Part shown: positions 1 to 52,035 of the stretch, piece by piece | How the letters are laid out: each line of letters begins with the position of its first letter | How positions within the stretch are numbered: the first letter of the stretch is position 1 | Assembly: GCA_903851045.1 (NCBI GenBank) | Contig: CAINNF010000018.1 | Span: 69,925 to 121,959, forward strand | DNA: 52,035 nt | Source: Candidatus Adlerbacteria bacterium | GTDB lineage: Bacteria > Patescibacteriota > Minisyncoccia > Phycocordibacterales > SBAW01 | Reading direction: 5' to 3' | Translations under genes and position numbers: made by a program | The notes under the pieces: generated by a model | Databases searched by the model: none | Told to the model about the DNA's origin: nothing | What the model saw: only the letters and a program-made list of their open reading frames with translations

Positions 1-2
1 TC

Positions 3-926
3 GGCCACCGTGTGCCGGTGTGGTACTGTACATATCCTGAAGGCGGCAAAAGCACACCAATGTGTGCTAATCCAATAATCAGTATTGAAAACGCCTCAGA
101 ATGTCCATATTGCCACGGGACCGTAGAACAAGACCCCGACACCCTCGACACGTGGTTCTCCTCTGGATTGTGGACATTTTCGACGCTCGGCTGGCCGGAT
201 GATACGCTCGACCTTAAAACATTCCATCCGACGGCACTCCTGGAAACCGGCTATGACATCCTCTTCTTCTGGGTGGCGCGTATGATACTCATGAGCGGCT
301 TCCTCGTAGGAGATGTTCCATTCAAGAATGTCTATCTCCACGGCCTCGTACGCGACGAAAAAGGCCGCAAGATGAGCAAGTCGCTTGGTAATATCATCGA
401 CCCACTCGATATGATTTCTAAATATGGCGCCGACGCGGTGCGTCTGTCACTCATCATCGGCGCAGCACCCGGTAACGACCTCAAATTGTCCGAGAATCGC
501 ATTCGTGGCTATAAGAACTTCGCTAACAAAGTGTGGAATATCACCCGATTCGTACTCGAAAACACACAGGATGCGACCGACGATGTGCCGTTTACCGAGG
601 GCGACGCTGCAATCCAACAAGAAGCGTGTGGGGCCTTCGATGCTGTCACAGCGAATATCGAAAAATATCGTCTCGATCTTGCCGCCGACCAGGTGTACCA
701 GTTCATTTGGCACCGTTTCGCCGACGAGATTCTTGAAGAAAGTAAAACGATACTTAAAACAGGCACACCCGAGGAGGTAGCTTCACGAAAGAGGCTACTT
801 ACCAACACTCTGAAGGATTCACTGAAGCTGCTACACCCGTTCATGCCGTTCGTCACCGAGGAGATCTGGAGTTCGCTGCCGAACACCGAAAACCTGTTGA
901 TGATCGAGCCTTGGCCATCAAAATAG
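3..926 (+). CDS. valS: valine--tRNA ligase, C-terminal part (5' truncated by window edge)
   Basis: GHRVPVWY, DTLDTWFSSGLW, GYDILFFWVARM, KMSKS, GADAVR and HPFMPFVTEEIW motifs of ValRS. Confidence 0.97.
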   Translation, partial: GHRVPVWYCTYPEGGKSTPMCANPIISIENASECPYCHGTVEQDPDTLDTWFSSGLWTFSTLGWPDDTLDLKTFHPTALLETGYDILFFWVARMILMSGFLVGDVPFKNVYLHGLVRDEKGRKMSKSLGNIIDPLDMISKYGADAVRLSLIIGAAPGNDLKLSENRIRGYKNFANKVWNITRFVLENTQDATDDVPFTEGDAAIQQEACGAFDAVTANIEKYRLDLAADQVYQFIWHRFADEILEESKTILKTGTPEEVASRKRLLTNTLKDSLKLLHPFMPFVTEEIWSSLPNTENLLMIEPWPSK

Positions 927-941
927 GGGTATACTGAGAAG

Positions 942-1697
942 GTGGATTTTTTGATCTTTCTTCCGGTAGGCCTTGTCGAGCACCCTATCCTTTCGCTTGT
1001 CTCCTTTCTCGGTGGCGTGATACCCGCGTGCATATGGCTTTGTTTTTGGCTTTTTGAGGACCGCTGCCAGCCCGAACCAAAACGCTTCATATTTTACGCC
1101 TTTGTCGCCGGAATGATCGCTATCGGACCGACCTTGGTCTTACAAGCGATCGCGCAACAATACCTTCCACCATATAGCCTTGGCCTGATCGGTATGTGGG
1201 CACTTACCGAGGAGATCATGATATTCCTCGCAGCCTACGTTGCCGCCCTACGCCTGTACGTGTTCGACGAGCCGATAGACGCTATCATCTACATGGTGAC
1301 CGCGGCGCTTGGCTTCTCGGCGCTTGAGAACGCGCTTTTTTTGTGGCCACAGATCGTCAATGGCGACCTGTTACGGATCGTCGCACTTGGTGAATCACGG
1401 TTCCTTGGAGCGACGCTCGTACACACGCTCTCTTCGTCGACCGTTGGTATCGCGCTGGCTATTTCGTTCAACAAACCGGCGAGCATGCGGAAACTCTATG
1501 CGATCTGCGGCATTATCCTCTCGACCATATTGCATACCACCTACAATTACTTTATTGTTAACATACCAGAAGGTGCTGGTGCTCATAGTACGCAAGGTGC
1601 TGAAGAAACGTTCTGGATCTTTGTGTGTGTCTGGTGTGGCATCATCGCAACACTGCTGGTTATCGAGCGACTCAAAACCCCCAAAGACTATTGTTAA
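942..1697 (+). CDS. prsW: PrsW family intramembrane glutamic protease
   Basis: Multi-TM protein with EE (ALTEEI), GFSALEN and two His motifs (LVHTL, ILHTTYN). GTG start lies 6 nt after TATACT. Confidence 0.85.
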   Translation: MDFLIFLPVGLVEHPILSLVSFLGGVIPACIWLCFWLFEDRCQPEPKRFIFYAFVAGMIAIGPTLVLQAIAQQYLPPYSLGLIGMWALTEEIMIFLAAYVAALRLYVFDEPIDAIIYMVTAALGFSALENALFLWPQIVNGDLLRIVALGESRFLGATLVHTLSSSTVGIALAISFNKPASMRKLYAICGIILSTILHTTYNYFIVNIPEGAGAHSTQGAEETFWIFVCVWCGIIATLLVIERLKTPKDYC

Positions 1698-1717
1698 TTA
1701 ACAAGTAATCATGACGT

Positions 1718-2248
1718 ATGGCACGAGATAAACGAACACTTTTTGAATGGCTAACCGGTGGTACGGGATCGGATGATTCTTTCTCGTTCGACGACCTCGA
1801 AAGCGGCGGCACTGGCTATGTGCCAGCCCAAAAGACCATAAAACCTGGTGCCGCCGTCGCGCCACCGGCCTCACGACGCGTACTACCCCAAGAAGAAGAG
1901 GAACCCGAGCGCGAAGAGGAGGGTGAGCTTGCGGTAGATGTGTACCAGACCCCGACACACCTCATCATCAAGGCGATGATCGCGGGGGTGCGACCGGAAG
2001 ATCTCGACGTCTCTATAACACGAGACATGGTGACATTGCGCGGTAAACGCGAACGGCATGTCGAAGGTACCGCCGGCGAATTCTTCTTTTCTGAGTTGTA
2101 TTGGGGAGCTTTTTCGCGAACGATAGTCCTCCCTCAGGAGATCGATATCGAAGGAGCCGACGCAGTTGAAAAGCATGGCCTACTTACCCTGCGACTGCCC
2201 AAGCTGGACAAGGGCCGCCAAGCGAAGCTCAAGATCAAGTCGAACTAA
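1718..2248 (+). CDS. Hsp20/alpha-crystallin small heat shock protein
   Basis: VDVYQT..LIIKAMIAGV.PEDLDVSI, ELYWGAFSRTIVLP, GLLTLRLPK and C-terminal IKS-type tail. Confidence 0.93.
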   Translation: MARDKRTLFEWLTGGTGSDDSFSFDDLESGGTGYVPAQKTIKPGAAVAPPASRRVLPQEEEEPEREEEGELAVDVYQTPTHLIIKAMIAGVRPEDLDVSITRDMVTLRGKRERHVEGTAGEFFFSELYWGAFSRTIVLPQEIDIEGADAVEKHGLLTLRLPKLDKGRQAKLKIKSN

Positions 2249-2274
2249 CTTTTTACTCTAAGCGAAACAGAATG

Positions 2275-2347
2275 TGCCGAGAGCCGGGCTCGAACCGGCG
2301 ACCCCTTCCTCTTCAGGGAAATGCTCTACCAACTGAGCTATCTCGGC
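2275..2347 (-). tRNA. tRNA-Phe(GAA)
   Basis: Reverse complement GCCGAGATAGCTCAGTTGGTAGAGCA-TTTCC-CTGAAGA-GGAAG..GCCGGTTCGAGCCCGGCTCTCGGCA forms a cloverleaf; no encoded CCA. Confidence 0.95.
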
Positions 2348-2438
2348 GAATCGCACACGACCAACCTCCCGTACGCTAGAAAATATAGCTTAAAAAAGCT
2401 TTTGTGTAAATGTCATACCGCGGAGCGCTTTTTACTCT

Positions 2439-2762
2439 TTATTTCACAAAGAAGGTGTGAAGCGTAAGTACTATAGACACCGCCACCGTGAGAAGTACAT
2501 ACGCGTACATGGCTGTTCTCAGAACGACCGATACGGGCATGGACCGACGCACAGCGGCGGTAAGGTCCACAAGCGCTCTCAATTGTCGCACCGAGAGCCA
2601 AAATAGGCACACGTGCAAAACGACATACAGCAGGAACACGGCAAGTACTGTCGCTGCGATACCTTCAAAACGAATACCTGGGAAGAAGACGACCCCGATC
2701 GACCACATAACGAAGACCAGAACCGCTATCACCTTTTCTCGCACGAGGAATTCTTTTTTCAT
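2439..2762 (-). CDS. hypothetical membrane protein (about 3 TM)
   Basis: 107 aa ORF with three hydrophobic stretches, co-oriented with neighbours. Confidence 0.55.
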   Translation of the reverse strand: MKKEFLVREKVIAVLVFVMWSIGVVFFPGIRFEGIAATVLAVFLLYVVLHVCLFWLSVRQLRALVDLTAAVRRSMPVSVVLRTAMYAYVLLTVAVSIVLTLHTFFVK

Positions 2763-2780
2763 GATACATTCATTCGTTTG

Positions 2781-3248
2781 TTAATGAGTGGAGTTGTTGG
2801 ATGCTCGAGGTGAGCCAAGGGGTGCGTGTGCAGTGGATGTATTGTTCCCTTTAGGCCAGTTGACCCAAAGGGTGAGCGATAACACCAGGATTACAGCTAC
2901 CACAAGAACGGCGTTCGCTTGGAACTCCGTGCGAACGATCTTTTTCCTGATCAGCCAGCCAGCAATACCGCTTCCCGAGGTAATCACAGGTGCCTCGCCG
3001 CGCCACTTTCGTTTTTTTGCTTCGACCTCCAACTCTTTCTTGATCCTGTCCTCTTCGGCCTCAGCACTCGGTGGCATATTTTGATCGGAGACTTGTGCGA
3101 CATTCTCGGGGTGCTCTACCGCCATAAACGCGTCGGACACATCCTGAGGTGCCCATCCTGAGGCCCGCAACTTCTCTTCAATATCTTGCTTAGAAAAATC
3201 AGCGGCAAGGTTTTGGCGAATATATTCGAGTAGTTGTGGTGCTGCCAT
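2781..3248 (-). CDS. hypothetical membrane-anchored protein
   Basis: N-terminal 'LLEYIRQNL..FSKQDIEEKLRASGW..DVSDAF' small helical domain and a C-terminal TM helix. Confidence 0.75.
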   Translation of the reverse strand: MAAPQLLEYIRQNLAADFSKQDIEEKLRASGWAPQDVSDAFMAVEHPENVAQVSDQNMPPSAEAEEDRIKKELEVEAKKRKWRGEAPVITSGSGIAGWLIRKKIVRTEFQANAVLVVAVILVLSLTLWVNWPKGNNTSTAHAPLGSPRASNNSTH

Positions 3249-3254
3249 AGATTA

Positions 3255-3566
3255 TTAGTGGGTCGTCGAGGTCGAGGATGTTGTATAGCTCTTGAACAGG
3301 TCTTGCAGCTGTGTACCGATGTTCTGCGACTGCTGGCCCGTCGATTGGACCTGCATATATAGGTCTTCTAGTTTGCCGACATACGGCTGGAGATAGTAAT
3401 AGTAGGTCGCACTAGACACTCCGATAATGACCATCCACCATACAAACTGGAAAAAACGCCCCCAGCGCTGCGCGCTGCGCATCCCCCGTACGATATGGTT
3501 GGTGTCCTCAGCGAGCGCGAGCGCCTGCTTGGCAAGCGCCTTGATCTCTTTAATATCCTCATCCAT
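3255..3566 (-). CDS. hypothetical single-TM protein
   Basis: 103 aa, coiled N-terminus, TM ending YYYYLQPY; TGgTAAAAT 7 nt upstream of ATG. Confidence 0.75.
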   Translation of the reverse strand: MDEDIKEIKALAKQALALAEDTNHIVRGMRSAQRWGRFFQFVWWMVIIGVSSATYYYYLQPYVGKLEDLYMQVQSTGQQSQNIGTQLQDLFKSYTTSSTSTTH

Positions 3567-3582
3567 AGCAACTATTTTACCA

Positions 3583-3654
3583 TGCCCCCGGCGGGAATCG
3601 AACCTACATCTACCCCTTAGGACGGGGCTGTTCTATCCATTGAACTACGGGGGC
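3583..3654 (-). tRNA. tRNA-Arg(CCT)
   Basis: Reverse complement GCCCCCGTAGTTCAATGGATAGAACA-GCCCC-GTCCTAA-GGGGT-AGAT-GTAGGTTCGATTCCCGC-CGGGGGCA. Confidence 0.9.
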
Positions 3655-3666
3655 CTCACGACTCGC

Positions 3667-3699
3667 AAAACCGCTCCACATTCGGCGTGGAGCGGTTTT
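3667..3699. terminator. intrinsic terminator hairpin (A- and T-flanked)
   Basis: AAAA-CCGCTCCAC-attcggc-GTGGAGCGG-TTTT downstream of the glutaredoxin gene. Confidence 0.75.
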
Positions 3700-3725
3700 A
3701 GTATGCGCTATTGCGGGGAAAATGG

Positions 3726-3968
3726 CTATGCCTCGAGACCTAGTTTCTCGGCGAACTTCTCGCGATCGAAGCCGACCATGACCGAACCGTCGACCACAAT
3801 GACCGGGACGCCGAGTTGTCCCGTCATCTGGATCATCTCATTGCGCCGCTGCGCGTCGACCGAGACGTCATAATTGGTAAAAGGGATGTTCTTCTCGGCA
3901 AGGAACTCTTTCGCTAACTGGCAAAAGTGGCAGGTCGGTGTCGAATAAATGGCTATGTGTTTGTCCAT
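3726..3968 (-). CDS. glutaredoxin (NrdH/YruB-like)
   Basis: IYSTPTCHFC active site, GVPVIVVDG, VGFD. Confidence 0.93.
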   Translation of the reverse strand: MDKHIAIYSTPTCHFCQLAKEFLAEKNIPFTNYDVSVDAQRRNEMIQMTGQLGVPVIVVDGSVMVGFDREKFAEKLGLEA

Positions 3969-4073
3969 ACGATTACGATTTATATGTAGTTAATGTGCAT
4001 CCAGTATAACATACTTTACTTTGTACAGTGAATAGGGCCGCTCCAGTGGAGCAACCCATGGTACCATTGGCTC

Positions 4074-5438
4074 ATGGACGTACTTCAATGGTCGCGTCTC
4101 CAGTTCGGCGATACCGCCGCGTTTCATATCCTCTGGCCGATCATGTCCATCGGACTCGTGCTCTACATGTTCGTGATGGAGATCATGTGGCTCTTGACCA
4201 AACAGGAGCACTACTACCGCCAACTGCGCTTTTGGACCAAACCGTTCGTGCTTACCTTCGCCATAGGTACCGCCAGTGGACTACCGCTTGCCTTTCAGTT
4301 CGGCACGAACTGGTCACAATTCGCCCAAACCGCTGGCGACTTTCTCGGTAACATCCTCGGGTTCGAGACGACGATCGCCTTCGCACTCGAGTCGGCTTTT
4401 CTGGCGATATTGGTGTTCGGCTGGAAGAAAGTCCATCCGCTCGTCCACCTCTTCTCGACCGCTATGGTGCTCCTCGGAGCTTCTATTTCAGCCTTTTGGA
4501 TCATGGCGGCCAATTCGTGGATGCAGACGCCGCTCGGCGTGACCTTCTCTGACGGAAAACTGGTCGTGACCGATTATGCGAAGGCCATTTGTAACCCCGA
4601 CACGCTTGTGTCGTTCGCGCACATGTGGTTCGCCTGCGTCGAGTCGACCCTGTTCATGATGGTGGGGATCTCGGCGATCAAATTGCTTGGCTCAAGCCCC
4701 ACAGAGACGAAGGGGTTCTTTCTCTCGACCTTCAAGTTCTGCATCGGCATACTGGTCGTCGTCGCACCACTACAACTGGTCGTCGGAGACCTGAGCGGCC
4801 AAGTGGTCGGTCGCTATCAGCCGGAAAAACTAGCGGCTATCGAGCTTCAATGGCAGACGAACGCCTCTGGCACGGGCGCACCACTGCGTCTGGTCGCCAT
4901 CCCCAGCGATGCACAGCAGCGAAACTCGTTCGAGGTCGCCATACCCGGTGCTCTCAGCTTTATCACCACCCATGACCCGGTCGGCACCGTCCAAGGACTC
5001 GCCTCGTTCCCCGCCAACGACCGCCCCTCGACGGCTCAAGCCGCCGTTACCTTCTACCTGTTCAGACTCATGGTGCTGCTCGGCGTACTGATGGCAGCCC
5101 TCATGTTATGGGGGTGTATCTACTGGTACCGAGGCAAGCTCTCGGTCGCACACATAAGCAGACACCCCTGGTTCTTGTGGGCATGGATCGTCTCCATCCC
5201 CTTCGGCCTCATCGCGACCGAGTCCGGCTGGATGGTGCGCGAGATAGGCCGACAACCGTGGATCGTGTACCACATCATCCGTACCGCGGATGGCGTATCG
5301 ACCGGACTCTATTCCGCCGAGGTCGCCACAACGACGCTCGCTATCACACTCATGTACGTCGTCTTCTCGATCACCTTCGTCTATCTTGTGGCAAAGATGA
5401 TCGCGCGAGGGCCTGACCTTACTTCCCCACTCCCATGA
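4074..5438 (+). CDS. cydA: cytochrome bd ubiquinol oxidase subunit I (short Q-loop)
   Basis: SRLQF..TAAFHIL (heme b595 His), FQFGTNW, FE..AF.LES, WIMAANSWMQTP, FAHM (b558 His), QPEKLAAIE, FRLMV, REIGRQPW. Confidence 0.96.
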   Translation: MDVLQWSRLQFGDTAAFHILWPIMSIGLVLYMFVMEIMWLLTKQEHYYRQLRFWTKPFVLTFAIGTASGLPLAFQFGTNWSQFAQTAGDFLGNILGFETTIAFALESAFLAILVFGWKKVHPLVHLFSTAMVLLGASISAFWIMAANSWMQTPLGVTFSDGKLVVTDYAKAICNPDTLVSFAHMWFACVESTLFMMVGISAIKLLGSSPTETKGFFLSTFKFCIGILVVVAPLQLVVGDLSGQVVGRYQPEKLAAIELQWQTNASGTGAPLRLVAIPSDAQQRNSFEVAIPGALSFITTHDPVGTVQGLASFPANDRPSTAQAAVTFYLFRLMVLLGVLMAALMLWGCIYWYRGKLSVAHISRHPWFLWAWIVSIPFGLIATESGWMVREIGRQPWIVYHIIRTADGVSTGLYSAEVATTTLAITLMYVVFSITFVYLVAKMIARGPDLTSPLP

Positions 5439-6430
5439 CCACTGCCTGGCTCCCGATAGTGTGGTTTTGCATCATCGGTCTTGAGGTCGTGCTCTATATG
5501 CTACTCGATGGCACGAACCTCGGCGTCGGACTCCTCTCGCTCCTGCCACAGAGCGACAAGCGACGCTTGGTGCTCATGCACGTGTTCGGTCCGATGTGGG
5601 ATGCCAACGAGACATGGCTCCTGATCGCCGCTGCGACCACGTACGGCGCGTTCCCCATCGTCTTTAGTGTCGCACTCAACGCGCTCTATATCCCTGCCAT
5701 GACGCTCGGCGCGGGGCTCATACTGCGCGTGGCATCATACGAGTTCTACGCGCACACGCAGAGGACCAAGCACCTATGGGCGACACTGTTCGGTATCGGC
5801 AGTTTGTTAGCCACCATCGGTCTCGGACTCTTGCTTGGAGGACTGCTCAGCGGCATACGGATGACGAGGGGACACTTCTCGGGCGGCCCCTTCGACTGGG
5901 CAACGCTCGTCACCTTCCTCATCACCACTGGCATCGTCACCGGTTTCGTGGTACTCGGCTACGCGCACATGGTGCGCCAGTCAAAGATCGTGAGTAAGAA
6001 AGGATTCGAACGGATACTGCTCTACAGCATACTCACGTTCGCCCTTCTCGCGAGCGCCACAGCCGTAGTGCCGAACACGAACTACCTCTTCCTGTCTCGT
6101 TGGAGCGACCCACGGTACATGCCTATACTCTGGAGCGTGGTAGGGCTCATAGCCGCATCTACGGCGCTTCTGGTGTACGCTATACACAAGCGTGACACCG
6201 CGCTGGTCCCCTGGTTGTGTAACACGATCTTCATCATCGGCTTCTTCGGCATCGTTGTTGGTACCTTCCCCTATATCCTCCCTCCAAACATCACCATCTT
6301 CGACGCCGCCTCCTCGCCCACGACACAAACCTTTATGCTCTGGGGCATCGGCCCCATACTCCCCATCGTCCTCGTCTACAACTACTACATCAGCCGCCTC
6401 TTTCGAGACGATGATTCATACGAGATCTAA
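5435..6430 (+). CDS. cydB: cytochrome bd ubiquinol oxidase subunit II
   Basis: Y.LLDG..LGVG and GPMWDANETWL motifs; ATGA overlap with cydA; ITIFDAASSP.T near the C-terminus. Confidence 0.93.
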   Translation: MTTAWLPIVWFCIIGLEVVLYMLLDGTNLGVGLLSLLPQSDKRRLVLMHVFGPMWDANETWLLIAAATTYGAFPIVFSVALNALYIPAMTLGAGLILRVASYEFYAHTQRTKHLWATLFGIGSLLATIGLGLLLGGLLSGIRMTRGHFSGGPFDWATLVTFLITTGIVTGFVVLGYAHMVRQSKIVSKKGFERILLYSILTFALLASATAVVPNTNYLFLSRWSDPRYMPILWSVVGLIAASTALLVYAIHKRDTALVPWLCNTIFIIGFFGIVVGTFPYILPPNITIFDAASSPTTQTFMLWGIGPILPIVLVYNYYISRLFRDDDSYEI

Positions 6431-6434
6431 ACCT

Positions 6435-6508
6435 TGGTGCGGATAGGGAGAATCGAACTCCCGCCCGGTGCTTGGGAAGCACCTATTCTGCCACTAAACT
6501 ATATCCGC
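6435..6508 (-). tRNA. tRNA-Gly(CCC)
   Basis: Reverse complement GCGGATATAGTTTAGTGGCAGAATA-GGTGC-TTCCCAA-GCACC..GGGAGTTCGATTCTCCCTATCCGCACCA with encoded CCA. Confidence 0.95.
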
Positions 6509-6540
6509 CTTCGTCTCGCTATCGCTCGGCTTCGGCGGAC
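6504..6540. repeat. REP-like palindrome (TCCGCCTTCG...GCTTCGGCGGAC family)
   Basis: Same ends as the palindrome at 13664-13690 inside rnpB; overlaps the 5' end of tRNA-Gly. Confidence 0.65.
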
Positions 6541-6599
6541 GCGGTCCGCGAGGTCGAGCGAGCATGCACACCGAAAACTCGTTCGCTAACGAAGACACT

Positions 6600-6992
6600 T
6601 TACCATACAAACAACGTATGAAATAGGCTCGTCCACCAACTTTCTTTCAGCTCGCTATCGGTCGTCGAGGCTTTCGTGTCGCGAATGACGTCTATCTCGC
6701 CTTCGCCCGGTTTAGCGACGCCGAACCGGGCGCGGATCTGCGCCTCCTCTCCCCTTGTGGAGCTGATCTCGCTCAGTGTGGTGGTCACCCCCCGCTGTTG
6801 CGCCTCGACGCGTGCGAGCTCGGCGTTCGCCTCCTCCTTCGCTTGGGCCGCCTCGGTCATCTTGCCGTACATACCCCACGCAGCACGCGCGAGCACGACC
6901 GTGACCACCAAGAGTAGCAATACTCCGACGCCCTTTATGGACAGTCGGAGGATTTCCTCGCTCCGACTACGACGTTTCTTGAATTCGCGCAT
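6600..6992 (-). CDS. septum formation initiator FtsB/DivIC-like protein
   Basis: Basic N-tail, TM helix, coiled coil, then 'EAQIRARFGVAKPGE..I'. Start moved to ATG 6992, 9 nt after TATACT. Confidence 0.8.
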   Translation of the reverse strand: MREFKKRRSRSEEILRLSIKGVGVLLLLVVTVVLARAAWGMYGKMTEAAQAKEEANAELARVEAQQRGVTTTLSEISSTRGEEAQIRARFGVAKPGEGEIDVIRDTKASTTDSELKESWWTSLFHTLFVW

Positions 6993-7016
6993 GATACCCA
7001 GTATACTACTCTCTAT

Positions 7017-7121
7017 ATGTTTGGAAAAAAGCACCAGCGTAATCTGCGCATCTTTACTGCCGTACTCACCATCCTTATCATCGCCAGCATGATAGCCGCC
7101 TATTTCTCGATCTTGATATAA
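7017..7121 (+). CDS. small single-TM peptide (34 aa, not in ORF track)
   Basis: MFGKKHQRNLRIFTAVLTILIIASMIAAYFSILI*: basic N-terminus plus TM helix, preceded by TATACT; fills an otherwise empty gap. Confidence 0.6.
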   Translation: MFGKKHQRNLRIFTAVLTILIIASMIAAYFSILI

Positions 7122-7174
7122 AAACAAGGGCGGGACATTACTGTCACCGCCCCACACCAAACGTTACATCTTGA

Positions 7175-7498
7175 TCACACACATTGTGTCTGTCGCAGCA
7201 ACGCCTGCTTCTTTTTCGTTATCTCTCCAAGCAAGAACCGTGCGCGTTTACCATAGCGAATACCGCCGGGCGGACGAAGAAGCAGGTGCTCCTGTCCTGG
7301 AGGTGCCGCTATTACAGCAGACCGCAACCGAGACCAATCAACATCAGTAAGCGCTCGCAGATGCTTGACCGAGCATTCTGCGCACTCCTGCCGTCGTCGC
7401 CATTCCTTCGCAAAGTCAGCATCCATAGAGACCAAGAGCGTAAATAATGCATTCCATGCCGGGTCGTCTGCTGCACGACCCGCCTGTATAAAGTCCAT
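7175..7498 (-). CDS. hypothetical protein
   Basis: 107 aa ORF with strong SD (AGGAGG) 8 nt upstream of ATG. Confidence 0.6.
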   Translation of the reverse strand: MDFIQAGRAADDPAWNALFTLLVSMDADFAKEWRRRQECAECSVKHLRALTDVDWSRLRSAVIAAPPGQEHLLLRPPGGIRYGKRARFLLGEITKKKQALLRQTQCV

Positions 7499-7552
7499 AT
7501 TCGAGTCCTCCTACTGTCCAGAAAAAACCGTACCACACTTATACGTAAAACA

Positions 7553-9478
7553 CTACTCACTCTTCACCATCTTCAAAAAGACGTCTTCGGGGATGTTGAC
7601 TCGCCCGCTCGCTTTCATTCTTGCTTTTCCTTTCTTTTGCTTCTCACGAAGTTTCATCTTGCGGGTAATGTCACCGCCGTACATGTGTTGGGTGACGTCT
7701 TTGGACATCGCCGAGAGCGTTCGGGACGAGAGTATGCGGCCGAGTGCTTGGCCTTGAATTTTGGTGGCGAACATCTGTCGCGGGAGGATGCCGTACAACT
7801 TCTCCACCGCCGCCTCGGCCTCCTCTTGGGCTCTATGCTTCGCTACGATACGCGAGAATGCAGGGACGAGGTCTTCGGCAACAAGCAGGTCGAGCCGCGC
7901 GACGTCGGCCAATCGAAGCTCCTGGAGCTGGTAGGATACCGAGCCATAGCCCGAGGAAACACTCTTTAATTTGTCGAAAAAGTTACGCATGAGTTCGCGC
8001 AGCGGCATCACCACCCTCACGATGACGCGACCCTCGGAGAACGTCTCGGTCGAATCGACCGCCGCCTCATGTTCGTAGAGCATCGGCATGAGGGAGCCAA
8101 GGTACTCCGTCGGGATGACGATCTGCGCGGTAACGTACGGCTCCCACACCTGGGCGATATCACCGAAGTCGGGAAATTGCATCGGTGAGTAGACGGTCTT
8201 TCGCTTGCCGTCCTTCGTCTCTATCTCGTACGTGATGGTCGGTGTCGTAATGACGAGGCCGATGTCGAACTCGCGGCGCAAACGCTCCGACACGATCTCC
8301 AGGTGGAGCATGCCAAGGAAACCACACCGATAGCCCCGCCCAAGCATGCCCGAGGACTCCTCTTCGTACGACAAAGAGGAGTCCGACAGCCGTAGTCGCG
8401 AAAGCGCTTGGCGCAGTGTCACGAACTCGTCTTGGCTTTCGGGATAGATACTCGCCCACACGACCGGCCGCGGCTCCGCATACCCCGGCAGCGGCGGCGT
8501 CTTTGACGCGAACGCGCGCACCGTGTCGCCCACGCGCGCCAACCCCGGTTCTTTGATGCCGGTCACTATGTAGCCGATGGAACCGGCAAAGAGGCCTTCG
8601 GAAAGCGGTGTCGGTGTCGGGGCGAAGGAGCCGACCTCGAGCGCGTTGAATTTTCTCCCCGTTGCGGAGAACTCCAACGTATCCCCTTTCTTCGCCGCAC
8701 CCTCGAACATGCGCACGTACACGATGACGCCCTGATGGTCGGAGTATTGAAAGTCAAAAATGAGCGCACGCGGATCGCTTTTGTGCCGACTAGCAGCAAC
8801 GGATTTTCCTCCACTACCGATGGATGCCGGAAAACGCTTCACAGGAAAATAGTCTGGCCGGCCGCCAGCCTGAACGGGAGATCCAAGGACTTTTTCCTGT
8901 GAAGCATTTTCCGGCACCTCTTCCGCGTTCCTCGGTGGCGGCACGCGCTGAATGACCGCTTGCAAAAGCTCTTCGACCCCCGCACCAGTGCGACCCGAAC
9001 ACAGCAAGACCTCGTCGGGCGAGATATCGAGCAGTGTCGCGACCTGAAGCACCACATCCTCCACATCCGCCAGCGGCGAATCGATCTTGGAGACCGCTGG
9101 CACTATCACGAGCCCAAGGTCGCGTGCGCTCCGAAGCGTCGTGAGCGTCTGGGCTTGTACACCCTGCGTGGCGTCCACGAGCAGTACCGCACCCTCTACC
9201 GCGGTCAGCGCACGCGAGACCTCGTAGGAGAAGTCGATGTGCCCTGGAGTGTCGATGAGGTGAAGCAGGTACTCGTCACCCCCGAGCTTGTAGCGCATCC
9301 GTACCGGCTGCATCTTGATGGTGATGCCACGCTCACGCTCCAACTCCATAGAGTCAAGCACCTGGTCGCGCATCTTGCGCTTCTCGATAGTGCCGGTCAG
9401 CTCCAAAAAGCGGTCAGCCAGCGTGGACTTGCCGTGGTCGATGTGGGCGATGATGCTGAAATTGCGTATATGCTGCAC
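7553..9478 (-). CDS. lepA: elongation factor 4 (LepA) with ~46 aa insertion
   Basis: [56 protein letters not shown]. Confidence 0.97.
8825..8916. repeat. 25-bp inverted repeat element in-frame within lepA
   Basis: TGCCGGAAAACGCTTCACAGGAAAA (8825-8849) and TTTTCCTGTGAAGCATTTTCCGGCA (8892-8916); the single mismatch is a G-U pair in the mRNA. Confidence 0.9.
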
Positions 9479-9505
9479 ACTGGGCAGTCTAGCACCTCCG
9501 CAGCA

Positions 9506-11179
9506 TTAAGACGACACCTCGGTCGCTTCCAGCGGGGTGACGAATTTCTGTCTATATCGATGATGCAGTGCGGCAGCCGCTTCGGCGAGTTCCTTATTCT
9601 TAAGCAGTACGAGCACGAGCGCCGATACGACGAGCCCAAGCAGGCCCGACGTCGCTCCCTGGAGCAGTAGTCCGAAGGTCGTGTTTATCTCGCCAGCGGT
9701 ACCGGTCAGCAAAAGCACGACATAGGTCACGAACCCACCGATCACGGACGCCGAAAAGCTTTGGAATATGAGCGTCCCGAGTGCAAGATGTGACAACTTG
9801 AAGTCCTTGAGGAAGAAACTGTATCCGACCAGAAACTCGACGATCGAACCGAACGCATAACCCAACGAGAGCATCAACACCAACGTTCCTGGCACATCGG
9901 ACACGCGCAGCACCGTTTCGACGAAATACTGCACGACCAGATTCGTCTTAAAGAGCCATAGGAGCACGAGCGAGGAAAGGACGGATACCACCACGTCGAT
10001 CATGCCGTAATATAACGGTTTCTTCGTGTTACCGGCGGCATAGTAGGCGCGAGCGATCAGTAGTGTTATCGACTGTGCCGCAAGTGACAGGATGAACAGC
10101 GCGAGCGCCGCAGCCGTCAGTCGCGTCGCTCCCCAATCGAACGCGCCAGCACCGAGGATGACGCGCACCAGCTGCGCACGCAATACGATAATGAAAACCG
10201 TCGCAGGTATCGACCAAAAAAAGATATGCCGAAGTGCCGTATCGACATATCGACCGAACTCTGCATGATCCCCCGCCGCATGAAGCCTCGCCAGGGTCGG
10301 AAACGCCGCTACCGAATAGGACACACCAATGATCGTAAGCGGCACCGCCTGCAGGTTATACGCGAACATGAACACTGTGATAGTACCTGCCGACAAGTAG
10401 GATGCGAGCGCAACCAACGCCAACAGTGATATCTGTCCCGCCGCCAGCGCGAGCGTGCGAGGGAGCGAAAGCGCTAGGACCGCGATGAACTCCTTCATTA
10501 GTGTAGGTAGCGGGAGCGGCTCTCCGGCCTTTTCTCCGGCAAAGAACGGTAATTGAACGCACAGGTGCATGAGTGCGCCGAGTACCACACCCCACCCAAG
10601 CCCCGTCACCCCCATACGGGGATACAGTGCGACGATTCCGAAGATGATGCCAAGATTATATAGAAGCGGTGAGATCGAGTAGAGGAAGAACCGACTACGC
10701 AGCTGCGTAAGCGACGCGATGATGTTGGATGCACCGAGGAATATCGGCTGCAGCAGAAGTATACGAACCAACGACACGAGTTCGCCACTTTCGAGTCCTG
10801 GAGCTATGAGATGGACGATCTGGGGTACGAAGAAAGAGACGACCAGCGAGATCGTACCCATACAGACAAAGAAGAGGAATAGGATCTGTCGCAAGAAGAC
10901 GACCATGCGCGCTTCGCTCGCCTGACCCAGACGAGACAGGACAGGCAAAAGTGCATAGAGCGACAGGAGCGAAGCGAACGTAGCGAACAGGAAGTCAGGT
11001 ACCCGGAACGCCGCATAGTAGAGATCGAGCGTGTGGGACGCGCCGAACTGCCTCGCAAGCAAGTGGTCCCGCACCAATGCCAAGAGCTGCGAACCCAGCG
11101 CAAAAGCCGCCAGAAGATAGGCGGCTTCATGCATTCCTCGCACCTCTTTTCCTATCGCACTCAGAAAGGTTCGAACCAT
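9506..11179 (-). CDS. murJ: lipid II flippase MurJ (MviN)
   Basis: [15 protein letters not shown]...[34 protein letters not shown]. Confidence 0.92.
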
Positions 11180-11188
11180 TCCCTTATC

Positions 11189-13513
11189 TTACTGCGAAAT
11201 AGGGGCAGTTGTCCTGTTTTGTGGTGTCGGAGTCACTGGAGGCTGCGCGTTCGTGAATGGATTCCTGCCAGCCTGTAGGTTGCTCAGGATCAATTTCACC
11301 TCCTGGTTGTCTGGATTGCTCGTTGCGAGATCGGTGAACTGCGTGATCGCATCAGGGGTGCGATTCTGCGCCGCATAGGAGAGCCCGAGGAAGTACTTCG
11401 CGTTCGCGTAGTCGCTTTGGAGCTTCAGCGCCTGCTCGAGCGGTACGATAGCATCCTTAGTATCACCTGCCGAGTAGTAGAGCAAACCGAGCTCGAACCA
11501 GATGGAGGGAACTCCCGGGGCGCTTTGCACCGCCGCCGTTGCAGCCTTGATCGCGCTCGGAATATCCTTCTGAGCGACATCGAGCTGCACGACATAGAGT
11601 ATCGCGTCGGTATAGTCGGGCTTCAGGGTCAGCGACTGCTGCAGCGCACTGGTCACGCCAGCGAGATTCCCTTTGACCGTTTCAAGACGAGCGACCAGGA
11701 GTGGGATCTGCGGGTTGGTCGGATTAAGCAGCTCGCCCACTTGATACATTTGCTTCGCGTTATCGTACGCGTTCGCGACTCCGAGGGAGTTGAGATAATC
11801 GTACACTCGGCCCAAAGAAACGTACACGCGGTAGTCGTTCGGGTCGAGCGCGAGCGCCGATTTGCCGAGCGGAATGATCTTTTGAGCCTCTGCGGCAAAG
11901 TCCTGCACCTGCTGCGGTGTCGGGGATGTGCCGACAGCGCCTATCTGTTGGAGTCGTGCGAGACCGGCGTCGATACCGAGTCGAAGACCATCACTTGTTT
12001 GCTCTATACCTAACGAGGACGCGGAAAAGGTCTCTGCTTGTGCCACATCACCCTGCTGCAGCGCGATGAGACCCTGGTTCGTATACACTTCCGCAACATA
12101 GCGACGCGCGACGGACTCCGCGCTCCAACCGACCAAGAGCACCAACACGATGGACGCGAAGATGATCGTCGCTTGCATGCCTTGTGACGGTGCATGCTCT
12201 GCCACACCTTCGACCTGGCGCTTGTTGAACACGAACCCTAGTGTTGCCCCGGAGAGCGCGAACGCCAAGAGCAAGATGGCGGGACTCGGCACATAAAAGA
12301 GCAGGCTTGCCCACAGATAGATCGAGCTTGTCGCAAGATAGGTCACGAACAGCTTCTCTCGCTGACCGAAGTGTGATGATCGCAACGTGTATACAAGACC
12401 GATCAATACGAGAATGAACGGCATGAACCACGCAAGAGCACCCAGCACACCAACAGAACTGAGCGCGGTAACGAAACTGCTGTATCCGACATTGAAGTCA
12501 AGGTTCCAGAACGGCGTCTGGTTGACCGAAAGAGGTTTATGTACCAACCATTCCTGACCGAACGTCTGAGGGCCGGTACCGAACACGAATCGTTCGAGTG
12601 AGGAGCCGTGCGCCGCCTTCACGACATCAAGCGACGACGCGAGGTTCGGACGAATCTCCAACGACGATACCGGGAAGATGTTCGTCAGTCCGGTGTTGAC
12701 GACCGCTCCCCACAACAGGAAGAGGGTGCTTACCAGTATCCCAATGACCGGCACCCACGGTACCTGCTTTACATAGTTTGCGGAGTCCGAAGGTCGCCTG
12801 GTCACATATGACCACAAAGCCACTATGATCGAAAAGACGAGCAGTAACGACCATATGAGGGGGAAGTTGATGATGGCGAGGAGGACGACCGACGCGATCG
12901 CAACGATCGAAGCAAAGATACGCTTTTGTAGCGACGTAATGAATTCGAGCGACAAAAGAAGCAGGAGCGGTATCAACCCTACCAGAAGACCGAGGTCGTT
13001 CCATTTGCCGACCAGGTTGACCGAATGGTCTGAGAATGCGCTCGGTAGCACCACTGAGCCGAACAGAATGACGATGAACTGAAAGACCGCCGCGAATGCC
13101 GCGGCACCCGCCAGCCCAATAAACAGCACACGAACGGACCAGAGATTCCGGAAGAGACCTATCCCGAGCACATAGACCAAGAAGCCCAAGATCACAAAAA
13201 GGACGGTATCCGACTCGATTGCGAATCCGCTAAAGCCGACCGTCCGGTCTATAGAGAAAGCATATGAGAGGAGGTATCCGATCGGAAGTATCGCTCCCAG
13301 GAGTATCAGTAACGGACTTCGTTCACGCAGGAGTGACCGCGCACCGCCGCCAACAACGAACAAAATAGAAGCGATGAACAGACATGCGGCAACTATCGCC
13401 GTCTTACCAAGCTGAAGTGGGAACCAAGGACTAGGGATGATAAATAATAATCCGAGAACAAGGCCTGCTACATAGAAGCCCTGAGCCCACGAAAGAAAAC
13501 GTGTATTGCGCAT
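11189..13513 (-). CDS. polytopic membrane protein (O-antigen ligase-like) with C-terminal TPR repeats
   Basis: About 12 TM segments with FG.GP.TF motif, followed by TPRs (ALALDPND, LTLKPDY, YANAKYFLGL). Confidence 0.8.
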   Translation of the reverse strand: MRNTRFLSWAQGFYVAGLVLGLLFIIPSPWFPLQLGKTAIVAACLFIASILFVVGGGARSLLRERSPLLILLGAILPIGYLLSYAFSIDRTVGFSGFAIESDTVLFVILGFLVYVLGIGLFRNLWSVRVLFIGLAGAAAFAAVFQFIVILFGSVVLPSAFSDHSVNLVGKWNDLGLLVGLIPLLLLLSLEFITSLQKRIFASIVAIASVVLLAIINFPLIWSLLLVFSIIVALWSYVTRRPSDSANYVKQVPWVPVIGILVSTLFLLWGAVVNTGLTNIFPVSSLEIRPNLASSLDVVKAAHGSSLERFVFGTGPQTFGQEWLVHKPLSVNQTPFWNLDFNVGYSSFVTALSSVGVLGALAWFMPFILVLIGLVYTLRSSHFGQREKLFVTYLATSSIYLWASLLFYVPSPAILLLAFALSGATLGFVFNKRQVEGVAEHAPSQGMQATIIFASIVLVLLVGWSAESVARRYVAEVYTNQGLIALQQGDVAQAETFSASSLGIEQTSDGLRLGIDAGLARLQQIGAVGTSPTPQQVQDFAAEAQKIIPLGKSALALDPNDYRVYVSLGRVYDYLNSLGVANAYDNAKQMYQVGELLNPTNPQIPLLVARLETVKGNLAGVTSALQQSLTLKPDYTDAILYVVQLDVAQKDIPSAIKAATAAVQSAPGVPSIWFELGLLYYSAGDTKDAIVPLEQALKLQSDYANAKYFLGLSYAAQNRTPDAITQFTDLATSNPDNQEVKLILSNLQAGRNPFTNAQPPVTPTPQNRTTAPISQ

Positions 13514-13568
13514 AGTGACCAGTATAGTACAGACTTATGAAAAACAAGACTCATCAATCCACAGATGC

Positions 13569-13592
13569 AAAACCCCGCCTGTTCGGCGGGGT
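13569..13592 (-). terminator. intrinsic terminator after rnpB
   Basis: ACCCCGCC-gaaca-GGCGGGGT-TTT on the minus strand just past the rnpB 3' end. Confidence 0.7.
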
Positions 13593-13609
13593 CATCGCAT
13601 ATCTAACGC

Positions 13610-14055
13610 GCGCGTCGATAAGCCGAATTCTGTTTCATCCGCTGTAGCTTGAGCGAAGGCGGATCCGCCTTCGCCGAGGCTTCGGCGGACAAGGCAACAA
13701 TTTATCTGGGCCCGATGTCACCATCGGGCTCAAGCGGTACTTCCCGGCAAGCCGGGACACGACCTTGCACCCAAGCAAGGGTTTAGCCGTTTCACCCCTC
13801 GACTTCGCTCGGGGCAAACCCCACGCTTTCGCTTGGAGTCGACCTGATTTCGTCGAGGACTCACCCCGTAAGTGACGAATCACCGCATGGGGTGCCTTCG
13901 GCTTTCGCCTCCGGCGTCTCTGCTCGCACCTCTGGTGCCCGTTAGAAGCACACGACAGGGGTTACCTGCTGCTCTGCTCCAGTGCCATAACGGCACTGGG
14001 GGTGTTCGGACTTTCCTCCCCGACCCTTACGGGTCGGAGTAGCTGCCTGACGCGC
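13610..14055 (-). ncRNA. rnpB: RNase P RNA (class A-like) with palindromic expansions
   Basis: Minus strand begins GCGCGTC..GAGGAAAGTCCGAACAC, contains GGGTGAAACGG..GCAAG and AGATAAAT, and ends AACAGAATTCGGCTTATC-GACGCGC (P4 and P1 closure). Confidence 0.93.
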
Positions 14056-14060
14056 TTGTG

Positions 14061-14567
14061 CTATTGTACCACGATTTTCTGACCGACCGCAATACCTTTG
14101 GCGGCAGTGTATCCAGCAGGCACCTCGAGCACGTACCGCGCCAATACCGATGGTCGAAACACGTTCGGGTAGGTACTCGGCGCAAGGTCTTGGTCGACCG
14201 TAACGATGGTGCCGCTCGCATCAGCCCATATGATATCTAACGAGAACAGCATGTCCTTCATCCAAAAACCTTCGCTCATTGGCGGGTCGAAGACGAACAA
14301 CATACCGGTCCCCTCCGCAAGGGACGAGCGACCGGACAAACCATCTTGCTGTTCTTGCGGTGTCGAAGCGATCTCCACCGTAAGACTATTGTTGCCTATG
14401 GTGATAGTTTTTGTTGGGAGCATGGATTGTCCGCTCGTCAAAGCTGCGGGTGGGGTCGCGACCGGTTGGACGACGGGCGTCCGCGTAGCGTAACTCAGGA
14501 CGACCACGCCGACAATCACCACCATCGCAACGACCACCACACCCGCGTTCAGTGTCTTTTTTATCAC
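14061..14567 (-). CDS. DUF192 domain protein
   Basis: VEIASTP.EQQDGLSGR, GMLFVF, FWMKDM.FSLDIIW, YVLEVPAG. Confidence 0.92.
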   Translation of the reverse strand: MIKKTLNAGVVVVAMVVIVGVVVLSYATRTPVVQPVATPPAALTSGQSMLPTKTITIGNNSLTVEIASTPQEQQDGLSGRSSLAEGTGMLFVFDPPMSEGFWMKDMLFSLDIIWADASGTIVTVDQDLAPSTYPNVFRPSVLARYVLEVPAGYTAAKGIAVGQKIVVQ

Positions 14568-14645
14568 AACAGTAGTATATCAAAAACAGATGTCCGTCGT
14601 GGCAGTATTGTATAATATGACTTTTATGGTACAATTTCACCAACG

Positions 14646-15368
14646 ATGACCCCTATCATCATAAGTATCGCAGCCGGATGTTCGACGCTCGTCGGAGGAC
14701 TGTTGGCGCTGCGTTTGCGTGACCGACTACATCTTATCCTCGGTTTTAGCGCCGGTGCGGTGGTCGCCGTCGCCTTCTTCGACCTGATGCCGGAGGCGCT
14801 GCGTTTGAGCGACACGGTGTTCGGTGTGGAAAATATCGTCTCGTGCGTGGCGCTCGGCTTCCTCCTCTATCTCCTGCTCGACCGGCTGCTGCTGCTCCAC
14901 AACCATGCGCACGAGGACCACGAACACGACGCCCCTCTCGGGCATGTACGGGCTGGTTCGCTGTCCCTCCACAGCTTTCTCGACGGCATCGGCATCGGAC
15001 TCGCCTTTCAAGTGTCGGCAGGTGTCGGCGCGGTCGTTGCGCTCGCGGTGCTAGCGCACGATTTCTCTGACGGCATCAATACCGTCAATGTCGTCGTACG
15101 CTACGGCAACGACCGCACGTCCGCCCTTCGCTGGCTTATCGTCGACGCGCTGGCACCCATCCTCGGTGTCGTCACCACTCTTTTCTTCAGACTTCCCGAA
15201 GCCGAGCTTGGCGTCTTGCTCGCCATGTTCGCAGGATTCTTCCTCTACATCGGCGCAAGCGACCTAGTACCCGAAAGTCACCACGTTCACCCCACCTTTT
15301 GGACCACCGCGATGACCATCTTTGGTGCCGCCTTTCTTTTTGCCGTGATCCGTTTAGCGAGTCTTTGA
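14646..15368 (+). CDS. ZIP family divalent metal transporter
   Basis: GFSAG, His-rich loop HNHAHEDHEH, HSFLDG, AHDFSDG, GFFLYIGASDLVPESH. Confidence 0.92.
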   Translation: MTPIIISIAAGCSTLVGGLLALRLRDRLHLILGFSAGAVVAVAFFDLMPEALRLSDTVFGVENIVSCVALGFLLYLLLDRLLLLHNHAHEDHEHDAPLGHVRAGSLSLHSFLDGIGIGLAFQVSAGVGAVVALAVLAHDFSDGINTVNVVVRYGNDRTSALRWLIVDALAPILGVVTTLFFRLPEAELGVLLAMFAGFFLYIGASDLVPESHHVHPTFWTTAMTIFGAAFLFAVIRLASL

Positions 15369-15389
15369 GCCTGACATCAATCGTACTCG

Positions 15390-17156
15390 CTATACGAACC
15401 CGTGCTTTTGGTGCTCCCACATACGTTTGAAGATGCCGTCTTCGGTGGCAAGCAGTGCTTGGGGGCTGCCACTTTCGAGTATGGTGCCCTGCTCCATGAC
15501 GATGATCCGATCCATCGCACGCAGGGTCGAAAGACGGTGCGCTATGGCGACGACCGTACTGCGGGCGAAGAGCTCTTGGAGACCGTCTTGCACCAGGGCC
15601 TCGCTTTCGCTGTCGAGCGCGCTCGTGGCCTCGTCAAGCACGAGTATGGGTGCCGCCTTCAATATCGCGCGCGCCAGCGCGATACGCTGGCGCTGCCCGC
15701 CGGAGAGCTTTACTCCTCGCTCGCCCACTTTGGTGTCGTAGCCCTGTGGCAAAGCGGCGATGAATTCGTGCGCATGCGCTTGTTCGCTCGCACGAAGCAC
15801 CTCGTCCCGTGTGGCGGACGGTCGCGCGTAGTGGATGTTCTCGAACAGTGTTCGATGAAAAAGCGAGGTGTCCTGCGGCACGTACGACACCAGCGTACGC
15901 AGTGTGTCGAGCGTCAGATCGCCAACCGGTACCCCACCCAGAGAGATGATCCCCTGCTGCGGTTCGTACTGTCGCAGCAGGAGCTTGATGAGCGTGCTTT
16001 TCCCCGCACCCGAAGCACCAACGATCCCGACCCGCTCGCCTTCGCGGATATGGAGCGAGAAGTGTGCGAACACGTCCGTACTCGTGCCTGGGTATCGAAA
16101 CCCAACATCTTCGAATACGAGGTCGCGTGGACCCTGTGTCACGCTGACAGCGCCACCCACCAGCTCGGTGTCGGACGCCTGCAAACTGTGTACCGCGTCA
16201 GAGAGTTCGCCGAACTCACGAATGACATGCATAATCATCTCCCCGAGGTTCCAGATAGCGCCGGTGAGTTGTGGAATTATGGCCGCAACAATGACGAACC
16301 CGCCGACCGTCAGTTCGCCGATCGTAAAGAGATACACGCTCACCACGACGAGCGCCGTCGCGAGCACGACGATACTGATCCCCTCTTGGAACTTGTTGCT
16401 TACGTTCGCCCAACGGGTCCGTTTTTCGACACCGACGAGTCCGCGAACCGTCGCGCGATGCAGCGACTGCTCGTGCGACACCGCACCGAACGCATGCACG
16501 AGCGGCACGTTCCCGAACGTGTCGACGATGGTGCCACTGAGTCCCGCGTGCGCACTCGCGACTTCCTGCGAGAGCCGGTGACTCCAGCGCAGGAGCGGTA
16601 TCGAACTACCGATGAAGAGCACGGACCACGCCAGGAACGTGTAGAGAAGGTACACGTGCGTTATCGCCAAGAGCACACCTGCGGAGACGAGGGCGAGCAC
16701 GACCCAGATCGTCTGCCACGGAAAGAGTTCGACGAAGAACACCGATGCGGTACCCACCTGCTGTATGCGCCTACCGAGGTCGCCTGATAGTTTGTCTTCG
16801 AAGTAGGAGGTCGGGCGTTTGAGTATACGGCTGTACAGGTCGTTCGTGATACGCTCGAACACCGACGTCGTGATGTATATCTCGCATATGTGCGCGACCC
16901 GAAAACAGATCTCGCATGCCAGCAACAACACCCCGATGGCCACCACCGGGAACAGGAACAGGTGGAACGGGGGCATCGCCGGCGCGCGGGTCGCATCGTC
17001 TACGATCATTTTAAGGAAATACGGCAAGCTATACTCGCAGGCGTTCCCCAAGGCAACGAGCGAGAACATGAGCACGATCCGCCAGCGCCACGGCGAAAGC
17101 GCGTACCCAAGGGTGCGCCACGGCGACCGCAAGAATTCGGACCGGTCCTGCATCAT
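15390..17156 (-). CDS. ABC exporter, fused permease/ATP-binding protein
   Basis: TM domain plus GASGAGKST, LSGGQRQR, LVLDEATSALD and IAHRLST; start moved to ATG 17156. Confidence 0.93.
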   Translation of the reverse strand: MMQDRSEFLRSPWRTLGYALSPWRWRIVLMFSLVALGNACEYSLPYFLKMIVDDATRAPAMPPFHLFLFPVVAIGVLLLACEICFRVAHICEIYITTSVFERITNDLYSRILKRPTSYFEDKLSGDLGRRIQQVGTASVFFVELFPWQTIWVVLALVSAGVLLAITHVYLLYTFLAWSVLFIGSSIPLLRWSHRLSQEVASAHAGLSGTIVDTFGNVPLVHAFGAVSHEQSLHRATVRGLVGVEKRTRWANVSNKFQEGISIVVLATALVVVSVYLFTIGELTVGGFVIVAAIIPQLTGAIWNLGEMIMHVIREFGELSDAVHSLQASDTELVGGAVSVTQGPRDLVFEDVGFRYPGTSTDVFAHFSLHIREGERVGIVGASGAGKSTLIKLLLRQYEPQQGIISLGGVPVGDLTLDTLRTLVSYVPQDTSLFHRTLFENIHYARPSATRDEVLRASEQAHAHEFIAALPQGYDTKVGERGVKLSGGQRQRIALARAILKAAPILVLDEATSALDSESEALVQDGLQELFARSTVVAIAHRLSTLRAMDRIIVMEQGTILESGSPQALLATEDGIFKRMWEHQKHGFV

Positions 17157-17229
17157 AGAGCCACAGTACCAAAAAGCGACCAAAGCCACCATCACCCCAT
17201 ACGGTCTCTCGTCCGTGTACAATGACCAT

Positions 17230-18696
17230 ATGCACATCGTGGCGTGGGCACACAAGCACGTCGGTATCATATTGGTCACGCTCGTGATGCTCTGGACGAG
17301 CGTCGCGGTGGTGTACCACCTTGGCACGGAGCCGCTGCAAGACTACGACGAGTCGACGTATGCCCAAGTGGCGCACGAGATACGTACCGAGCATCATCTA
17401 TGCTCGCTCACATACGCGGGCAACGCCTACGTCAGGAAGCCACCACTGTTGTTTTGGTTCATGAGCGCAAGCGGATCGGTCCTTGGTGAGACACCGTTCG
17501 ACTTGCGGCTACCGTCCGCACTATCCGGTATCGCGCTCGTCGCATTGGTCATACTGCTGGCGTTCGAGTTGTCGGGCAGCAGTATACTCGCAGCGTTCGC
17601 AGGAGCCATACTCGCGACGACCAGTCCATATATCGAAGCAGCACGGCAGGTGCGCATGGACGTGCTCGTCACCTTATGTATCGTAGCGACGGTGTACTTC
17701 TTCGTGCGAGCCATGCGTGCGCCCACACAGACCCAACAGGGATGGTTCCTGTTGTTCGGAGTCGCAGCAGGTCTCGCGATACTCGCAAAAAGCGTCATTG
17801 CGGCGTTCGCGCTCGTACCAGTGATGTGCATCATCGTCCTCTGTCGCCAACTGGCGGTACTGTGGAATAAACGACTTTGGTATGGCATCGGTGCCACCAT
17901 CTTTGTCGCGGCGCCGTGGCACATCTACGAGACCGTCCGGCTTGGGTCTGTGTTTTGGCAGCAATATATCGGAGTCGAAGTTATCGCCCGAACACACACG
18001 AACGCGTTCGGTACGGTAATAAATACCAACGACATCCTGTTGCGTTATTTTGAGCAATTCTGCCAACCCTGGCTATTGTTGTCATGTATCTCAGGCGCAC
18101 TCCTGGTGGTCGGATGGTCGACGATCGAGTGCCAGCGACGTGCGTTCGTCGTGTCATGCATCATAACGGTCACCTGTATAGCGACGCTCTTCTTCTCGAC
18201 CGCCACGAAAGCCCCGACCTACTTTCTACCACTGTACCCGTTCGCAGCGCTCGCGATCGCGCTCTCGATCCCGCCGATACCGTCTCGCCTTTTGCGAGCA
18301 CTGCTGCCGGGCGTCCTTGTGTGCCTGGTGTTGGTGGCGGCGCAGTTCACAATCTATAATGCCTATCACCTGAACCCGTACTATGCGTACACGGTCACGC
18401 TCGCACAGGAGGAATCGGTCGTCGCGGCGCTTATCAACAAGACCCCTCTCGCGACTCCCTGGTATGCGTATGGCGATGAGGAGCTCGGGAGCATCAAATT
18501 CTATACCCAGCGGCTCGATCCGCTGGCGGTGAGCGACACGAGCACACCAACACCTGGCTCCCTGATCGTCACCTACTCGAGCGCGTACGCGAATTTTTTG
18601 AAAGAGTACCCGACCATCACCACCACGACACTGTATCGAGGAAGGCACGTAACGCTCCTGCGGGTCGTTCAACCAAAAGAGATGTTCCGTAGATAG
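17230..18696 (+). CDS. ArnT/PMT-like GT-C glycosyltransferase (GT39/GT83)
   Basis: DYDESTYA, KPPLLFW, RLPSAL, R.VRMD, LAKS, PWH, K.PTYFLPLYP; start moved to ATG 17230. Confidence 0.88.
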   Translation: MHIVAWAHKHVGIILVTLVMLWTSVAVVYHLGTEPLQDYDESTYAQVAHEIRTEHHLCSLTYAGNAYVRKPPLLFWFMSASGSVLGETPFDLRLPSALSGIALVALVILLAFELSGSSILAAFAGAILATTSPYIEAARQVRMDVLVTLCIVATVYFFVRAMRAPTQTQQGWFLLFGVAAGLAILAKSVIAAFALVPVMCIIVLCRQLAVLWNKRLWYGIGATIFVAAPWHIYETVRLGSVFWQQYIGVEVIARTHTNAFGTVINTNDILLRYFEQFCQPWLLLSCISGALLVVGWSTIECQRRAFVVSCIITVTCIATLFFSTATKAPTYFLPLYPFAALAIALSIPPIPSRLLRALLPGVLVCLVLVAAQFTIYNAYHLNPYYAYTVTLAQEESVVAALINKTPLATPWYAYGDEELGSIKFYTQRLDPLAVSDTSTPTPGSLIVTYSSAYANFLKEYPTITTTTLYRGRHVTLLRVVQPKEMFRR

Positions 18697-18923
18697 ATGA
18701 ACAGCGAAAGTGTTTGTGCGCTCATGAACACGGCGTCGCGGATATGTATCGAGTACACGAGCGTAATGAGCGTGCCCACGATACTGAGATACCAGAACAC
18801 GCGAGGGATGACGACCTTTTTCTCCTTCTCGGATGCCCACCACTGCACTACGAAACGCAAAAAGAACACGAACTGACCAAAGAATCCTACCGCGAGCCAT
18901 AGATATGCGACAGGTATGGTCAT
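18669..18923 (-). CDS. lipid-A-disaccharide synthase N-terminal (LAB_N) domain protein
   Basis: GFFGQFVFFLRFVVQWWASEK.KKVVIP..FWYLS..G, RDAVF..Q, IYLRN. Confidence 0.9.
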   Translation of the reverse strand: MTIPVAYLWLAVGFFGQFVFFLRFVVQWWASEKEKKVVIPRVFWYLSIVGTLITLVYSIHIRDAVFMSAQTLSLFIYLRNISFG

Positions 18924-19013
18924 AGGAGTGTGTCAGCTCAGTATACCGCGTTCGCCCGCGACGTAAAAAGAACCGCTGTACTCGGGTGAGTACAGCGGCA
19001 GTGGAACAGACGC

Positions 19014-19679
19014 TCATGAAGATGCTTTTTTCTTCTTGCGTTTCGCTTGTATGTTGCCCGGCTTGAGCGTGCTTATGGCGCGAACAGATTTTTTCATTTT
19101 CTTGTTCTTCGTTTTCGATTTACGGACAGTATCGGTCACTCGTTCCCTTTTCGCTTTCGTCCTCGCGTTGGCCAACGTTTCGAAGGCCTCCTCGAGGACG
19201 GCGTACTTGTCCGGTCGACACTCCAGAAGCACTCTGATCTCTTCGCGCACCTGATGGATGGTGAGCCATTGATACCCAGATATCTCACTGAGATCGATCG
19301 TGAGTTCGAGCGGCCCGTCATACACGACATGAAAGAAGAAGTACCGCTTTCGGACAAGCTTACTCTTTTGCATGGACCGAACGCTTCGGGACCCACCGTA
19401 TCCGAAGACCCGAACCTGCGCCTGTTCAAAGCCGACCTCCTCCTTTGCTTCCCGAAACAGGGCTTCGAGCACCGACTCGTTCCGCTCGACCCCTCCCTTC
19501 ACGAGACCGGGGTTCCGAGGCCCGGCCTTACCGGATTCGATGAGCAGGAACTCCCCCGTCCTGGCATGCTCGATAAGCAGAACGACGGTCGCGCGATGTC
19601 GCTCGCTACCACACCTTTTCACCTGCTCACGAATACTTTTGAGCAGGTCCGCATTCAACGGTCGAAATTTCAAGGCCAT
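19014..19679 (-). CDS. NUDIX hydrolase with Lys-rich C-terminal tail
   Basis: Nudix box GGVERNESVLEALFREAKEEVG. Confidence 0.85.
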   Translation of the reverse strand: MALKFRPLNADLLKSIREQVKRCGSERHRATVVLLIEHARTGEFLLIESGKAGPRNPGLVKGGVERNESVLEALFREAKEEVGFEQAQVRVFGYGGSRSVRSMQKSKLVRKRYFFFHVVYDGPLELTIDLSEISGYQWLTIHQVREEIRVLLECRPDKYAVLEEAFETLANARTKAKRERVTDTVRKSKTKNKKMKKSVRAISTLKPGNIQAKRKKKKASS

Positions 19680-19815
19680 GCGTCAAGCCCCCGCAGCTAT
19701 CATCCATAAGCACCATACAGTATTTTACCATATTGTCAAATTTCGATCGTTGACAGAAAAAACATTGTGTAATTATATAAGACCCAGACCACAAACCAGA
19801 ACAAGGGTATGGACC

Positions 19816-20139
19816 ATGAGAACACCTGACCGCAGAAAGACGGGTGTGCTCACTTTCGAGCACACTACTTCACCGCGGCGCGAGGCACAGATAGAACTGC
19901 TGCTGCTCGCGGAGGATCCACGATTTCAGCCAAATTTCGTTTTGGGAGGACACACCCCTCCCGACATGCTTGCGGAGAACGCCCGGAGAGTGGAGCTACG
20001 ATACCGAGAACGACTACAGATACTCAAGAAGCATGGGTTGCTTGAGGAGGAACTCAAAAAGCTCCAAGAGCGAGCCGACGCTCTCAAGGCAAAACTTGCA
20101 GAAGTAGAGAAAAAGATCGCCGACCTCCAAAGCCTGTAA
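19816..20139 (+). CDS. hypothetical coiled-coil protein
   Basis: ATG 19816 after TTGACA at 19750; heptad C-terminus; followed by a terminator. Confidence 0.65.
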   Translation: MRTPDRRKTGVLTFEHTTSPRREAQIELLLLAEDPRFQPNFVLGGHTPPDMLAENARRVELRYRERLQILKKHGLLEEELKKLQERADALKAKLAEVEKKIADLQSL

Positions 20140-20156
20140 CCCAAGCCCAACACACC

Positions 20157-20191
20157 AACGCCCGAGAGTCTCCAACTCTTTCGGGCGTTTT
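20157..20191 (+). terminator. intrinsic terminator
   Basis: AACGCCCGAGAG...TTTCGGGCGTT followed by a T-rich run. Confidence 0.65.
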
Positions 20192-20289
20192 ACTTTTTAC
20201 CCATACAATCCAAGCCTAGATGAATAAGTCAGAAAGGAAAAAGGGAAAGCGCACCTAGGCGGTGGTGCGCTTTTTGTACACGAGACCCT

Positions 20290-20622
20290 TTAACGACAAT
20301 CGCGAAACCTTGGTCTCTTAGACTCGACCGTCGTCGTGTCGGTGGTGTGCTCGGTTAGTCCGCACAGTGCGCAGGTTCGCCTCCACCGGGGTGTCTCGCT
20401 CGCAGGAACATGGGTGGGAGGTCTCCAATCGACACCCATCGTCCCCACCGCGTCGCCGGGAATCGTGTACGCTCGCTGTATGATCGGGTCATAGACAGGG
20501 TCCCCGAATCTGTGCTCACAGGCTCTGTAGATGCCTGCGAGCGCGGCTCGCTTCGCCTCCAAGACTCGCTCTGCCTGCGTGATCTCAAGGCGGAGCTGGT
20601 CTGCCCGCTGCCTCGTATCCAT
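20290..20622 (-). CDS. hypothetical protein, putative Zn-binding (CxH...CxxC)
   Basis: Coiled coil then CEH...WRRTCALCG; SD GGGAGG; TTGACA-N18-TATAAA upstream. Confidence 0.7.
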   Translation of the reverse strand: MDTRQRADQLRLEITQAERVLEAKRAALAGIYRACEHRFGDPVYDPIIQRAYTIPGDAVGTMGVDWRPPTHVPASETPRWRRTCALCGLTEHTTDTTTVESKRPRFRDCR

Positions 20623-20789
20623 GACGAATTCCTCCCTGTACCAATACCTAGTGACGTTTATACATTACATATAACTATCATGTCAAGGCGTTCTTTGCGG
20701 CTGGTCGAATTTGACTGTCATACGCAGTGCTATATAGTCAACCTGGAGTAGTCTAAAGGTCCAAGACCCGTACAAAGGGAGACTGAAAT

Positions 20790-21149
20790 ATGAGTAAGCT
20801 GCAGCGTTGGCTCGCAAATATTGCGTTGTTCACTGTGCTGCTTTTTAGTTTAGCGTTCTGTGTGTTTGTCATCGACCTCACCGGTACGATGATGCACCTG
20901 TGGGTCGGCAGTGCGTGGTCGGTCGCGATCACCGCCTGGTGGCATGTCGCAGGACTCTGGCTCTTCGAGACCAGCACCGATACACTTGTGTGGTTTGGTC
21001 TGAGTCAACAAACAGCTGAATTGAGTACCATGTTGACCGGAGCCATTGTGATGCTTGTGTTGGCGGCATGGGCCATACGCTTCCTGTACCGAGACCTGAT
21101 GCGTTCTTTCGGGTGTAAGGTCGATTCTTCCACCACCTCGCACACCTAG
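20790..21149 (+). CDS. hypothetical membrane protein
   Basis: SD GGGAG, TTGACT-N16-TATAGT promoter, three hydrophobic segments, terminator 21170-21204. Confidence 0.65.
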   Translation: MSKLQRWLANIALFTVLLFSLAFCVFVIDLTGTMMHLWVGSAWSVAITAWWHVAGLWLFETSTDTLVWFGLSQQTAELSTMLTGAIVMLVLAAWAIRFLYRDLMRSFGCKVDSSTTSHT

Positions 21150-21169
21150 CATTGCGACACATCGCACAC

Positions 21170-21204
21170 ACTGCAGGACCCGAAAGGTGTCCTGCAGTTT
21201 TTTT
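21170..21204 (+). terminator. intrinsic terminator
   Basis: ACTGCAGGAC...GTCCTGCAGT followed by a T run. Confidence 0.75.
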
Positions 21205-21355
21205 ATATACACACGAAGGGTCGGCAGGCGTACTCTGAGGCAACATGCAAAAAAGGCGCACCGTAGTGGCGCGCCTTGTTCCGAGCATAATTCGCACATT
21301 TACAATATATATTAAAATATGTATGCTAAATTTCAGATTCACAAGGAAGACTGGC

Positions 21356-21610
21356 ATGCATACTCCCCGTTTTGCATGGATACGCAAGATTTTGGCCGTG
21401 TTCGAGGACCCCATAAACACTCTAACACTGGCCCTGTTTGGGTGCTTGTTGTTCTTTGGATCGTTCCTGTTCGCCGGAGAGGTTACGGAATCGCTCACGT
21501 GGCAACAGTATGGTGCAGTGATCGCCTTCCTCATCGGCTCCATTGTCATAAGCATCAGCCTACTCCTCTTCGCGGTGTCGTTCTTCCGCTCCAACAAGCA
21601 TCGCAAATAG
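21356..21610 (+). CDS. hypothetical 2-TM protein
   Basis: ATG 21356 after AAGGAAG; two TM helices; hairpin AAGGCGCAGG/CCTGCGCCTT downstream. Confidence 0.6.
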   Translation: MHTPRFAWIRKILAVFEDPINTLTLALFGCLLFFGSFLFAGEVTESLTWQQYGAVIAFLIGSIVISISLLLFAVSFFRSNKHRK

Positions 21611-21902
21611 CATCACTTCGCCCAAGGCGCAGGTCCAACCCCTGCGCCTTTTCCTTTGTGTGGTATCCTATCAGCACTTTGCAGGAGGCACCGGACGGCC
21701 AGGCACCATCGCTGGATGGATACGGCGCGGGTTAGCACGCATCTGCACGTTGACCCAACGTATATGCGGCAAGGGTGACCGTTCGGAAAGACGGACAGAC
21801 TCGCTACCCATCCCCCTCGCCGCGGATGGGTTTATTTTTGGAAATAGTAAAAGGCGGCCTCCGTGCATGGAGACCGCCCTTGGCGCCGTAGCGCTCTGTT
21901 TC

Positions 21903-22340
21903 CTACGCTCGCACCAACCGATCAAACAGCTCTTGGTCGATGCCGAGCATTTCGGCAGTCAGCGGCCCCGCCCTGACATCATCTCGCAAAAACCCGATGT
22001 CGAGACTAGAACCTCCCGCTTGTATATACTTGATCCATCGCTTCGCGCTCGCCACGAGTCCGAGGATACGAAGCCGCTCAAGCTCGGCATCATCGGTGCC
22101 GATATCGCGGAGCGTGAGGCCCGCCTTCGCCAGATCCTCCTTCATATACCTGAGGAAGGACCTGTTGTCATCGTAGCCATTTCTCATGTGACGCAACCAG
22201 CGCAACGCACTCTTCTTAAGTGCGAGGACTCTCAACTCCTCGAGGCGCGCCTCCGCGAAATTAACGCGCCAAAAGAAACCCCGAGAGCCGAAATACAGCG
22301 CTGCGAGCCCGACGAACGCGAACAAGAGAGTGTGGTCCAT
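21903..22340 (-). CDS. hypothetical protein with N-terminal TM and two tandem helical repeats
   Basis: SALRWLRHMR...LTLRDIGTDDAELERL and SAKRWIKYIQ...LTAEMLGIDQELFDRL; consensus promoter upstream. Confidence 0.7.
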   Translation of the reverse strand: MDHTLLFAFVGLAALYFGSRGFFWRVNFAEARLEELRVLALKKSALRWLRHMRNGYDDNRSFLRYMKEDLAKAGLTLRDIGTDDAELERLRILGLVASAKRWIKYIQAGGSSLDIGFLRDDVRAGPLTAEMLGIDQELFDRLVRA

Positions 22341-22369
22341 TACACCTTTCCCCTACACAACTGGAAAAG

Positions 22370-22398
22370 ATTATATACCATATATTGCAGTATGTCAA
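22370..22398 (-). promoter_or_regulatory. perfect sigma70 consensus promoter
   Basis: TTGACA-N17-TATAAT on the minus strand, about 30 nt upstream of ORF 22340. Confidence 0.8.
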
Positions 22399-22521
22399 AT
22401 ACTGCTGCATGGTGAGTTCTCACTCTGCATACAAGAATCAACCCATATACACAACACCCTAACACCTTGACACTGTCTTGATTGTATGTACTATACACCA
22501 AGTTCAGTTCAGGAGACGCCT

Positions 22522-22791
22522 ATGAATCCGCGAGACATACCTCTCCCGAAACTGCGTCGCGGTCCACGGGGAGAACCGATAGGGTTGCTCGCTGGAGAGC
22601 GAGTGCTCGAAATTCTGTCATCAGAGGACTTGCCGATCGTTGATCAGGAGATGCTTCTTCGAGAGGCACGTTCTCATCTGGTGCAAGTACGAGAAGAAGC
22701 CGAGTTGACCGACGAACTTCTGACCACGGAGGTCCTTGAGCGGATAGCGAAACTGGAGAAAGATATCCAGGACCGGGCCAACTCGATATAA
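22522..22791 (+). CDS. hypothetical protein
   Basis: SD AGGAG, TTGACA-N16-TACTAT at 22467-22494. Confidence 0.6.
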   Translation: MNPRDIPLPKLRRGPRGEPIGLLAGERVLEILSSEDLPIVDQEMLLREARSHLVQVREEAELTDELLTTEVLERIAKLEKDIQDRANSI

Positions 22792-22854
22792 AAACCAGGG
22801 TCGTGAGTCCAGCAGCAGCGTAGTACATCATACGGTTCACAAAGGATACAATGC

Positions 22855-23184
22855 ATGTCGCGTTCGTTTAGCTATGGAGGAGACTTGAAGGAGCTACGTA
22901 TCGTCGGCACCGGGGTCGAGATAGCATTGCTCGCCCTGCGAGTCGGCTACTTTAAGGCTGGCGCGGGGGTGCTTATCGAAGGACCACCTGACTGGCTTCT
23001 GGCTGTGGAGGGCGCTTCGTCCGCGGGATTTGCCGCCGAGACAATCACCCTGCCGCCAGCTCCAACCGGAGATGAGGAAGTCTCGCGCACACCGATCAAG
23101 GTAACTCTGTTTCTTCCGCCGAAGAATCTCCGCATCGTCGTCGATATCCCAGTTCGGAGTACTGCCACGAATTTCATGTCATAA
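22855..23184 (+). CDS. hypothetical protein
   Basis: 109 aa ORF with AAGGA upstream. Confidence 0.5.
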   Translation: MSRSFSYGGDLKELRIVGTGVEIALLALRVGYFKAGAGVLIEGPPDWLLAVEGASSAGFAAETITLPPAPTGDEEVSRTPIKVTLFLPPKNLRIVVDIPVRSTATNFMS

Positions 23185-23428
23185 TCCGTACGCAGCACGG
23201 ACACCGCATCACTCCCCACACGCAAACACACATTTGTTTGTGTGTGGGGATTTTTTACACAAGGCACGACGCTAATACCACACCACGACCATTTCACGAA
23301 CATCGTGACTGTCCCCATGACCCTTTGTTTCAACGCAACGACCTTACCGTATCTCCCAAGAGTTACACAAAAAAATACCGCCCCATGGTGTGGGGCGGTG
23401 TGGCTAGGTACGACCACTCGAGCGACGT

Positions 23429-24001
23429 TCAAAGGCGAGTGATATGGTCGACTGCCTCCGCCCACGTGTGGACTCTGATGATATTGTCACCCGCAACATC
23501 GCCATTCCATGGAGCGTCGAACAGCAGTACTGGAATCCCGACGGCGGCAACCGCATGTGCATGGTGGGGTGCATCTTCAAGAAGGATGGTTACGCCAAGC
23601 TCCTGACACGCTCTTGCCTTTGACCCGTGCCCACGACCGTTATAGCCGACGAAGTGAACACCCGCGAACACGTCGGGAAAGTGCCGCCCCACCAACGCGC
23701 TGGTTACCTCGGCGAGATGTGCATGACGTGCGGTAATGATGTGCAGTTCACAGAAGTTCGCAAGATGCATGACCGCCTCTTGAGCCCCGAACACTGGGAC
23801 TAGGTTCGCATGGTGCGATGAGTAGTACCACGCCTCGAGACGTTCGTGCGCCTCGTCGGGAGTACATCCCCACAAGCGACTGAGGTCGAACGACTGTACG
23901 TCCTCCATCCAGTGTGCGGTACCGAACTGTTCGTTGTGGAACCCAAGCAGCGACGGGTTGGTATCGACAAGTACGTCGTCGAAATCTATACCGACTCTCA
24001 T
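23429..24001 (-). CDS. HAD-family 5'(3')-deoxyribonucleotidase-like protein
   Basis: GIDFDDVL, IITAR, SKA..C, LLED, LFDAPWN. Confidence 0.88.
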   Translation of the reverse strand: MRVGIDFDDVLVDTNPSLLGFHNEQFGTAHWMEDVQSFDLSRLWGCTPDEAHERLEAWYYSSHHANLVPVFGAQEAVMHLANFCELHIITARHAHLAEVTSALVGRHFPDVFAGVHFVGYNGRGHGSKARACQELGVTILLEDAPHHAHAVAAVGIPVLLFDAPWNGDVAGDNIIRVHTWAEAVDHITRL

Positions 24002-24178
24002 AAAGAACATCCCTCTGTTTGTTTCTACCAAAATCCTACCACAGAGGAAGAGAGACTGAATGGATACGGTTCGGGTTAGCACGTTTTTTGGAGATGAGCA
24101 GCAAAAAAGGACGGCACCGTAGCGATATTGTACCAAAAGAAAACCCCTTTGATGCTATCTCAGGGGTCGTGAGCGTGT

Positions 24179-24490
24179 TTAGTCTTTGCGTTTCAGATGG
24201 GCAGCGGCTACCCGCCAAGCTTGTTGGACGTCCCATGCATGGTTGCCGAATGTTCCCATCCGGATTCGGTACCACACGAGCAGGGTATCCCACCAGGCGG
24301 ACACTAGCCCACCAATGACGATCTCATATGCTACGTACGGTGGCTTGCCCAACCACGCGAGCACCACCAGAGCTACCACCGAGACAACAAACGTCATAAC
24401 AGTGAGAGGTACCGAGACTACGAGCCGGAACCTCATCACTTTACCTTGCAGCTTGGTGGCCGCGTTACTAAAAGGCGGGAATGGTGACAT
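24179..24490 (-). CDS. hypothetical 2-TM protein
   Basis: Two hydrophobic segments; TTGACT-N16-TATAAT upstream. Confidence 0.55.
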   Translation of the reverse strand: MSPFPPFSNAATKLQGKVMRFRLVVSVPLTVMTFVVSVVALVVLAWLGKPPYVAYEIVIGGLVSAWWDTLLVWYRIRMGTFGNHAWDVQQAWRVAAAHLKRKD

Positions 24491-24549
24491 TTTTGTTTTC
24501 CCAATGTACCTTGAGGCATTATAATACAACACAAGTAAAAGTCAATGTG

Positions 24550-24620
24550 CTGGGAGACATGGACTCGAACCATGATTCACGGCTTCAAAGGCCGCTGTCC
24601 TACCATTAGACGATCTCCCA
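24550..24620 (-). tRNA. tRNA-Gln(TTG)
   Basis: Reverse complement TGGGAGATCGTCTAATGGTAGGACA-GCGGC-CTTTGAA-GCCGT-GAAT-CATGGTTCGAGTCCATG-TCTCCCAG. Confidence 0.95.
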
Positions 24621-24824
24621 ATGAAAAGCTCACGACCCGTGGGGCGCGATGGTTGGACCGTGGTGGATCCTAGCTTTACCTGTCCATAATACTTGTTTTT
24701 GGTATTTTTTCTATCGGCGTGACCACGAGACGGTTTATTGGAGGATGTTTGACATATTATTTGTTTATGTTAATCTGTTGCCAGGCTGGCCGCGATCATG
24801 CGGCAGCAACGAGGGATTTTTCCA

Positions 24825-25283
24825 ATGCTTTCGACATTGGCTCGGTTTGCTTTGTGTTTCGGTTTACTTCTGGGAGGTGTGCTCCCCGCGCGAGCGGGAG
24901 GGGTTGTCGTGGTCCCCATTCCGGAGGTGTGCTTCGAACATCTCTGCGCCAAGGTGCCGACCGAATGGGTGGCGTCGTTGCAGAATTCGGTGTTCTCCGC
25001 CACGGACGGCAAGACGACCTTCACGATCCAGATCACCAACGCGGTCGACCTGACCGACATCGACACCAGCACCGAACCTGAGTTCAATATCAGCGGCAAC
25101 CCCTTCTGGGCCGTGGCGGGAAATGACACACACAGCGCCACCTACCAGGGCAAGGTGCGTTACTACAAGGACGAGGAGGAATATTCAGTGGTCGTGATCA
25201 CCGTCAACGGTGACCTCGAGACATGGCGCGACCGCCTGATCGAGTGGGTTGTTGCGCGCAACTACGACGACCTGCGCCAGTAA
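24825..25283 (+). CDS. hypothetical exported protein
   Basis: Signal peptide (..LPARA-G), beta-rich body, hairpin downstream. Confidence 0.65.
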   Translation: MLSTLARFALCFGLLLGGVLPARAGGVVVVPIPEVCFEHLCAKVPTEWVASLQNSVFSATDGKTTFTIQITNAVDLTDIDTSTEPEFNISGNPFWAVAGNDTHSATYQGKVRYYKDEEEYSVVVITVNGDLETWRDRLIEWVVARNYDDLRQ

Positions 25284-25424
25284 AAAAAGGAGGGTACGTG
25301 GGCGCGGCAGTTACTGCCGCGCCCTTTTCATATTCTGTATCAGTACTGCGACCGTCTTTGTCCGCTGGAGTTGACTCATTTTGTATACCAAGTAGAGTCA
25401 CCGCAGTACGCACATGAGGAAGGT

Positions 25425-25628
25425 ATGACCGACGTTCCGTATAGCCACGGGGTCCGCTTGGGCCAGTGCCCGACGTGTCTGGCGTTCTTGGTGGTTCGGC
25501 CCGACCACTACGGCACCTGGATGATCCCCTTCCACCCACCCGCGCCGACAGAGTCCCGCGAAGGACTCCGACACTGCCAAGGGTCTGGGGAACCGGAGCG
25601 ATTCTCCTCCGACGGCCGGTACCTTTGA
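25425..25628 (+). CDS. small putative Zn-binding protein
   Basis: SD GAGGAAGG; GQCPTC...H...HC.GSG. Confidence 0.55.
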   Translation: MTDVPYSHGVRLGQCPTCLAFLVVRPDHYGTWMIPFHPPAPTESREGLRHCQGSGEPERFSSDGRYL

Positions 25629-25713
25629 TGTCTCGAGGACTTGCTTGTTTCGCACCATCCGCCGCCCACCATGGGCGGCGTTTTTCTGTAGCCTGCGACC
25701 GAAGTTTGCCGAC

Positions 25714-26151
25714 TTACGACAGTGTCGCGACGGCGTTGTCTTCGGATTGTGGCTGGCCGCAGAAGGCGCAGCGGCTAGCGGCAAGCGGGATCTCGCTGAG
25801 GCACTCGGGGCACTTTTTACTCGTCGGGTCCGCCGGAGTCTCGCGTCCCTTCATGCGCTCGGTGAAGGTGTTCATCGGGAGCACGACGAAGAAGTAGACC
25901 ACGGCCGCGATGATAAGGAAGGAGACGAGCGAGTTGAGAAAGTCGCCGATAAGGAACTTGCTGCCGTTGATGGTGAAGACGATATTGGACAAGTCGGACG
26001 TGTTGATGATAGCACCCACCAGCGGCGTGATGAGGTCCTTCACGAACGAGCTGACGATACCGGTAAACGCGGCTCCGACCGCAAGACCAACGGCAAGGTC
26101 GACGACGTTGCCACGGAGGATGAATTTTTTGAATCCGTTCATAACTTCCAT
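25714..26151 (-). CDS. mscL: large-conductance mechanosensitive channel with C-terminal zinc ribbon
   Basis: FKKFILRGNVVDLAVG..VGAAF..IVSSFV.DLITP, G.FLN..VSFLIIA; tail CPEC..CAFC. Confidence 0.93.
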   Translation of the reverse strand: MEVMNGFKKFILRGNVVDLAVGLAVGAAFTGIVSSFVKDLITPLVGAIINTSDLSNIVFTINGSKFLIGDFLNSLVSFLIIAAVVYFFVVLPMNTFTERMKGRETPADPTSKKCPECLSEIPLAASRCAFCGQPQSEDNAVATLS

Positions 26152-26172
26152 AGAGAGAACACTATACCACCA

Positions 26173-27240
26173 TTATCCCGTTGTGTACACACGGTAGAGC
26201 GCGAGCTCCAATGGGAGTGCCGGGAGCGGGGCGCGGTTCGTCTCCAAAAGCGCCGTGATCAGTTCGGCCAACAGTTGCGAATTTATGGCGGCTCCCTCCT
26301 TACCAGCAAGCCGCGTGAGCGCCGCGAGTTCAGTGACACTGAACTGCTCGCTCAACTCTTTTTTCATCTCCGGAGCGAAGCGAAGCAGCAGCACCGCGCG
26401 CACCTTGGTGAGCGCGAGCAGCACGAACACCTTCGCCTCGACACCGCTCTGTGTCGCCTGGTGAAAGGCGCCAAGCGCGGTAGCGATATCCTTTTGTGCC
26501 AGAGACTCTAGGAAGGTGTTCACGACCGCGCCGGACGGCGCACCGACGACCACACCGACCTCGGCTTCGGTCAACTTGGCATCACGTGAGACGGTCAAGA
26601 CTTTTTGTAAGATACCGAGCGTATCACGAAAGGACCCATCCCCCATCAGCGCGATGAGTTCTGCACCTGCGGGTTCGATGGTGACCTTCTCTTTTTTCGC
26701 GACGTCGATGATGAGGCTCTTGAGGATGTCGTGTGACGGCTTTTTGAAGGTAAAGGTCTGGCAGCGCGAGATGATGGTCTCCGGCACGCGGTCGAGCTCG
26801 GTGGTGGCGAGCACGAAGACGACGTGCGCGGGCGGCTCCTCCAAAGTCTTGAGTAGTGCCTGCCACGCCTGTGGGGTCAGTGCGTGCGCCTCGTCGATGA
26901 TATAAAATTTGTACTTGGACTCGAACGGGAGCGTGGCGACGCCATCGCGCAGTTCGCGGATCTCGTCGATGCCACGGTTGCTCGCCGCATCCATCTCATA
27001 GACGTCGTTGTCGCTCGTCCCCAGCGCCCGCGCGAGAATACGCGCGGTCGAGGTCTTGCCAGTCCCGCGCCCGCCTGCGAAAAGGTAGGCGTGCGCTATT
27101 CTTTCGTTCTCGACCGCGGCCCGCAGCACCGAGGTGATATGCTCCTGCCCACGCACCTCGTCGAAGATGCCGGGGCGATACTTCCGATACAAAGAGAGAT
27201 TGTGCCGCTCTAGGTCGGGCGTGGTCGTCTGTTTCATCAC
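26173..27240 (-). CDS. dnaX: DNA polymerase III subunit gamma/tau
   Basis: LYRKYRP, GGRGTGKTS, DAASNRG, IIDEAH, LLKTLEEPP, TIISRCQ. Confidence 0.95.
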   Translation of the reverse strand: MMKQTTTPDLERHNLSLYRKYRPGIFDEVRGQEHITSVLRAAVENERIAHAYLFAGGRGTGKTSTARILARALGTSDNDVYEMDAASNRGIDEIRELRDGVATLPFESKYKFYIIDEAHALTPQAWQALLKTLEEPPAHVVFVLATTELDRVPETIISRCQTFTFKKPSHDILKSLIIDVAKKEKVTIEPAGAELIALMGDGSFRDTLGILQKVLTVSRDAKLTEAEVGVVVGAPSGAVVNTFLESLAQKDIATALGAFHQATQSGVEAKVFVLLALTKVRAVLLLRFAPEMKKELSEQFSVTELAALTRLAGKEGAAINSQLLAELITALLETNRAPLPALPLELALYRVYTTG

Positions 27241-27312
27241 TCAACAGTATACAACTCTTATACGAAAAATGCCCCGCCTATAACGGAGCATGTTTCTCGT
27301 TTCGTGTCGTGC

Positions 27313-27711
27313 TTATTTTGAAGCCGGCTTCTTCGCAGGAGCCTTCTTCACCGCCTTCTTGGCGCCCTTGGGCGTCACTGCGGCGCTGATGTGCGCCCAC
27401 GCAGCCCTCAGGTCCTTACCGAGCTGCGCGGTCTCTTCGGCGGTCACGCCAGAAACTGCCGAATACTTCGCGACCACCTTGTCGACGATAGCCTGGTAGC
27501 TCGCCTTGTCGATGGTCTTCGCCTTCTCGACCGCTTCGAGCGCTTCTGCACGCGCCTTGAGCAAATAACTCTTCGCGAGCTTGCGATGCTTGCTCGAGTG
27601 CTTCGCACCATACAACCAAAATGCCCCTGCCGCGCCGGCTGCCAATGCTGCCACTCCGAGTGCCGCGCCCGCTACTGCACCTGTTCCGTTTCCGTTCGAA
27701 TTGTTTGCCAT
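27313..27711 (-). CDS. hypothetical protein (YtxH-like N-terminal TM, Ala/Lys-rich tail)
   Basis: Gly/Ala-rich TM, helical body, KKAVKKAPAKK tail. Confidence 0.7.
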   Translation of the reverse strand: MANNSNGNGTGAVAGAALGVAALAAGAAGAFWLYGAKHSSKHRKLAKSYLLKARAEALEAVEKAKTIDKASYQAIVDKVVAKYSAVSGVTAEETAQLGKDLRAAWAHISAAVTPKGAKKAVKKAPAKKPASK

Positions 27712-27744
27712 ACGTAAAGATTACTACTAAATAATACCCTCCTA

Positions 27745-28080
27745 TTATACAGACTCTTCGGATTTCGTCTCGTTTTTGCGTCGCTTTCGTGGGGATGAGC
27801 GCCGTTTTTGCTTGGTCGCGCCCGCTCCCGCGAAGAACCCTCCGAGCGCGGCACCGAGAAAGCCGGTGATCTTCTCTGCGTACCCTTTCGCCTCGCCACG
27901 CACGTACGCGATATCGCTTTCGATGGTCTCGCTTGCCGTACGCACCTTCTGGGCGACCCGACGCACCTCACGTAAGATCGCGATGATGTACCATAGTACA
28001 ACGACGAGCATCAGGGTCACCACAAGCACCGCGACGGACGTAATAAAAAAGAAGATGTTAGCGTGGAGTATATCGTTCAT
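27745..28080 (-). CDS. hypothetical protein (DUF948/YtxG-like TM plus coiled coil)
   Basis: ANIFFFITSVAV TM followed by amphipathic helix and basic tail. Confidence 0.7.
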   Translation of the reverse strand: MNDILHANIFFFITSVAVLVVTLMLVVVLWYIIAILREVRRVAQKVRTASETIESDIAYVRGEAKGYAEKITGFLGAALGGFFAGAGATKQKRRSSPRKRRKNETKSEESV

Positions 28081-28083
28081 ATA

Positions 28084-29154
28084 CTACCCAGTATACGATA
28101 CGGCGAGAAAGTCGTTGATGATCTTCTCCACCTCCTGTGCATTAGTCGTCTCCATCAACCTCATGCGAAGCTCCTTCGCGCCTGGGAATCCTTCGACGTA
28201 GGCCTTGAAGTGCTTTTTCATGATAGCGAAACTTTTGATGTCACCGAGCAGCTCTTCGTACAATGTAGTGTGCTCGACAGCAACAAGAAGTCGTGCAACA
28301 ACTTCGTCCGAGAGGGCGGCAGTATTTCCTCCACAAAAGTCCTCGGGCCGCCTCAACGCCCAGAGCGGCGTTGTAGGCTTCCAGACTTTTGCTCCAGAAA
28401 CACTGCCGCCCTCCCCCGCGAACAACCACGGCGTGCCGAAGATGGCGCGACCTATCATCACCCCGTCAGCACCGGACGCTGCCGCCTTGGTGCGTGCATC
28501 ATCCATATCCACCACATCGCCATTGCCGACGATGAGTGTCGCGCTTCCCATCTGGTCTCTGATCTCCACGGCGCGCTTCACGCGCTCCCAACGTGCGGGT
28601 ACCAGCGACATTTCCTTGCGCGTTCGCGCATGGAGAATGATCGCCGCCGGTTCGGCCTTCAGCAGGATCGGCAGCCACTCTTCCAAGATGTCTTTGTTGT
28701 ATCCCAGCCGCGTCTTCACCGACACAGGGAGACCCTTGCCGCCGCGCTTCGCCGCTTCGATGAGTTCTACCGCGCGCGCAGGGTTGAGTATCAACTTTGA
28801 TCCCGCACCCTGACCCTCGACCGACTTGTCGGGACAACCCATGTTGATGTCGATACCGTCAAAACCACGCTCATGCGCGAGCGCAGCCGCCTTCTCCATA
28901 TACTCTGGCGTCGCCGTGAAGAACTGTACGACGATTGGACGCTCCGCGTCGGTAAAGATCATGTCGCGCAGCAACACCTCTTGGTTGCCACGAAAGAGCC
29001 CATCCGCCGAGACGAACTCGGTGTACATGACGTCTGGTTTCCCATACTTCGCGATGATACGACGAAAGGCGGCATCGGTGACGTTCGCCATCGGTGCCAA
29101 CACGAAGAAGGGCTTTTGCAGCTTCGCCCAAAAATTCTCGTTCTTTCCTGACAT
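28084..29154 (-). CDS. dus: tRNA-dihydrouridine synthase with palindromic insertion
   Basis: LAPMANVTD, TEFVS, DINMGCP, SVKTRLG, HART, GNGD, GVMIGR, MKKH. Confidence 0.94.
   Translation of the reverse strand: MSGKNENFWAKLQKPFFVLAPMANVTDAAFRRIIAKYGKPDVMYTEFVSADGLFRGNQEVLLRDMIFTDAERPIVVQFFTATPEYMEKAAALAHERGFDGIDINMGCPDKSVEGQGAGSKLILNPARAVELIEAAKRGGKGLPVSVKTRLGYNKDILEEWLPILLKAEPAAIILHARTRKEMSLVPARWERVKRAVEIRDQMGSATLIVGNGDVVDMDDARTKAAASGADGVMIGRAIFGTPWLFAGEGGSVSGAKVWKPTTPLWALRRPEDFCGGNTAALSDEVVARLLVAVEHTTLYEELLGDIKSFAIMKKHFKAYVEGFPGAKELRMRLMETTNAQEVEKIINDFLAVSYTG
28312..28413. repeat. 30-bp imperfect inverted repeat element in-frame within dus
   Basis: GAGGGCGGCAGTATTTC-ctcca-CAAAAGTC and GACTTTTG-ctcca-GAAACACTGCCGCCCTC; 102 nt = 34 codons. 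Confidence 0.85.
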
Positions 29155-29190
29155 ACTCACTACCCTACCCTTATTTTTATCACTCGCCTA

Positions 29191-29266
29191 GGGAGAGGTG
29201 CGCAGGTGTGCTTTGGTAGGGGTGCTGTTTATCTCCCCGGACAAAGTACACCTGCGCACCTCTCCC
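29191..29266. repeat. intergenic 25-bp inverted repeat
   Basis: GGGAGAGGTGCGCAGGTGTGCTTTG and CAAAGTACACCTGCGCACCTCTCCC, one mismatch. Confidence 0.85.
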
Positions 29267-29278
29267 GCAGACAACGCG

Positions 29279-30166
29279 CTATGTGTGAACGGTTGATGTG
29301 ACGGTCGAAGTCGCGGTCGAGGTTGCGGTCTTGGGAGCAGGTGCGGCCGACCTAAGCCGATAGTACAGTTTGTCGCCAAAGCGCAGATCGAGATACTCGA
29401 AATCAGTGAGCGGGTGCGCCGTGAACACATCCGACGCAAGCGCAAGTCCGAGACGATCGAACACGTCGCCACTGGCGGTGTCGAGCGCGAAGATGAGTCC
29501 GAAGGAATTTCCGAACGCGACATGTACGTCATGGTCGCTATCGACGACGATGCTCTGCGCGCGCGACCCAAGCTTTTGCTCCAACGCCCCGACCAGCGTC
29601 GTCAGCGAATGGAACTGCGAAGCTTCGAGAAACTGTTGCGGCAGGGCATCGCCCATGACGCTCCCATAGAATCTTTGGTACGCGTCACCCGAATAGACGA
29701 CCGCGGGCGCGTACACGATCCCGCCCTGGTCGACGAGAAAACAGCTGGAGGAGGTCGCGACCGACAGTCCACACCACAGCGCCACCGGCTGGCGCTCCAC
29801 GACCGTCACTCCCAGTGTGTTGAAATGCTCTGCATGCACATCGACACTTTGGAACATGGGGAATTGGGTGAGTAGTCGCTGTTTGATCGCATCTTTCGGA
29901 TACAAAAGGATATTGCTTCGCGCGAAGAGGTGGAGATAGCCACCGTAGAGCTGACTCTGTGCGGCACTCACGACATCCTGCGGCTGCACCGTCTTGGTGC
30001 CCACCACGTCGACAGAGTGGATGCGCAGGAACGGGAGCCAGGTACTACCCGCGATAGCCGCCCACGCCATGAGAGCGAGCGCGACACTGAGCGCGACCAG
30101 CAAGAAGCGACGCTTCCGGCGCCGCTCACGCAAATTCGACTTTGGTAGATCAACTCGCCGTGCCAT
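29279..30166 (-). CDS. cell division protein FtsQ/DivIB-like (POTRA)
   Basis: Basic N-tail, TM, I..V.V.G POTRA, V.V.ER.P.ALWC, EYLDLRFGDKLYY. Confidence 0.8.
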   Translation of the reverse strand: MARRVDLPKSNLRERRRKRRFLLVALSVALALMAWAAIAGSTWLPFLRIHSVDVVGTKTVQPQDVVSAAQSQLYGGYLHLFARSNILLYPKDAIKQRLLTQFPMFQSVDVHAEHFNTLGVTVVERQPVALWCGLSVATSSSCFLVDQGGIVYAPAVVYSGDAYQRFYGSVMGDALPQQFLEASQFHSLTTLVGALEQKLGSRAQSIVVDSDHDVHVAFGNSFGLIFALDTASGDVFDRLGLALASDVFTAHPLTDFEYLDLRFGDKLYYRLRSAAPAPKTATSTATSTVTSTVHT

Positions 30167-30175
30167 GTAGGCATT

Positions 30176-30856
30176 CTACCGCACACTTGTGCGAATGAAC
30201 GACACCGCGTGCGCAATGACCTGTGCTTCGTGCGCCGGGTCGCGGTACGAGTGGTCGGCACCTTCGATCGGTATCAATACGGAACCGGGTATACGTGCCT
30301 GAATCTTTTCTGAATTCGAAAATGGAATGGCTTGGTCGGCAGTGCCATGGATCAGACACACCGCACCATGATACGCCGCAAGATGTGCGTGGTCGAGTGT
30401 GATATCGAGGAGCGACAGGCGCAATTCGCGCAACTTCTGCGTGCGAAGCTTGGCGATAGTCCCACCCACTTCGGTCACCCCGATAGCCGGTGCCCACAGC
30501 ACCTTCGCCACCACCTTCGCGTTCGTATTCGCCAGCATCATCCCGCCACCAAAACTCTTCCCTACCGCAGCAATTTTCGCGTACCCCTGGCCAAGCAAAA
30601 ACTCGACCGCCAGGTCGATGTCTCGCTGAATGGCCTCAACGGTCATATCCACAACCTCTTCCTCGCTCTCCCAACTATGCAGTCGAGCGACTGCTATCCC
30701 ACCACCCACCAGCGCGTCCACAAGCGGTTGGTAGCGGTCCGAGAAAACCTTCCCACTGATCCCCGGCAAGACCAAAACAACGGTTTCAGTCGCCGAAGCC
30801 GGAACATCCAAAAGCACTTTGGCGGTCGTGTTGGGGATATCGTATGCGGTGCTCAT
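30176..30856 (-). CDS. alpha/beta fold hydrolase
   Basis: GKSFGG nucleophile elbow, IHGTAD, GADH; start moved to ATG 30856. Confidence 0.88.
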   Translation of the reverse strand: MSTAYDIPNTTAKVLLDVPASATETVVLVLPGISGKVFSDRYQPLVDALVGGGIAVARLHSWESEEEVVDMTVEAIQRDIDLAVEFLLGQGYAKIAAVGKSFGGGMMLANTNAKVVAKVLWAPAIGVTEVGGTIAKLRTQKLRELRLSLLDITLDHAHLAAYHGAVCLIHGTADQAIPFSNSEKIQARIPGSVLIPIEGADHSYRDPAHEAQVIAHAVSFIRTSVR

Positions 30857-30897
30857 GCTTTCTTGTATGTACACTGGACCACGACGAGATGAACTCG

Positions 30898-32202
30898 TTA
30901 CCTCTTCTCTATTCTTTCGCGCCCGCCCATGTATTTTCTTAAGACTTCGGGGATGGTGATACTGCCGTCTTCGTTTTGGTAGTTCTCGAGGATTGCTATG
31001 AGCGTGCGGCCCATGGCGAAGGCGGTGGCGTCGTTCATGTGAACTGGTTCTACCTCGCCGGTCGTACGCTTCACACGGGTGCCGAGTCGGCGCGCTTGGA
31101 AGCCGCCGACATAGTCGGAGCTGTGGGTCTCGCGGTAGGTGTCCTGACCTGGCATCCACGTCTCGATGTCGATCTGTCGCTGGTCGGGAAAGCCCATGTC
31201 GCCGGTGCAGATGAGCACCACTTGGTACGGCACTTTAATCTGCTGCATCAAATATTCTTGCACCGCGACTAGGAGCTCCTGCTCTTTGAGTCCATCTTCC
31301 GGCTTGGAGAACACCTCCATCTCGGCCTTGTCGAACTGGTGCTGGCGGAGTATCCCACGCGTATCCTTCCCTGCTGCGCCCGCCTCGCGACGAAACGCGG
31401 GTGTGGTCGCCACATAGCGGATCGGGAGCGACTCTTCGGGAACGATCTCGTCCATATGCAGCGGCCCCAGTGTATGCTCGGCCGAGCCGATAAAGACCAT
31501 ATCGTCCTTCTCGAAGTAGTAGCGCTCGTCTATCGGGTCTAGCCGCGCCATGCGGTTCATCACTTGCGCGCGCATCATGATGGGAGGGTTCACCGGGATG
31601 AACGGCTTCGGACTCACCGAAAGGTTGAACTGCTGAATTATCTTCTCGATCTCGCTTTGCGACGTAAGTGTGTTGAGCACGAGTTGCACGAGCGCGTTCT
31701 GGAGCAAGACAAGGTCGCCCTTCAGGTAGGTGAAGCGCGCGCCCGACACTTCGGCGGCCTTTTCGCTGTCGATGATGCCGAGGTCCTTGCCCAAGTCCCA
31801 GTGCGCCTTGGGCGTGAAAGTGAACTGTGGTTTGCCGCCGTTCTCGGAGCTAGGGTCCGGCCATTGGCGGATCACTTTGTTGCCTGACTCGTCAGGGCCA
31901 ACGGGAGTGTCGGCTGATGGGATGTTCGGGATCTTGATGAGGAGCGAAACGAGCTCCTTCTCGGCCACCTGGTACCGCTCTTCGGCCGCCTTCAACTCAT
32001 CCTTGAGCGTCTTGCCTGCTTCATAGTCGCGCGCATCTTGTGCAGCGTTGCGCTTGCGGTTGATGTCGCTCACGTCGCCCGCGAGCTTCTTGCGCTCGTC
32101 GGCAAGCTGGAGCACCCGGTCGAGGTCGACTTCGCGATTCTTATTTGTAATAGCGGCGCGGACGATGTCGGGGTTCTCCCGGATGAAAGTTACATCTAAC
32201 AT
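30898..32202 (-). CDS. serS: serine--tRNA ligase
   Basis: MLD..FIREN, IPNIP, SAEH, FRREAG, GILRQHQFDK, D.ETWMP, R.LIAILENYQ. Confidence 0.97.
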   Translation of the reverse strand: MLDVTFIRENPDIVRAAITNKNREVDLDRVLQLADERKKLAGDVSDINRKRNAAQDARDYEAGKTLKDELKAAEERYQVAEKELVSLLIKIPNIPSADTPVGPDESGNKVIRQWPDPSSENGGKPQFTFTPKAHWDLGKDLGIIDSEKAAEVSGARFTYLKGDLVLLQNALVQLVLNTLTSQSEIEKIIQQFNLSVSPKPFIPVNPPIMMRAQVMNRMARLDPIDERYYFEKDDMVFIGSAEHTLGPLHMDEIVPEESLPIRYVATTPAFRREAGAAGKDTRGILRQHQFDKAEMEVFSKPEDGLKEQELLVAVQEYLMQQIKVPYQVVLICTGDMGFPDQRQIDIETWMPGQDTYRETHSSDYVGGFQARRLGTRVKRTTGEVEPVHMNDATAFAMGRTLIAILENYQNEDGSITIPEVLRKYMGGRERIEKR

Positions 32203-32266
32203 ATAAAGGAAGGATACAACAAACCCGCTGGCGGCGAAAGGGCGCTCGGTGTAGGATATCGGCCAT

Positions 32267-33139
32267 ATGGATTTCCCGATCCATCCACTGTTGCCAAAGG
32301 ACTTCCCGCCACTTTTGCGCGAGATACCTGATGCCCCGACCCACCTCTCCATTCGTGGCACGTTGCCGGGGCCTGAGTATATCTATCTGTGCATCGTCGG
32401 CTCACGGCGCACGACACAGTACGGCTCCCGCACACTCTCGCAACTCATCGCGGGACTCGCGCGCTACCCTGTCGCGATAGTCTCGGGGCTCGCATGGGGC
32501 ACCGACGCCAACGCGCACAAAATCGCGCTCGAAGTCGGGCTGCCGACCGTGGCGGTGATGCCATCGGGGCTCAATGACGACGTGATGTATCCGACGATGA
32601 ACCGCCCACTCGCGAAACAAATTTTAAAATCCGGCGGCGCGCTCATTTCCGAAAACCCAGCGAACTTCAAAGCGATGCTGCATTCGTTCGCACAGCGCAA
32701 TCGGATCGCCGCAGGCATGTCGAAGACGGCGCTTATCGTCGAGGCGGGCGAGAAGTCCGGCACACTTATCACCGCGCGCTTAGCGCTCGACTACAACCGC
32801 GAAGTGTTGGTGGTGCCCCACGAACTCGGCCACGCAACCGGCCTCGGATGCAACACACTGATTCACGAAGGCGCCACGCTTGTTCGCAACTCGGATGATG
32901 TTCTGGAGGCGCTAGGATTCACGACCCCCTCGACAGGCTCGGGGCAAGCGACCCTCCCGATGGACTTAACAGATGCGGAGAGATCGATACTCGAAGCGCT
33001 TGAGCTCGAAGGGGCGATGATTCGCGACGAGCTCATAGAAATGGCCGAGCTTACCGCCCAAGAAGCCAGCATCGCCCTCTCCTCGCTCCAGATCCGCGGA
33101 CTGATCAACGAGCGATTAGGGAAGATAGAACGGATTTGA
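32267..33139 (+). CDS. dprA: DNA processing protein DprA
   Basis: IVGSR, IVSGLA.G.D..AH, F..RNRI, VEAGEKSGTLITA, C-terminal winged helix. Confidence 0.95.
   Translation: MDFPIHPLLPKDFPPLLREIPDAPTHLSIRGTLPGPEYIYLCIVGSRRTTQYGSRTLSQLIAGLARYPVAIVSGLAWGTDANAHKIALEVGLPTVAVMPSGLNDDVMYPTMNRPLAKQILKSGGALISENPANFKAMLHSFAQRNRIAAGMSKTALIVEAGEKSGTLITARLALDYNREVLVVPHELGHATGLGCNTLIHEGATLVRNSDDVLEALGFTTPSTGSGQATLPMDLTDAERSILEALELEGAMIRDELIEMAELTAQEASIALSSLQIRGLINERLGKIERI
32926..32947. repeat. REP-like mini-palindrome in dprA linker (encodes PSTGSGQ)
   Basis: CCCCTCGAC-agg-CTCGGGGCAA; near-identical CCCCTCGAC-ttcg-CTCGGGGCAA at 13795-13817 in rnpB. Confidence 0.65.
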
Positions 33140-33171
33140 AATATTGTTTTATCATTATACTATGATTCACG

Positions 33172-33606
33172 TTGCCGACAAGCAACAAAAACACTCTTTG
33201 GAGAAAGTTTGTCATGGGTACACGCAGGTCCGCACTGCAGATCCTCTTCGTTCTTCTGTTTCTCGGAGCTGGTGGCTGGTCTTTGCACCAACACTCTGGG
33301 AATGCCGCACCACCGAAGATGAGCGAGACAATTATCGATCCGGCACTGCTCGGAGACCCCACCTTCTTGGGGGATGAACAGTACCACCAGAGTCTCGAAG
33401 AACGAATCATCGCTCGTTCGCACGCAGCGACCGCCCTGCTCGAGGCATACCAAAAGGACAACGACGAGCGTTTTGGGAATGCGCTCGCCGTCCTCCTGGA
33501 GACAGCACCCTATCTGCTGCTGTATCCGCCGTCGGGCATGCCGACACCAGCGATGCGGCAGTTCGCAGAGGAACACCATATCGATCCATTGAGCGCGTGG
33601 CGCTAA
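33172..33606 (+). CDS. hypothetical membrane-anchored protein (start uncertain)
   Basis: N-terminal TM; hairpin AAGGCCCGCC/GGCGGGCCTT downstream. Confidence 0.55.
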   Translation: MPTSNKNTLWRKFVMGTRRSALQILFVLLFLGAGGWSLHQHSGNAAPPKMSETIIDPALLGDPTFLGDEQYHQSLEERIIARSHAATALLEAYQKDNDERFGNALAVLLETAPYLLLYPPSGMPTPAMRQFAEEHHIDPLSAWR

Positions 33607-33809
33607 AGCCACACCCACAAGGCCCGCCATGTCCACAAGACCTCCGGCGGGCCTTATCTTATACCACTCTCTTTTTCCCTCCGGATTAACGGGCTTATTA
33701 TAAGGTAGTTGGGACTTGAGAGTGCCCCCGATAGAACTTGACAAGTATAAATAAGTTCGATATAAACACAAAGGCTTAGTTAATAACATCCTTGAAAGGA
33801 CCACACGAA

Positions 33810-34145
33810 ATGACCTGCACTGTTATCGGCAACCCTGGTTTCTTTGGTTTGCTCTGGGGTCTTTGGGATGGTGTGACAGCACTCATCTCGCTCGTCGCCT
33901 CGATCTTCTGGGATGTCCGGGTGTACAACTACTGCGAACACGGGTGGTGGTACAATCTCGGATTCATCAGCGGTATCGCCCTTGGGATAGGTGTTGGGCT
34001 TAATGATGTCGACACCTTCATCATCGCGTTCCTTATCATTCTGGCAATCTACATAACACTCCTGCTGATCGGACCTTTTATGTGGGGCATCGGTATTGGG
34101 TTGGGGATTCTTGCTGTCTTTTTGGTGTACCAGCTCCTTAAGTAA
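33810..34145 (+). CDS. hypothetical membrane protein
   Basis: PGF..LLWGLWDG...GWWYNLGF; SD AAAGGA; TTGACA-N17-TATAAA at 33738-33766. Confidence 0.7.
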   Translation: MTCTVIGNPGFFGLLWGLWDGVTALISLVASIFWDVRVYNYCEHGWWYNLGFISGIALGIGVGLNDVDTFIIAFLIILAIYITLLLIGPFMWGIGIGLGILAVFLVYQLLK

Positions 34146-34264
34146 GGAGGCGTGTCACCTCTCGCCGCGTCGACCCTCTTGTGGGACGACGCGGCTTTTA
34201 CATTTGAGAAGATACGACCGTTTTCTCCTTTTTGTACGTAAAAAGTGTATACTCATATACATTC

Positions 34265-35452
34265 ATGGACACCCCAAGTATTTTCGTCGCGTTCGGAGTG
34301 ACTGGTGATCTCATGCGACTCAAGATCCTCCCGGCGTTGTATTCGCTCTACACCAAAGGCGAGTTACCGGACCGATTCGCTATACTCGGCGTGTCGCGAC
34401 GAGACTGGAGCAACGCCGACCTGCGTTCGCACGTCGCCGACGTGATCACCAAAGACGGCGAGGAGACCCCAGCCCTGCACGCATTCTTGCAATCACTTTT
34501 CTTCATCAAGGGAGATGCGCAGGAGGAAGAGTTGTATGGAAAACTGACCGAAACGTTCGGCGTTCTGGAAAGCACGTGGGGAGTCGAAGCTGACAAGATC
34601 CTCTACCTCTCGCTGTCACCCACACTCTATCGCGAAGCGTTCGAACACCTGCGACACGCCGCGTTCGCACAAAACACGAAACGAGTGCGCCTGATGATAG
34701 AAAAGCCGTTCGGTGTCAGTGGCAAGTCGGCCGAGAAGCTGCAGTCGATCCTTGGGAACACGTTCGAGGAGCGCGCGATCTATCGTGTCGACCACTATCT
34801 CGCGAAAGAAGCGCTCTCGAACATCCCCGCAGTGGACGGTTCGCTCGTGGCGGAGGTCCATTTGACCTTTTTCGAGACAGGCGGCGTCGAGAAGCGTGGA
34901 CAGTTCTTCGACGCGACAGGCTCGCTGCTCGACGTCGGGCAAAATCATCTGCTGAAAGTGCTCGCCCGCACCACGATGAAACACTCTCGCGTCGAGGCAC
35001 TGGAAGCCTTGCACGCCCTGTCACCGGACGAGGTGTCCAAGCACACCGTACGCGCGCAGTACGACGGCTACCGCGACATACCCGGCGTCGCACCCGACTC
35101 CAACACCGAAACCTACTTCAAGATCACCTCGACCATCGACACGCCCCGCTTCCCCAAGGTGCGCATTGTGCTCGAAGGCGGCAAGCGCATGCCTGAGCAA
35201 AAAAAAGAGATTCGTATCACCTTCAAAGACGGGCGCGTCATCACCCACCCGATCGGCGAGAACAAGGACCGGGGGGAGTATGAGATACTCATCCACGACT
35301 GCATGCACGGCAACCAAACACTCTTTGTGAGCAAACGCGAAGTGACCGCTCTCTGGAACTTCATCGACCCGATACTCGAGGGGTGGCAATCGGACGTAGT
35401 CCCAGTCACCCACTACGCACCAGGGACCTACCCTCTACCGATACACGCGTAG
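34265..35452 (+). CDS. zwf: glucose-6-phosphate 1-dehydrogenase (compact)
   Basis: FGVTGDL, IEKPFG, YRVDHYLAKE, DVGQNHLL, R.QY.GY, TETY, Y.PGT. Confidence 0.9.
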   Translation: MDTPSIFVAFGVTGDLMRLKILPALYSLYTKGELPDRFAILGVSRRDWSNADLRSHVADVITKDGEETPALHAFLQSLFFIKGDAQEEELYGKLTETFGVLESTWGVEADKILYLSLSPTLYREAFEHLRHAAFAQNTKRVRLMIEKPFGVSGKSAEKLQSILGNTFEERAIYRVDHYLAKEALSNIPAVDGSLVAEVHLTFFETGGVEKRGQFFDATGSLLDVGQNHLLKVLARTTMKHSRVEALEALHALSPDEVSKHTVRAQYDGYRDIPGVAPDSNTETYFKITSTIDTPRFPKVRIVLEGGKRMPEQKKEIRITFKDGRVITHPIGENKDRGEYEILIHDCMHGNQTLFVSKREVTALWNFIDPILEGWQSDVVPVTHYAPGTYPLPIHA

Positions 35453-35536
35453 CCAGTCCACCAAAGAAAAGAATTTTGACAATATTGCAAATCGTGATAT
35501 TGTTTTTATAGTTGCGCTCAAACATCGGGAGGATGT

Positions 35537-35662
35537 ATGTCTAGCACTAACCTTGTCTTGTTGCTCTTCCTTGTCTTCGTCGGTCTGATCGGTGGGTACC
35601 AGTGGCTCTTGCACAATCGGCCTCAGCCGTGGACACCACATTCGCAGCACGTGTACTCGTGA
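35537..35662 (+). CDS. small single-TM peptide (41 aa, not in ORF track)
   Basis: MSSTNLVLLLFLVFVGLIGGYQWLLHNRPQPWTPHSQHVYS*; SD GGGAGG; TTGACA-N16-TATTGT at 35476-35503. Confidence 0.55.
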   Translation: MSSTNLVLLLFLVFVGLIGGYQWLLHNRPQPWTPHSQHVYS

Positions 35663-35717
35663 CGACCCACTATCTGCCCGCCAAGCACGAACGCTTGGCG
35701 GGTCTTTCGTTATCAGA

Positions 35718-36806
35718 CTACTCCTTCCCCTCCAGGAGCGGCTTGTCGAGCACGGTGATGTCTATGTTGATGTCGGTCGAGGCGTCGATGCGCAGGACGT
35801 CCTTCTCGATCTTGCCCAGCTCCTTGGTACCCGCGTTGTAGTGGTTGACGGTCGTCGCGAGCGACGTGCCGAGCTTCTTGTAGAACTCTTGGTACGCGTT
35901 GATGTGTCGCCCCAACGCCTCGACATTCTTGGCGATGTCCTTGGCCTGTTCCTCGATCTTGAACGCCTTGAACCCGTAGAGCACCGACTGTAGGTACGCC
36001 GCGAAGGTCGTCGGCGACACGATGATCACCTTCTTCTCGTTCTGCGCGTAGTCCAGCAGGTTGCGTGTGTTGATAGCGCCGACACCATCGTTGAGCAGGT
36101 CATAGTAGATACCTTCGGCCGGGATATACATGAACGCGAACGGCAACGTACCATCCTTCGGGCGCACATACTTGCTCGTCTCGTCGATGCGCTTCTTGAG
36201 ATCCTTCTTGAACGCATCCTCGAACTCGGCGCGGCGGATATCGTCCTTCTCATCATGGAGCCGTGTGTAATTTTCGAGCGGGAACTTCGCGTCCACCGGG
36301 ATCACACCTTCCTTGGTGAAGATCGCCGCATCCACCGTCTCGCCGCCGGGGAATTCGTACTGCATCTTGTAGGCGGTCGGCGGGAGGATGTTGCCCATCA
36401 CCAGCTCCAGCGACGCCTCGCCGAGATTGCCGCGCTGTTTTTGATTCTTCAACACCTTCTCGAGGTTGCTGAGCTGCTCCGCGATCGTGAAGACCTGCTT
36501 CGTCGACTCCTTCGTTTCGGTCACACCCTTGGTCACCTCGACGAGCTGGAGCGACACCTGGGTCGTAATATCGTTCATCAACCGCTGCGACTGGTCAAAC
36601 TGCGTCTTCATCGACGAGAACATGCGCTCGTTGCCTTCGCCGAGCTTCACATCCACAGAGCGCGTCAACTCTTGGAGCTGATTCTGCAGCATCACCATCC
36701 CCTGCATGTCCGGCGGCGGCAGCTCGATGGTCTGCTTGCGCAACAGAAGGTACGCCACTAGTGCCAAGTTAGCGACCAATAACACCACGATGACAAGTTC
36801 AAACAT
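35718..36806 (-). CDS. rmuC: DNA recombination protein RmuC
   Basis: KQRGNLGE..LE, VDA.I, PVDAKFPLENY, FAFMYIPAEG.Y, VSPTT. Confidence 0.93.
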   Translation of the reverse strand: MFELVIVVLLVANLALVAYLLLRKQTIELPPPDMQGMVMLQNQLQELTRSVDVKLGEGNERMFSSMKTQFDQSQRLMNDITTQVSLQLVEVTKGVTETKESTKQVFTIAEQLSNLEKVLKNQKQRGNLGEASLELVMGNILPPTAYKMQYEFPGGETVDAAIFTKEGVIPVDAKFPLENYTRLHDEKDDIRRAEFEDAFKKDLKKRIDETSKYVRPKDGTLPFAFMYIPAEGIYYDLLNDGVGAINTRNLLDYAQNEKKVIIVSPTTFAAYLQSVLYGFKAFKIEEQAKDIAKNVEALGRHINAYQEFYKKLGTSLATTVNHYNAGTKELGKIEKDVLRIDASTDINIDITVLDKPLLEGKE

Positions 36807-36957
36807 CTCTGTAGTCTACCATTCCGTGGTACTGGGCAAAAACGGTTGACACATGCCATCTTTTCATGTAGTTTGTCGACGGAGAAAGTTCCCCTCTAGC
36901 TACCCCTCAATTTCCTCATCCATCACAAGGATGAGGTAACAACGAAAGGAGACGGCC

Positions 36958-37722
36958 ATGCGCCGTTTGATACCATCTGTATTACTGTCAGTGCTGCTAC
37001 TCCTCGCGGCGGCGCTCCAACCATCGAGGGCGAGTTCGCTCGCAAGCGATGATTCGGTACAATACAGTATTAACATCTCCGCATGGACTGGCTACGGCTA
37101 CACCGACATCCCGGGTCCTGTCACGACTATGCCCGTCGAGCAGACTAACATTATGGCAACTTGGGGTCATATGAACCTCTTTGCATGGAATTCGGTCGGG
37201 CTCGGAGGCGGACGCTACGGATACAGCGACGTACACCAACGCCGCGCTGACGAATGGGACTTTGGCGCGTCTTACACCGACATGTTCAAGACCCACCTCG
37301 GCGACGTCGTCTACGAAATTGGCACGAAGTATATCGCCCTGCCATATAGTAAGGGTGGTATATGGTCGTCGACGGACGATGCGCTCAACGCCTATGTCGA
37401 AGTTGGGCTTCGCGAAGCAGTGGCCGAAGGAATCACCGCAACGCCGTACGTAAAATTCTCCGGCTACTACCATCTCGACGGACGAACGCCCTTCGACCCC
37501 GTGATCGGCTACGGAGTAAAGTTCGTCGCAGACCTCGGCAATGGTTTCTCACTCAATGCCAACATCGGCGGAGCGAGCAATCCCGTTCGTCACGAAACTT
37601 TTGGCCGCTTCACCGCCAACATTGCCAAGAGCTTCGGCCGGTGGAGTGTCGATGTCGGCGCACAAGAGGTTACGTTCGCCGAGCATCCAGTGTATGGGGT
37701 AACGTTCAGCGGCCGTTTCTGA
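36958..37722 (+). CDS. exported protein with beta-barrel-like signature
   Basis: Signal peptide, alternating aromatic/Gly beta strands, ends YGVTFSGRF; SD GAAAGGAG; TTGACA-N17-TAGTTT at 36846-36874. Confidence 0.7.
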   Translation: MRRLIPSVLLSVLLLLAAALQPSRASSLASDDSVQYSINISAWTGYGYTDIPGPVTTMPVEQTNIMATWGHMNLFAWNSVGLGGGRYGYSDVHQRRADEWDFGASYTDMFKTHLGDVVYEIGTKYIALPYSKGGIWSSTDDALNAYVEVGLREAVAEGITATPYVKFSGYYHLDGRTPFDPVIGYGVKFVADLGNGFSLNANIGGASNPVRHETFGRFTANIAKSFGRWSVDVGAQEVTFAEHPVYGVTFSGRF

Positions 37723-37746
37723 CCTGACACAGGAAAGGAGATTCCC

Positions 37747-38328
37747 ATGGAACCAACCATGGCGCTTGGTATCGCTGCCGGGGTGCTACAGCTCGCGGCA
37801 TTCTACTTCTATAACCGACGCATTTTCGCCGGGGAGATAGTACCGACGACGGCAACGTGGACGCTCTGGGCATTCTTGACGGTACTCAATGCATCGAGCT
37901 ACGCGGAGATGACCGTCGATGTGGCGAAATACATTCTGCCCACCGCAAGCGCAGCCGCCACCCTTGCCACATTCGCTTACTCCCTGCGTGCGGGAAAATT
38001 TGGACGAATGGACTTGTGGGGCAAACGGGCGCTGGCACTCGGTATCGCGGCAGGCTGCGCGTGGTGGTGGTACAAGAGCGCCGCCTACGCCAACATCATC
38101 CTCGTGGTCGCGATTGCCATCTCGTTCATCCCGCTCTACGAGGTGGTATGGAGAAATCCAGCGATCGAGAAGCCGCTCCCGTGGTTCGTGTGGACTGCAG
38201 CGTTCGGCACTCTCACTCTTGTCAACGTGCTCCGCTGGCAGGGTGACTGGATGCCGTTGGTCTACCCTGTCAGCATGGTCGTTCTGCATGCTGCCGCAGG
38301 AGTGCTCGCGTGCCGCAGACTCACGTAA
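37747..38328 (+). CDS. hypothetical 6-7 TM protein (duplicated P..W..W halves, PQ-loop-like)
   Basis: PTTATWTLW and EKPLPWFVW halves; SD GAAAGGAG; terminator after it. Confidence 0.75.
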   Translation: MEPTMALGIAAGVLQLAAFYFYNRRIFAGEIVPTTATWTLWAFLTVLNASSYAEMTVDVAKYILPTASAAATLATFAYSLRAGKFGRMDLWGKRALALGIAAGCAWWWYKSAAYANIILVVAIAISFIPLYEVVWRNPAIEKPLPWFVWTAAFGTLTLVNVLRWQGDWMPLVYPVSMVVLHAAAGVLACRRLT

Positions 38329-38371
38329 ATCGGGTCCCGTGGACATAAAACCCACGTGCCCACGACGAAAC

Positions 38372-38400
38372 ACCCGCAGCTTCATTGCTGCGGGTTTTTT
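38372..38400 (+). terminator. intrinsic terminator
   Basis: ACCCGCAGC-ttcatt-GCTGCGGGT-TTTTT. Confidence 0.8.
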
Positions 38401-38440
38401 ATATGGTGGCAAAAAATGTGTTCTTTGTTAGAATGAGCCT

Positions 38441-38893
38441 ATGAAACAAACCGATCTACGTGAGGCGATGAAGGACGCTATGCGTGCCAAGGATGCTGTG
38501 CGGCTGTCCGTCATTCGCGGTATCTTGACCGCTGTTACCAACGAGCTCGTCGCCAAGGGTGGCAAACCGACCGACGAGTTGTCCGAAGAGGACATCACCG
38601 CCATCATCCGCCGCGCCAGCAAGCAGCGAAAGGATTCGATCGAGCAGTTCGAAAAGGGTGGACGTGCTGACCTCGCCGAAGGCGAGAAGGCCGAACTCGC
38701 GATCATCGAGTCGATGCTCCCCGCCCTCATGTCCGAGACGGACGTGCGCGCCGCAGCGACCGCCAAAGCAGCGGAGCTTGGCATCACCGACAAAGAAAAA
38801 GCCAACCAGCTCATGGGTGCGCTCATGAAGGACCTCAAAGGCAAGGCCGACGGCACCGTCGTCAAAGCGGTCGTCGACTCGATGTTCGCATAG
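38441..38893 (+). CDS. GatB/YqeY domain protein
   Basis: MKDAMRAKD..RLSVIR, KQRKDSIEQF..GGR.DLAE.EKAE, LKGKADG. Confidence 0.93.
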   Translation: MKQTDLREAMKDAMRAKDAVRLSVIRGILTAVTNELVAKGGKPTDELSEEDITAIIRRASKQRKDSIEQFEKGGRADLAEGEKAELAIIESMLPALMSETDVRAAATAKAAELGITDKEKANQLMGALMKDLKGKADGTVVKAVVDSMFA

Positions 38894-38911
38894 TCGCCGC
38901 CACAGCACGCA

Positions 38912-39457
38912 TTACCTCGCACTTTTTGTGCGAGCACTGGCTGTTCGCACCACGAACCGCCACAGTCGCCGTGCGCACGCACCCGCATACTCGACACCAA
39001 CACGCGGTGTCACCTGTATGTCTTGTGCAGCAACGACGACTCCACGGTCTTCGAACCACAGACCGACCTCCTTCCCCAGCGGCTGCCCACTGAGTCCCCG
39101 GTCGACCGCAAGCGCCTTCGTGAGCCGCGCAGGGCCAACGATGTTGCCCGCACCACGGATAAGCACTGCCGACGGCATACCCTCGGCCTGACACGCGACA
39201 TTGAGCATGTGGTGCATCCCGTAGGTAAAGTACACGTAGGTGGTGCTGGGCGGGCCGAACATGGGCGCGGTGCGAGCCGTCTTCCCGAACCGGGCATGCG
39301 ATGCACGATCTTCGGCCCCCGCGTACGCCTCGGTCTCGGTGATCATCAACGAGACCTCGTGCCCCTCCACCATGCGCACCACGAACATACCCAGAAGTGC
39401 GCGAGCGACCACCGCCGGGTCTCGATCAAAAAATGCCGACTCAAGCACGGTGCGCAT
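38912..39457 (-). CDS. mpg: DNA-3-methyladenine glycosylase (MPG/AAG family)
   Basis: ARALLG, ITETEAY, D.ASHA, YVYFTYGMH..LN, AVLIRG, GPARL, TPRVGV. Confidence 0.93.
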   Translation of the reverse strand: MRTVLESAFFDRDPAVVARALLGMFVVRMVEGHEVSLMITETEAYAGAEDRASHARFGKTARTAPMFGPPSTTYVYFTYGMHHMLNVACQAEGMPSAVLIRGAGNIVGPARLTKALAVDRGLSGQPLGKEVGLWFEDRGVVVAAQDIQVTPRVGVEYAGACARRLWRFVVRTASARTKSAR

Positions 39458-39542
39458 GACCGGATTGTACCAAAAACGCCCCACCCGAATAGCGCACATT
39501 GCCGCCCCTTTTCTTTTCTGTTAGGATGTGTTGGTGCTACTA

Positions 39543-39614
39543 GGCCCTATCGTCTAACGGTTAGGACAGCGCCCTCTCACGGCGTAAATTGGGGTTCGAT
39601 TCCCCATAGGGTCA
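39543..39614 (+). tRNA. tRNA-Glu(CTC); integration target
   Basis: GGCCCTATCGTCTAACGGTTAGGACA-GCGCC-CTCTCAC-GGCGT-AAAT-TGGGGTTCGATTCCCCA-TAGGGTCA. Confidence 0.95.
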
Positions 39615-41290
39615 CAAGTTGGAGAAAATCTCTCCTCAAGTGCTTTGAAAGCGTTTTTACATTGGAAACTCAAGGTTTTTTGAGAGAGGGTGAGTTCTGA
39701 AAAGATTCCCCGAACGATAATCTCCTTTTCTGCTGATTCGGCTAAATCATAAACAACCGCAACGTCATTTAGAAGTTCTGAAAGTCTGATTGCTTCTTTA
39801 ACAATTTGTGACATTGAAGCGTCAGATGCAGCTTCTTGCGATTGAAGTTGGTTGAGTTCTGCCGTTAGCTTTGCTTCTTCTGCGAGCAGCGCTTCTGGCG
39901 TGTACGCGCCACTGCGCAGCAACATGAGCTTGTTTGTACCGATGTATGCCAAATCCTCACGCACCTTGCGTTTGCGACGATCGATCCGGTCCAATTCCAC
40001 CTGTCGCTTGTTGTCGAGGACTGCGATGTCAGTTGAGGTACGAGCATCAATCTCTGCTTTTTCATCCTCAGTGAACACGAGTTGTTTAATAACGTTACCT
40101 ATGGCTTTCTCAAGTTCGTCAGCCCTCACACTCTTTAACTTGTTTGGGCAGTCTTTTGTGCATCGAGAGTAAAGGTAGTGAATGCCTTTCTTGGTGTAAG
40201 GCGTGTAGATGCGACCGCATTCGCACCGCACGAGTCCCCGGTGAGCGAGCGGCACCTTATCAGGATAGTGAATGCTTACGTTGTGTTTGCTAAGTGCTAA
40301 TTGCACTTTCTCAAACAATACAGGGTCGACGAGCGCCTCGTGCGAGGTGCTGGGCACCCAGTCATGGTTATTGCCGTGAGTGAGTCCGATGTAAAATCTA
40401 TTCGTGAGAATTTTGTGTACGCCATTGAAAGTAACCGGCCGGGCGACCTTGGGCGTGTTTTTAAAATACTCGTCCTCATCATCCTCATCCATCAGCATTT
40501 CGTTTTGTGAGCGCTTGCGGCGCTGCGGTTGCATTGTGAAGCCCTGTTCATTGGCCCACCTTGCAAGATCAGACAAGCTCCAGTCGCCGGTAGCTGCAAG
40601 TTCAAACATTCGTTTGATGATAGGAGCTCTCTCAGGATCTAACGGCTTCCAATCCATGTTGCCTTCGTTGAGGTAGCCCACCGGAGCGCGGTTTGTCACT
40701 TTGCCTTGCTCTCGCACTTCATGGATGGTTTCCGTAACTTTTTCACTTGTGTTTTCGGCATGGTGCTGTGCAAACATCTGGTCTGCATTCATGTGCATAG
40801 AGCCAGATGCATTTTTCTCATACTTAGCCCAAACAAAGCGCACATCTATTCCTTGTCGAATGAGTTTTTTGACCAAGGCTCCGTCGGTGCTATTTCGACT
40901 GATGCGATCGTAGCAAAGGACGATGACTCCCTTAAATAGACCGCGTGAAAGGTATCCGATCAAGCGTCGAAATTTGGGGCGGCTAATACTTACCGTTACA
41001 AGACCATTGCTCCCAACCACAAACTCATCATCTTCCTCAAACCCCGAGTGCTTTTCAGAGATAATACCGTCAGTACAAAAACCCGCGATAGTGATCGCAG
41101 CAACCGATAAATGATGTTGGCGAGCGTATGAAATGTTCTGCTTTTTTTGAAAGCCGAGCGAGTTCTTTTGGTTGTTAGGATCTTTGTCCGAACGGCGGCC
41201 ATACGCAAGATAACTATCTCGATACTTACCCGACACGATGTCTTTCTCGAGCTTCGTAAAATCTGTTTTCTGTGTAGTTTTACTTTCCAT
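39554..41290 (-). CDS. large serine recombinase/integrase; 3' end reads through antisense tRNA-Glu
   Basis: YGRRS catalytic motif, DRISR, APVGYLN recombinase domain, IL.N.FY.G, HEALV, CECG..C..C zinc ribbon, coiled coil; last residues (CDPMGNRTP..) are encoded by the tRNA antisense. Confidence 0.92.
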   Translation of the reverse strand: MESKTTQKTDFTKLEKDIVSGKYRDSYLAYGRRSDKDPNNQKNSLGFQKKQNISYARQHHLSVAAITIAGFCTDGIISEKHSGFEEDDEFVVGSNGLVTVSISRPKFRRLIGYLSRGLFKGVIVLCYDRISRNSTDGALVKKLIRQGIDVRFVWAKYEKNASGSMHMNADQMFAQHHAENTSEKVTETIHEVREQGKVTNRAPVGYLNEGNMDWKPLDPERAPIIKRMFELAATGDWSLSDLARWANEQGFTMQPQRRKRSQNEMLMDEDDEDEYFKNTPKVARPVTFNGVHKILTNRFYIGLTHGNNHDWVPSTSHEALVDPVLFEKVQLALSKHNVSIHYPDKVPLAHRGLVRCECGRIYTPYTKKGIHYLYSRCTKDCPNKLKSVRADELEKAIGNVIKQLVFTEDEKAEIDARTSTDIAVLDNKRQVELDRIDRRKRKVREDLAYIGTNKLMLLRSGAYTPEALLAEEAKLTAELNQLQSQEAASDASMSQIVKEAIRLSELLNDVAVVYDLAESAEKEIIVRGIFSELTLSQKTLSFQCKNAFKALEERFSPTCDPMGNRTPIYAVRGRCPNR

Positions 41291-41483
41291 GTTTTTTGTC
41301 TTGCCATCTGCCTTGTGCAATGAGTCGGATGCGCATGCGGCGTAGCGCTTCACCTAATTCTACTATCTCCCGAATGTCTTCATCAGTAAAGTCGATTTTG
41401 CCCGTTTCCACGACCTTTTTAGGGTCATAGTTTTTGGGTATTGCAACGATAGCCCTTTCTCCATGGCGCGTTGCTTTAGCCAT
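41280..41483 (-). CDS. small hypothetical protein coupled to the recombinase
   Basis: 67 aa; overlaps the upstream gene by 8 nt and the recombinase start by 11 nt. Confidence 0.65.
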   Translation of the reverse strand: MAKATRHGERAIVAIPKNYDPKKVVETGKIDFTDEDIREIVELGEALRRMRIRLIAQGRWQDKKHGK

Positions 41484-42027
41484 GGTAGTTCTTCGGGATC
41501 GAGAATTTTTTAACTAGCTCATCTCGTCCGTCTCTAAGTTCTTTTGGTAACGCGCCAGTCTGAATGACTGAATTTTTGTTTGTATTCTTTGTAGTACTCT
41601 CTGTAGTAGTATGTTCAAACGCCCGAACTTGTTGGTCATTTTCAGCAAACTGGTTTGCTGAATTCTGCAAACTACTAGGTTGTTTTATTCGCTCGAGCAG
41701 CTTTACCAGCTGATCAGCATGTATGCGAAAGTACCGCTTGCACGGTATCCCTTTTCGTTTAACTTCAAGTACACCGAGCTTCTTCCAAATCTTGATTGCG
41801 CGATCCTGCTCGGAGCGATTTAGATGTATCTCTTTATGAAAATCTTTAATTGTTTTATAGACCCATCCTTCCCACGCCCCTTTGCCGTCCCAGTAAAGCA
41901 GTTGTGAGAGAAATAAACCTGCTCCTGCGCTGTTGGCTAATTGCGCGAGTGCTCGGTTGAATACGACCGGTTTTGCTCCAACAATTTCAAGGAGTTGAGA
42001 ATTAAGATTTTTGCGGGTGCCTTTCAC
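41476..42027 (-). CDS. phage-replication-initiator-like HTH protein
   Basis: AGLFLSQLLYW..G....WVYKT..., HTH-like helix, G.P.KRYFRI, Thr-rich TTESTTKNT linker. Confidence 0.7.
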   Translation of the reverse strand: MKGTRKNLNSQLLEIVGAKPVVFNRALAQLANSAGAGLFLSQLLYWDGKGAWEGWVYKTIKDFHKEIHLNRSEQDRAIKIWKKLGVLEVKRKGIPCKRYFRIHADQLVKLLERIKQPSSLQNSANQFAENDQQVRAFEHTTTESTTKNTNKNSVIQTGALPKELRDGRDELVKKFSIPKNYHG

Positions 42028-42152
42028 CCTTTATTTGTCCCTCGACACCCCCTCTCCCTTGCACTACCTTTTTGGGTTGGAGTGACAACATAAAAAAGCG
42101 ATAAAAATTGCAGTGGAGCTCTTCACTGTCAACAGGGCAATGATCCAATGAC

Positions 42153-42863
42153 CTACAAGGTATCCCTCGTAGGTTCTATTATCCGCACGTTATCGATGAA
42201 GTACCCGGTGCCACTCCGATCATTTTGAACAATCGACGAGCGTGGAATGTTAAATTTTTTCTCGACCTGAGTACGTATCTCCTCGACGGCTCCGCGCACA
42301 TCCTCAGTCGTGATATTTTCGTCTCTCGTGTTTAGAAAATCTACAAGATTCTGGGTACTTACCGGTTTTTTCTTTTCGGCGAGATATTGCAAGAGCTTAT
42401 AGCGGCGCGCATGCATTCGCATCACGTAGGGCTTCTTGGTACTACCCTCAAGTGTGAGTGCAGCCTCATGTTTCGCTGGATACGATAAAACAAATTGGTA
42501 GTGCTCGGTTGAGGCGCGCAGTTGTTGCTCCATGTCGAGTACGTAACGTGCTAACGCTGCTCTGTCTTCGAGCACTACTGTGTAGCCGGTTGGCACATGC
42601 GGCCAATGTCGCGGATCGGTATCCATCACGCTCTGTGGTTGTTGTACGGTCATCAAATTAAACTCAAAGTCCGGTCTCAGATCGTCTGCCATTTTTTGCA
42701 ATGCTCGTCGTAGTGCGTCCGAATCCCTAAGCAGCAAATCGGCCGCAAGTTCGTCGAATTTAATCGAGACACGAAGAATGTTCGGCTGTTTTTTGTACCG
42801 CTGCTGGATAAAGGTCGCCAGTCGCAATCGCCGTTCCAAAGATGGGTCTTTTACCGCCGTCAT
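42153..42863 (-). CDS. hypothetical protein with C-terminal winged-helix-like domain
   Basis: RYKLLQYLA..K.PVST..L...VRGAVEEIR...IVQN..GTGY. Confidence 0.65.
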   Translation of the reverse strand: MTAVKDPSLERRLRLATFIQQRYKKQPNILRVSIKFDELAADLLLRDSDALRRALQKMADDLRPDFEFNLMTVQQPQSVMDTDPRHWPHVPTGYTVVLEDRAALARYVLDMEQQLRASTEHYQFVLSYPAKHEAALTLEGSTKKPYVMRMHARRYKLLQYLAEKKKPVSTQNLVDFLNTRDENITTEDVRGAVEEIRTQVEKKFNIPRSSIVQNDRSGTGYFIDNVRIIEPTRDTL

Positions 42864-42938
42864 CGCTTCATTCTAGGCCCTACTGCCGCCAGTAGCAAAG
42901 CAGTGGTAATAGGTGTCTGCCGATGGTAAAGTTGGGGA

Positions 42939-43118
42939 ACAATTCAATAAAAAGTGCCTAACCTCTAGCTATTTGCTAGGGCAAGGCAGTCAAGCCTCAA
43001 CGAAGACACTGAACCTCACGTTCAGCCACTCTTCGTTGAGCCATATCTGGAAACGGGTATGGGGCCGCAAGGCCCGGCTGGCGTGGGGTTCTGTGTCTTT
43101 TACCCCACGCCGGTTTAT
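42939..43118 (+). ncRNA. candidate structured RNA or cis-regulatory leader
   Basis: Five consecutive hairpins including GAAA and GCAA tetraloops, preceded by TGgTAAAGT and ending in a terminator-like stem. Confidence 0.5.
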
Positions 43119-43137
43119 TAACCTAAGCGCGGAAATC

Positions 43138-43563
43138 ATGGACAATACACACATTTGGGACAAGGTGCTTGGTTCGGGTGAAGCGGCACAGTACGAGTTT
43201 TCAGTCGGCAATAGGTACCGTTCCGTTGCATGCATTTTATGGTGCGTTTTAACTTTTTTTATCGGTACTCCAATAGCGATTTTTTATTACCTCTTTTATC
43301 TTCCACGTGCGAGGGTGTACGCATTCACCGATCACCGTGTTCTGATTCATACCGGCTGGCTCTCCACCAAACTAGTTTCTACTGACTACCAGAAAATTAC
43401 CGACGTGACCGTAAAAGAACCGTTTTTCCAACGGCTCTTTTTCGGGACCGGTACGATCGAGATAGATACCGCAGGCACTAATCGGAAGGACGTGATCCTT
43501 TCGCATATAGAGCGTCCGTATGAGATCAAGAAGAAGCTCGATGAGCTGCGTAAACATCACTAA
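43138..43563 (+). CDS. bacterial PH (bPH_2) domain membrane protein
   Basis: TM hairpin then Y.FTD.RVLI.TG.LS...KI.DV.V......RLFFG.GTI.I.TAG. Confidence 0.85.
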   Translation: MDNTHIWDKVLGSGEAAQYEFSVGNRYRSVACILWCVLTFFIGTPIAIFYYLFYLPRARVYAFTDHRVLIHTGWLSTKLVSTDYQKITDVTVKEPFFQRLFFGTGTIEIDTAGTNRKDVILSHIERPYEIKKKLDELRKHH

Positions 43564-43566
43564 GCA

Positions 43567-43764
43567 ATGCTTCCCACAACGTTTAGCCCTGTGCCATTTC
43601 GAGCAAAGAAGCTTCGCCGGCTGTACAAGGAGTCGACCGGCATAGAGCTTTCCCCGAAGGACACCCATGTATTGTGGCTTTGCATCGTGCGGACTCAGCA
43701 CGCGCTGTGGCGCGCAGAGAATCGTGCCTATTTGCCTAGGCAAAAGAGACTTTTTCGACTATAG
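43567..43764 (+). CDS. small hypothetical protein
   Basis: 65 aa ORF starting 3 nt after the previous stop; 'LRRLYKESTGIELS' helical motif. Confidence 0.45.
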   Translation: MLPTTFSPVPFRAKKLRRLYKESTGIELSPKDTHVLWLCIVRTQHALWRAENRAYLPRQKRLFRL

Positions 43765-44024
43765 GAAAATCGGAGAGAATCGGAATCTCCTTTTGGAAAA
43801 AATCGTTATTACTCAAGGTTTTATTGAAATATCCGACTATCCGATTCCGATCGGTGCCGAACATTGGCCTTACCTTCGCGACACGGCGTCGAAGCCTCGC
43901 TAGTGGCAACACTTTCCTTACTGTGGTCGGACCTGCGCACACGTGGGCATTTAGGCCTAAATTACGCGGCCCAAGAAACTTACTCTGCCCATTTTTGGTG
44001 ATTTAGCAGTATAATGCCACAACT

Positions 44025-45713
44025 ATGGCAGCAAAGGACGATAAGCTAATTCTCGATAAACGTCTAGAGGAGCAACGCGCTGCGGTGGCCAATACCATGT
44101 CGGAGTCGGAGTATTTTGAGGTTTTCACTGCCGAACAGATACTCAAAGATTTCGACCTATCATACGAAGAAATACAATCCGGTATTGTTGACGGGAGCCG
44201 CGATGGTGGTATCGACAGCGCCTACGTCTTCGTTAATGGTGACCTTGTGCAAGAAGATAGCGACCACTCAACCGTATTGAAAGATGTGGTTATAGATCTT
44301 GTCATCATTCAGTCAAAGTCAGCCGAAGGATTTGAAGAAACGGCAATCCAAAAAATTACCTCCGCGACAACCGATCTTTTTGACACATCCCACACTCTTT
44401 CAAGCTATAAAGGCACCTACAACGAAGGGCTGCTACGCATCGCTCAACTATTTCAAGCCACTTATCAAAATCTTGCCGGGCGCCTACCGCGCCTTCGCGT
44501 CACATATCACTACGCTACTAAAGGCGATAGCGTACACCCTAATGTCTCAGATAAAGCCAAGGTGCTCGAGCAAACAATCAAAGACTTGTTTTCCTCCGTC
44601 GAGGTCAGCGTGAATTTCCATACCGCACGAGCTTTGATAGATCTCGCTAGACGCACACCAAAGTCTACACGTCAGATAGTTGTTACAGAGTCCATTTCCG
44701 CCGCCAAAGGCACAGCTTTTATTGCTCTCGCAAAACTCAAAGACTTTTATACTTTTATTCTCGATGATGGTGGGAAGCTTGCGTCACACATCTTTGAGGC
44801 GAACGTGCGCGATTACTTGGGAGATGCTGCGGTCAACGAAGGGATACGTCAGACATTGAGTGCCCCGCAGACCGAAGACTTTTGGTGGTTAAACAATGGA
44901 GTGACCATCTTGTCCTCACAAGTTACGCTTAGCGGCAAGACACTTACCATAGAGAACCCTGAGATAGTGAATGGTCTTCAAACTTCTCGTGAGATATTCG
45001 ATTTCTTTAACAGTGGTGGTGGGCCGGCCGACGAGCGAGATGTCCTCATTCGGGTAGTTGTTCCAACAGCTGCTGAAAGTCGCTACAACATCATTCGTGC
45101 GACGAATAGTCAGACCGCCATCTCGCCTGCGTCGTTGCGCGCCACCGATCCGATTCAGCGCGATATAGATGAATACCTGCGCGCTTTCAACATTTTCTAC
45201 GATAGGCGTAAGAACTACTACAAGAACCAAGGTAAGCCTATAAAGAGCATTGTGGGTATTCCTCAACTCGCTCAAGCGGTCGAGGCAATAGTTTTGCAAC
45301 AACCCAATACTGCCCGTGCTCGCCCGTCGTCTTTAATAAAACAGCAGGAAGATTACGAAAAGCTCTTTACCTCGAACTACCCGATTGAGGTCTACCGCGC
45401 CTGCGTTGATATTATAAAGGCCACCGAAGCTTTTCTGGCCAATCACCCTGATGAAATGGACTCTGTTGAGAAAAACGATCTCAAATACTACGTGGCAATG
45501 ATCACAACAACGATCCTGCTCAAGACGGTTAATCCTACCCCTGTGCAAGTTGCTACTCTAGCCGGGACTAGCATCAGTGAAATAGCACTTGAACAGGCCT
45601 ACAAAACAGCAAAGGAAAAATATAAGAATCTTGGCGGCGACGATACTGTAGCAAAAGGCCCACAAATGCTGGCTGAGGTAGTCTCTGTATTAACTCAGGG
45701 TTCTCTTTTTTAG
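44025..45713 (+). CDS. AIPR family protein (abortive infection phage resistance)
   Basis: DGGIDS..IIQSK N-domain; FEANVRDYLG, WLNNGVTI, IVNGLQTS, ATNSQ. Confidence 0.9.
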   Translation: MAAKDDKLILDKRLEEQRAAVANTMSESEYFEVFTAEQILKDFDLSYEEIQSGIVDGSRDGGIDSAYVFVNGDLVQEDSDHSTVLKDVVIDLVIIQSKSAEGFEETAIQKITSATTDLFDTSHTLSSYKGTYNEGLLRIAQLFQATYQNLAGRLPRLRVTYHYATKGDSVHPNVSDKAKVLEQTIKDLFSSVEVSVNFHTARALIDLARRTPKSTRQIVVTESISAAKGTAFIALAKLKDFYTFILDDGGKLASHIFEANVRDYLGDAAVNEGIRQTLSAPQTEDFWWLNNGVTILSSQVTLSGKTLTIENPEIVNGLQTSREIFDFFNSGGGPADERDVLIRVVVPTAAESRYNIIRATNSQTAISPASLRATDPIQRDIDEYLRAFNIFYDRRKNYYKNQGKPIKSIVGIPQLAQAVEAIVLQQPNTARARPSSLIKQQEDYEKLFTSNYPIEVYRACVDIIKATEAFLANHPDEMDSVEKNDLKYYVAMITTTILLKTVNPTPVQVATLAGTSISEIALEQAYKTAKEKYKNLGGDDTVAKGPQMLAEVVSVLTQGSLF

Positions 45714-45763
45714 AAACCGGACTGTATGGACCTGATGCGTTCCTATTGATATGCTTCGGGTTA

Positions 45764-46279
45764 ATGAAATACCACGTCCAGCCAGCATACGATTTCTACC
45801 GGAAATTCATCTACAACGAGGAGCTTCAAGCTTTGCTGCGCAAGCACCACAAGCATGTTGCCGGTAGTGTCCCATCAATTTATTGGGAGCTTTTCGGTGC
45901 TATTCTGACGGGAGACAAAGGTAAGGAGGGGTATGGTTCTGATCTTGAGCACCATGAGGTTAAGTCGTCAGTGCAAGGTGCAAGCTTTGAATACCAATAT
46001 CACTTGAATGCTGGCAAGCAGAAGCTCCTTGAAGACATTAACGTAGACCATGTTTTCGTATCCTACAGCCCCGACTACAAAGATATTGACGTGCGACTGG
46101 TTAAAGGATCGGCGCTTAAAGAGCGCTTCGACAGTTGGATGCCCGGTTTGATTGCAAACTACGAAGGAGAGACTCGTCGCCAGCGTTATCGCAAAAACAT
46201 ACCTTACGGAGTGGTCGCCCGGAGCGGCGAGCTCATGATGCAAGTGCGGCAGGGCGAATTAGTTGCTGTCGGCCGATAG
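45764..46279 (+). CDS. putative PD-(D/E)xK restriction endonuclease
   Basis: WELFG...GSDL..HEVKS spacing; convergent with and overlapping a C5 methyltransferase. Confidence 0.55.
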   Translation: MKYHVQPAYDFYRKFIYNEELQALLRKHHKHVAGSVPSIYWELFGAILTGDKGKEGYGSDLEHHEVKSSVQGASFEYQYHLNAGKQKLLEDINVDHVFVSYSPDYKDIDVRLVKGSALKERFDSWMPGLIANYEGETRRQRYRKNIPYGVVARSGELMMQVRQGELVAVGR

Positions 46280-47423
46280 GCTGCAATGGTAGCGAATTCA
46301 AATAGTGCAGCCCGATCCACTCCACTGCAGGCACGCAAACTGCGTCTCCGAAACCGAAAAGAACTTGGTTAAGAGAAAGGCTCGGATCAATTGCGAAGTC
46401 ATCTGCGCCCATTAACCTCGCCGCCTCGTTTCCATTGAATAACCGAGCGTTAAAAGTTCCTTTGCCTGCACGAAGTATGATTTGCCGTGCACTTCCTCCT
46501 TTCGGCGTTCTTAGGCAACCTGCAATTCCATCCGAACGAAGTTCGACTGTTGAGCGTTTTTCGCCGTCACGCATGCGCATTCGACGAAAAGCCGGGAAAT
46601 ACAGATAATCATCCTCTTTCATTGTTTTTCGCACGAGCTGACGATGCCGTTCATGCATCTGATTAAACAGGTAGTCGGTTCGCTCTTTGTCCCACCATTC
46701 TTCGCTTTGATCGATAATGTCTTCAAGGAGAATAGTTCTTTTAGGCAAATTTGGTAGCTGGTGAAAATACCAGCGCAGATCCGCATTCGTTTCGATGTAT
46801 TTGATGATTTTTTCCGAGCGTGCATCTGATGTCCGAAGCGCATACTCCTGTTCCATGCTACCCGTCGGAAGTGCCTGTACAATCGTGTCGTGCACTCCAA
46901 GTATAAAAAGGCGTACTCGACTCTGAGGTACGAAGTTAGCAGCGTCGAGTCGGAGCAAATCGATACTGTAACCTAAATCGTTTAGCGTACTCAAAACAGA
47001 CCTTAAATCTTTTCCATCATTTGATGTAAGTAGTCCTTCAACATTTTCAAGCAAGATAAGGGGCGGGTTTGCTTCACCATGCTCTTGCTTCATTTCTTTC
47101 ACTACCCGTACAAACTCCCAAAACGCTGAGGACTCTCCTTTGTTTATGCCGCCGCGCGCACCGGCTACAGAAAGATCAGTGCAAGGAAAGGATGCGTGCG
47201 CGAGGGTGACCTTTGGAACGTCAGAACCACGCGTCTTCGCTATATCTTGCGTAACGTAGTGGTCACTTTTAAAGTGATTTTCGTATGCACGTGCTTTTTC
47301 GGGAGCATAGTCGTACGCACGCACAGTACTCCAGCCGGCCCGCTCAAGCCCAAGAGTTACGAGTCCGATTCCAGCAAAAAAGTCAGCCACTGTTTTATGC
47401 TTGGAAGGATTGGTCTTTCGCAT
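46233..47423 (-). CDS. DNA (cytosine-5)-methyltransferase
   Basis: FFAGIG (I), FPC (IV), ENV (VI), QSRVR (VIII), RLMG and FGDAV (IX/X). Confidence 0.95.
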   Translation of the reverse strand: MRKTNPSKHKTVADFFAGIGLVTLGLERAGWSTVRAYDYAPEKARAYENHFKSDHYVTQDIAKTRGSDVPKVTLAHASFPCTDLSVAGARGGINKGESSAFWEFVRVVKEMKQEHGEANPPLILLENVEGLLTSNDGKDLRSVLSTLNDLGYSIDLLRLDAANFVPQSRVRLFILGVHDTIVQALPTGSMEQEYALRTSDARSEKIIKYIETNADLRWYFHQLPNLPKRTILLEDIIDQSEEWWDKERTDYLFNQMHERHRQLVRKTMKEDDYLYFPAFRRMRMRDGEKRSTVELRSDGIAGCLRTPKGGSARQIILRAGKGTFNARLFNGNEAARLMGADDFAIDPSLSLNQVLFGFGDAVCVPAVEWIGLHYLNSLPLQPIGRQQLIRPAALAS

Positions 47424-47525
47424 GTATCCATTGTACCAAGAACTGCCTGAAGCAAGAAAGAAGTGTATTTTCTACCTTTAGCTTCCCCTTGAAACCGGAT
47501 TGCGTTACAATCAGGGCACTTTTTT

Positions 47526-48602
47526 ATGCCCCCTCAAACTACCAACTACGAAATCGATTTTATGACAGTAGGCGCTGGCGAAAGAAGCGGCGACGCTATT
47601 GCACTGCGAGTCTGGGATAACACCGGGCAGCAGCAGGTTTTTGTAATTGATGGCGGTACCAAAGAGACGGGTAAACTACTCGTTCAACACATCCTCACTG
47701 TTTACGGTACAAATGTAGTGAACGCAGTCATTTCAACTCATCCTGACGGAGATCACGCTTCCGGACTCACTGAAGTACTCGAGAACTTGGACGTGAAGTT
47801 GCTCATGATGCATCAGCCATGGGATCATGCAGCCGACATAAAAGCTTCTTTTGAGAGCGACGGCCTTACTCATTTGGGCTTGCAACGAAAGATTAAAGCG
47901 GAATTGGGTTATGCCCACGAACTTAAAAAAATCGCTGACCGCAAGAAAATACCCATCGTTGAGCCGTTCGAAGGTGGCCAATGGAACGGCGGTCTTTTTC
48001 GAGTGCTCGGCCCCTCGCAAACGTATTACGAGTCACTTCTCCCACAATTCCGCGACATGCCGGAGACAAAGGAGCCGCTTGGTTTAATTCCCGGCTTGAT
48101 CAAGACGGCCACAGAGAAACTGGAAATGGTTGCCGAAGCCTTCAATATCGAAACACTTACGGACGGTAACGAGCACTTTAGTGCCGAGAACAACACGAGC
48201 ACCATCCTTCTCTTCAATCTCGGTCAAGACAAGGTACTTTTTACGGGCGATGCGGATGCCGATGCGCTTACGCTTGCAGCAGACTATGCGGCAGGCAATG
48301 GTATTTCGCTTACAGATCTCAAAATCCTGCAAGTGCCGCACCACGGTAGTAAGCAAAATGTTGGCCCGACCATACTCGATCGCATCAAAGCCCCGCACGC
48401 ACACATTTCCGTTTCCCCGGGCGCAGCGCCGAAACACCCGTCTAAGAAGGTAATAAATGCGCTCATACGCCGTGGCGCACGTGTTTTTACAAACAATGCT
48501 GGATTATCATCACCCGCATGCTACCGGAGCGCAGGTGTGCCTGCGCGGCCGGGATACACCGATATCTCAGCGCATCCTTTTTATAACGAGGTGGAAGTAT
48601 GA
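47526..48602 (+). CDS. MBL-fold (ComEC-like) metallo-hydrolase, soluble
   Basis: GDAI, VIDGG, THPDGDHASG, N.TS, FTGDA, VPHHGS, KHP; no TM or competence domain. Confidence 0.9.
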   Translation: MPPQTTNYEIDFMTVGAGERSGDAIALRVWDNTGQQQVFVIDGGTKETGKLLVQHILTVYGTNVVNAVISTHPDGDHASGLTEVLENLDVKLLMMHQPWDHAADIKASFESDGLTHLGLQRKIKAELGYAHELKKIADRKKIPIVEPFEGGQWNGGLFRVLGPSQTYYESLLPQFRDMPETKEPLGLIPGLIKTATEKLEMVAEAFNIETLTDGNEHFSAENNTSTILLFNLGQDKVLFTGDADADALTLAADYAAGNGISLTDLKILQVPHHGSKQNVGPTILDRIKAPHAHISVSPGAAPKHPSKKVINALIRRGARVFTNNAGLSSPACYRSAGVPARPGYTDISAHPFYNEVEV

Positions 48603-49315
48603 GCACTATACCTTCATTCGATAGGTACACGATGCAGGCACGGCTGTTGCCGATGTTTGTTTTACTTTTACCACTCGGTCTTTTACTGCTTGCTTGGTAT
48701 CCGACAACTTCCGTCTGGCTCGACGCAATCGAGACACTTGGCCTGCCGGTCGTCTTGACCGCACTACTTTCCCAACTCGGCCGCGATCTCGGAAAGAAAA
48801 AAGAACCTGCACTCTTCGCGGAATGGGGTGGTATGCCAACAGATCGCATTCTCTCGTTCAGCAAGACCTTCTTGGATGGTGCAACCTTCGCACGTTACCG
48901 CGCAAAGCTCTCAGCGCTTCTCCCGTCGATGCAATTTCTCGACGAGGCTCAGGAAACAGCATCGCCTGAAGGCGCGCTGCAAGTTTTCCGGACTTGCACC
49001 AACTTTCTGCGCGAAAAGACACGCGATCATGGCAATTTTGCTCTGATTTTTGCCGAGAATATAAACTACGGCTTCCGGCGCAACCTCTGGGCTATGCGAC
49101 CAGCAGGTATCACCATTTCCGCTCTAGCTACCATCGGTGCTGCATCATCAATTTTGCTTACACCAAACAATCCGATCTCGCCGCTCATCATCGTTGCAAT
49201 TTGCATCAATGCGTGTCTTTTCGTGTTTTGGGTACTACGCATCAACCGTAACTGGGTGCGTGTTCCGGCGGAAGAGTATGCAAAGCAGCTCTTTGCTGCT
49301 TGCGAGGTTTTGTAA
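48599..49315 (+). CDS. hypothetical 4-TM protein coupled to the MBL hydrolase
   Basis: ATGA overlap; 2 TM, soluble loop (WGGMPT...ENINYGFRRNL), 2 TM. Confidence 0.8.
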   Translation: MSTIPSFDRYTMQARLLPMFVLLLPLGLLLLAWYPTTSVWLDAIETLGLPVVLTALLSQLGRDLGKKKEPALFAEWGGMPTDRILSFSKTFLDGATFARYRAKLSALLPSMQFLDEAQETASPEGALQVFRTCTNFLREKTRDHGNFALIFAENINYGFRRNLWAMRPAGITISALATIGAASSILLTPNNPISPLIIVAICINACLFVFWVLRINRNWVRVPAEEYAKQLFAACEVL

Positions 49316-49316
49316 A

Positions 49317-49409
49317 TCACTTTGCTAAAATAGCCTCAAGCGTTTGGATGTCCGAAGGAAGCAAACTGCTGTATTTACTGAGTTCTGAAAGCCAAGTAAA
49401 CTGGTCACA
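49317..49409 (-). other. displaced recombinase C-terminal tail at attR (CDQFTWLSELSKYSSLLPSDIQTLEAILAK*)
   Basis: Begins TGT GAC in the same frame as the recombinase at the left core; stop codon lies 1 nt from the stop of the convergent gene. Confidence 0.7.
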
Positions 49410-49543
49410 AATTTTTGGAGCTTATTTTGCAACGCCGTTTGGAGACCCCAAACGGGAAATTTTGAGCAGTTGGAACCAGAAACAGAAAACCCACCGAAGC
49501 GGGTTTTTCCGCTGGTGGGCTTGAGACCGACCAAACATATGGA

Positions 49544-49924
49544 CTATATTAGAAGCTCGAAAGTTCCTTCAATGAAGTTGGGAACTTCACTTGAACCCGG
49601 ACCAATCGGAACATCACTGAAGTATATGGTCCACTGAGGGGGAAGGATTTTGCCCAGATGGTTGGGCTCGCTCTCGAAATGGAGCCAGGACGGACCGCGC
49701 GATCTACTTAGATCGCGCAATGGCAAGGCGGCACTCGTGAGCCAAAAGCTCGTTGCCGCCTCACCCTCAAAGGCGTGCACTTTTAGGCCGTCGATTCGGC
49801 CGACCACTCGATAAGCCGTCCCTTCTGCGCTCCAGTTAAAGGCGAAGATTCTTCCGATGCACTCTGCCTCGGAAGGTAAGCCAGCTTTTGGCAGTAGATT
49901 TGCCAATTGTTGTGAGAGAAACAC
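49544..49924 (-). CDS. hypothetical protein (cassette cargo)
   Basis: GTG start with SD AAGGAG; TTGACA-N17-TAAAAT at 49990-49962. Confidence 0.7.
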   Translation of the reverse strand: MFLSQQLANLLPKAGLPSEAECIGRIFAFNWSAEGTAYRVVGRIDGLKVHAFEGEAATSFWLTSAALPLRDLSRSRGPSWLHFESEPNHLGKILPPQWTIYFSDVPIGPGSSEVPNFIEGTFELLI

Positions 49925-50004
49925 GGAAATGCTCCTTTCTTTGTTGAAGAACCTAAAATCTATTTTATAATAATATTATATAATTGTCAATATTAAAATA
50001 CATT

Positions 50005-50104
50005 CTAAACTAAGGCTTTTTCGGCATCAAAAAGCTTTCCAAACTCCTGCCACTGATATAACTCCCGCACCAACTGGTTCCAATTAGCACTAACTTGGGT
50101 CACA
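50005..50104 (-). other. orphan C-terminal tail 2 starting at GGGTCACA core (VTQVSANWNQLVRELYQWQEFGK...)
   Basis: 21/31 aa identical to the tail at 51759-51854; similarity stops exactly at the tRNA-derived core. Confidence 0.7.
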
Positions 50105-50156
50105 CCGACTTTCGAAAACGAGCTCCGCTTTTCAAGCGGGGCCATTTTCGTTCGGT

Positions 50157-50305
50157 GTGACCTAAGCAGGCAATCTGCATTGCCTGCGTTGGGGAATCGA
50201 AAGACGGAGCGTTGCCAAGTCAGCAGACTTGGCCGCGAGTCGGGGTCGCGAAAATTCCGAAGCGACGGCGAGGAATTATTTGTGACCGATCCCCATAGGG
50301 TCACA
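50157..50305. repeat. palindromic element bounded by inverted copies of the tRNA-Glu 3' end
   Basis: TCCCCATAGGGTCACA (50290-50305) equals 39601-39616; inverted copy GTGACCTA..TGGGGAATCGAA (50157-50201) is interrupted by a 9-bp hairpin. Confidence 0.75.
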
Positions 50306-50379
50306 GAGTTTGACTTTTAATATCTTAGTGTTATATTTTATTCGGTTGAAATAGCTCACAGCTTCATAGAGAGGCTTCG

Positions 50380-50916
50380 ATGGAACGCAGTAAAATCGTT
50401 GCGGTTGCACAAAAGGTAGACGGACAGCCGGTCATCTTCTCGCCACCAACTGAGCGTGTGCTCGGTCGGCAGGTGCTGGAGTGGTCGGGTTACTGTGGCA
50501 CCTACGGGCAAGGGGGGCCGGGATTCTTTGGCCTGCGCCTCGCTGCAACTGGTGTGTACCCGGAAGAGTGGCTCATACTTCGCCTCTGGAGTGCGAACGA
50601 CTGGTTGAACGTGAATGGGCATTGGCTCGGTGCGAATCCTGGCCAGTACACCGACGCTACCCAGCCACTCTACTCTAACTTCCACGGGGCAAAGTGGGAC
50701 AGGTTCACCCCGCTGGTCACCAACCAGAGGATTACGAAATTCGACGTCCAAAAACGGACGCTCGACATCGAGATCGGCGACGCCAAGATCGTGCTGACCG
50801 AGGACCCGACCACACGCCCGATCTACGCTGGCACGCAAGAGCCACGCACACTCTCGCCAGGCGACGACCTACGTGAGGCGTGGATCATCGCCGCCGCACC
50901 CTGGGTCCGCGTCTAA
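50380..50916 (+). CDS. hypothetical protein (cassette cargo)
   Basis: 178 aa, SD GAGAGG, TTGACT-N16-TATATT upstream; GTYG.GGPGFFG motif. Confidence 0.75.
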   Translation: MERSKIVAVAQKVDGQPVIFSPPTERVLGRQVLEWSGYCGTYGQGGPGFFGLRLAATGVYPEEWLILRLWSANDWLNVNGHWLGANPGQYTDATQPLYSNFHGAKWDRFTPLVTNQRITKFDVQKRTLDIEIGDAKIVLTEDPTTRPIYAGTQEPRTLSPGDDLREAWIIAAAPWVRV

Positions 50917-51155
50917 AACCAAAAAGTCCCGCATTTTTCGCAGGACCGCTTTCTTTTGTTCACGCGGCAGTATCCAACCACCCAGCACGACCCCTCCCCG
51001 GGTCGTGCTCTTTTCTTACATATTATTCTTCCCGTGTCCCTCCATCCACCAGCTAAATATGACAACACAAAAAAGCTAAATTAATCGGACTCCCCAATTC
51101 CCCTCAATTTCCAAAAGAAAAAGCCGCCGCGTGAGCGGTCGGCTTTGCGAGGCAA

Positions 51156-51716
51156 TTACGCCCCTTTTTCTTTTGGAAGGCTTTTGACAAGCGCATCTTT
51201 TACGGCGCGTTGGGCCTCTTCGGGAGATTTCACGCAAGTGGTCGTCTCTTTGCCCGATTGCATATCGATGTGGGTGAAGGTGACACCGCACCAACTGCTC
51301 ACAAGCCAGTACTCGATAGCGTTGAGTATGGCACTCGGCAGGTCCATGAACCAGCCTTTGAGGAAGCGGTCGAGACAGAACCAGCTCCATGGCCAGATAA
51401 TGGCGCCGAGTAGGTTTCCGCCGACGTCCTTCCATCCTTTGTGTCTGAGATGAGAACTGAGGCTCTGCATCCCCACGCAGCAGTGCTGGAAGGAGAAGGT
51501 GGTGAGGAAAGCGAAGGTGAAAATACCCAACCCCGCGTAGACCTTCCAAGCAACTGCGAGATAGGCGAATGCCGCTGAGACTTCAAACCCCCAGCCAGCG
51601 ACCGCCGCTGCGACAATACTTGCAGCGAACAGCAGACCGAGGTAGTGCAGGAACACCAGCGCGAGAACGAAGGGGAGGGCGACCAGCCCCAGCACCCTCA
51701 AAAGGACTTTCTTCAT
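51156..51716 (-). CDS. hypothetical membrane protein (cassette cargo)
   Basis: ATG 51716 with SD GGAGGA; several TM segments; TTGACA-N17-TATTGT overlapping tail 3. Confidence 0.7.
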   Translation of the reverse strand: MKKVLLRVLGLVALPFVLALVFLHYLGLLFAASIVAAAVAGWGFEVSAAFAYLAVAWKVYAGLGIFTFAFLTTFSFQHCCVGMQSLSSHLRHKGWKDVGGNLLGAIIWPWSWFCLDRFLKGWFMDLPSAILNAIEYWLVSSWCGVTFTHIDMQSGKETTTCVKSPEEAQRAVKDALVKSLPKEKGA

Positions 51717-51758
51717 CAGTCGTCTCCTCCAATGAATGCTGGTAGTACAATAAAGCAC

Positions 51759-51855
51759 CTAAAGCACTTTGTCAACTTCTAACATCTTCCCAAAACGTTG
51801 CCATTGGTACAGCTCTGTCACTAACTGGTTCCAGTTCTGTCCCACTTGGGTCACA
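51759..51855 (-). other. orphan C-terminal tail 3 starting at GGGTCACA core (VTQVGQNWNQLVTELYQWQRFGK...)
   Basis: Homologous to 50005-50103 with many synonymous substitutions. Confidence 0.7.
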
Positions 51856-52035
51856 AAAAGACACACAACCTGCACTGCCGCAGGACCACAAAAAGAATGA
51901 CCTCCTCCCCGGGCGTTGCCCGGGGTTTCCTTTTGCGGCATGAGGACCTAGAACAAGCGGGCACTTTGTGGTTGCTCTTTGCGACCCTGCCACGCTATGT
52001 ATCGTTTGACCTGTGTCTCGTTGAGTCCCACGGTA

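What the first reader, a model, noticed from the sequence alone, without database searches (positions are those of the whole stretch)
8771..8932. Palindromic element translated in-frame inside LepA
Seen: 54 aa between VPPP and RALIFD, where LepA normally has about 8. The insert contains a 25-bp inverted repeat (extendable via AGTC/GACT) whose only mismatch is G-U on the mRNA strand. Its loop, AGTC..GGCCGCC..TCCA..GACTTTT, and the adjacent TTTCCTCCAC match the element in dus. Known analogue: Rickettsia palindromic elements that add peptides to proteins. Inference: an undescribed family of coding-compatible mobile palindromes that target domain linkers.
Basis: partly seen in the sequence, partly recalled or inferred. 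Interest (0 to 1): 0.7.

Follow-up and report, generated by a model that had tools for sequence, protein, structure and literature searches.

The report
In-frame hairpin repeat inside LepA
The extra 45 or so amino acids in this tiny bacterium's LepA protein come from a small hairpin-forming DNA repeat that also sits, in frame, inside at least seven other essential genes, much like the palindromic elements of Rickettsia but built differently.

Summary
LepA (window 7553-9478, minus strand) has 54 aa between VPPP and RALIFD, against 7-13 aa in 19 of 28 aligned orthologues. The insert contains a 25-bp inverted repeat.

The repeated unit is not that inverted repeat but the loop. It is a 48-57-nt core bounded by AAAWRGTCTGG and CCGAGGACYTTT. 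I found 13 copies in the 1.25-Mb genome. Eight lie in frame in LepA, PolA, DnaE, ArgS, RecJ, TsaD, RecG and Dus. The core occurs in 58 of 80 genomes of the genus, whose relatives are titled Candidatus Adlerbacteria (CPR).

The long stems differ at every site and are partly inverted copies of host flanking sequence. At six gene sites, relatives carry other cores, other stems, inverted cores or nothing.

Best reading: a selfish, RPE-like, translated hairpin element whose stems are made and kept perfect by replication template switching. No mobilising enzyme was found, and no RNA or protein data exist.

"Targets domain linkers" is not shown; survival of tolerated insertions explains it as well. 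I found no paper describing this. Earlier reports of this scan noted the same phenomenon in this genome and in other CPR genomes. New variant of a known kind; interest 0.62.

The parts
7553..9478 (-). lepA (EF4) gene, 641 aa, host of the insertion
   Evidence: ORF; Pfam domains GTP_EFTU, GTP_EFTU_D2, EFG_III, EFG_C and LepA_C; orthologues in 41 of 41 relatives
8771..8932 (-). The 54 codons between VPPP and RALIFD. About 44-46 of them are extra compared with empty orthologues. They are modelled as a disordered loop.
   Evidence: Alignment. AlphaFold2 gives pLDDT below 50 for residues 189-232, while the flanking domains score 86-93.
8892..8916 (.). Outer stem arm (5' arm on the mRNA), unique to this site
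   Evidence: no other genomic copy of the arm
8825..8849 (.). Outer stem arm (3' arm on the mRNA), unique to this site
8847..8894 (+). Conserved core of the element, a shortened A type of 48 nt (9 nt shorter than the other A copies). It reads AAAATAGTCTGG ... TCCAAGGACTTTT on the plus strand. On the mRNA strand it encodes [17 protein letters not shown].
   Evidence: (78% identical to the DnaE copy)
8803..8816 (.). GGATTTTCCTCCAC motif inside the insert but outside the hairpin. It may be a remnant of an older element (GTGGAGGAAA follows the terminus in dus). Its status is uncertain.
   Evidence: the G005 LepA insert has GTGGAGGATAAA on the other side of its core; could be chance
28303..28422 (.). 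Second element of the window: a hairpin inside dus with a B-type core
   Evidence: (I2)
28335..28390 (-). Conserved core of the dus element. AAAAGTCTGG ... CCCGAGGACTTTT reads on the minus strand, which is the dus sense strand, and encodes AKVWKPTTPLWALRRPEDFC.
28084..29187 (-). dus (tRNA dihydrouridine synthase) gene, host of the second element
   Evidence: Pfam Dus at aa 21-348

Best explanation
The LepA insert is one copy of a genus-wide family of small hairpin elements that cannot move on their own.

Each element has three layers:
(1) A conserved module of 48-57 nt. It is bounded by two imperfectly inverted termini, T2 (AAAWRGTCTGG) and T1 (CCGAGGACYTTT). These are usually preceded by CTGAAG and followed by NGGAGG, which form a purine-rich internal loop.
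(2) An apical hairpin inside the module. It is nearly identical among copies within one genome (types A and B here) but differs between species.
(3) An outer stem of about 10-28 bp that differs at every site.

Proposed course of events. The module arrives at a permissive place, often one that is already a small quasi-palindrome or holds a remnant of an older element. Replication template switching between the arms then copies host flank onto the other side, keeps the arms perfectly complementary and sometimes inverts the core.

Copies that land in frame, without stops, in loops or inter-domain linkers of essential proteins survive and are translated as disordered loops. The element is most likely selfish or neutral.

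Shown here: the family, its architecture, in-frame retention, host-derived arms, compensated arm changes and turnover at the same sites.
Inferred: mobility of the module, template switching as the maker of the stems, and translation of the insert.
Unknown: the enzyme, if any, that moves the module.
For: Family and architecture:
- 13 elements with paired T2/T1 termini occur in the genome, and no orphan terminus was found.
- Seven A-type cores are 94-97% identical over 57-81 nt, while their flanking stems share nothing.
- The core matches in 58 of 80 genomes of the genus at E<=0.01; matches as short as 18 nt count.
- In 45 elements from this and about 30 other genomes the outer stems all differ. 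In the first 35 of these the median stem is 11 bp, against 4 bp at random places (95th percentile 6).

Coding compatibility:
- 8 of 13 copies lie inside long ORFs with the frame open. Five of them encode the same peptide, [11 protein letters not shown](Q/R)P..DYF.
- Every insert-bearing orthologue I examined is open and in frame: LepA 9 plus G005, Dus 13 besides ours, ArgS 3, RecJ 3, TsaD 3, DnaE 4.
- Elements have 3.4 of 6 frames free of stops, against 1.4 for shuffled copies.
- AlphaFold2 models LepA residues 189-232 as unstructured (pLDDT about 27-32) between two confident domains.

Host-derived arms:
- In RecJ the 3' arm is the conserved native coding sequence for LLPRDAF. The 5' arm (KASEEAIA), absent from the empty G022 gene, is its inverted copy with one bulge.
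- In G064 the native arm is on the other side.
- In ArgS the 5' arm aligns with native KLxxE codons of empty orthologues.

Arms evolve together:
- DnaE in G000 versus its sister G002: 7 both-arm changes and 1 other change in 20 positions.
- Copies B2 versus B3: 6 both-arm changes.

Turnover at fixed sites:
- On the LepA tree the insert state needs 8 changes, at least 4 of them forced by well-supported branches. The sister genome G002 has an empty site.
- 23 of 66 parsed LepA genes from a wider set have a long linker.
- Cores are inverted between close relatives at LepA (G005, G022), TsaD (G002) and RecJ (G005).
- A Dus gene that looks empty keeps a footprint of the element's 3' end (G061).

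Literature: template switching between inverted repeats homogenises the arms, lengthened an arm from 5 to 16 bp in one case, and inverts spacers reversibly (PMC8604942, abstract and passages). It can expand arms (PMC13100816, abstract start only).
Against: - No transposase, nuclease or longer parent element carrying these termini was found.
- There is no fixed target-site duplication. Direct repeats of 4 nt or more flank 9 of 45 elements, against 7% in controls, with no constant length.
- No empty or inverted allele of the LepA or dus element appeared in contigs of four metagenome runs, so ongoing mobility in this population is not seen.
- In LepA and dus, both arms are extra relative to empty orthologues. 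The host-flank origin of arms is therefore shown for RecJ and ArgS, not for the LepA copy itself.
- High identity of cores within a genome could come from gene conversion rather than transposition.
- Template switching is known for spacers of a few bases. Inversion of a 50-nt core is an extrapolation.
- Translation of the insert rests on frame conservation only.
Confidence: 0.6

Rival explanations
1. No transposition at all. The hairpins are produced and spread by host replication and repair alone, through template switching and ectopic gene conversion between copies. The conserved termini are simply the homology used for conversion. Sites are old, and only their contents are overwritten in each genome.
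For: - At the orthologous ArgS site the stems are similar in G000, G064 and G022, but the apical core is A type, short A type and B type respectively.
- At DnaE, the sisters G000 and G002 share termini and inner stem but differ in the apical tip.
- Cores are 94-97% alike within G000 but 72-89% alike between genomes.
- No enzyme or parent element was found.
Against: - Homology shared between copies is only about 12-18 nt on each side of the apical part. To my knowledge (recalled) this is short for RecA-type conversion.
- The state on the LepA tree is scattered, including an empty site in the sister genome.
- Conversion cannot explain the first arrival of the core in 13 unrelated places, or in 58 of 80 genomes.
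Confidence: 0.2
2. The hairpins are selected structures with a function of their own. They might act on the mRNA (ribosome pausing between domains, stability, a protein-binding site) or on the DNA (a binding or processing site). This would be why pairing is kept by compensatory changes.
For: - Stems stay paired through both-arm changes.
- The purine-rich internal loop and the termini are conserved across the genus.
- Several copies sit at domain boundaries.
- Intergenic copies could act as terminators.
Against: - Presence is scattered even between sister genomes.
- Both orientations and all three frames are used, so neither one RNA strand nor one peptide is constant.
- Template switching explains paired arms without selection.
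- No Rfam family matches. The best hits are miRNA-precursor models far below their thresholds, which is generic hairpin likeness.
Confidence: 0.12
3. The elements are REP/REPIN-like sequences moved by the two RAYT-like Y1 (HUH) transposases encoded in the genome.
For: - Two Y1_Tnp genes score above the Pfam cut-off (G000:C19:90732-91415 and 66996-67715). One shows an NHLHLL stretch that I read, from recalled knowledge of HUH enzymes, as the HUH motif. Each gene is flanked by its own palindromes.
- The element termini contain (A/G)TAGTCTG, which loosely resembles the CGTAGTCTGAC of one flanking palindrome.
Against: - The palindromes flanking these genes are different sequences: CTAACGYAGTCWGACTRCGTTAG at about 10 sites and GCAAGGCGACGCCTTGC at 2 sites.
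- Across 80 genomes the counts are: core and Y1 together 39, core only 19, Y1 only 12, neither 10. G052 has 9 core matches and no Y1 gene.
- There is no orientation bias relative to GC skew (6 to 6).
Confidence: 0.05
4. The insert is removed before or during protein synthesis, as an intron-like RNA, by RNase III cutting plus ligation, by translational bypass or by an intein-like step. LepA protein would then be of normal length.
For: A long perfect stem brings the two exon ends together. CPR bacteria are known for intervening sequences in rRNA genes (recalled, not checked here).
Against: - All insert-bearing genes seen at six sites are in frame and free of stops, in lengths from 27 to about 230 nt. 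Removal would lift that constraint.
- No intron or ribozyme family matched in Rfam.
- The peptide is far too short for an intein.
Confidence: 0.04

Closest known systems
Rickettsia palindromic elements (RPE-1 to RPE-10). Known to me through the review PMC10969869 (passages read), which cites Ogata et al. 2000 and 2002 (not read).
   Same: - Short palindromic repeats of a reduced genome.
- Many copies are inserted in frame in unrelated housekeeping genes.
- Each adds a peptide that the host protein tolerates.
- No transposase of their own.
   Different: - RPEs are about 150 bp and, per the review, each encodes a conserved peptide. Here only a 48-57-nt core with two termini is conserved, and the 10-28-bp outer stems are unique to each site and partly made of host sequence.
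- Cores are swapped or inverted at the same site between close relatives.
- The lineage is unrelated (Candidatus Adlerbacteria, CPR).
- Sequence relatedness to RPEs was not tested.
REP / REPIN sequences with RAYT (TnpA-REP) Y1 transposases (features recalled from general knowledge, no paper read)
   Same: - Short hairpin repeats with a conserved short motif next to an imperfect palindrome.
- The genome does encode two RAYT-like genes, each flanked by its own palindromes.
   Different: - REPs are extragenic, whereas these are mostly intragenic and translated.
- The termini differ from the palindromes that flank the RAYT-like genes.
- There is no co-occurrence across 80 genomes.
Classical bacterial MITEs such as Correia, ERIC, BOX and Nezha (review PMC10969869)
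   Same: Small, non-autonomous and multi-copy, with inverted termini; they can fuse in frame with host ORFs.
   Different: - No fixed target-site duplication.
- No related insertion sequence was found.
- The outermost inverted repeat is not conserved among copies.
Template-switch evolution of short inverted repeats in coding DNA (Abraham and Hazkani-Covo 2021, PMC8604942, abstract and passages read; PMC13100816 and PMC7202029, abstract starts only)
   Same: Arm homogenisation, arm lengthening, reversible spacer inversion and clustered amino-acid changes inside genes.
   Different: That process was described for spacers of 2-5 bases and arms of about 10-16 bp, without any repeated mobile core. 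Here the 'spacer' is a conserved 50-nt multi-copy module.
'Byp' elements of Magnusiomyces mitochondria and the T4 gene 60 gap (recalled, no paper read)
   Same: Small GC-rich hairpin insertions inside protein-coding genes that do not destroy the gene.
   Different: Those are skipped by the ribosome and need not be in frame. Here every copy is in frame and free of stops, which points to translation through the insert.

Membership tests
Rickettsia palindromic elements (RPE) | Multi-copy palindromic repeat of about 100-150 bp in a reduced genome | tested here: met
   13 hairpin elements of about 90-120 nt in a 1.25-Mb genome
Rickettsia palindromic elements (RPE) | Frequent in-frame insertion into unrelated housekeeping genes, giving a translational fusion | tested here: met
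   8 of 13 lie inside LepA, PolA, DnaE, ArgS, RecJ, TsaD, RecG and Dus with the frame open. Translation itself was not observed.
Rickettsia palindromic elements (RPE) | Copies of a family share a conserved sequence that encodes a conserved peptide (review PMC10969869). That the conservation runs over the element's whole length is recalled, not stated in the passages read. | tested here: not met
   Only the core is conserved (94-97% within the genome). The outer stems share nothing. The core peptide is shared by 5 copies.
Rickettsia palindromic elements (RPE) | Sequence homology to RPE-1..10 and occurrence in Rickettsiales | not tested
   No RPE sequence was at hand. The host is Candidatus Adlerbacteria by the record titles of relatives, so membership by descent is unlikely.
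Classical MITE | Conserved terminal inverted repeats at the element's outer ends | tested here: not met
   The conserved inverted termini (T2/T1) are internal. The outermost inverted repeat differs in all 45 elements.
Classical MITE | Target-site duplication of fixed length | tested here: not met
   Direct repeats of 4 nt or more flank 9 of 45 elements (7% in controls), with no constant length or position
Classical MITE | A related autonomous element with the same ends | tested here: not met
   All T1 and T2 matches in the genome (95.9% complete) are paired in short elements. No IS110 gene was found, and the Y1 genes have other ends. Relatives were not searched exhaustively.
REP/REPIN-RAYT system | The repeats flank the RAYT gene and share its recognition motif | tested here: not met
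   The palindromes flanking both RAYT-like genes differ from T1/T2
REP/REPIN-RAYT system | Co-occurrence of repeat family and RAYT across genomes | tested here: not met
   Both 39, core only 19, Y1 only 12, neither 10 of 80 genomes. Related genomes are not independent.
Self-splicing intron, ribozyme or other catalogued RNA | Match to a curated RNA family | tested here: not met
   Only generic hairpin likeness to miRNA-precursor models, far below their thresholds

The most novel reading that the evidence does not exclude
The 48-57-nt module may be a hairpin-cap transposon of a new kind. It would enter single-stranded DNA at the apex of small palindromes or of older copies, and use its own inverted termini to fold back and prime synthesis of a stem from the host's flanking sequence. 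That would explain three things:
- Every copy has a private, perfect stem partly made of host codons.
- The same codon-level sites in at least six essential genes are hit again and again across a genus.
- Cores of different types and orientations replace one another there.
Its enzyme would be an unrecognised host or element protein.
Probability: 0.2. Interest if true: 0.85.

Novelty: new variant of a known kind. Interest (0 to 1): 0.62.

Why it matters
- Coding-region palindromic elements have been treated as a near-peculiarity of Rickettsia (review PMC10969869). Here an independent, differently built family riddles the most conserved genes (replication, repair, translation) of ultra-small CPR bacteria.
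- These insertions inflate and diversify protein linkers in genomes otherwise under extreme reduction.
- They create hypervariable, structure-prone spots inside marker genes. This can break assemblies: one metagenome contig starts inside the LepA hairpin. It can also confuse alignments and phylogenies.
- They offer a natural system for studying how replication template switching builds long perfect palindromes inside essential genes.
- If a dedicated enzyme exists, it would recognise a defined hairpin with conserved bulges, which could be of interest as a tool.

Tried and rejected
- Rfam search of the LepA element and of six other copies: only sub-threshold miRNA-precursor likeness.
- Public runs: 7 DNA (pond metagenome) holders and no RNA holder listed, so expression could not be examined.
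- Laying contigs of four runs on window 8700-28600: no joint, insertion or deletion at either element. The loose ends at 8896, 28327, 28386 and 28394 are other genomic copies of the cores. No empty or inverted allele was seen.
- Target-site duplication: none of fixed length.
- Orientation against GC skew: 6 to 6.
- Orientation against transcription: 7 of 8 in-gene copies share one orientation. I did not treat this as significant.
- Candidate enzymes. The Y1_Tnp genes have other flanking palindromes and do not co-occur with the core. IS110 is absent. The single DUF559 hit is a membrane-anchored nuclease-like ORF that I took for DUF2726-like by eye (no family search), and it has no hairpin flanks.
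- An attempt to read the ArgS arm comparison in a fixed register failed because the arms were out of register.
- The B2/B3 count was wrong: I had entered the same arm twice. One search, computed from the files, replaces it.
- RecG orthologue comparison: my motif anchors found no region in four relatives, so that site remains uncompared.
- The 13th copy (G000:C17:10366-10429) could not be assigned to a gene.
- Shared 12-nt words between stems at different sites (for example GGAAAATGCTTC in G000 LepA and G083 Dus) were noted but not tested against chance.
Full report
**Observation**

LepA is the 641-aa ORF at window 7553-9478 on the minus strand. It has the usual domain order: GTP_EFTU at aa 3-181, GTP_EFTU_D2 at 250-320, then EFG_III, EFG_C and LepA_C.

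Window 8771-8932 encodes the 54 residues between VPPP and RALIFD. In 28 LepA ORFs aligned from 30 loci of related genomes, this linker is 7-13 aa in 19 and 16 aa or more in 9, ours included.

The 25-bp inverted repeat (8825-8849 / 8892-8916, 96% complementary, 42 nt apart) is real and not a chance match. As RNA the region folds at -88 kcal/mol, z = -7.0. The single mismatch is a G-U pair on the mRNA strand.

**What is repeated**

The arms have no other copy in the genome, but the loop does. The window lies in a 1.25-Mb, 25-contig assembly that is 95.9% complete. The closest public LepA records are titled Candidatus Adlerbacteria, Patescibacteria.

I found 13 elements in which a core is bounded by two termini:
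- T2 = AAAWRGTCTGG
- T1 = CCGAGGACYTTT

The termini are imperfect inverted repeats of each other, and no terminus occurs alone. The cores fall into three groups:
- Eight are of type A. Seven of these are 94-97% identical. The LepA copy is 78% identical and 9 nt shorter.
- Four are of type B, including the one in dus at window 28303-28422.
- One is of a third type.

Most copies also keep CTGAAG before T2 and NGGAGG after T1, which form a purine-rich internal loop.

Outside this module each copy has its own long, nearly perfect stem of 14-28 bp in this genome. In the 35 elements first collected from this and other genomes, the median outer stem is 11 bp, against 4 bp at random positions (95th percentile 6). 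In the 45 elements found with a looser pattern, no two stems are alike.

**Coding context**

Eight of the 13 copies lie inside long ORFs with the frame open: LepA, PolA, DnaE, ArgS, RecJ, TsaD, RecG and Dus. Four are intergenic and one is unassigned.

| Reading of the core | Genes |
|---|---|
| [11 protein letters not shown](Q/R)P..DYF | LepA, PolA, DnaE, ArgS, RecJ |
| Same orientation, another frame (KKSSG...) | TsaD, RecG |
| Opposite orientation | Dus |

A third frame is used in a relative. Elements are poor in stop codons: 3.4 of 6 frames are open, against 1.4 in shuffled copies and 2.7 in random genomic pieces.

By Pfam the positions are as follows:
- Between domain models: LepA, PolA, DnaE, RecG.
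- At a domain edge or junction: ArgS, Dus.
- Inside a domain model: RecJ (directly after the DHH motif) and TsaD.

AlphaFold2, run with a 25-sequence alignment, models LepA residues 189-232 without secondary structure at pLDDT about 27-32. The neighbouring domains score 86-93.

**Relatives**

The A core matches in 58 of 80 genomes of the genus at E<=0.01; short partial matches count. At every host site I compared, relatives show a mosaic.

- **LepA.** G022, G023, G007, G017, G004, G020, G003 and G005 carry in-frame inserts of 27-108 nt at the same place. Each is a different hairpin. G022 and G005 have the core in the opposite orientation. On a LepA tree the insert state needs 8 changes, at least 4 of them forced by well-supported branches. 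It is no more clustered than shuffled labels (364 of 500 shuffles as low). G000's sister G002 (support 97/89) has a 9-aa linker. In a wider set of 80 LepA loci, 66 could be parsed and 23 have a long linker. Seven of those show both termini and two show one.
- **Dus.** Besides ours, 13 of 29 aligned genes carry inserts at one site, with cores in either orientation. One apparently empty gene (G061) keeps the 3' end of an element as a footprint.
- **ArgS.** G000, G064 and G022 share similar stems but have an A, a short A and a B core. At least four others are empty.
- **RecJ.** G022 is empty. G000, G064 and G005 have three different elements, and G005's is inverted.
- **TsaD.** G023 is empty. G000 and sister G002 share only the inner stem and have inverted cores.
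- **DnaE.** G064 is empty. G000 and G002 share termini and inner stem but differ in the apical tip.

All insert-bearing genes seen are in frame and free of stops.

**Origin of the stems**

In RecJ of G000 the 3' arm is the native, conserved coding sequence for LLPRDAF. The 5' arm (KASEEAIA) is missing from the empty orthologue and is the inverted copy of that native sequence, with one bulge. In G064 the native arm is on the other side.

In ArgS the 5' arm aligns with native KLxxE codons of empty orthologues. The empty RecJ site is itself a small quasi-palindrome.

Arms evolve together (which replaces the faulty count):
- DnaE, G000 versus G002: 7 positions changed on both arms and 1 otherwise, out of 20.
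- B2 versus B3: 6 both-arm changes.

In LepA and dus both arms are extra relative to empty orthologues, so their origin is not directly visible. A nested history, in which the element inserted next to an older remnant, is possible but unproven.

**Mechanism**

Published work shows that polymerase template switching between inverted repeats has three effects (PMC8604942, abstract and passages; PMC13100816 and PMC7202029, abstract starts only):
- it makes arms identical;
- it can lengthen them (5 to 16 bp in one yeast gene);
- it inverts the spacer reversibly.

This accounts for the perfect private stems, the host-derived arms on either side, the compensated changes and the inverted cores. No selection for structure need be assumed.

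What it does not explain is how a 94-97% identical core came to sit at 13 unrelated places and in most genomes of the genus. That needs either transposition of the module or conversion between copies.

I found nothing that could move it:
- no orphan termini or longer parent element;
- no IS110 gene;
- a single DUF559-type hit without hairpin flanks;
- two RAYT-like Y1 genes whose flanking palindromes differ from T1/T2. Their presence across 80 genomes does not track the core: both 39, core only 19, Y1 only 12, neither 10.

There is no fixed target-site duplication and no orientation bias against GC skew. Metagenome contigs show no empty or inverted allele, and no RNA run is listed.

**Comparison with known systems**

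In its effect on genes the element resembles the Rickettsia palindromic elements (review PMC10969869, passages). It fails the membership tests of three known kinds:
- RPE: only the core, not the stems, is conserved among copies.
- Classical MITE: the outer inverted repeats are not conserved, there is no target-site duplication, and no parent element was found.
- REP-RAYT: the motif differs, there is no co-occurrence, and most copies are intragenic.

Rfam has nothing like it. Removal from the RNA, or bypass during translation, is unlikely because every copy is in frame.

**Novelty**

Three full-text searches found no paper on in-frame palindromic elements in CPR or Patescibacteria. Subscription journals and supplements were not covered.

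Earlier reports of this scan describe the same phenomenon:
- in this genome (tgt, uvrB, uvrC; e1-1022277);
- in other CPR genomes;
- in another genome at dus and tsaD, in a report that shares sequence words with this core (e1-1217343);
- in a report that proposed host-derived stems (e1-866306), which I tested here on RecJ and ArgS.

**Verdict**

The finding is a real and interesting feature. It is a new variant of the RPE kind with a three-layer architecture and rapid turnover at fixed sites. Its movement is unexplained and its translation unverified.

Noticed in passing
window 29191-29266: A 32-bp inverted repeat (88% complementary, 12 nt between the arms) lies just upstream of dus. Its inner part, GGGGTGCTGT(T/G)TATCTCCCC, recurs as a hairpin loop at G000:C19:18140-18211 and C24:8151-8218, each time with a different stem. 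This is another family of the 'conserved loop, private stem' type.
   Followed up: no
G000:C19:90732-91415 and G000:C19:66996-67715 (outside the window): Two RAYT-like Y1 (HUH) transposase genes, each flanked by its own palindromes. CTAACGYAGTCWGACTRCGTTAG occurs at about 10 sites on six contigs. GCAAGGCGACGCCTTGC occurs only at the two flanks. This looks like a small classical REP-RAYT system in a CPR genome. Y1_Tnp genes occur in 51 of 80 genomes of the genus.
   Followed up: partly
G000:C9:48394-48469 (inside argS, outside the window): ArgS carries a second in-frame hairpin of another family, with loop TCCGCTGGGCCCGTTGTTGACGCTGC. That loop also occurs at C19:89274, 93214 and 97573 with different stems.
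   Followed up: no
G000: C10:6431, C12:70071, C12:70164, C18:68098, C19:14324, C9:60674, C9:60759: Seven hairpins share a loop of the form TCCGCTGCAGG..GGGGACGCTGC and have private stems of 15-26 bp. This may be the roughly 75-nt family that an earlier report found in tgt, uvrB and uvrC. I did not check.
   Followed up: no
G000:C7:46100-46195 and 47685-47799 (polA and just after its stop codon): Two A-type copies lie 1.5 kb apart in inverted orientation and share 11 nt of outer arm (CAGGCGAATCC). The polA copy has about 45 nt of extra sequence between the core and its outer 3' arm. This hints that a local copying event can carry part of a stem.
   Followed up: no
L113 (G061 dus locus): A Dus gene of normal length keeps GGCCAGACTGATTTCCCGGTCGCATCTCGACTT, the 3' end of an element seen whole in G059 (L100). 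Some 'empty' linkers are therefore deletion footprints of elements.
   Followed up: partly
window 13633-13696: An adjacent 26+26-nt palindrome lies at 13638-13689 (I10). Two low-depth contigs of run X1 replace about 60 nt there with other letters (tables 5 and 5c). This is either a variable spot in the population or a relative's sequence.
   Followed up: no
window 40001-50000: G+C drops to 0.47-0.50, against 0.53-0.59 elsewhere in the window. It may be an island. Earlier reports mention low-GC islands next to tRNA genes in this genome.
   Followed up: no

Follow-up and report, generated by a model that had tools for sequence, protein, structure and literature searches.

A large serine recombinase gene of a Candidatus Adlerbacteria island that probably spans its own attachment site and changes its C-terminal tail upon integration

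Large DNA is inserted in one direction mainly with serine integrases, and a separate factor is considered necessary for their directionality. In mycobacteriophages with integration-dependent immunity, attP lies inside a gene whose product receives a different C-terminus on integration; there, the affected gene is the repressor and the integrase is of the tyrosine type, whereas the case described here concerns the integrase gene itself and an enzyme of the serine type. The changed integrase form of phage Mx8 reportedly has altered activity. Mx8 IntP/IntX is the closest analogue, its integrase gene having attP in the 3' end, as here (consulted passages of PMC4383910, citing Tojo et al. 1996). 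[quoted passage not shown] The archaeal SSV-type (type I, "suicidal") integrases also have attP inside the ORF and a tRNA target, and tandem integration can rebuild their whole gene, with hybrid genes occurring; they are tyrosine recombinases, described as "so far restricted to archaea" (consulted passages of PMC7253208). In contrast to the SSV-type gene, which is cut into 2 inactive halves, the LSR of this locus loses only a 28-residue add-on and the full LSR fold stays. The integrases of phiC31, Bxb1, SPbeta, and LI/A118 share with it the domain order, fold, short core, and distal ZD-type motif, but canonical serine integrase chains end where the tail of this family begins. In the literature searched, attP inside int was not described for these integrases, and no description of any serine integrase gene spanning attP was found. 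As of 2014, serine integrases were not known to target tRNA genes, according to the consulted part of PMC4383910.

We analyzed a stretch of 52,035 nucleotides (the window) and identified an LSR ORF on the minus strand at 39554-41353 that ends in ..FSPTCDPMGNRTPIYAVRGRCPNR* inside tRNA-Glu(CTC), in antisense, as the sequence-only reading had proposed (Table 1). The tRNA gene is still whole after integration. The probable start codon is ATG 41290, giving 578 aa, the same length as an identical database protein (P0002). The tRNA-coded replacement at the end of the protein is predicted to be coil (pLDDT ~45), and the position of the stop within the tRNA varies among relatives. The core, read on the plus strand, is present at both 39610-39617 and 49403-49410, the second copy lying where its recurrence had been claimed. 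Read on the minus strand, both copies are read in one codon phase (TGT GAC C..), and any crossover within the core therefore continues the frame into 49320-49403, in agreement with the earlier proposal that joining at 49403 leads in frame into a tail. The codons of this tail sit 9.8 kb from the gene body, beside the second core copy; thus, once integrated, the 2 parts of the gene lie at opposite ends of the element (body 39554-41290, tail 49320-49403). The tail stop was said to pack against the convergent gene, and it is indeed 1 base from the TAA (49313-49315) of that ORF. The 8-mer core matched 5 times in the window against 1.59 expected, with 5 matches reached in 1 of 100 shuffles; alone, it is weak evidence and not significant, and the family evidence decides. 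The tail motif next to a core occurs only once in the genome.

Table 1. Coordinates of the recombinase gene, its attachment sites, and the neighboring features in the window (aa, amino acids; E, E value).
Feature	Position	Strand	Basis or remark
tRNA-Glu(CTC)	39543..39615	+	ARAGORN; 3' end forms the chromosomal (B) arm of the att site
LSR gene, integrated form	39554..41290	-	578 aa from ATG 41290; open frame up to GTG 41353; Pfam Resolvase, Recombinase, and Zn_ribbon_recom; PHROG integrase; fold matching solved LSRs
18 replacement codons PMGNRTPIYAVRGRCPNR	39557..39610	-	antisense tRNA; followed by stop TAG 39554-39556
attL core GGTCACAA	39610..39617		shared cores of relatives centre on GTGACC
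Replication initiation O-like / DnaD-like protein	41476..42027	-	PHROG phrog_9773, E 6.3e-27
Winged-helix / HTH protein, putative regulator	42153..42863	-	Pfam HTH_12, weak match
Bacterial PH-domain membrane protein	42913..43563	+	Pfam bPH_2, E 2.9e-15
AbiU / AIPR abortive-infection defence protein (cargo)	44025..45713	+	PADLOC AbiU, E 4.1e-190; Pfam AIPR
C-5 cytosine DNA methyltransferase (cargo)	46233..47423	-	Pfam DNA_methylase, E 1.9e-46; PADLOC MTase_II
MBL-fold protein, candidate defence family PDC-M48B	47526..48602	+	PADLOC PDC-M48B, E 6.2e-79
ORF of no assigned family, convergent on the tail	48599..49315	+	open reading frame
Displaced C-terminal exon-like piece QFTWLSELSKYSSLLPSDIQTLEAILAK	49317..49403	-	28 codons 49320-49403 and stop TGA 49317-49319
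attR core of the LSR element	49403..49410		second copy of the 8-nt core
Stretch outside the LSR element	49411..50305		low GC; core copies in both orientations; highly structured segment; ends in a 16-nt repeat

The window enzyme is a serine recombinase and lacks the chemistry of tyrosine recombinases. Its catalytic domain was identified with Pfam Resolvase (E 1.3e-10) and matched the TP901-1 catalytic domain with a Z of 11, the Y-x-R-x-S motif aligning with the invariant R29/S31 (alignment A2). The Recombinase domain was also present (Pfam, E 2.3e-12), and the Zn_ribbon_recom match scored 23.8 bits, slightly below the cut-off of 25.3, with the 4 zinc-ribbon cysteines C351, C354, C373, and C377 invariant across 19 sequences. 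A coiled-coil motif was found in the zinc-ribbon domain, the model of the window LSR showing long helices over 423-512. The model aligned over the whole chain with the SPbeta, Bxb1, and phiC31 integrases, and VIA-align gave Z of 11-14 against 4kis, 9y66, 9iu2, and 9tep. The last residues of the solved LSR chains fall at model residues 541-550, just before the tail, and the integrated enzyme would therefore be a complete LSR fold. That the body up to ..C-D forms this full fold without the tail is strongly supported by the modeling, and the integrated form is probably still a working recombinase, minus a family-specific C-terminal module. It works like the Mx8 and SSV-type integrases that span attP, yet it is no member of that class; its family extends the "integrase spans attP" design from tyrosine to serine recombinases.

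The free form of such an element was identified among metagenome contigs. Locus L139 is a circular contig of 11.7 kb whose ends overlap exactly over 127 nt and interrupt a methylase gene, and no terminal overlap was found in 12 other whole contigs tested. In L139, an uninterrupted LSR gene of 584 aa runs across the core, placing the core inside the ORF of the free form. Opening L139 at the core makes it collinear with L063, a tRNA-Glu-joined relative, and the LSR bodies of the 2 are 96% identical. From this circular contig and its core-opened relative, LSRs of the window type would be expected to recombine attP x attB at a 2-bp crossover.

The family survey gave the same 2 kinds of gene end. 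Among 120 database homologues, 98 had antisense-tRNA residues at their end and 11 had a tail of the W-L-S-E-L type; most database entries of the family are thus annotated as the integrated isoform, with the last 10-20 residues being translated antisense tRNA. At 66 genome loci, 39 genes were tRNA-joined, 14 intact, 6 had other ends, 5 lay at a contig end, and 2 were without the C-terminal part, and at 80 metagenome loci, 33 were tRNA-joined and 25 intact. Whether homologues share the WLSEL-type ending had been put forward as a check, and it came out positive in all 3 sets. The adjoining gene was tRNA-Glu in 34 of the 39 tRNA-joined genome loci, and 15 of the 39 had an orphan in-frame tail upstream, 2-11.5 kb away (6.5-11.5 kb in 14 loci and about 2-3 kb in 1 decayed locus). 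Orphan tails were also identified in elements inside tRNA-Val, Leu, and Trp. When 6 loci from the order were extended, 4 had the far-end tail in frame behind a core copy. A tree of 94 enzyme bodies held at least 18 state changes, 12 of them forced by well-supported branches; the tRNA-joined and intact genes are alternative states within the same lineages. Single intact copies also occurred in genomes of 4-7 Mb, with no tRNA-Glu within 30 kb downstream, and these may represent tandem or accreted islands. No further family members were found in a class-level sample of 400 genomes, and scanning viral contigs with the alignment of the intact form yielded no relative. Targets across the family were mostly tRNA-Glu, with Val, Leu, Ala, Trp, Arg, and Asn also represented, which contradicts the statement on tRNA targets in the consulted part of PMC4383910.

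From the homologue tails, the orphan in-frame tails, and the circular L139, it therefore follows that circle and integrant encode different isoforms, as had been proposed from the window and as the collinear L063 also indicates. The whole is best explained by an attP inside the 3' end of the LSR gene, with integration swapping a 28-residue tail, a reading to which we assign a probability of about 0.88. The insertion point at the extreme 3' end of tRNA-Glu(CTC) is strongly supported, and so is a gene that, in the circular form, reads across the core and ends in a two-helix tail of 28 residues; upon integration, the body is kept at attL, fused to 18 antisense-tRNA codons, and the tail codons are moved to attR, 9.8 kb away. 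The last 28 residues are replaced on tRNA insertion because the gene spans its own recombination site.

Most likely, the tail would influence how active or how stable the enzyme is, and the topology of the element would therefore set which isoform is made; we give some functional difference between the 2 isoforms an even chance. Possible, though doubtful, is the more specific idea, drawn by analogy, that the 2 helices of the tail form a directionality module built into the integrase. The full-length enzyme, made only in the circle, would then be tuned for attP x attB, and the tail-less enzyme, made only when integrated, would be able to act on attL x attR or be gated differently for it, so that DNA topology and no separate directionality factor would decide the direction of recombination, and tails would be exchangeable parts moving between elements. 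In engineered integrase-RDF fusions, a module on the integrase C-terminus alters directionality (consulted passages of PMC5737554); these are artificial, with a separate protein attached, whereas the tail described here is natural. The SPbeta and phiC31 integrase structures used RDF fusions, and the extreme C-terminus of phiC31 integrase touches the RDF. By analogy, we hypothesize that the natural tail may act like a fused RDF, and an integration event that rewrites the C-terminus of its own enzyme would offer a natural, testable model of self-encoded control.

A different outcome of the same swap would be inactivation, in the manner of the "suicidal" SSV type, with the island locked as long as no second copy or tandem junction makes the gene whole again. 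The tail codons at attR have no start codon and, owing to an in-frame TAA immediately upstream in the flanking DNA, are not translatable when integrated, and intact genes are re-formed where tandem elements join (L097, L083, and L032); bodies that are 96% identical with different tails also resemble the hybrid genes of the archaeal suicidal integrases (consulted passages of PMC7253208). However, the exchange is limited to the last 5% of the protein and keeps every canonical domain, and among 39 integrated bodies, 30 were full length, 5 broken, and 4 cut by contig ends, more full-length copies than expected for dead genes unless all are young. We consider inactivation unlikely.

Whether the tail matters as protein was approached through its conservation. 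It was conserved in 36 of 36 collected tails, all of them open for 23-39 codons, and AlphaFold predicted 2 confident helices (means of pLDDT over 10-residue blocks of 76-88, with 72 for the last 6 residues). The first 4 tail codons are fixed, synonymous positions included, with Leu2 being CTT in 32 of 32 tails and Glu4 being GAA in 34 of 34, and a consensus built from 37 intact gene ends shows the motif of the first tail codons mirroring GAAA.CCG on the other arm, both lying ~15-22 bp from the dyad beside the core. For comparison, the ZD motif of the LI integrase is at positions 16-24 (consulted passages of PMC3783163). The first tail codons (TGG CTT TCM GAA) thus probably double as the binding motif of the zinc-ribbon domain in the P arm of attP; the P' arm of the window itself (GAG GAG AGA) does not match the mirrored motif of the family. 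These fixed codons and the mirrored motif would also fit a gene that spans attP with a tail of no protein function, conserved only as a DNA arm and swapped neutrally, as would the completeness of the enzyme body without the tail and the dN/dS across tails, which is saturated (mean pS 0.80, ratio ~1), uninformative, and no support for constraint. However, conservation extends 36-69 nt past the W codon, further than the usual half-site, and follows a hydrophobic i, i+4, i+7 pattern in which the choice of codon is free: residues 12, 16, and 19 of the tail are I, I, and L in 31 of 35, 28 of 35, and 30 of 35 tails, with every synonymous codon used. Together with the open frames and the confident helices, this makes a neutral tail quite improbable, and beyond its first codons the tail appears constrained as protein.

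That the element instead ends at the repeat of the tRNA 3' end at 50290-50305, with the LSR of the circle stopping a few codons past the core and the WLSEL piece being a relic, is very improbable: this exact 16-nt repeat is longer than the 8-nt core and GC climbs towards host level only beyond about 50300, but relatives from many genomes have the tail in frame directly behind the core, the tail is contiguous with the LSR gene in L139, a short core is all that serine integrase sites share, and the ancestral right flank lies elsewhere. The repeat (39601-39616 and 50290-50305, the latter 880 bp beyond the attR core), named in the sequence-only reading as an alternative attR, does exist, but not as the end of the LSR element, and we read it as the scar of a separate insertion in an island array. 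An Rfam search of 49300-50450 gave only a sub-threshold rsmX match (E 0.14). By the synteny of relatives, the ancestral right neighbor, a Mur ligase, is on contig C16 of the same assembly, and position 50305 is therefore not the host border either; for the same reason, the right border cannot be set by synteny. The left flank and tRNA were common to 40 relatives, none of which had 50300-51500, and no empty site for the window locus was found by synteny among them.

We matched 8 pond-metagenome runs and compared the contigs of 4 (X1, X3, X5, and X6) over 38500-51500. These were continuous over 39588-51500, representing the integrated form only, and held no attP or attB joint; assembled contigs drop rare variants, and the lack of joints is therefore uninformative about excision. 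The flank to the right of attR had no exact match among metagenome contigs.

The LSR element preferred here, with its ends at the 2 core copies (39617-49410, 9.8 kb), carries the recombinase, a replication-initiator-like gene, and defence cargo, namely AbiU, the C5 methylase, and the MBL-fold defence candidate. The match of 47526..48602 is not of the beta-lactamase type. The LSR family appears to be an important vehicle for defence genes in small genomes of the Patescibacteria type.

The recombinase gene spans its own attP: insertion at the last bases of the tRNA gene keeps the tRNA whole, and on integration the body of the recombinase fuses to antisense tRNA, with the tail codons stranded at attR. 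We consider this anatomy as a whole, a gene lying across attP and split on integration, highly probable (about 0.88). In the window, an ORF with Resolvase, Recombinase, and zinc-ribbon matches runs into the tRNA-Glu(CTC) gene. Its start codon is likely the ATG at 41290, which gives 578 aa, the same length as the identical database entry, P0002. The core, GGTCACAA, is present on the plus strand at both ends of the element; as an 8-mer in the window it is not significant (5 matches vs 1.59 expected, with 5 reached in 1 of 100 shuffles). Read on the minus strand, the 2 copies have the codon phase TGT GAC C.. in common, and the tail frame is open from the distal copy to its TGA. An in-frame TAA is found in the flank immediately upstream of the tail piece, which is therefore untranslatable at its present location. 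The sequence-only reading had described the run through antisense tRNA-Glu, the recurrence of the core in the same frame, and a tail stop packed against the convergent gene, and all of these hold.

Features of the recombinase locus and its surroundings (window coordinates unless stated)
Feature	Position	Strand	Remark
tRNA-Glu(CTC)	39543-39615	plus
Recombinase ORF	39554-41353	minus	ends ..FSPTCDPMGNRTPIYAVRGRCPNR* inside the tRNA gene
Core copies	39610 and 49403	plus
Tail piece	49320-49403	minus	28 codons; frame continues from core at 49403
Tail stop (TGA)	49317-49319	minus	one base from stop of convergent ORF
Convergent ORF	48599-49315
Cargo	44025-48602
16-nt exact repeat of tRNA 3' end	39601-39616 and 50290-50305
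Extra core copies	49411-50305	both	includes 50280, minus strand
Inverted copy of tRNA T-arm, 12 nt	50190-50201
Inverted repeat, 15 nt	50094-50108 / 50152-50166		contains near-copy of core
RNA fold	50080-50310	minus	far stronger than shuffles (z -6.4)
Second tRNA-Glu(CTC)	contig C16 (L183 7944-8016)

Homologues with a WLSEL-type tail, on which the sequence-only reading had staked its claim, were identified in each collection. Out of 120 database proteins, 11 ended in the tail, 98 in antisense tRNA, and 11 otherwise; the closest tail-bearing relative of the window enzyme among them (P0008) is 70% identical over the queried region. The 66 genome-collection loci comprised 39 with an antisense-tRNA end and 14 with a tail, along with 6 other ends, 5 contig ends, and 2 lacking the C-terminal part. 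Among the best 80 of 326 metagenome loci, 33 had an antisense-tRNA end and 25 a tail (8 contig ends, 7 without the C-terminal part, and 7 other), proportions that are biased because intact forms made up the query alignment. The tRNA joined was mostly tRNA-Glu, both in the genomes (Glu 34, Leu 2, Val 1, Ala 1, and Trp 1) and in these best metagenome loci (Glu 29, Arg 2, and Ala 2). An orphan tail was found in frame 2.1-11.5 kb upstream in 15 of the 39 tRNA-joined genome loci, and in the rest the flank was too short or none was found. The integrated bodies (n = 39) were full length in 30 cases, broken in 5, and cut by contig ends in 4. The 98 deposited proteins (of P0002-P0121) end in 10-20 residues of translated antisense tRNA that gene callers take for the real C-terminus, a systematic annotation artefact. 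Further, members of the same family were located at tRNA-Val, Leu, Ala, Trp, Arg, and Asn genes (L038, L040, L066, L082, L092, L118, L130, L147, L181, and L020) with core changes matching the target, such as TGTGGGC in L040, which sits at a tRNA-Leu gene; the recombinase family therefore switches tRNA targets.

The 2 states could be compared directly between a metagenome contig, L139 (11,834 nt), and an element joined to tRNA-Glu(TTC), L063. The first and last 127 nt of L139 are identical and its N6/N4 methylase gene is split by the contig ends, so we regard it as an 11.7-kb circle. Its recombinase ORF (5787-7541, 584 aa) runs uninterrupted across the core into the tail, and L139 and L063 share 96% identity in the enzyme body. 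Collinear blastn matches link L139 8206-11815, 376-1280, 2811-4415, and 4736-7453 to L063 958-4567, 4910-5804, 7058-8660, and 8915-11661, respectively; the integrated element is therefore the circle after opening at its intragenic core. This bears out the earlier claim that circular and integrated forms encode different isoforms. Despite the near-identical bodies, the tails and tail-adjacent DNA differ (L139 7454-8205 vs L063 195-957), which suggests that tails are exchanged between elements, a parallel to the hybrid genes found for suicidal integrases in archaea. Two separate subfamilies, one intact and one tRNA-joined, would be the alternative to 2 states of one gene. A FastTree phylogeny of 94 enzyme bodies cut before the tail (62 tRNA-joined and 32 intact, leaving out 6 duplicates, rows with stops, and rows without the N-terminus) required a minimum of 18 changes of state, with well-supported branches forcing 12 of these, and thus the forms are alternatives within lineages.

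The 16-nt tRNA repeat had been named as a rival attR. GC content is 0.43-0.54 from 39500 to ~50250 and higher beyond. We searched 300 genomes of the same order and found a relative in 8; out of 7 close relatives (38-53% identity), 5 ran antisense into tRNA-Glu and 1 into tRNA-Asn, and 1 was cut by the contig start. Over up to 20 kb beyond, 4 of 6 extended relatives (L024, L025, L026, and L029) carried this tail motif at their far end: W-L-S-E-L and then ~20 residues up to a stop, preceded by a short core copy and encoded on the same strand. Taken with the wider collections, the relatives decide for the end at 49403 over that at 50290. The stretch 49411-50305, with its repeats and predicted fold, had no Rfam family above threshold. 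In relatives, a Mur ligase gene follows the syntenic tRNA-Glu(CTC); in the source assembly this gene lies on contig C16, 6.2 kb past a second tRNA-Glu(CTC) copy 94% identical to window 39499-39616, including 44 nt upstream. Ancestral DNA therefore adjoins neither 49410 nor 50305, and the tRNA locus seems to carry islands and scars in an array. The contig of the window stops 1.7 kb past 50305, and the locus probably forms one end of a more extensive array that would run across 2 contigs.

Our tail set numbered 36, of which 12 were intact and 24 orphan, and every one stayed open for 23-39 codons. Residue counts over 35 of them (L081, with a one-codon gap, was left out) gave W1 in 35, L2 in 32, S3 in 35, E4 in 34, I12 in 31, S15 in 23, I16 in 28, and L19 in 30. 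The codon was CTT in all 32 Leu2 and GAA in all 34 Glu4, whereas every synonymous codon was in use at positions 12, 16, and 19; conservation therefore acts on the DNA in the first codons and on the protein in the later amphipathic pattern. Across 37 intact gene ends, the consensus shows TGGCTTTC mirrored on the opposite arm by GAAA.CCG, both ~15-22 bp away from a dyad adjoining GTGACC. The zinc-ribbon domain of LI integrase is described as reading a motif of 9 bp in attP, at positions 16-24 (PMC3783163), and by analogy the first tail codons probably double as the recombinase's own binding sites. The window's own inner arm departs from this consensus, and dN/dS over the tails was saturated and uninformative.

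An AlphaFold2 model of an intact homologue, P0113 (19 intact sequences; mean pLDDT 75.5), predicted tail helices at 559-567 and 571-585 (block pLDDT 76, 88, and 72), and the model for the integrated form of the window enzyme (30 sequences) had residues 577-599 as coil with pLDDT ~45. Foldseek and VIA-align gave matches to the LI, SPbeta, Bxb1, and phiC31 integrases (Z 11-14), whose solved chains come to their ends at model residues 541-550, except for one phiC31 row that extends to 569. The tail is therefore an add-on past the fold common to these integrases, and the integrated enzyme has every canonical domain. The extreme C-terminus of phiC31 integrase is reported as part of the interface with its directionality factor, and directionality factors were reported as fused to integrase C-termini in solved complexes; by analogy, a regulatory role for the C-terminal module is plausible. 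The circle would produce the full-length enzyme, which would integrate; the integrated copy would then make a shorter-tailed enzyme from a message running head-on into the tRNA gene, and the 2 enzymes may differ in activity, stability, or direction. We put some functional difference at roughly even odds, and a true directionality switch seems rather unlikely.

The earlier observation is real and its central interpretation right. According to the Islander paper (PMC4383910), targeting of tRNA genes is not known for serine integrases, and the integrases of Mx8 and SSV reach across attP; integrases with attP inside the gene are described as 'so far restricted to archaea' by Badel et al. (PMC7253208). 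The gene extends across attP as in Mx8 and SSV, whereas the window enzyme is a serine recombinase. Full-text literature searches returned no description of a serine integrase gene spanning attP, which here is a variant of a known design, widespread in small-genome bacteria.

Whole genes were also re-formed at the junction of tandem or accreted elements (L097, L083, and L032). Doubled tails 0.9-2.5 kb apart, the second an orphan behind its own core, were identified in 5 loci (L049 4193/6683, L071 7882/9623, L077 8803/9957, L076 1316/2167, and L083 7809/8767) and are read as adjacent or nested att scars. Single intact copies were present in five 4-7 Mb genomes (L054, L055, L050, L081, and L077) labelled Alphaproteobacteria, Bacteroidetes (Bacteroidota), Verrucomicrobiae, and others, with tRNA-Glu absent within 30 kb downstream of all 5 (extensions L098-L102). 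Upstream of two of these copies were a T4SS coupling protein (L055) and ArdC (L077), respectively, and 3 of the 5 had defence genes downstream, namely Gabija-like OLD and UvrD (L054), DUF6602 (L055), and DUF6602 with SMODS (L077). The window cargo is likewise defence-related, with AbiU (E 4e-190), a C5 methylase, and an MBL-fold PDC-M48B candidate, and the cargo of circular L139 differs, with a ResIII helicase and the N6/N4 methylase.

Follow-up and report, generated by a model that had tools for sequence, protein, structure and literature searches.

Stacked insertions behind tRNA-Glu, each closed by the detached end of a serine recombinase gene, in a Candidatus Adlerbacteria genome

Large serine recombinases (LSRs) are sought-after enzymes for genome engineering. 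The closest described relatives of the locus analyzed here are the ssrA islands of Dehalococcoides. In the parts of the source drawn on here, these islands lie in tandem downstream of a t(m)RNA gene and are bounded by repeats of its 3' end, and a ~540-aa serine recombinase gene on the reverse strand sits beside attL and overlaps the 3' end of the RNA gene (McMurdie et al. 2011, PMC3146451). The integration module comprises six genes, including a second, small serine recombinase, DsiA; some islands lack the module, and cis-mobilisation was suggested by the authors (PMC3146451). The same sections propose that a complete recombinase might exist only in the circular form or beside a neighbor supplying the 3' fragment; a functional overlap was judged unlikely and the stop codon was left open (PMC3146451). 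A second relevant group, the tycheposons of Prochlorococcus, is presented in the consulted parts of a preprint as tRNA-targeted cargo elements of a streamlined genome, with tyrosine recombinases in 910 of 937 and replication genes in many; successive integrations shift older elements outward, and degenerate remnants and partial tRNAs are scattered (bioRxiv 10.1101/2020.12.28.424599).

The stretch analyzed here, 52,035 nucleotides long and referred to as the window, contains, behind the tRNA-Glu gene of a CPR bacterium, a stack of inserted pieces. Each piece is closed by the final ~30 codons of a serine recombinase gene, detached from the rest by integration. An initial annotation had presented this locus as its best candidate for an undescribed system, an integron-like array of small non-autonomous cassettes. 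As far as the cited portions of the Dehalococcoides paper go, a system of this kind is already known (PMC3146451). The locus is comparable to known tandem islands and does not represent new machinery for gene capture.

The resident recombinase, its island and the cores

The main features of the locus are as follows.

39543-39615, plus strand: tRNA-Glu(CUC), the integration target (ARAGORN; Rfam tRNA, 60.7 bits)
39610-39616, plus strand: attL core GGTCACA, the last bases of tRNA-Glu(CUC) plus position 39616
39554-41353, minus strand: resident LSR, a 599-aa open frame (ORF, Pfam)
39616-49409, no strand: island E1, 9.8 kb, with cores at 39610 and 49403
49317-49409, minus strand: natural C-terminal exon of the resident LSR, translation CDQFTWLSELSKYSSLLPSDIQTLEAILAK, stop codon at 49317-49319, attR core at 49403-49409
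49410-50104, no strand: segment E2, 695 bp, with cores at 49403 and 50098
50098-50305, plus strand: E3, a tRNA-trailer module whose layout matches the sequence directly behind tRNA-Glu in congeners
50306-51855, no strand: segment E4, 1.55 kb, with cores at 50299 and 51849
51856-51894, plus strand: start of an M1-like trailer hairpin, resembling the trailer behind tRNA-Glu(CUC) in genome G011

The core GGTCACA recurs as initially annotated (positions 50097, 50298 and 51848 there include one preceding G): it lies on the plus strand at 39610, 49403, 50098, 50299 and 51849, and on the minus strand at 50156 and 50281. With 10 occurrences in the window against 5.97 ± 2.52 expected, a number reached by 8 of 100 shuffles, the 7-mer count by itself is not significant. 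The longer context is what counts; positions 39601-39616 and 50290-50305 share an exact 16-nt identity.

Contigs of public runs cover the whole arrangement. In one run, the array lies at chromosomal depth on a single 12,337-nt contig (39588-51924) with no differences, and a second run from another study yields a 10,562-nt contig covering 41363-51924; both are possible sources of this DNA. The trailer at 51856-51894 probably represents the sequence that originally flanked tRNA-Glu on the chromosome. At 51895 it is cut off by a two-copy repeat, with which the contig ends; positions 51895-52035 are identical to the end of contig C4 and sit on a unitig of ~2x depth.

The resident LSR contains the Resolvase catalytic domain (PF00239; E 1.3e-10, 42 bits, cut-off 23.3) and the Recombinase domain (PF07508; E 2.3e-12, 47.5 bits, cut-off 21.1), with Zn_ribbon_recom (PF13408; E 5.7e-5, 23.8 bits) just under its cut-off of 25.3. 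A scan of the 10 largest ORFs of the 39-52 kb region identified a single recombinase, of the serine type. No directionality factor was identified for the element. The last ~21 codons of the gene (..CDPMGNRTPIYAVRGRCPNR) are antisense tRNA-Glu, which indicates that integration severed the gene body from its natural end. Homologues with 39-71% identity are present in 9 of 79 congeners. Counting the window, at least 6 of the 10 homologue loci read into tRNA-Glu and at least 1 lies beside tRNA-Ser, and at a seventh the contig end falls inside tRNA-Glu-coded residues. LSRs as a whole occur in 45 of the 80 genus genomes, a clade that targets the 3' ends of many different tRNAs within one CPR genus; at least 13 of 20 further LSR loci stop within, or run through, an antisense tRNA. 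LSR-locus counts, like those given below for the module M3, are minima, as tRNA counts from multi-sequence ARAGORN runs may be low.

The missing end was located at the far side of the island. E1 carries the LSR, a LOOT RNA, an AIPR protein, a C-5 DNA methylase and an MBL-fold protein, and has an identical GGTCACA core at both target junctions, the second of which is abutted by the enzyme's own tail. This tail (49317-49409) is a 30-codon open peptide in the resident frame, and its family differs from that of the VT-type tails described below. Resident-type tails, recognized by a WLSEL motif, are found in 8 of 80 genus genomes, and in five congeners (G095, G084, G055, G017 and G013) the tail shares contig and strand with an LSR homologue 6-20 kb away. 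All nine copies examined are open, similarity stops at the core, and pN/pS is 0.50 in frame versus 1.07 and 1.73 in the other frames. For the 9.8-kb resident island, the gene is split by integration, with its body at attL and its last ~30 codons at attR. Because attP lies inside the LSR coding sequence, integration rewrites the C-terminus of the enzyme.

One core required separate treatment. E3 consists of the hairpin M1 on the core (50098-50162), a stem-loop (~50165-50188), the structured repeat M2 (50206-50287) and a copy of the tRNA 3' end (50290-50305), and the inverted cores at 50156 and 50281 fall inside it. M2 forms 22 pairs, and compensatory changes are seen at 20, values reached by 0 of 500 shuffles. 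It was found in 68 of 80 genus genomes, and in G018 30 of its 33 copies follow a tRNA or tmRNA on the same strand at a distance of ≤450 nt. E3 is a displaced copy of a structured module that normally trails tRNA genes in the genus and is not a cassette. The core at 50299, at which no tail was found and which had been taken for a cassette core, is not a cassette boundary and belongs with the inverted copies to this tRNA-trailing structured repeat. E3 has no Rfam match at E <= 1; a tmRNA, split tRNA or ribozyme was considered, and ARAGORN and Rfam returned nothing there. Its acceptor-like and T-like long-range pairings are explained by the inverted and direct copies of the tRNA 3' end. A side product of this analysis is a previously unlisted structured repeat behind tRNA and tmRNA genes throughout the genus.

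Orphan tails of the VT type and the segments they close

The two small segments contain the following features.

50005-50104, minus strand: orphan tail 2, VTQVSANWNQLVRELYQWQEFGKLFDAEKALV, stop codon at 50005-50007, core at 50098-50104, right end of E2
51759-51855, minus strand: orphan tail 4, VTQVGQNWNQLVTELYQWQRFGKMLEVDKVL, stop codon at 51759-51761, core at 51849-51855, right end of E4
49544-49924, minus strand: E2 cargo ORF, 126 aa, family-less (ORF list)
50380-50916, plus strand: E4 cargo ORF, 178 aa, hypothetical (ORF list)
51156-51758, minus strand: E4 cargo ORF, up to 200 aa, hydrophobic (ORF list)
49410-49480, no strand: M3, a conserved, non-coding left-end module of ~70 nt (alignment of 6 copies)

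The ~30-codon minus-strand tails reported at three cores were confirmed at 49403, 50098 and 51849. Tails 2 and 4, both terminating in CTTGGGTCACA, align without gaps over ~31 codons: 21 of 33 codon positions encode the same residue, 9 of them through differing codons, and relatedness ends at the core, with none on its far (upstream) side. Their pN/pS is 0.17 in the reading frame versus 1.48 and 1.45 in the other two, in agreement with the protein-level constraint initially claimed for this pair; across 16 VT-tail copies it is 0.35 in frame versus 0.94-1.48 off frame, a range that includes the window pair. When the 1.25-Mb genome was searched with each VT tail, its partner alone matched (E 1.6e-11; next best E at least 0.4). 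Among the first 16-17 VT-tail copies, stops occur in only two distinct copies (L015 and L017); another stop lies in a weak second copy at L002. The tails are kept both as protein and as DNA. Conservation as protein reflects their evolution within active recombinases, and conservation as DNA reflects a nearly invariant ~10-nt motif, 10-20 bp from the core, that is probably the binding half-site of the enzyme.

The VT tails read the core as GTG ACC CAA and the resident enzyme reads it as TGT GAC C.., so the difference of frame noted in the initial annotation holds. The accompanying suggestion that orphan tails supply the resident's missing end does not: they belong to another frame and family, and the resident has its own tail at 49317-49409, so they cannot complete it. 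As previously stated, no recombinase body lies between 49410 and 52035 (ORF list; tblastn with LSR queries). A VT-frame recombinase at tRNA-Glu is likewise missing from this genome, which means that the enzyme that placed the two segments is absent.

The parentage of the VT tails was approached with a profile built from 14 of them, which matched 94 proteins among 1.84 billion representatives. The motif is always C-terminal and the proteins are 29-210 aa long, except for one 1460-aa protein aligned at profile positions 6-18 only. No full-length recombinase ending in a VT-type tail was present among the 94 matches, and two word-based searches of longer proteins, with a 60-aa frame around tail 4 and with the 210-aa P0071, returned nothing, which is weak evidence; only remnants thus connect VT tails with an enzyme of the VT frame. 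In 6 of 24 profile-match proteins read, the sequence before VTQ resembles recombinase C-termini, with alignment applied to P0018 and the P0021/P0094 type only. Residues 26-79 of P0018 are 54% identical to the end of a 530-aa LSR reading into tRNA-His, and the P0021/P0094 type resembles a 518-aa LSR reading into tRNA-Lys. In G006, a 532-aa LSR enters tRNA-Glu(CUC) in the VT frame.

LSR 3' remnants joined in frame to tails lie within assembled loci, clear of contig ends. Locus L139 has a remnant-tail fusion in a 122-codon open frame, and L129 has a 76-aa remnant fused to the tail together with a 42-aa remnant that runs into tRNA-Glu(UUC). In these comparable segments (L129, L139), the left end is occupied by recombinase 3' remnants of 42 and ~75 codons; none was found at the left end of E2 or E4. 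P0071 has no significant BLASTP match to the resident enzyme, nothing significant emerged when six tail-bearing fragments were scanned with Pfam, and the tail homology that seemed to extend past the core at L045, L046, L047 and L007 turned out to consist of short alignments due to chance. Together, the remnant fusions and the resident-type tails lying 6-20 kb from an LSR in five congeners support the earlier proposal that the tails are C-terminal pieces of att-split LSR genes crossing their own attachment site.

Within the genus, VT tails were found in 14 of 80 genomes. Species genomes gave 51 loci, for 46 of which the title refers to a CPR lineage. Moving outward from the tail, the nearest tRNA on the opposite strand is tRNA-Glu at 23 of the 51 loci and never another tRNA, at a distance of 304-1249 nt in 22 of these 23; cassettes occur at both tRNA-Glu genes, CUC and UUC.

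E2 and E4 lie between att-type repeats of the same target and are without recombinase or transfer genes. No Pfam or NCBIfam family was assigned to the 126-, 178- or 200-aa cargo proteins; the 126-aa protein has a single weak partial match among 79 congeners, and the Atlas places the 178-aa protein in 'hypothetical' clusters only. Promoter-like sites do occur at or inside the tails, as first noted: one at 49990-49962, just after tail 2, matches 11 of 12 consensus positions near the E2 cargo, which also has a terminator-like hairpin at 49507-49486, and one at 51775-51747 overlaps the end of tail 4 (10 of 12 positions).

M3 contains the hairpin CGTTTGG..CCAAACG and has an abrupt right edge at TTGGAACCA; its six aligned copies show 1-nt indels and stops in all frames. 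It lies directly 3' of tRNA-Glu(UUC) in at least 4 congeners. The tRNA-Glu(UUC) locus of this genome itself has neither M3 nor cargo nor tail before trxB, and G023 has all three at the same place; this empty and filled pair indicates that the segments are insertions. M3 is paired with differing cargo in G000 and G023 and is missing from E4. A decayed recombinase 3' end was considered for M3 and is not supported, its protein hits being non-coding copies beside tRNA-Glu or chance matches to housekeeping genes, and no recombinase coding remnant was detected in it.

A proposed history of the stack and its alternatives

The locus is probably best read as the outer part of an integration hotspot at the 3' end of tRNA-Glu(CUC), where serial integration was followed by loss of the recombinase side that left attR-proximal relics. 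A mobile element would carry an LSR gene whose 3' end crosses its own attP. Integration would cut this gene, so that attL keeps the body, now ending in ~20 antisense-tRNA codons, and the natural last ~30 codons land at attR, the far end of the element. Newcomers would insert at tRNA-Glu and shift older inserts outward, and the older inserts would shed their recombinase side by deletion. The residue would be one or two cargo genes with promoter-like sites, an orphan tail and a core; 49410-50104 and 50306-51855 may be such relics of a second recombinase lineage that read the core in the other frame. The serial integration recorded at the tRNA-Glu 3' end agrees with the initial annotation. Since the relics keep a P arm and the core, a related enzyme might still mobilise them, with a neighbor or in trans. 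Besides the failure to find a full-length VT-tailed recombinase, the absence of a VT-frame enzyme from this genome and the missing recombinase remnant in M3, further observations count against this history: the 0.3-1.25 kb spacing at 22 of 23 loci is narrower than random decay of ~10-kb islands predicts, and the core gives an in-frame ATG or GTG in most copies, which is compatible with a free-standing 30-residue peptide. Recombination between attP and attL is not known from canonical serine integrases, which makes the build-up of tandem arrays hard to explain.

Other readings assign a present function to the parts. It is doubtful, as a joint reading, that the split LSR gene is an integration-state switch and that the orphan tail-core units are functional. 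The selected C-terminal helix would then be made only on the circle or just outside a neighbor's tail, and the orphan units would act as landing pads completing a neighbor's enzyme or as trans-mobilisable mini-cassettes; if so, streamlined CPR genomes would gain a gene-capture platform based on serine recombinases. It is quite unlikely that E2- and E4-type segments are purpose-built, recombinase-less mini-elements moved in trans by a related serine recombinase, with M3 as P' arm, the cargo, and the tail as P arm, making tRNA-Glu a working gene-capture array. Since M3 lacks a recombinase remnant and accompanies differing cargo, such elements fit it as well as decay does: in G000 the ORF between M3 and a tail lies on the minus strand and encodes 126 aa, in G023 it is an unrelated one on the plus strand, and the edge of M3 is sharp, its first ~20 nt roughly mirroring, by eye and unscored, the inner half-site of the tail. 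The bunching of tail-tRNA distances, the promoter-like sites of the cargo genes and the occupation of both tRNA-Glu genes point the same way. However, the array stands on one contig at chromosomal depth. No excision, circle or empty-site joints were found in the contigs of four public runs, a neutral result because contigs drop rare forms. Several relatives' cassettes, like E4, lack M3, the recombinase remnants at left ends elsewhere are what decay predicts, and the cognate VT-frame enzyme is absent from this genome. In addition, a homologous M3-cargo-tail unit is outermost in two species, its tail decayed with an internal stop. With no movement seen and with remnants pointing to decay of larger elements, the initial picture of an integron-like gene-capture array was not upheld.

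That the tail is a free-standing micro-gene of ~30 residues, started by the core ATG or GTG and retained because it serves the host or acts against elements, for example through site blocking or interference with incoming recombinases, is very unlikely. In its favor, an in-frame ATG, GTG or TTG stands right at the core in the majority of copies, the reading frame of most orphan tails remains open, gene callers give 29-60-aa proteins starting at the core codon, and orphan tails beside tRNA-Glu far exceed intact VT-frame elements. However, the start codon is automatic from the tRNA sequence, and the pre-core sequence differs in every copy, so a conserved ribosome-binding site or promoter is lacking. 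The fusions to C-terminal recombinase remnants, in frame and at several independent loci, reveal the parent protein, and a pN/pS below 1 is expected from divergence in active elements and is no proof of selection in place. The notion that the repeats are chance or assembly artefacts, with no biological array, has next to no probability: the 7-mer count lies within chance and the contig terminates in a repeat, but the tails are homologous within the genome, they recur at 51 other-species loci next to tRNA-Glu, and contigs from two runs cover the locus. Under the favored history of serial integration and loss, the locus illustrates how small, host-dependent CPR genomes acquire and keep single accessory genes beside tRNA genes.

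Relation to known systems

Integrons combine a resident IntI tyrosine recombinase and an attI/Pc platform with promoter-less cassettes ending in a folded attC. The locus shares with them ordered short gene units, a recurring recombination core and a fixed neighboring site. It differs in that its recombinases are of the serine type and are brought by incoming elements, with no attI/Pc platform, and in that its units have promoter-like sites and a recurring end that is a coding remnant under frame-specific constraint. The concept of cis-mobilisable elements and accretion from the ICESt elements of Streptococcus, in which att-flanked elements without recombination genes stand in tandem with an autonomous element and are thought to be deletion-derived, is likewise matched by att-flanked, recombinase-less segments in tandem at one target. 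Those systems use tyrosine recombinases, whereas serine recombinases act here, and no conjugation or mobilisation genes were seen.

An attP inside a gene is known from intP of myxophage Mx8, from SSV-type integrases and from the integration-dependent immunity of mycobacteriophages. As in these cases, attP lies within coding sequence and the integrated and free forms differ in their protein end; by analogy, the arrangement is possibly a sensor of integration state. Those examples involve tyrosine integrases or a repressor gene, whereas the split gene here is an LSR. With tycheposons, as described in the parts of the preprint used, the locus shares tRNA-targeted cargo, outward stacking and remnants in a streamlined genome; the recombinase gene is split here, and those parts report no such split (bioRxiv 10.1101/2020.12.28.424599).

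The Dehalococcoides islands, to the extent that the cited sections describe them, are the nearest match, with an LSR that adjoins attL on the opposite strand and overlaps the RNA gene 3' end in both cases. The present locus differs in its target and host (tRNA-Glu in Patescibacteria), in its core of 7-8 nt versus 20 and in the far smaller size of its relics (0.7 and 1.55 kb). In comparison with those sections, it also differs in that two families of the detached 3' fragment are recognized here, with protein-level constraint in their evolution. A detached C-terminal exon in two lineages makes the 2011 Dehalococcoides hypothesis, as worded there, directly testable (PMC3146451).

Integration-dependent splitting of the resident recombinase

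Contig C18 ends with the 52-kb window; the genome, assembled in 25 contigs, totals 1.25 Mb, and congeneric genomes span 0.5-1.1 Mb. Behind the 3' end of tRNA-Glu(CUC) lies a stack of inserted segments, each associated with copies of the core GGTCACA:

39543-39615 (+), tRNA-Glu(CUC)
39610 (the tRNA end), 49403, 50098, 50299 and 51849 (+), GGTCACA cores
50156 and 50281 (-), inverted GGTCACA cores
39554-41353 (-), 599-aa ORF of the resident large serine recombinase (LSR), with Resolvase and Recombinase domains and a zinc ribbon near threshold
39616-49409, island E1
Stop at 49317, abutting core 49403 (-), resident-type tail, an open 30-codon peptide CDQFTWLSELSKYSSLLPSDIQTLEAILAK in the resident LSR's frame

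The bare heptamer is within chance expectation (10 occurrences against 5.97 expected; 8 of 100 shuffles reach 10). The significance of the cores lies in their context, not in their number. The tRNA 3' end is copied exactly over 16 nt at 50290-50305.

The final ~21 codons of the resident LSR ORF are antisense tRNA-Glu. Homologues with 39-71% identity are found in 9 of 79 congeners. Including the window, six of the ten loci read into tRNA-Glu, a seventh is cut by a contig end when already within tRNA-Glu-coded residues, one reads into tRNA-Ser, one has no tRNA and one is broken. This behavior extends beyond the resident type: at least 13 of 20 further LSR loci of the genus end within a tRNA read in antisense or pass through one (for Ile, Ser, Thr, Arg, Gly, Gln, Asp or Glu), a minimum because the tRNA scan of multi-sequence files missed genes elsewhere. 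Of the rest, one ends 12 nt before reaching a tRNA, three run into contig ends and three lack a tRNA. LSR genes occur in 45 of 80 genus genomes (E <= 1e-30), with up to 11 matches per genome and 6 here, and are very numerous for a genus of ~0.5-1.1-Mb genomes.

The resident-type tail provides the complementary part of the gene. Its stop at 49317 coincides with the start of the array delimited by the initial annotation. Homologues of the peptide (motif WLSEL) are present in 8 of 80 genus genomes, in 10 copies (E <= 0.1); all nine copies examined are open over 30-33 codons, with similarity ending exactly at the core, and pN/pS is 0.50 in frame against 1.07 and 1.73 off frame. In five congeners (G095, G084, G055, G017 and G013) the tail shares contig and strand with the homologue of the resident LSR, ~6-20 kb away, which is the position expected at the island's other end. 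The in-frame tail at core 49403, together with these same-strand pairs, therefore indicates that the resident LSR gene is split by integration, its body at attL and its natural tail at attR.

The cargo of E1 looks defence-related. The stretch 44025-48602 encodes an MBL-fold protein, an AIPR protein (E 2.7e-41) and a C-5 cytosine DNA methylase (E 1.9e-46), the last adjoined by a 177-aa ORF with no assignment. E1 also contains a full-length LOOT RNA motif (RF03000; 80.7 bits, gathering score 46.4) at 42955-43075 (+), overlapping the 5' part of ORF 42913-43563.

VT-type tails as C-terminal exons of a second lineage

Two further minus-strand tails, termed VT-type, abut cores 50098 (tail 2) and 51849 (tail 4). 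They align without gaps, with identical residues at 21 of 33 codon positions, nine of these through different codons, and their in-frame pN/pS of 0.17 compares with 1.48 and 1.45 off frame. In a genome-wide search each matches only the other (E 1.6e-11), and upstream of the core the sequences beside them are unrelated. The homology of the tails, their synonymous changes and the 16-nt copy of the tRNA end bear out the initial description of cores and tails. Its claim of a frame difference also holds: VT-type tails read the core as GTG ACC CAA and the resident LSR as TGT GAC C.., a register shift of one base.

VT-type tails were found in 14 of 80 genus genomes, in 17 copies, the longest open frame holding one being not above 169 codons. 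A profile built from 14 copies and searched against 1.84 billion representative proteins (E <= 0.001) matched 94 proteins, all but one of which measure 29-210 aa and carry the motif at their C-terminus. The exception, a 1460-aa protein aligned only on profile positions 6-18, was taken as spurious. No full-length recombinase with a VT-type tail was present among the 94 matches, a result that speaks against the split-recombinase hypothesis in its simplest form.

Evidence for a recombinase origin comes instead from the sequence upstream of the tails. Six of the 24 matches read resemble recombinase C-termini upstream of VTQ, two of these six links having been checked by alignment. Residues 26-79 of protein P0018 share 54% identity with the end of a 530-aa recombinase that reads into tRNA-His (genome G050), and the type represented by P0021 and P0094 is similar to a 518-aa recombinase reading into tRNA-Lys (G049). 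The VT frame itself is used in G006, where a 532-aa recombinase ending in ..VPMMVTLRGFEPRFVP reads into tRNA-Glu(CUC). Among tail-bearing loci, L139 carries a 122-codon open frame in which the last ~75 recombinase codons are fused in frame to a VT-type tail, and L129 a 76-aa recombinase remnant fused to a tail plus a separate 42-aa remnant reading into tRNA-Glu(UUC); both sit within well-assembled loci, uncut by contig ends. At the tandem junction of L160, a complete 536-aa recombinase of the other frame continues through the core and enters a VT-type tail in a frame that does not match it. These observations lead us to conclude that the VT-type tails come from a second lineage of att-split serine recombinases, whose C-terminal exons they are. 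The original idea of att-split recombinase tails was right, and its evidence now comes from two lineages.

Both tail families contain an almost invariant stretch of ~10-12 nt, third codon positions included: TTGGAACCA in the VT type, at ~20 nt from the core, and TGGCTTTCCGAAC in the resident type, at ~15 nt. By the general organization of serine integrase att sites, this position fits a putative recombinase-binding half-site embedded in coding sequence.

One tail is arranged differently. At L014 (G011:C22, 2263-2361) an inverted VT-type tail precedes tRNA-Glu(CUC) by 470 nt; it is joined to the start region of a small gene, with trailer-type modules past its core. This may reflect a rearrangement between the two tRNA-Glu loci.

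A displaced trailer module and the small segments

The remaining features of the array are as follows:

49410-50104, segment E2 (695 bp), with the non-coding module M3, a 126-aa ORF and tail 2
50098-50305, segment E3
50206-50287, structured repeat M2 (also at C21:1390-1478 of this genome and at hundreds of places in congeners)
50306-51855, segment E4 (1.55 kb), with ORFs of 178 and 200 aa and tail 4
51856-51894, sequence past the last core, resembling the start of another trailer hairpin

The layout of E3 occurs directly 3' of tRNA-Glu in several congeners: a hairpin on the tRNA's last bases, a stem-loop, the ~80-nt M2 and sometimes a copy of the tRNA end (its last 16-20 nt in 7 of 13 trailers read). 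Because this layout trails tRNAs, core 50299 and the inverted cores belong to a displaced trailer module, and the initial reading of 50299 as a cassette core is set aside.

M2 itself is strongly structured, with 20 of 22 predicted pairs showing compensatory changes and 90.9% of cells paired against 34-45% with partners slid; none of 500 shuffles reached the observed pairing values. A covariance model detected it in 68 of 80 genus genomes, with two copies here and up to 35 in G018, where 30 of the 33 copies analysed follow a same-strand tRNA or tmRNA gene within 450 nt. The leading unit there starts ~50 nt past the gene, with more in tandem; runs comprise one to three units. At E <= 1, Rfam gives no match to the window copy. 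M2 may serve in processing or termination, or may be a miniature element that targets tRNAs.

The 126-aa ORF of E2 has promoter-like and terminator-like sites, and a promoter-like -35 box of E4 lies within the final codons of tail 4. No protein family was found for the 126-, 178- and 200-aa ORFs, and the 126-aa protein has one weak partial relative among 79 congeners. The sequence at 51856-51894 is probably the original flank of tRNA-Glu; its hairpin start breaks off at 51895, from where 141 nt overlap the end of contig C4. This overlap (51895-52035) is identical to the end of that 3.7-kb contig, which bears a pilin-like gene start. In public runs it lies on a 384-nt unitig at ~2x chromosomal depth. 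A minus-strand ORF has its 3' end within it (..VKRYIAWQGRKEQPQSARLF), and a terminator-like hairpin is also present. A second, variant tRNA-Glu(CUC) copy, including ~50 nt of upstream flank, is present at C16:34942-35013 (-); ~4 kb away, C16:38994-39127 is a 134-nt, 90%-identical copy of intergenic window sequence at ~50974-51103.

Origin of the small segments and relation to known systems

The unit of M3, cargo and tail is an insertion, since it is present in G023 and absent from the matching site here: this genome has tRNA-Glu(UUC) at C18:64446-64518, then ~400 bp, then trxB, and in G023 M3, a cargo ORF and a tail stand ahead of trxB. Such tails favor tRNA-Glu in other species as well. Of 51 loci, 46 labelled as Patescibacteria/CPR lineages and 5 only as 'bacterium', 23 have tRNA-Glu as the nearest opposite-strand tRNA past the tail, at 304-1249 nt in 22 of them, and none has a different tRNA there. 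The other 28 have no tRNA in the available flank, which is <1.5 kb in 11. The prevalence of CPR lineages among these loci bears out the initial view of this organism as a CPR bacterium.

The segments probably arose by accretion at tRNA-Glu followed by decay, and so are relics. This reading is favored because recombinase 3' remnants (42 and ~75 codons) occupy the place of the gene body at L129 and L139, because homologous M3-cargo-tail units, each interrupted by a stop within its tail, are outermost in G023 and L139, because M3 is missing from E4 and from several relatives' cassettes, and because G069 and G053 have LSR-less segments with resident-type tails 3.4 kb from tRNA-Glu. That the segments are instead purpose-built mini-elements, active as cassettes, would account for different cargo between the same ends, their narrow size range and the lack of a detectable coding remnant in M3, yet we consider it unlikely beside decay from larger islands. 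In a public run, one 12,337-nt contig spans 39588-51924 with no differences, at a depth of 50 against 51 for the chromosomal flank. No joints were found in four public runs, all stored as contigs, which drop rare forms; two of the four may be the source of this assembly.

In the open-access literature we found no analysis of a detached C-terminal exon of a serine recombinase and no description of such an arrangement in Patescibacteria. A recombinase C-terminus set by integration state and a structured repeat trailing tRNAs are worth pursuing. The proposal of an undescribed integron-like system goes too far. Integrons have an IntI/attI/Pc platform; the tRNA-Glu locus has no such resident platform, and each of its units has promoter-like sites of its own and ends in a coding remnant, so the comparison fails on defining features. 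Tycheposons likewise push older elements outward and leave remnants, but mostly use tyrosine recombinases. The closest description is that of the tandem ssrA islands of Dehalococcoides (PMC3146451). These are bounded by repeats of the tmRNA 3' end, and a reverse-strand 540-aa serine recombinase gene adjacent to attL extends over the final ~70 bp of ssrA. Integration modules are missing from some of the islands, which the authors consider may be cis-mobilisable elements, and they suggest explicitly that the enzyme is perhaps complete only on the circle or beside a neighbor that supplies the 3' fragment.
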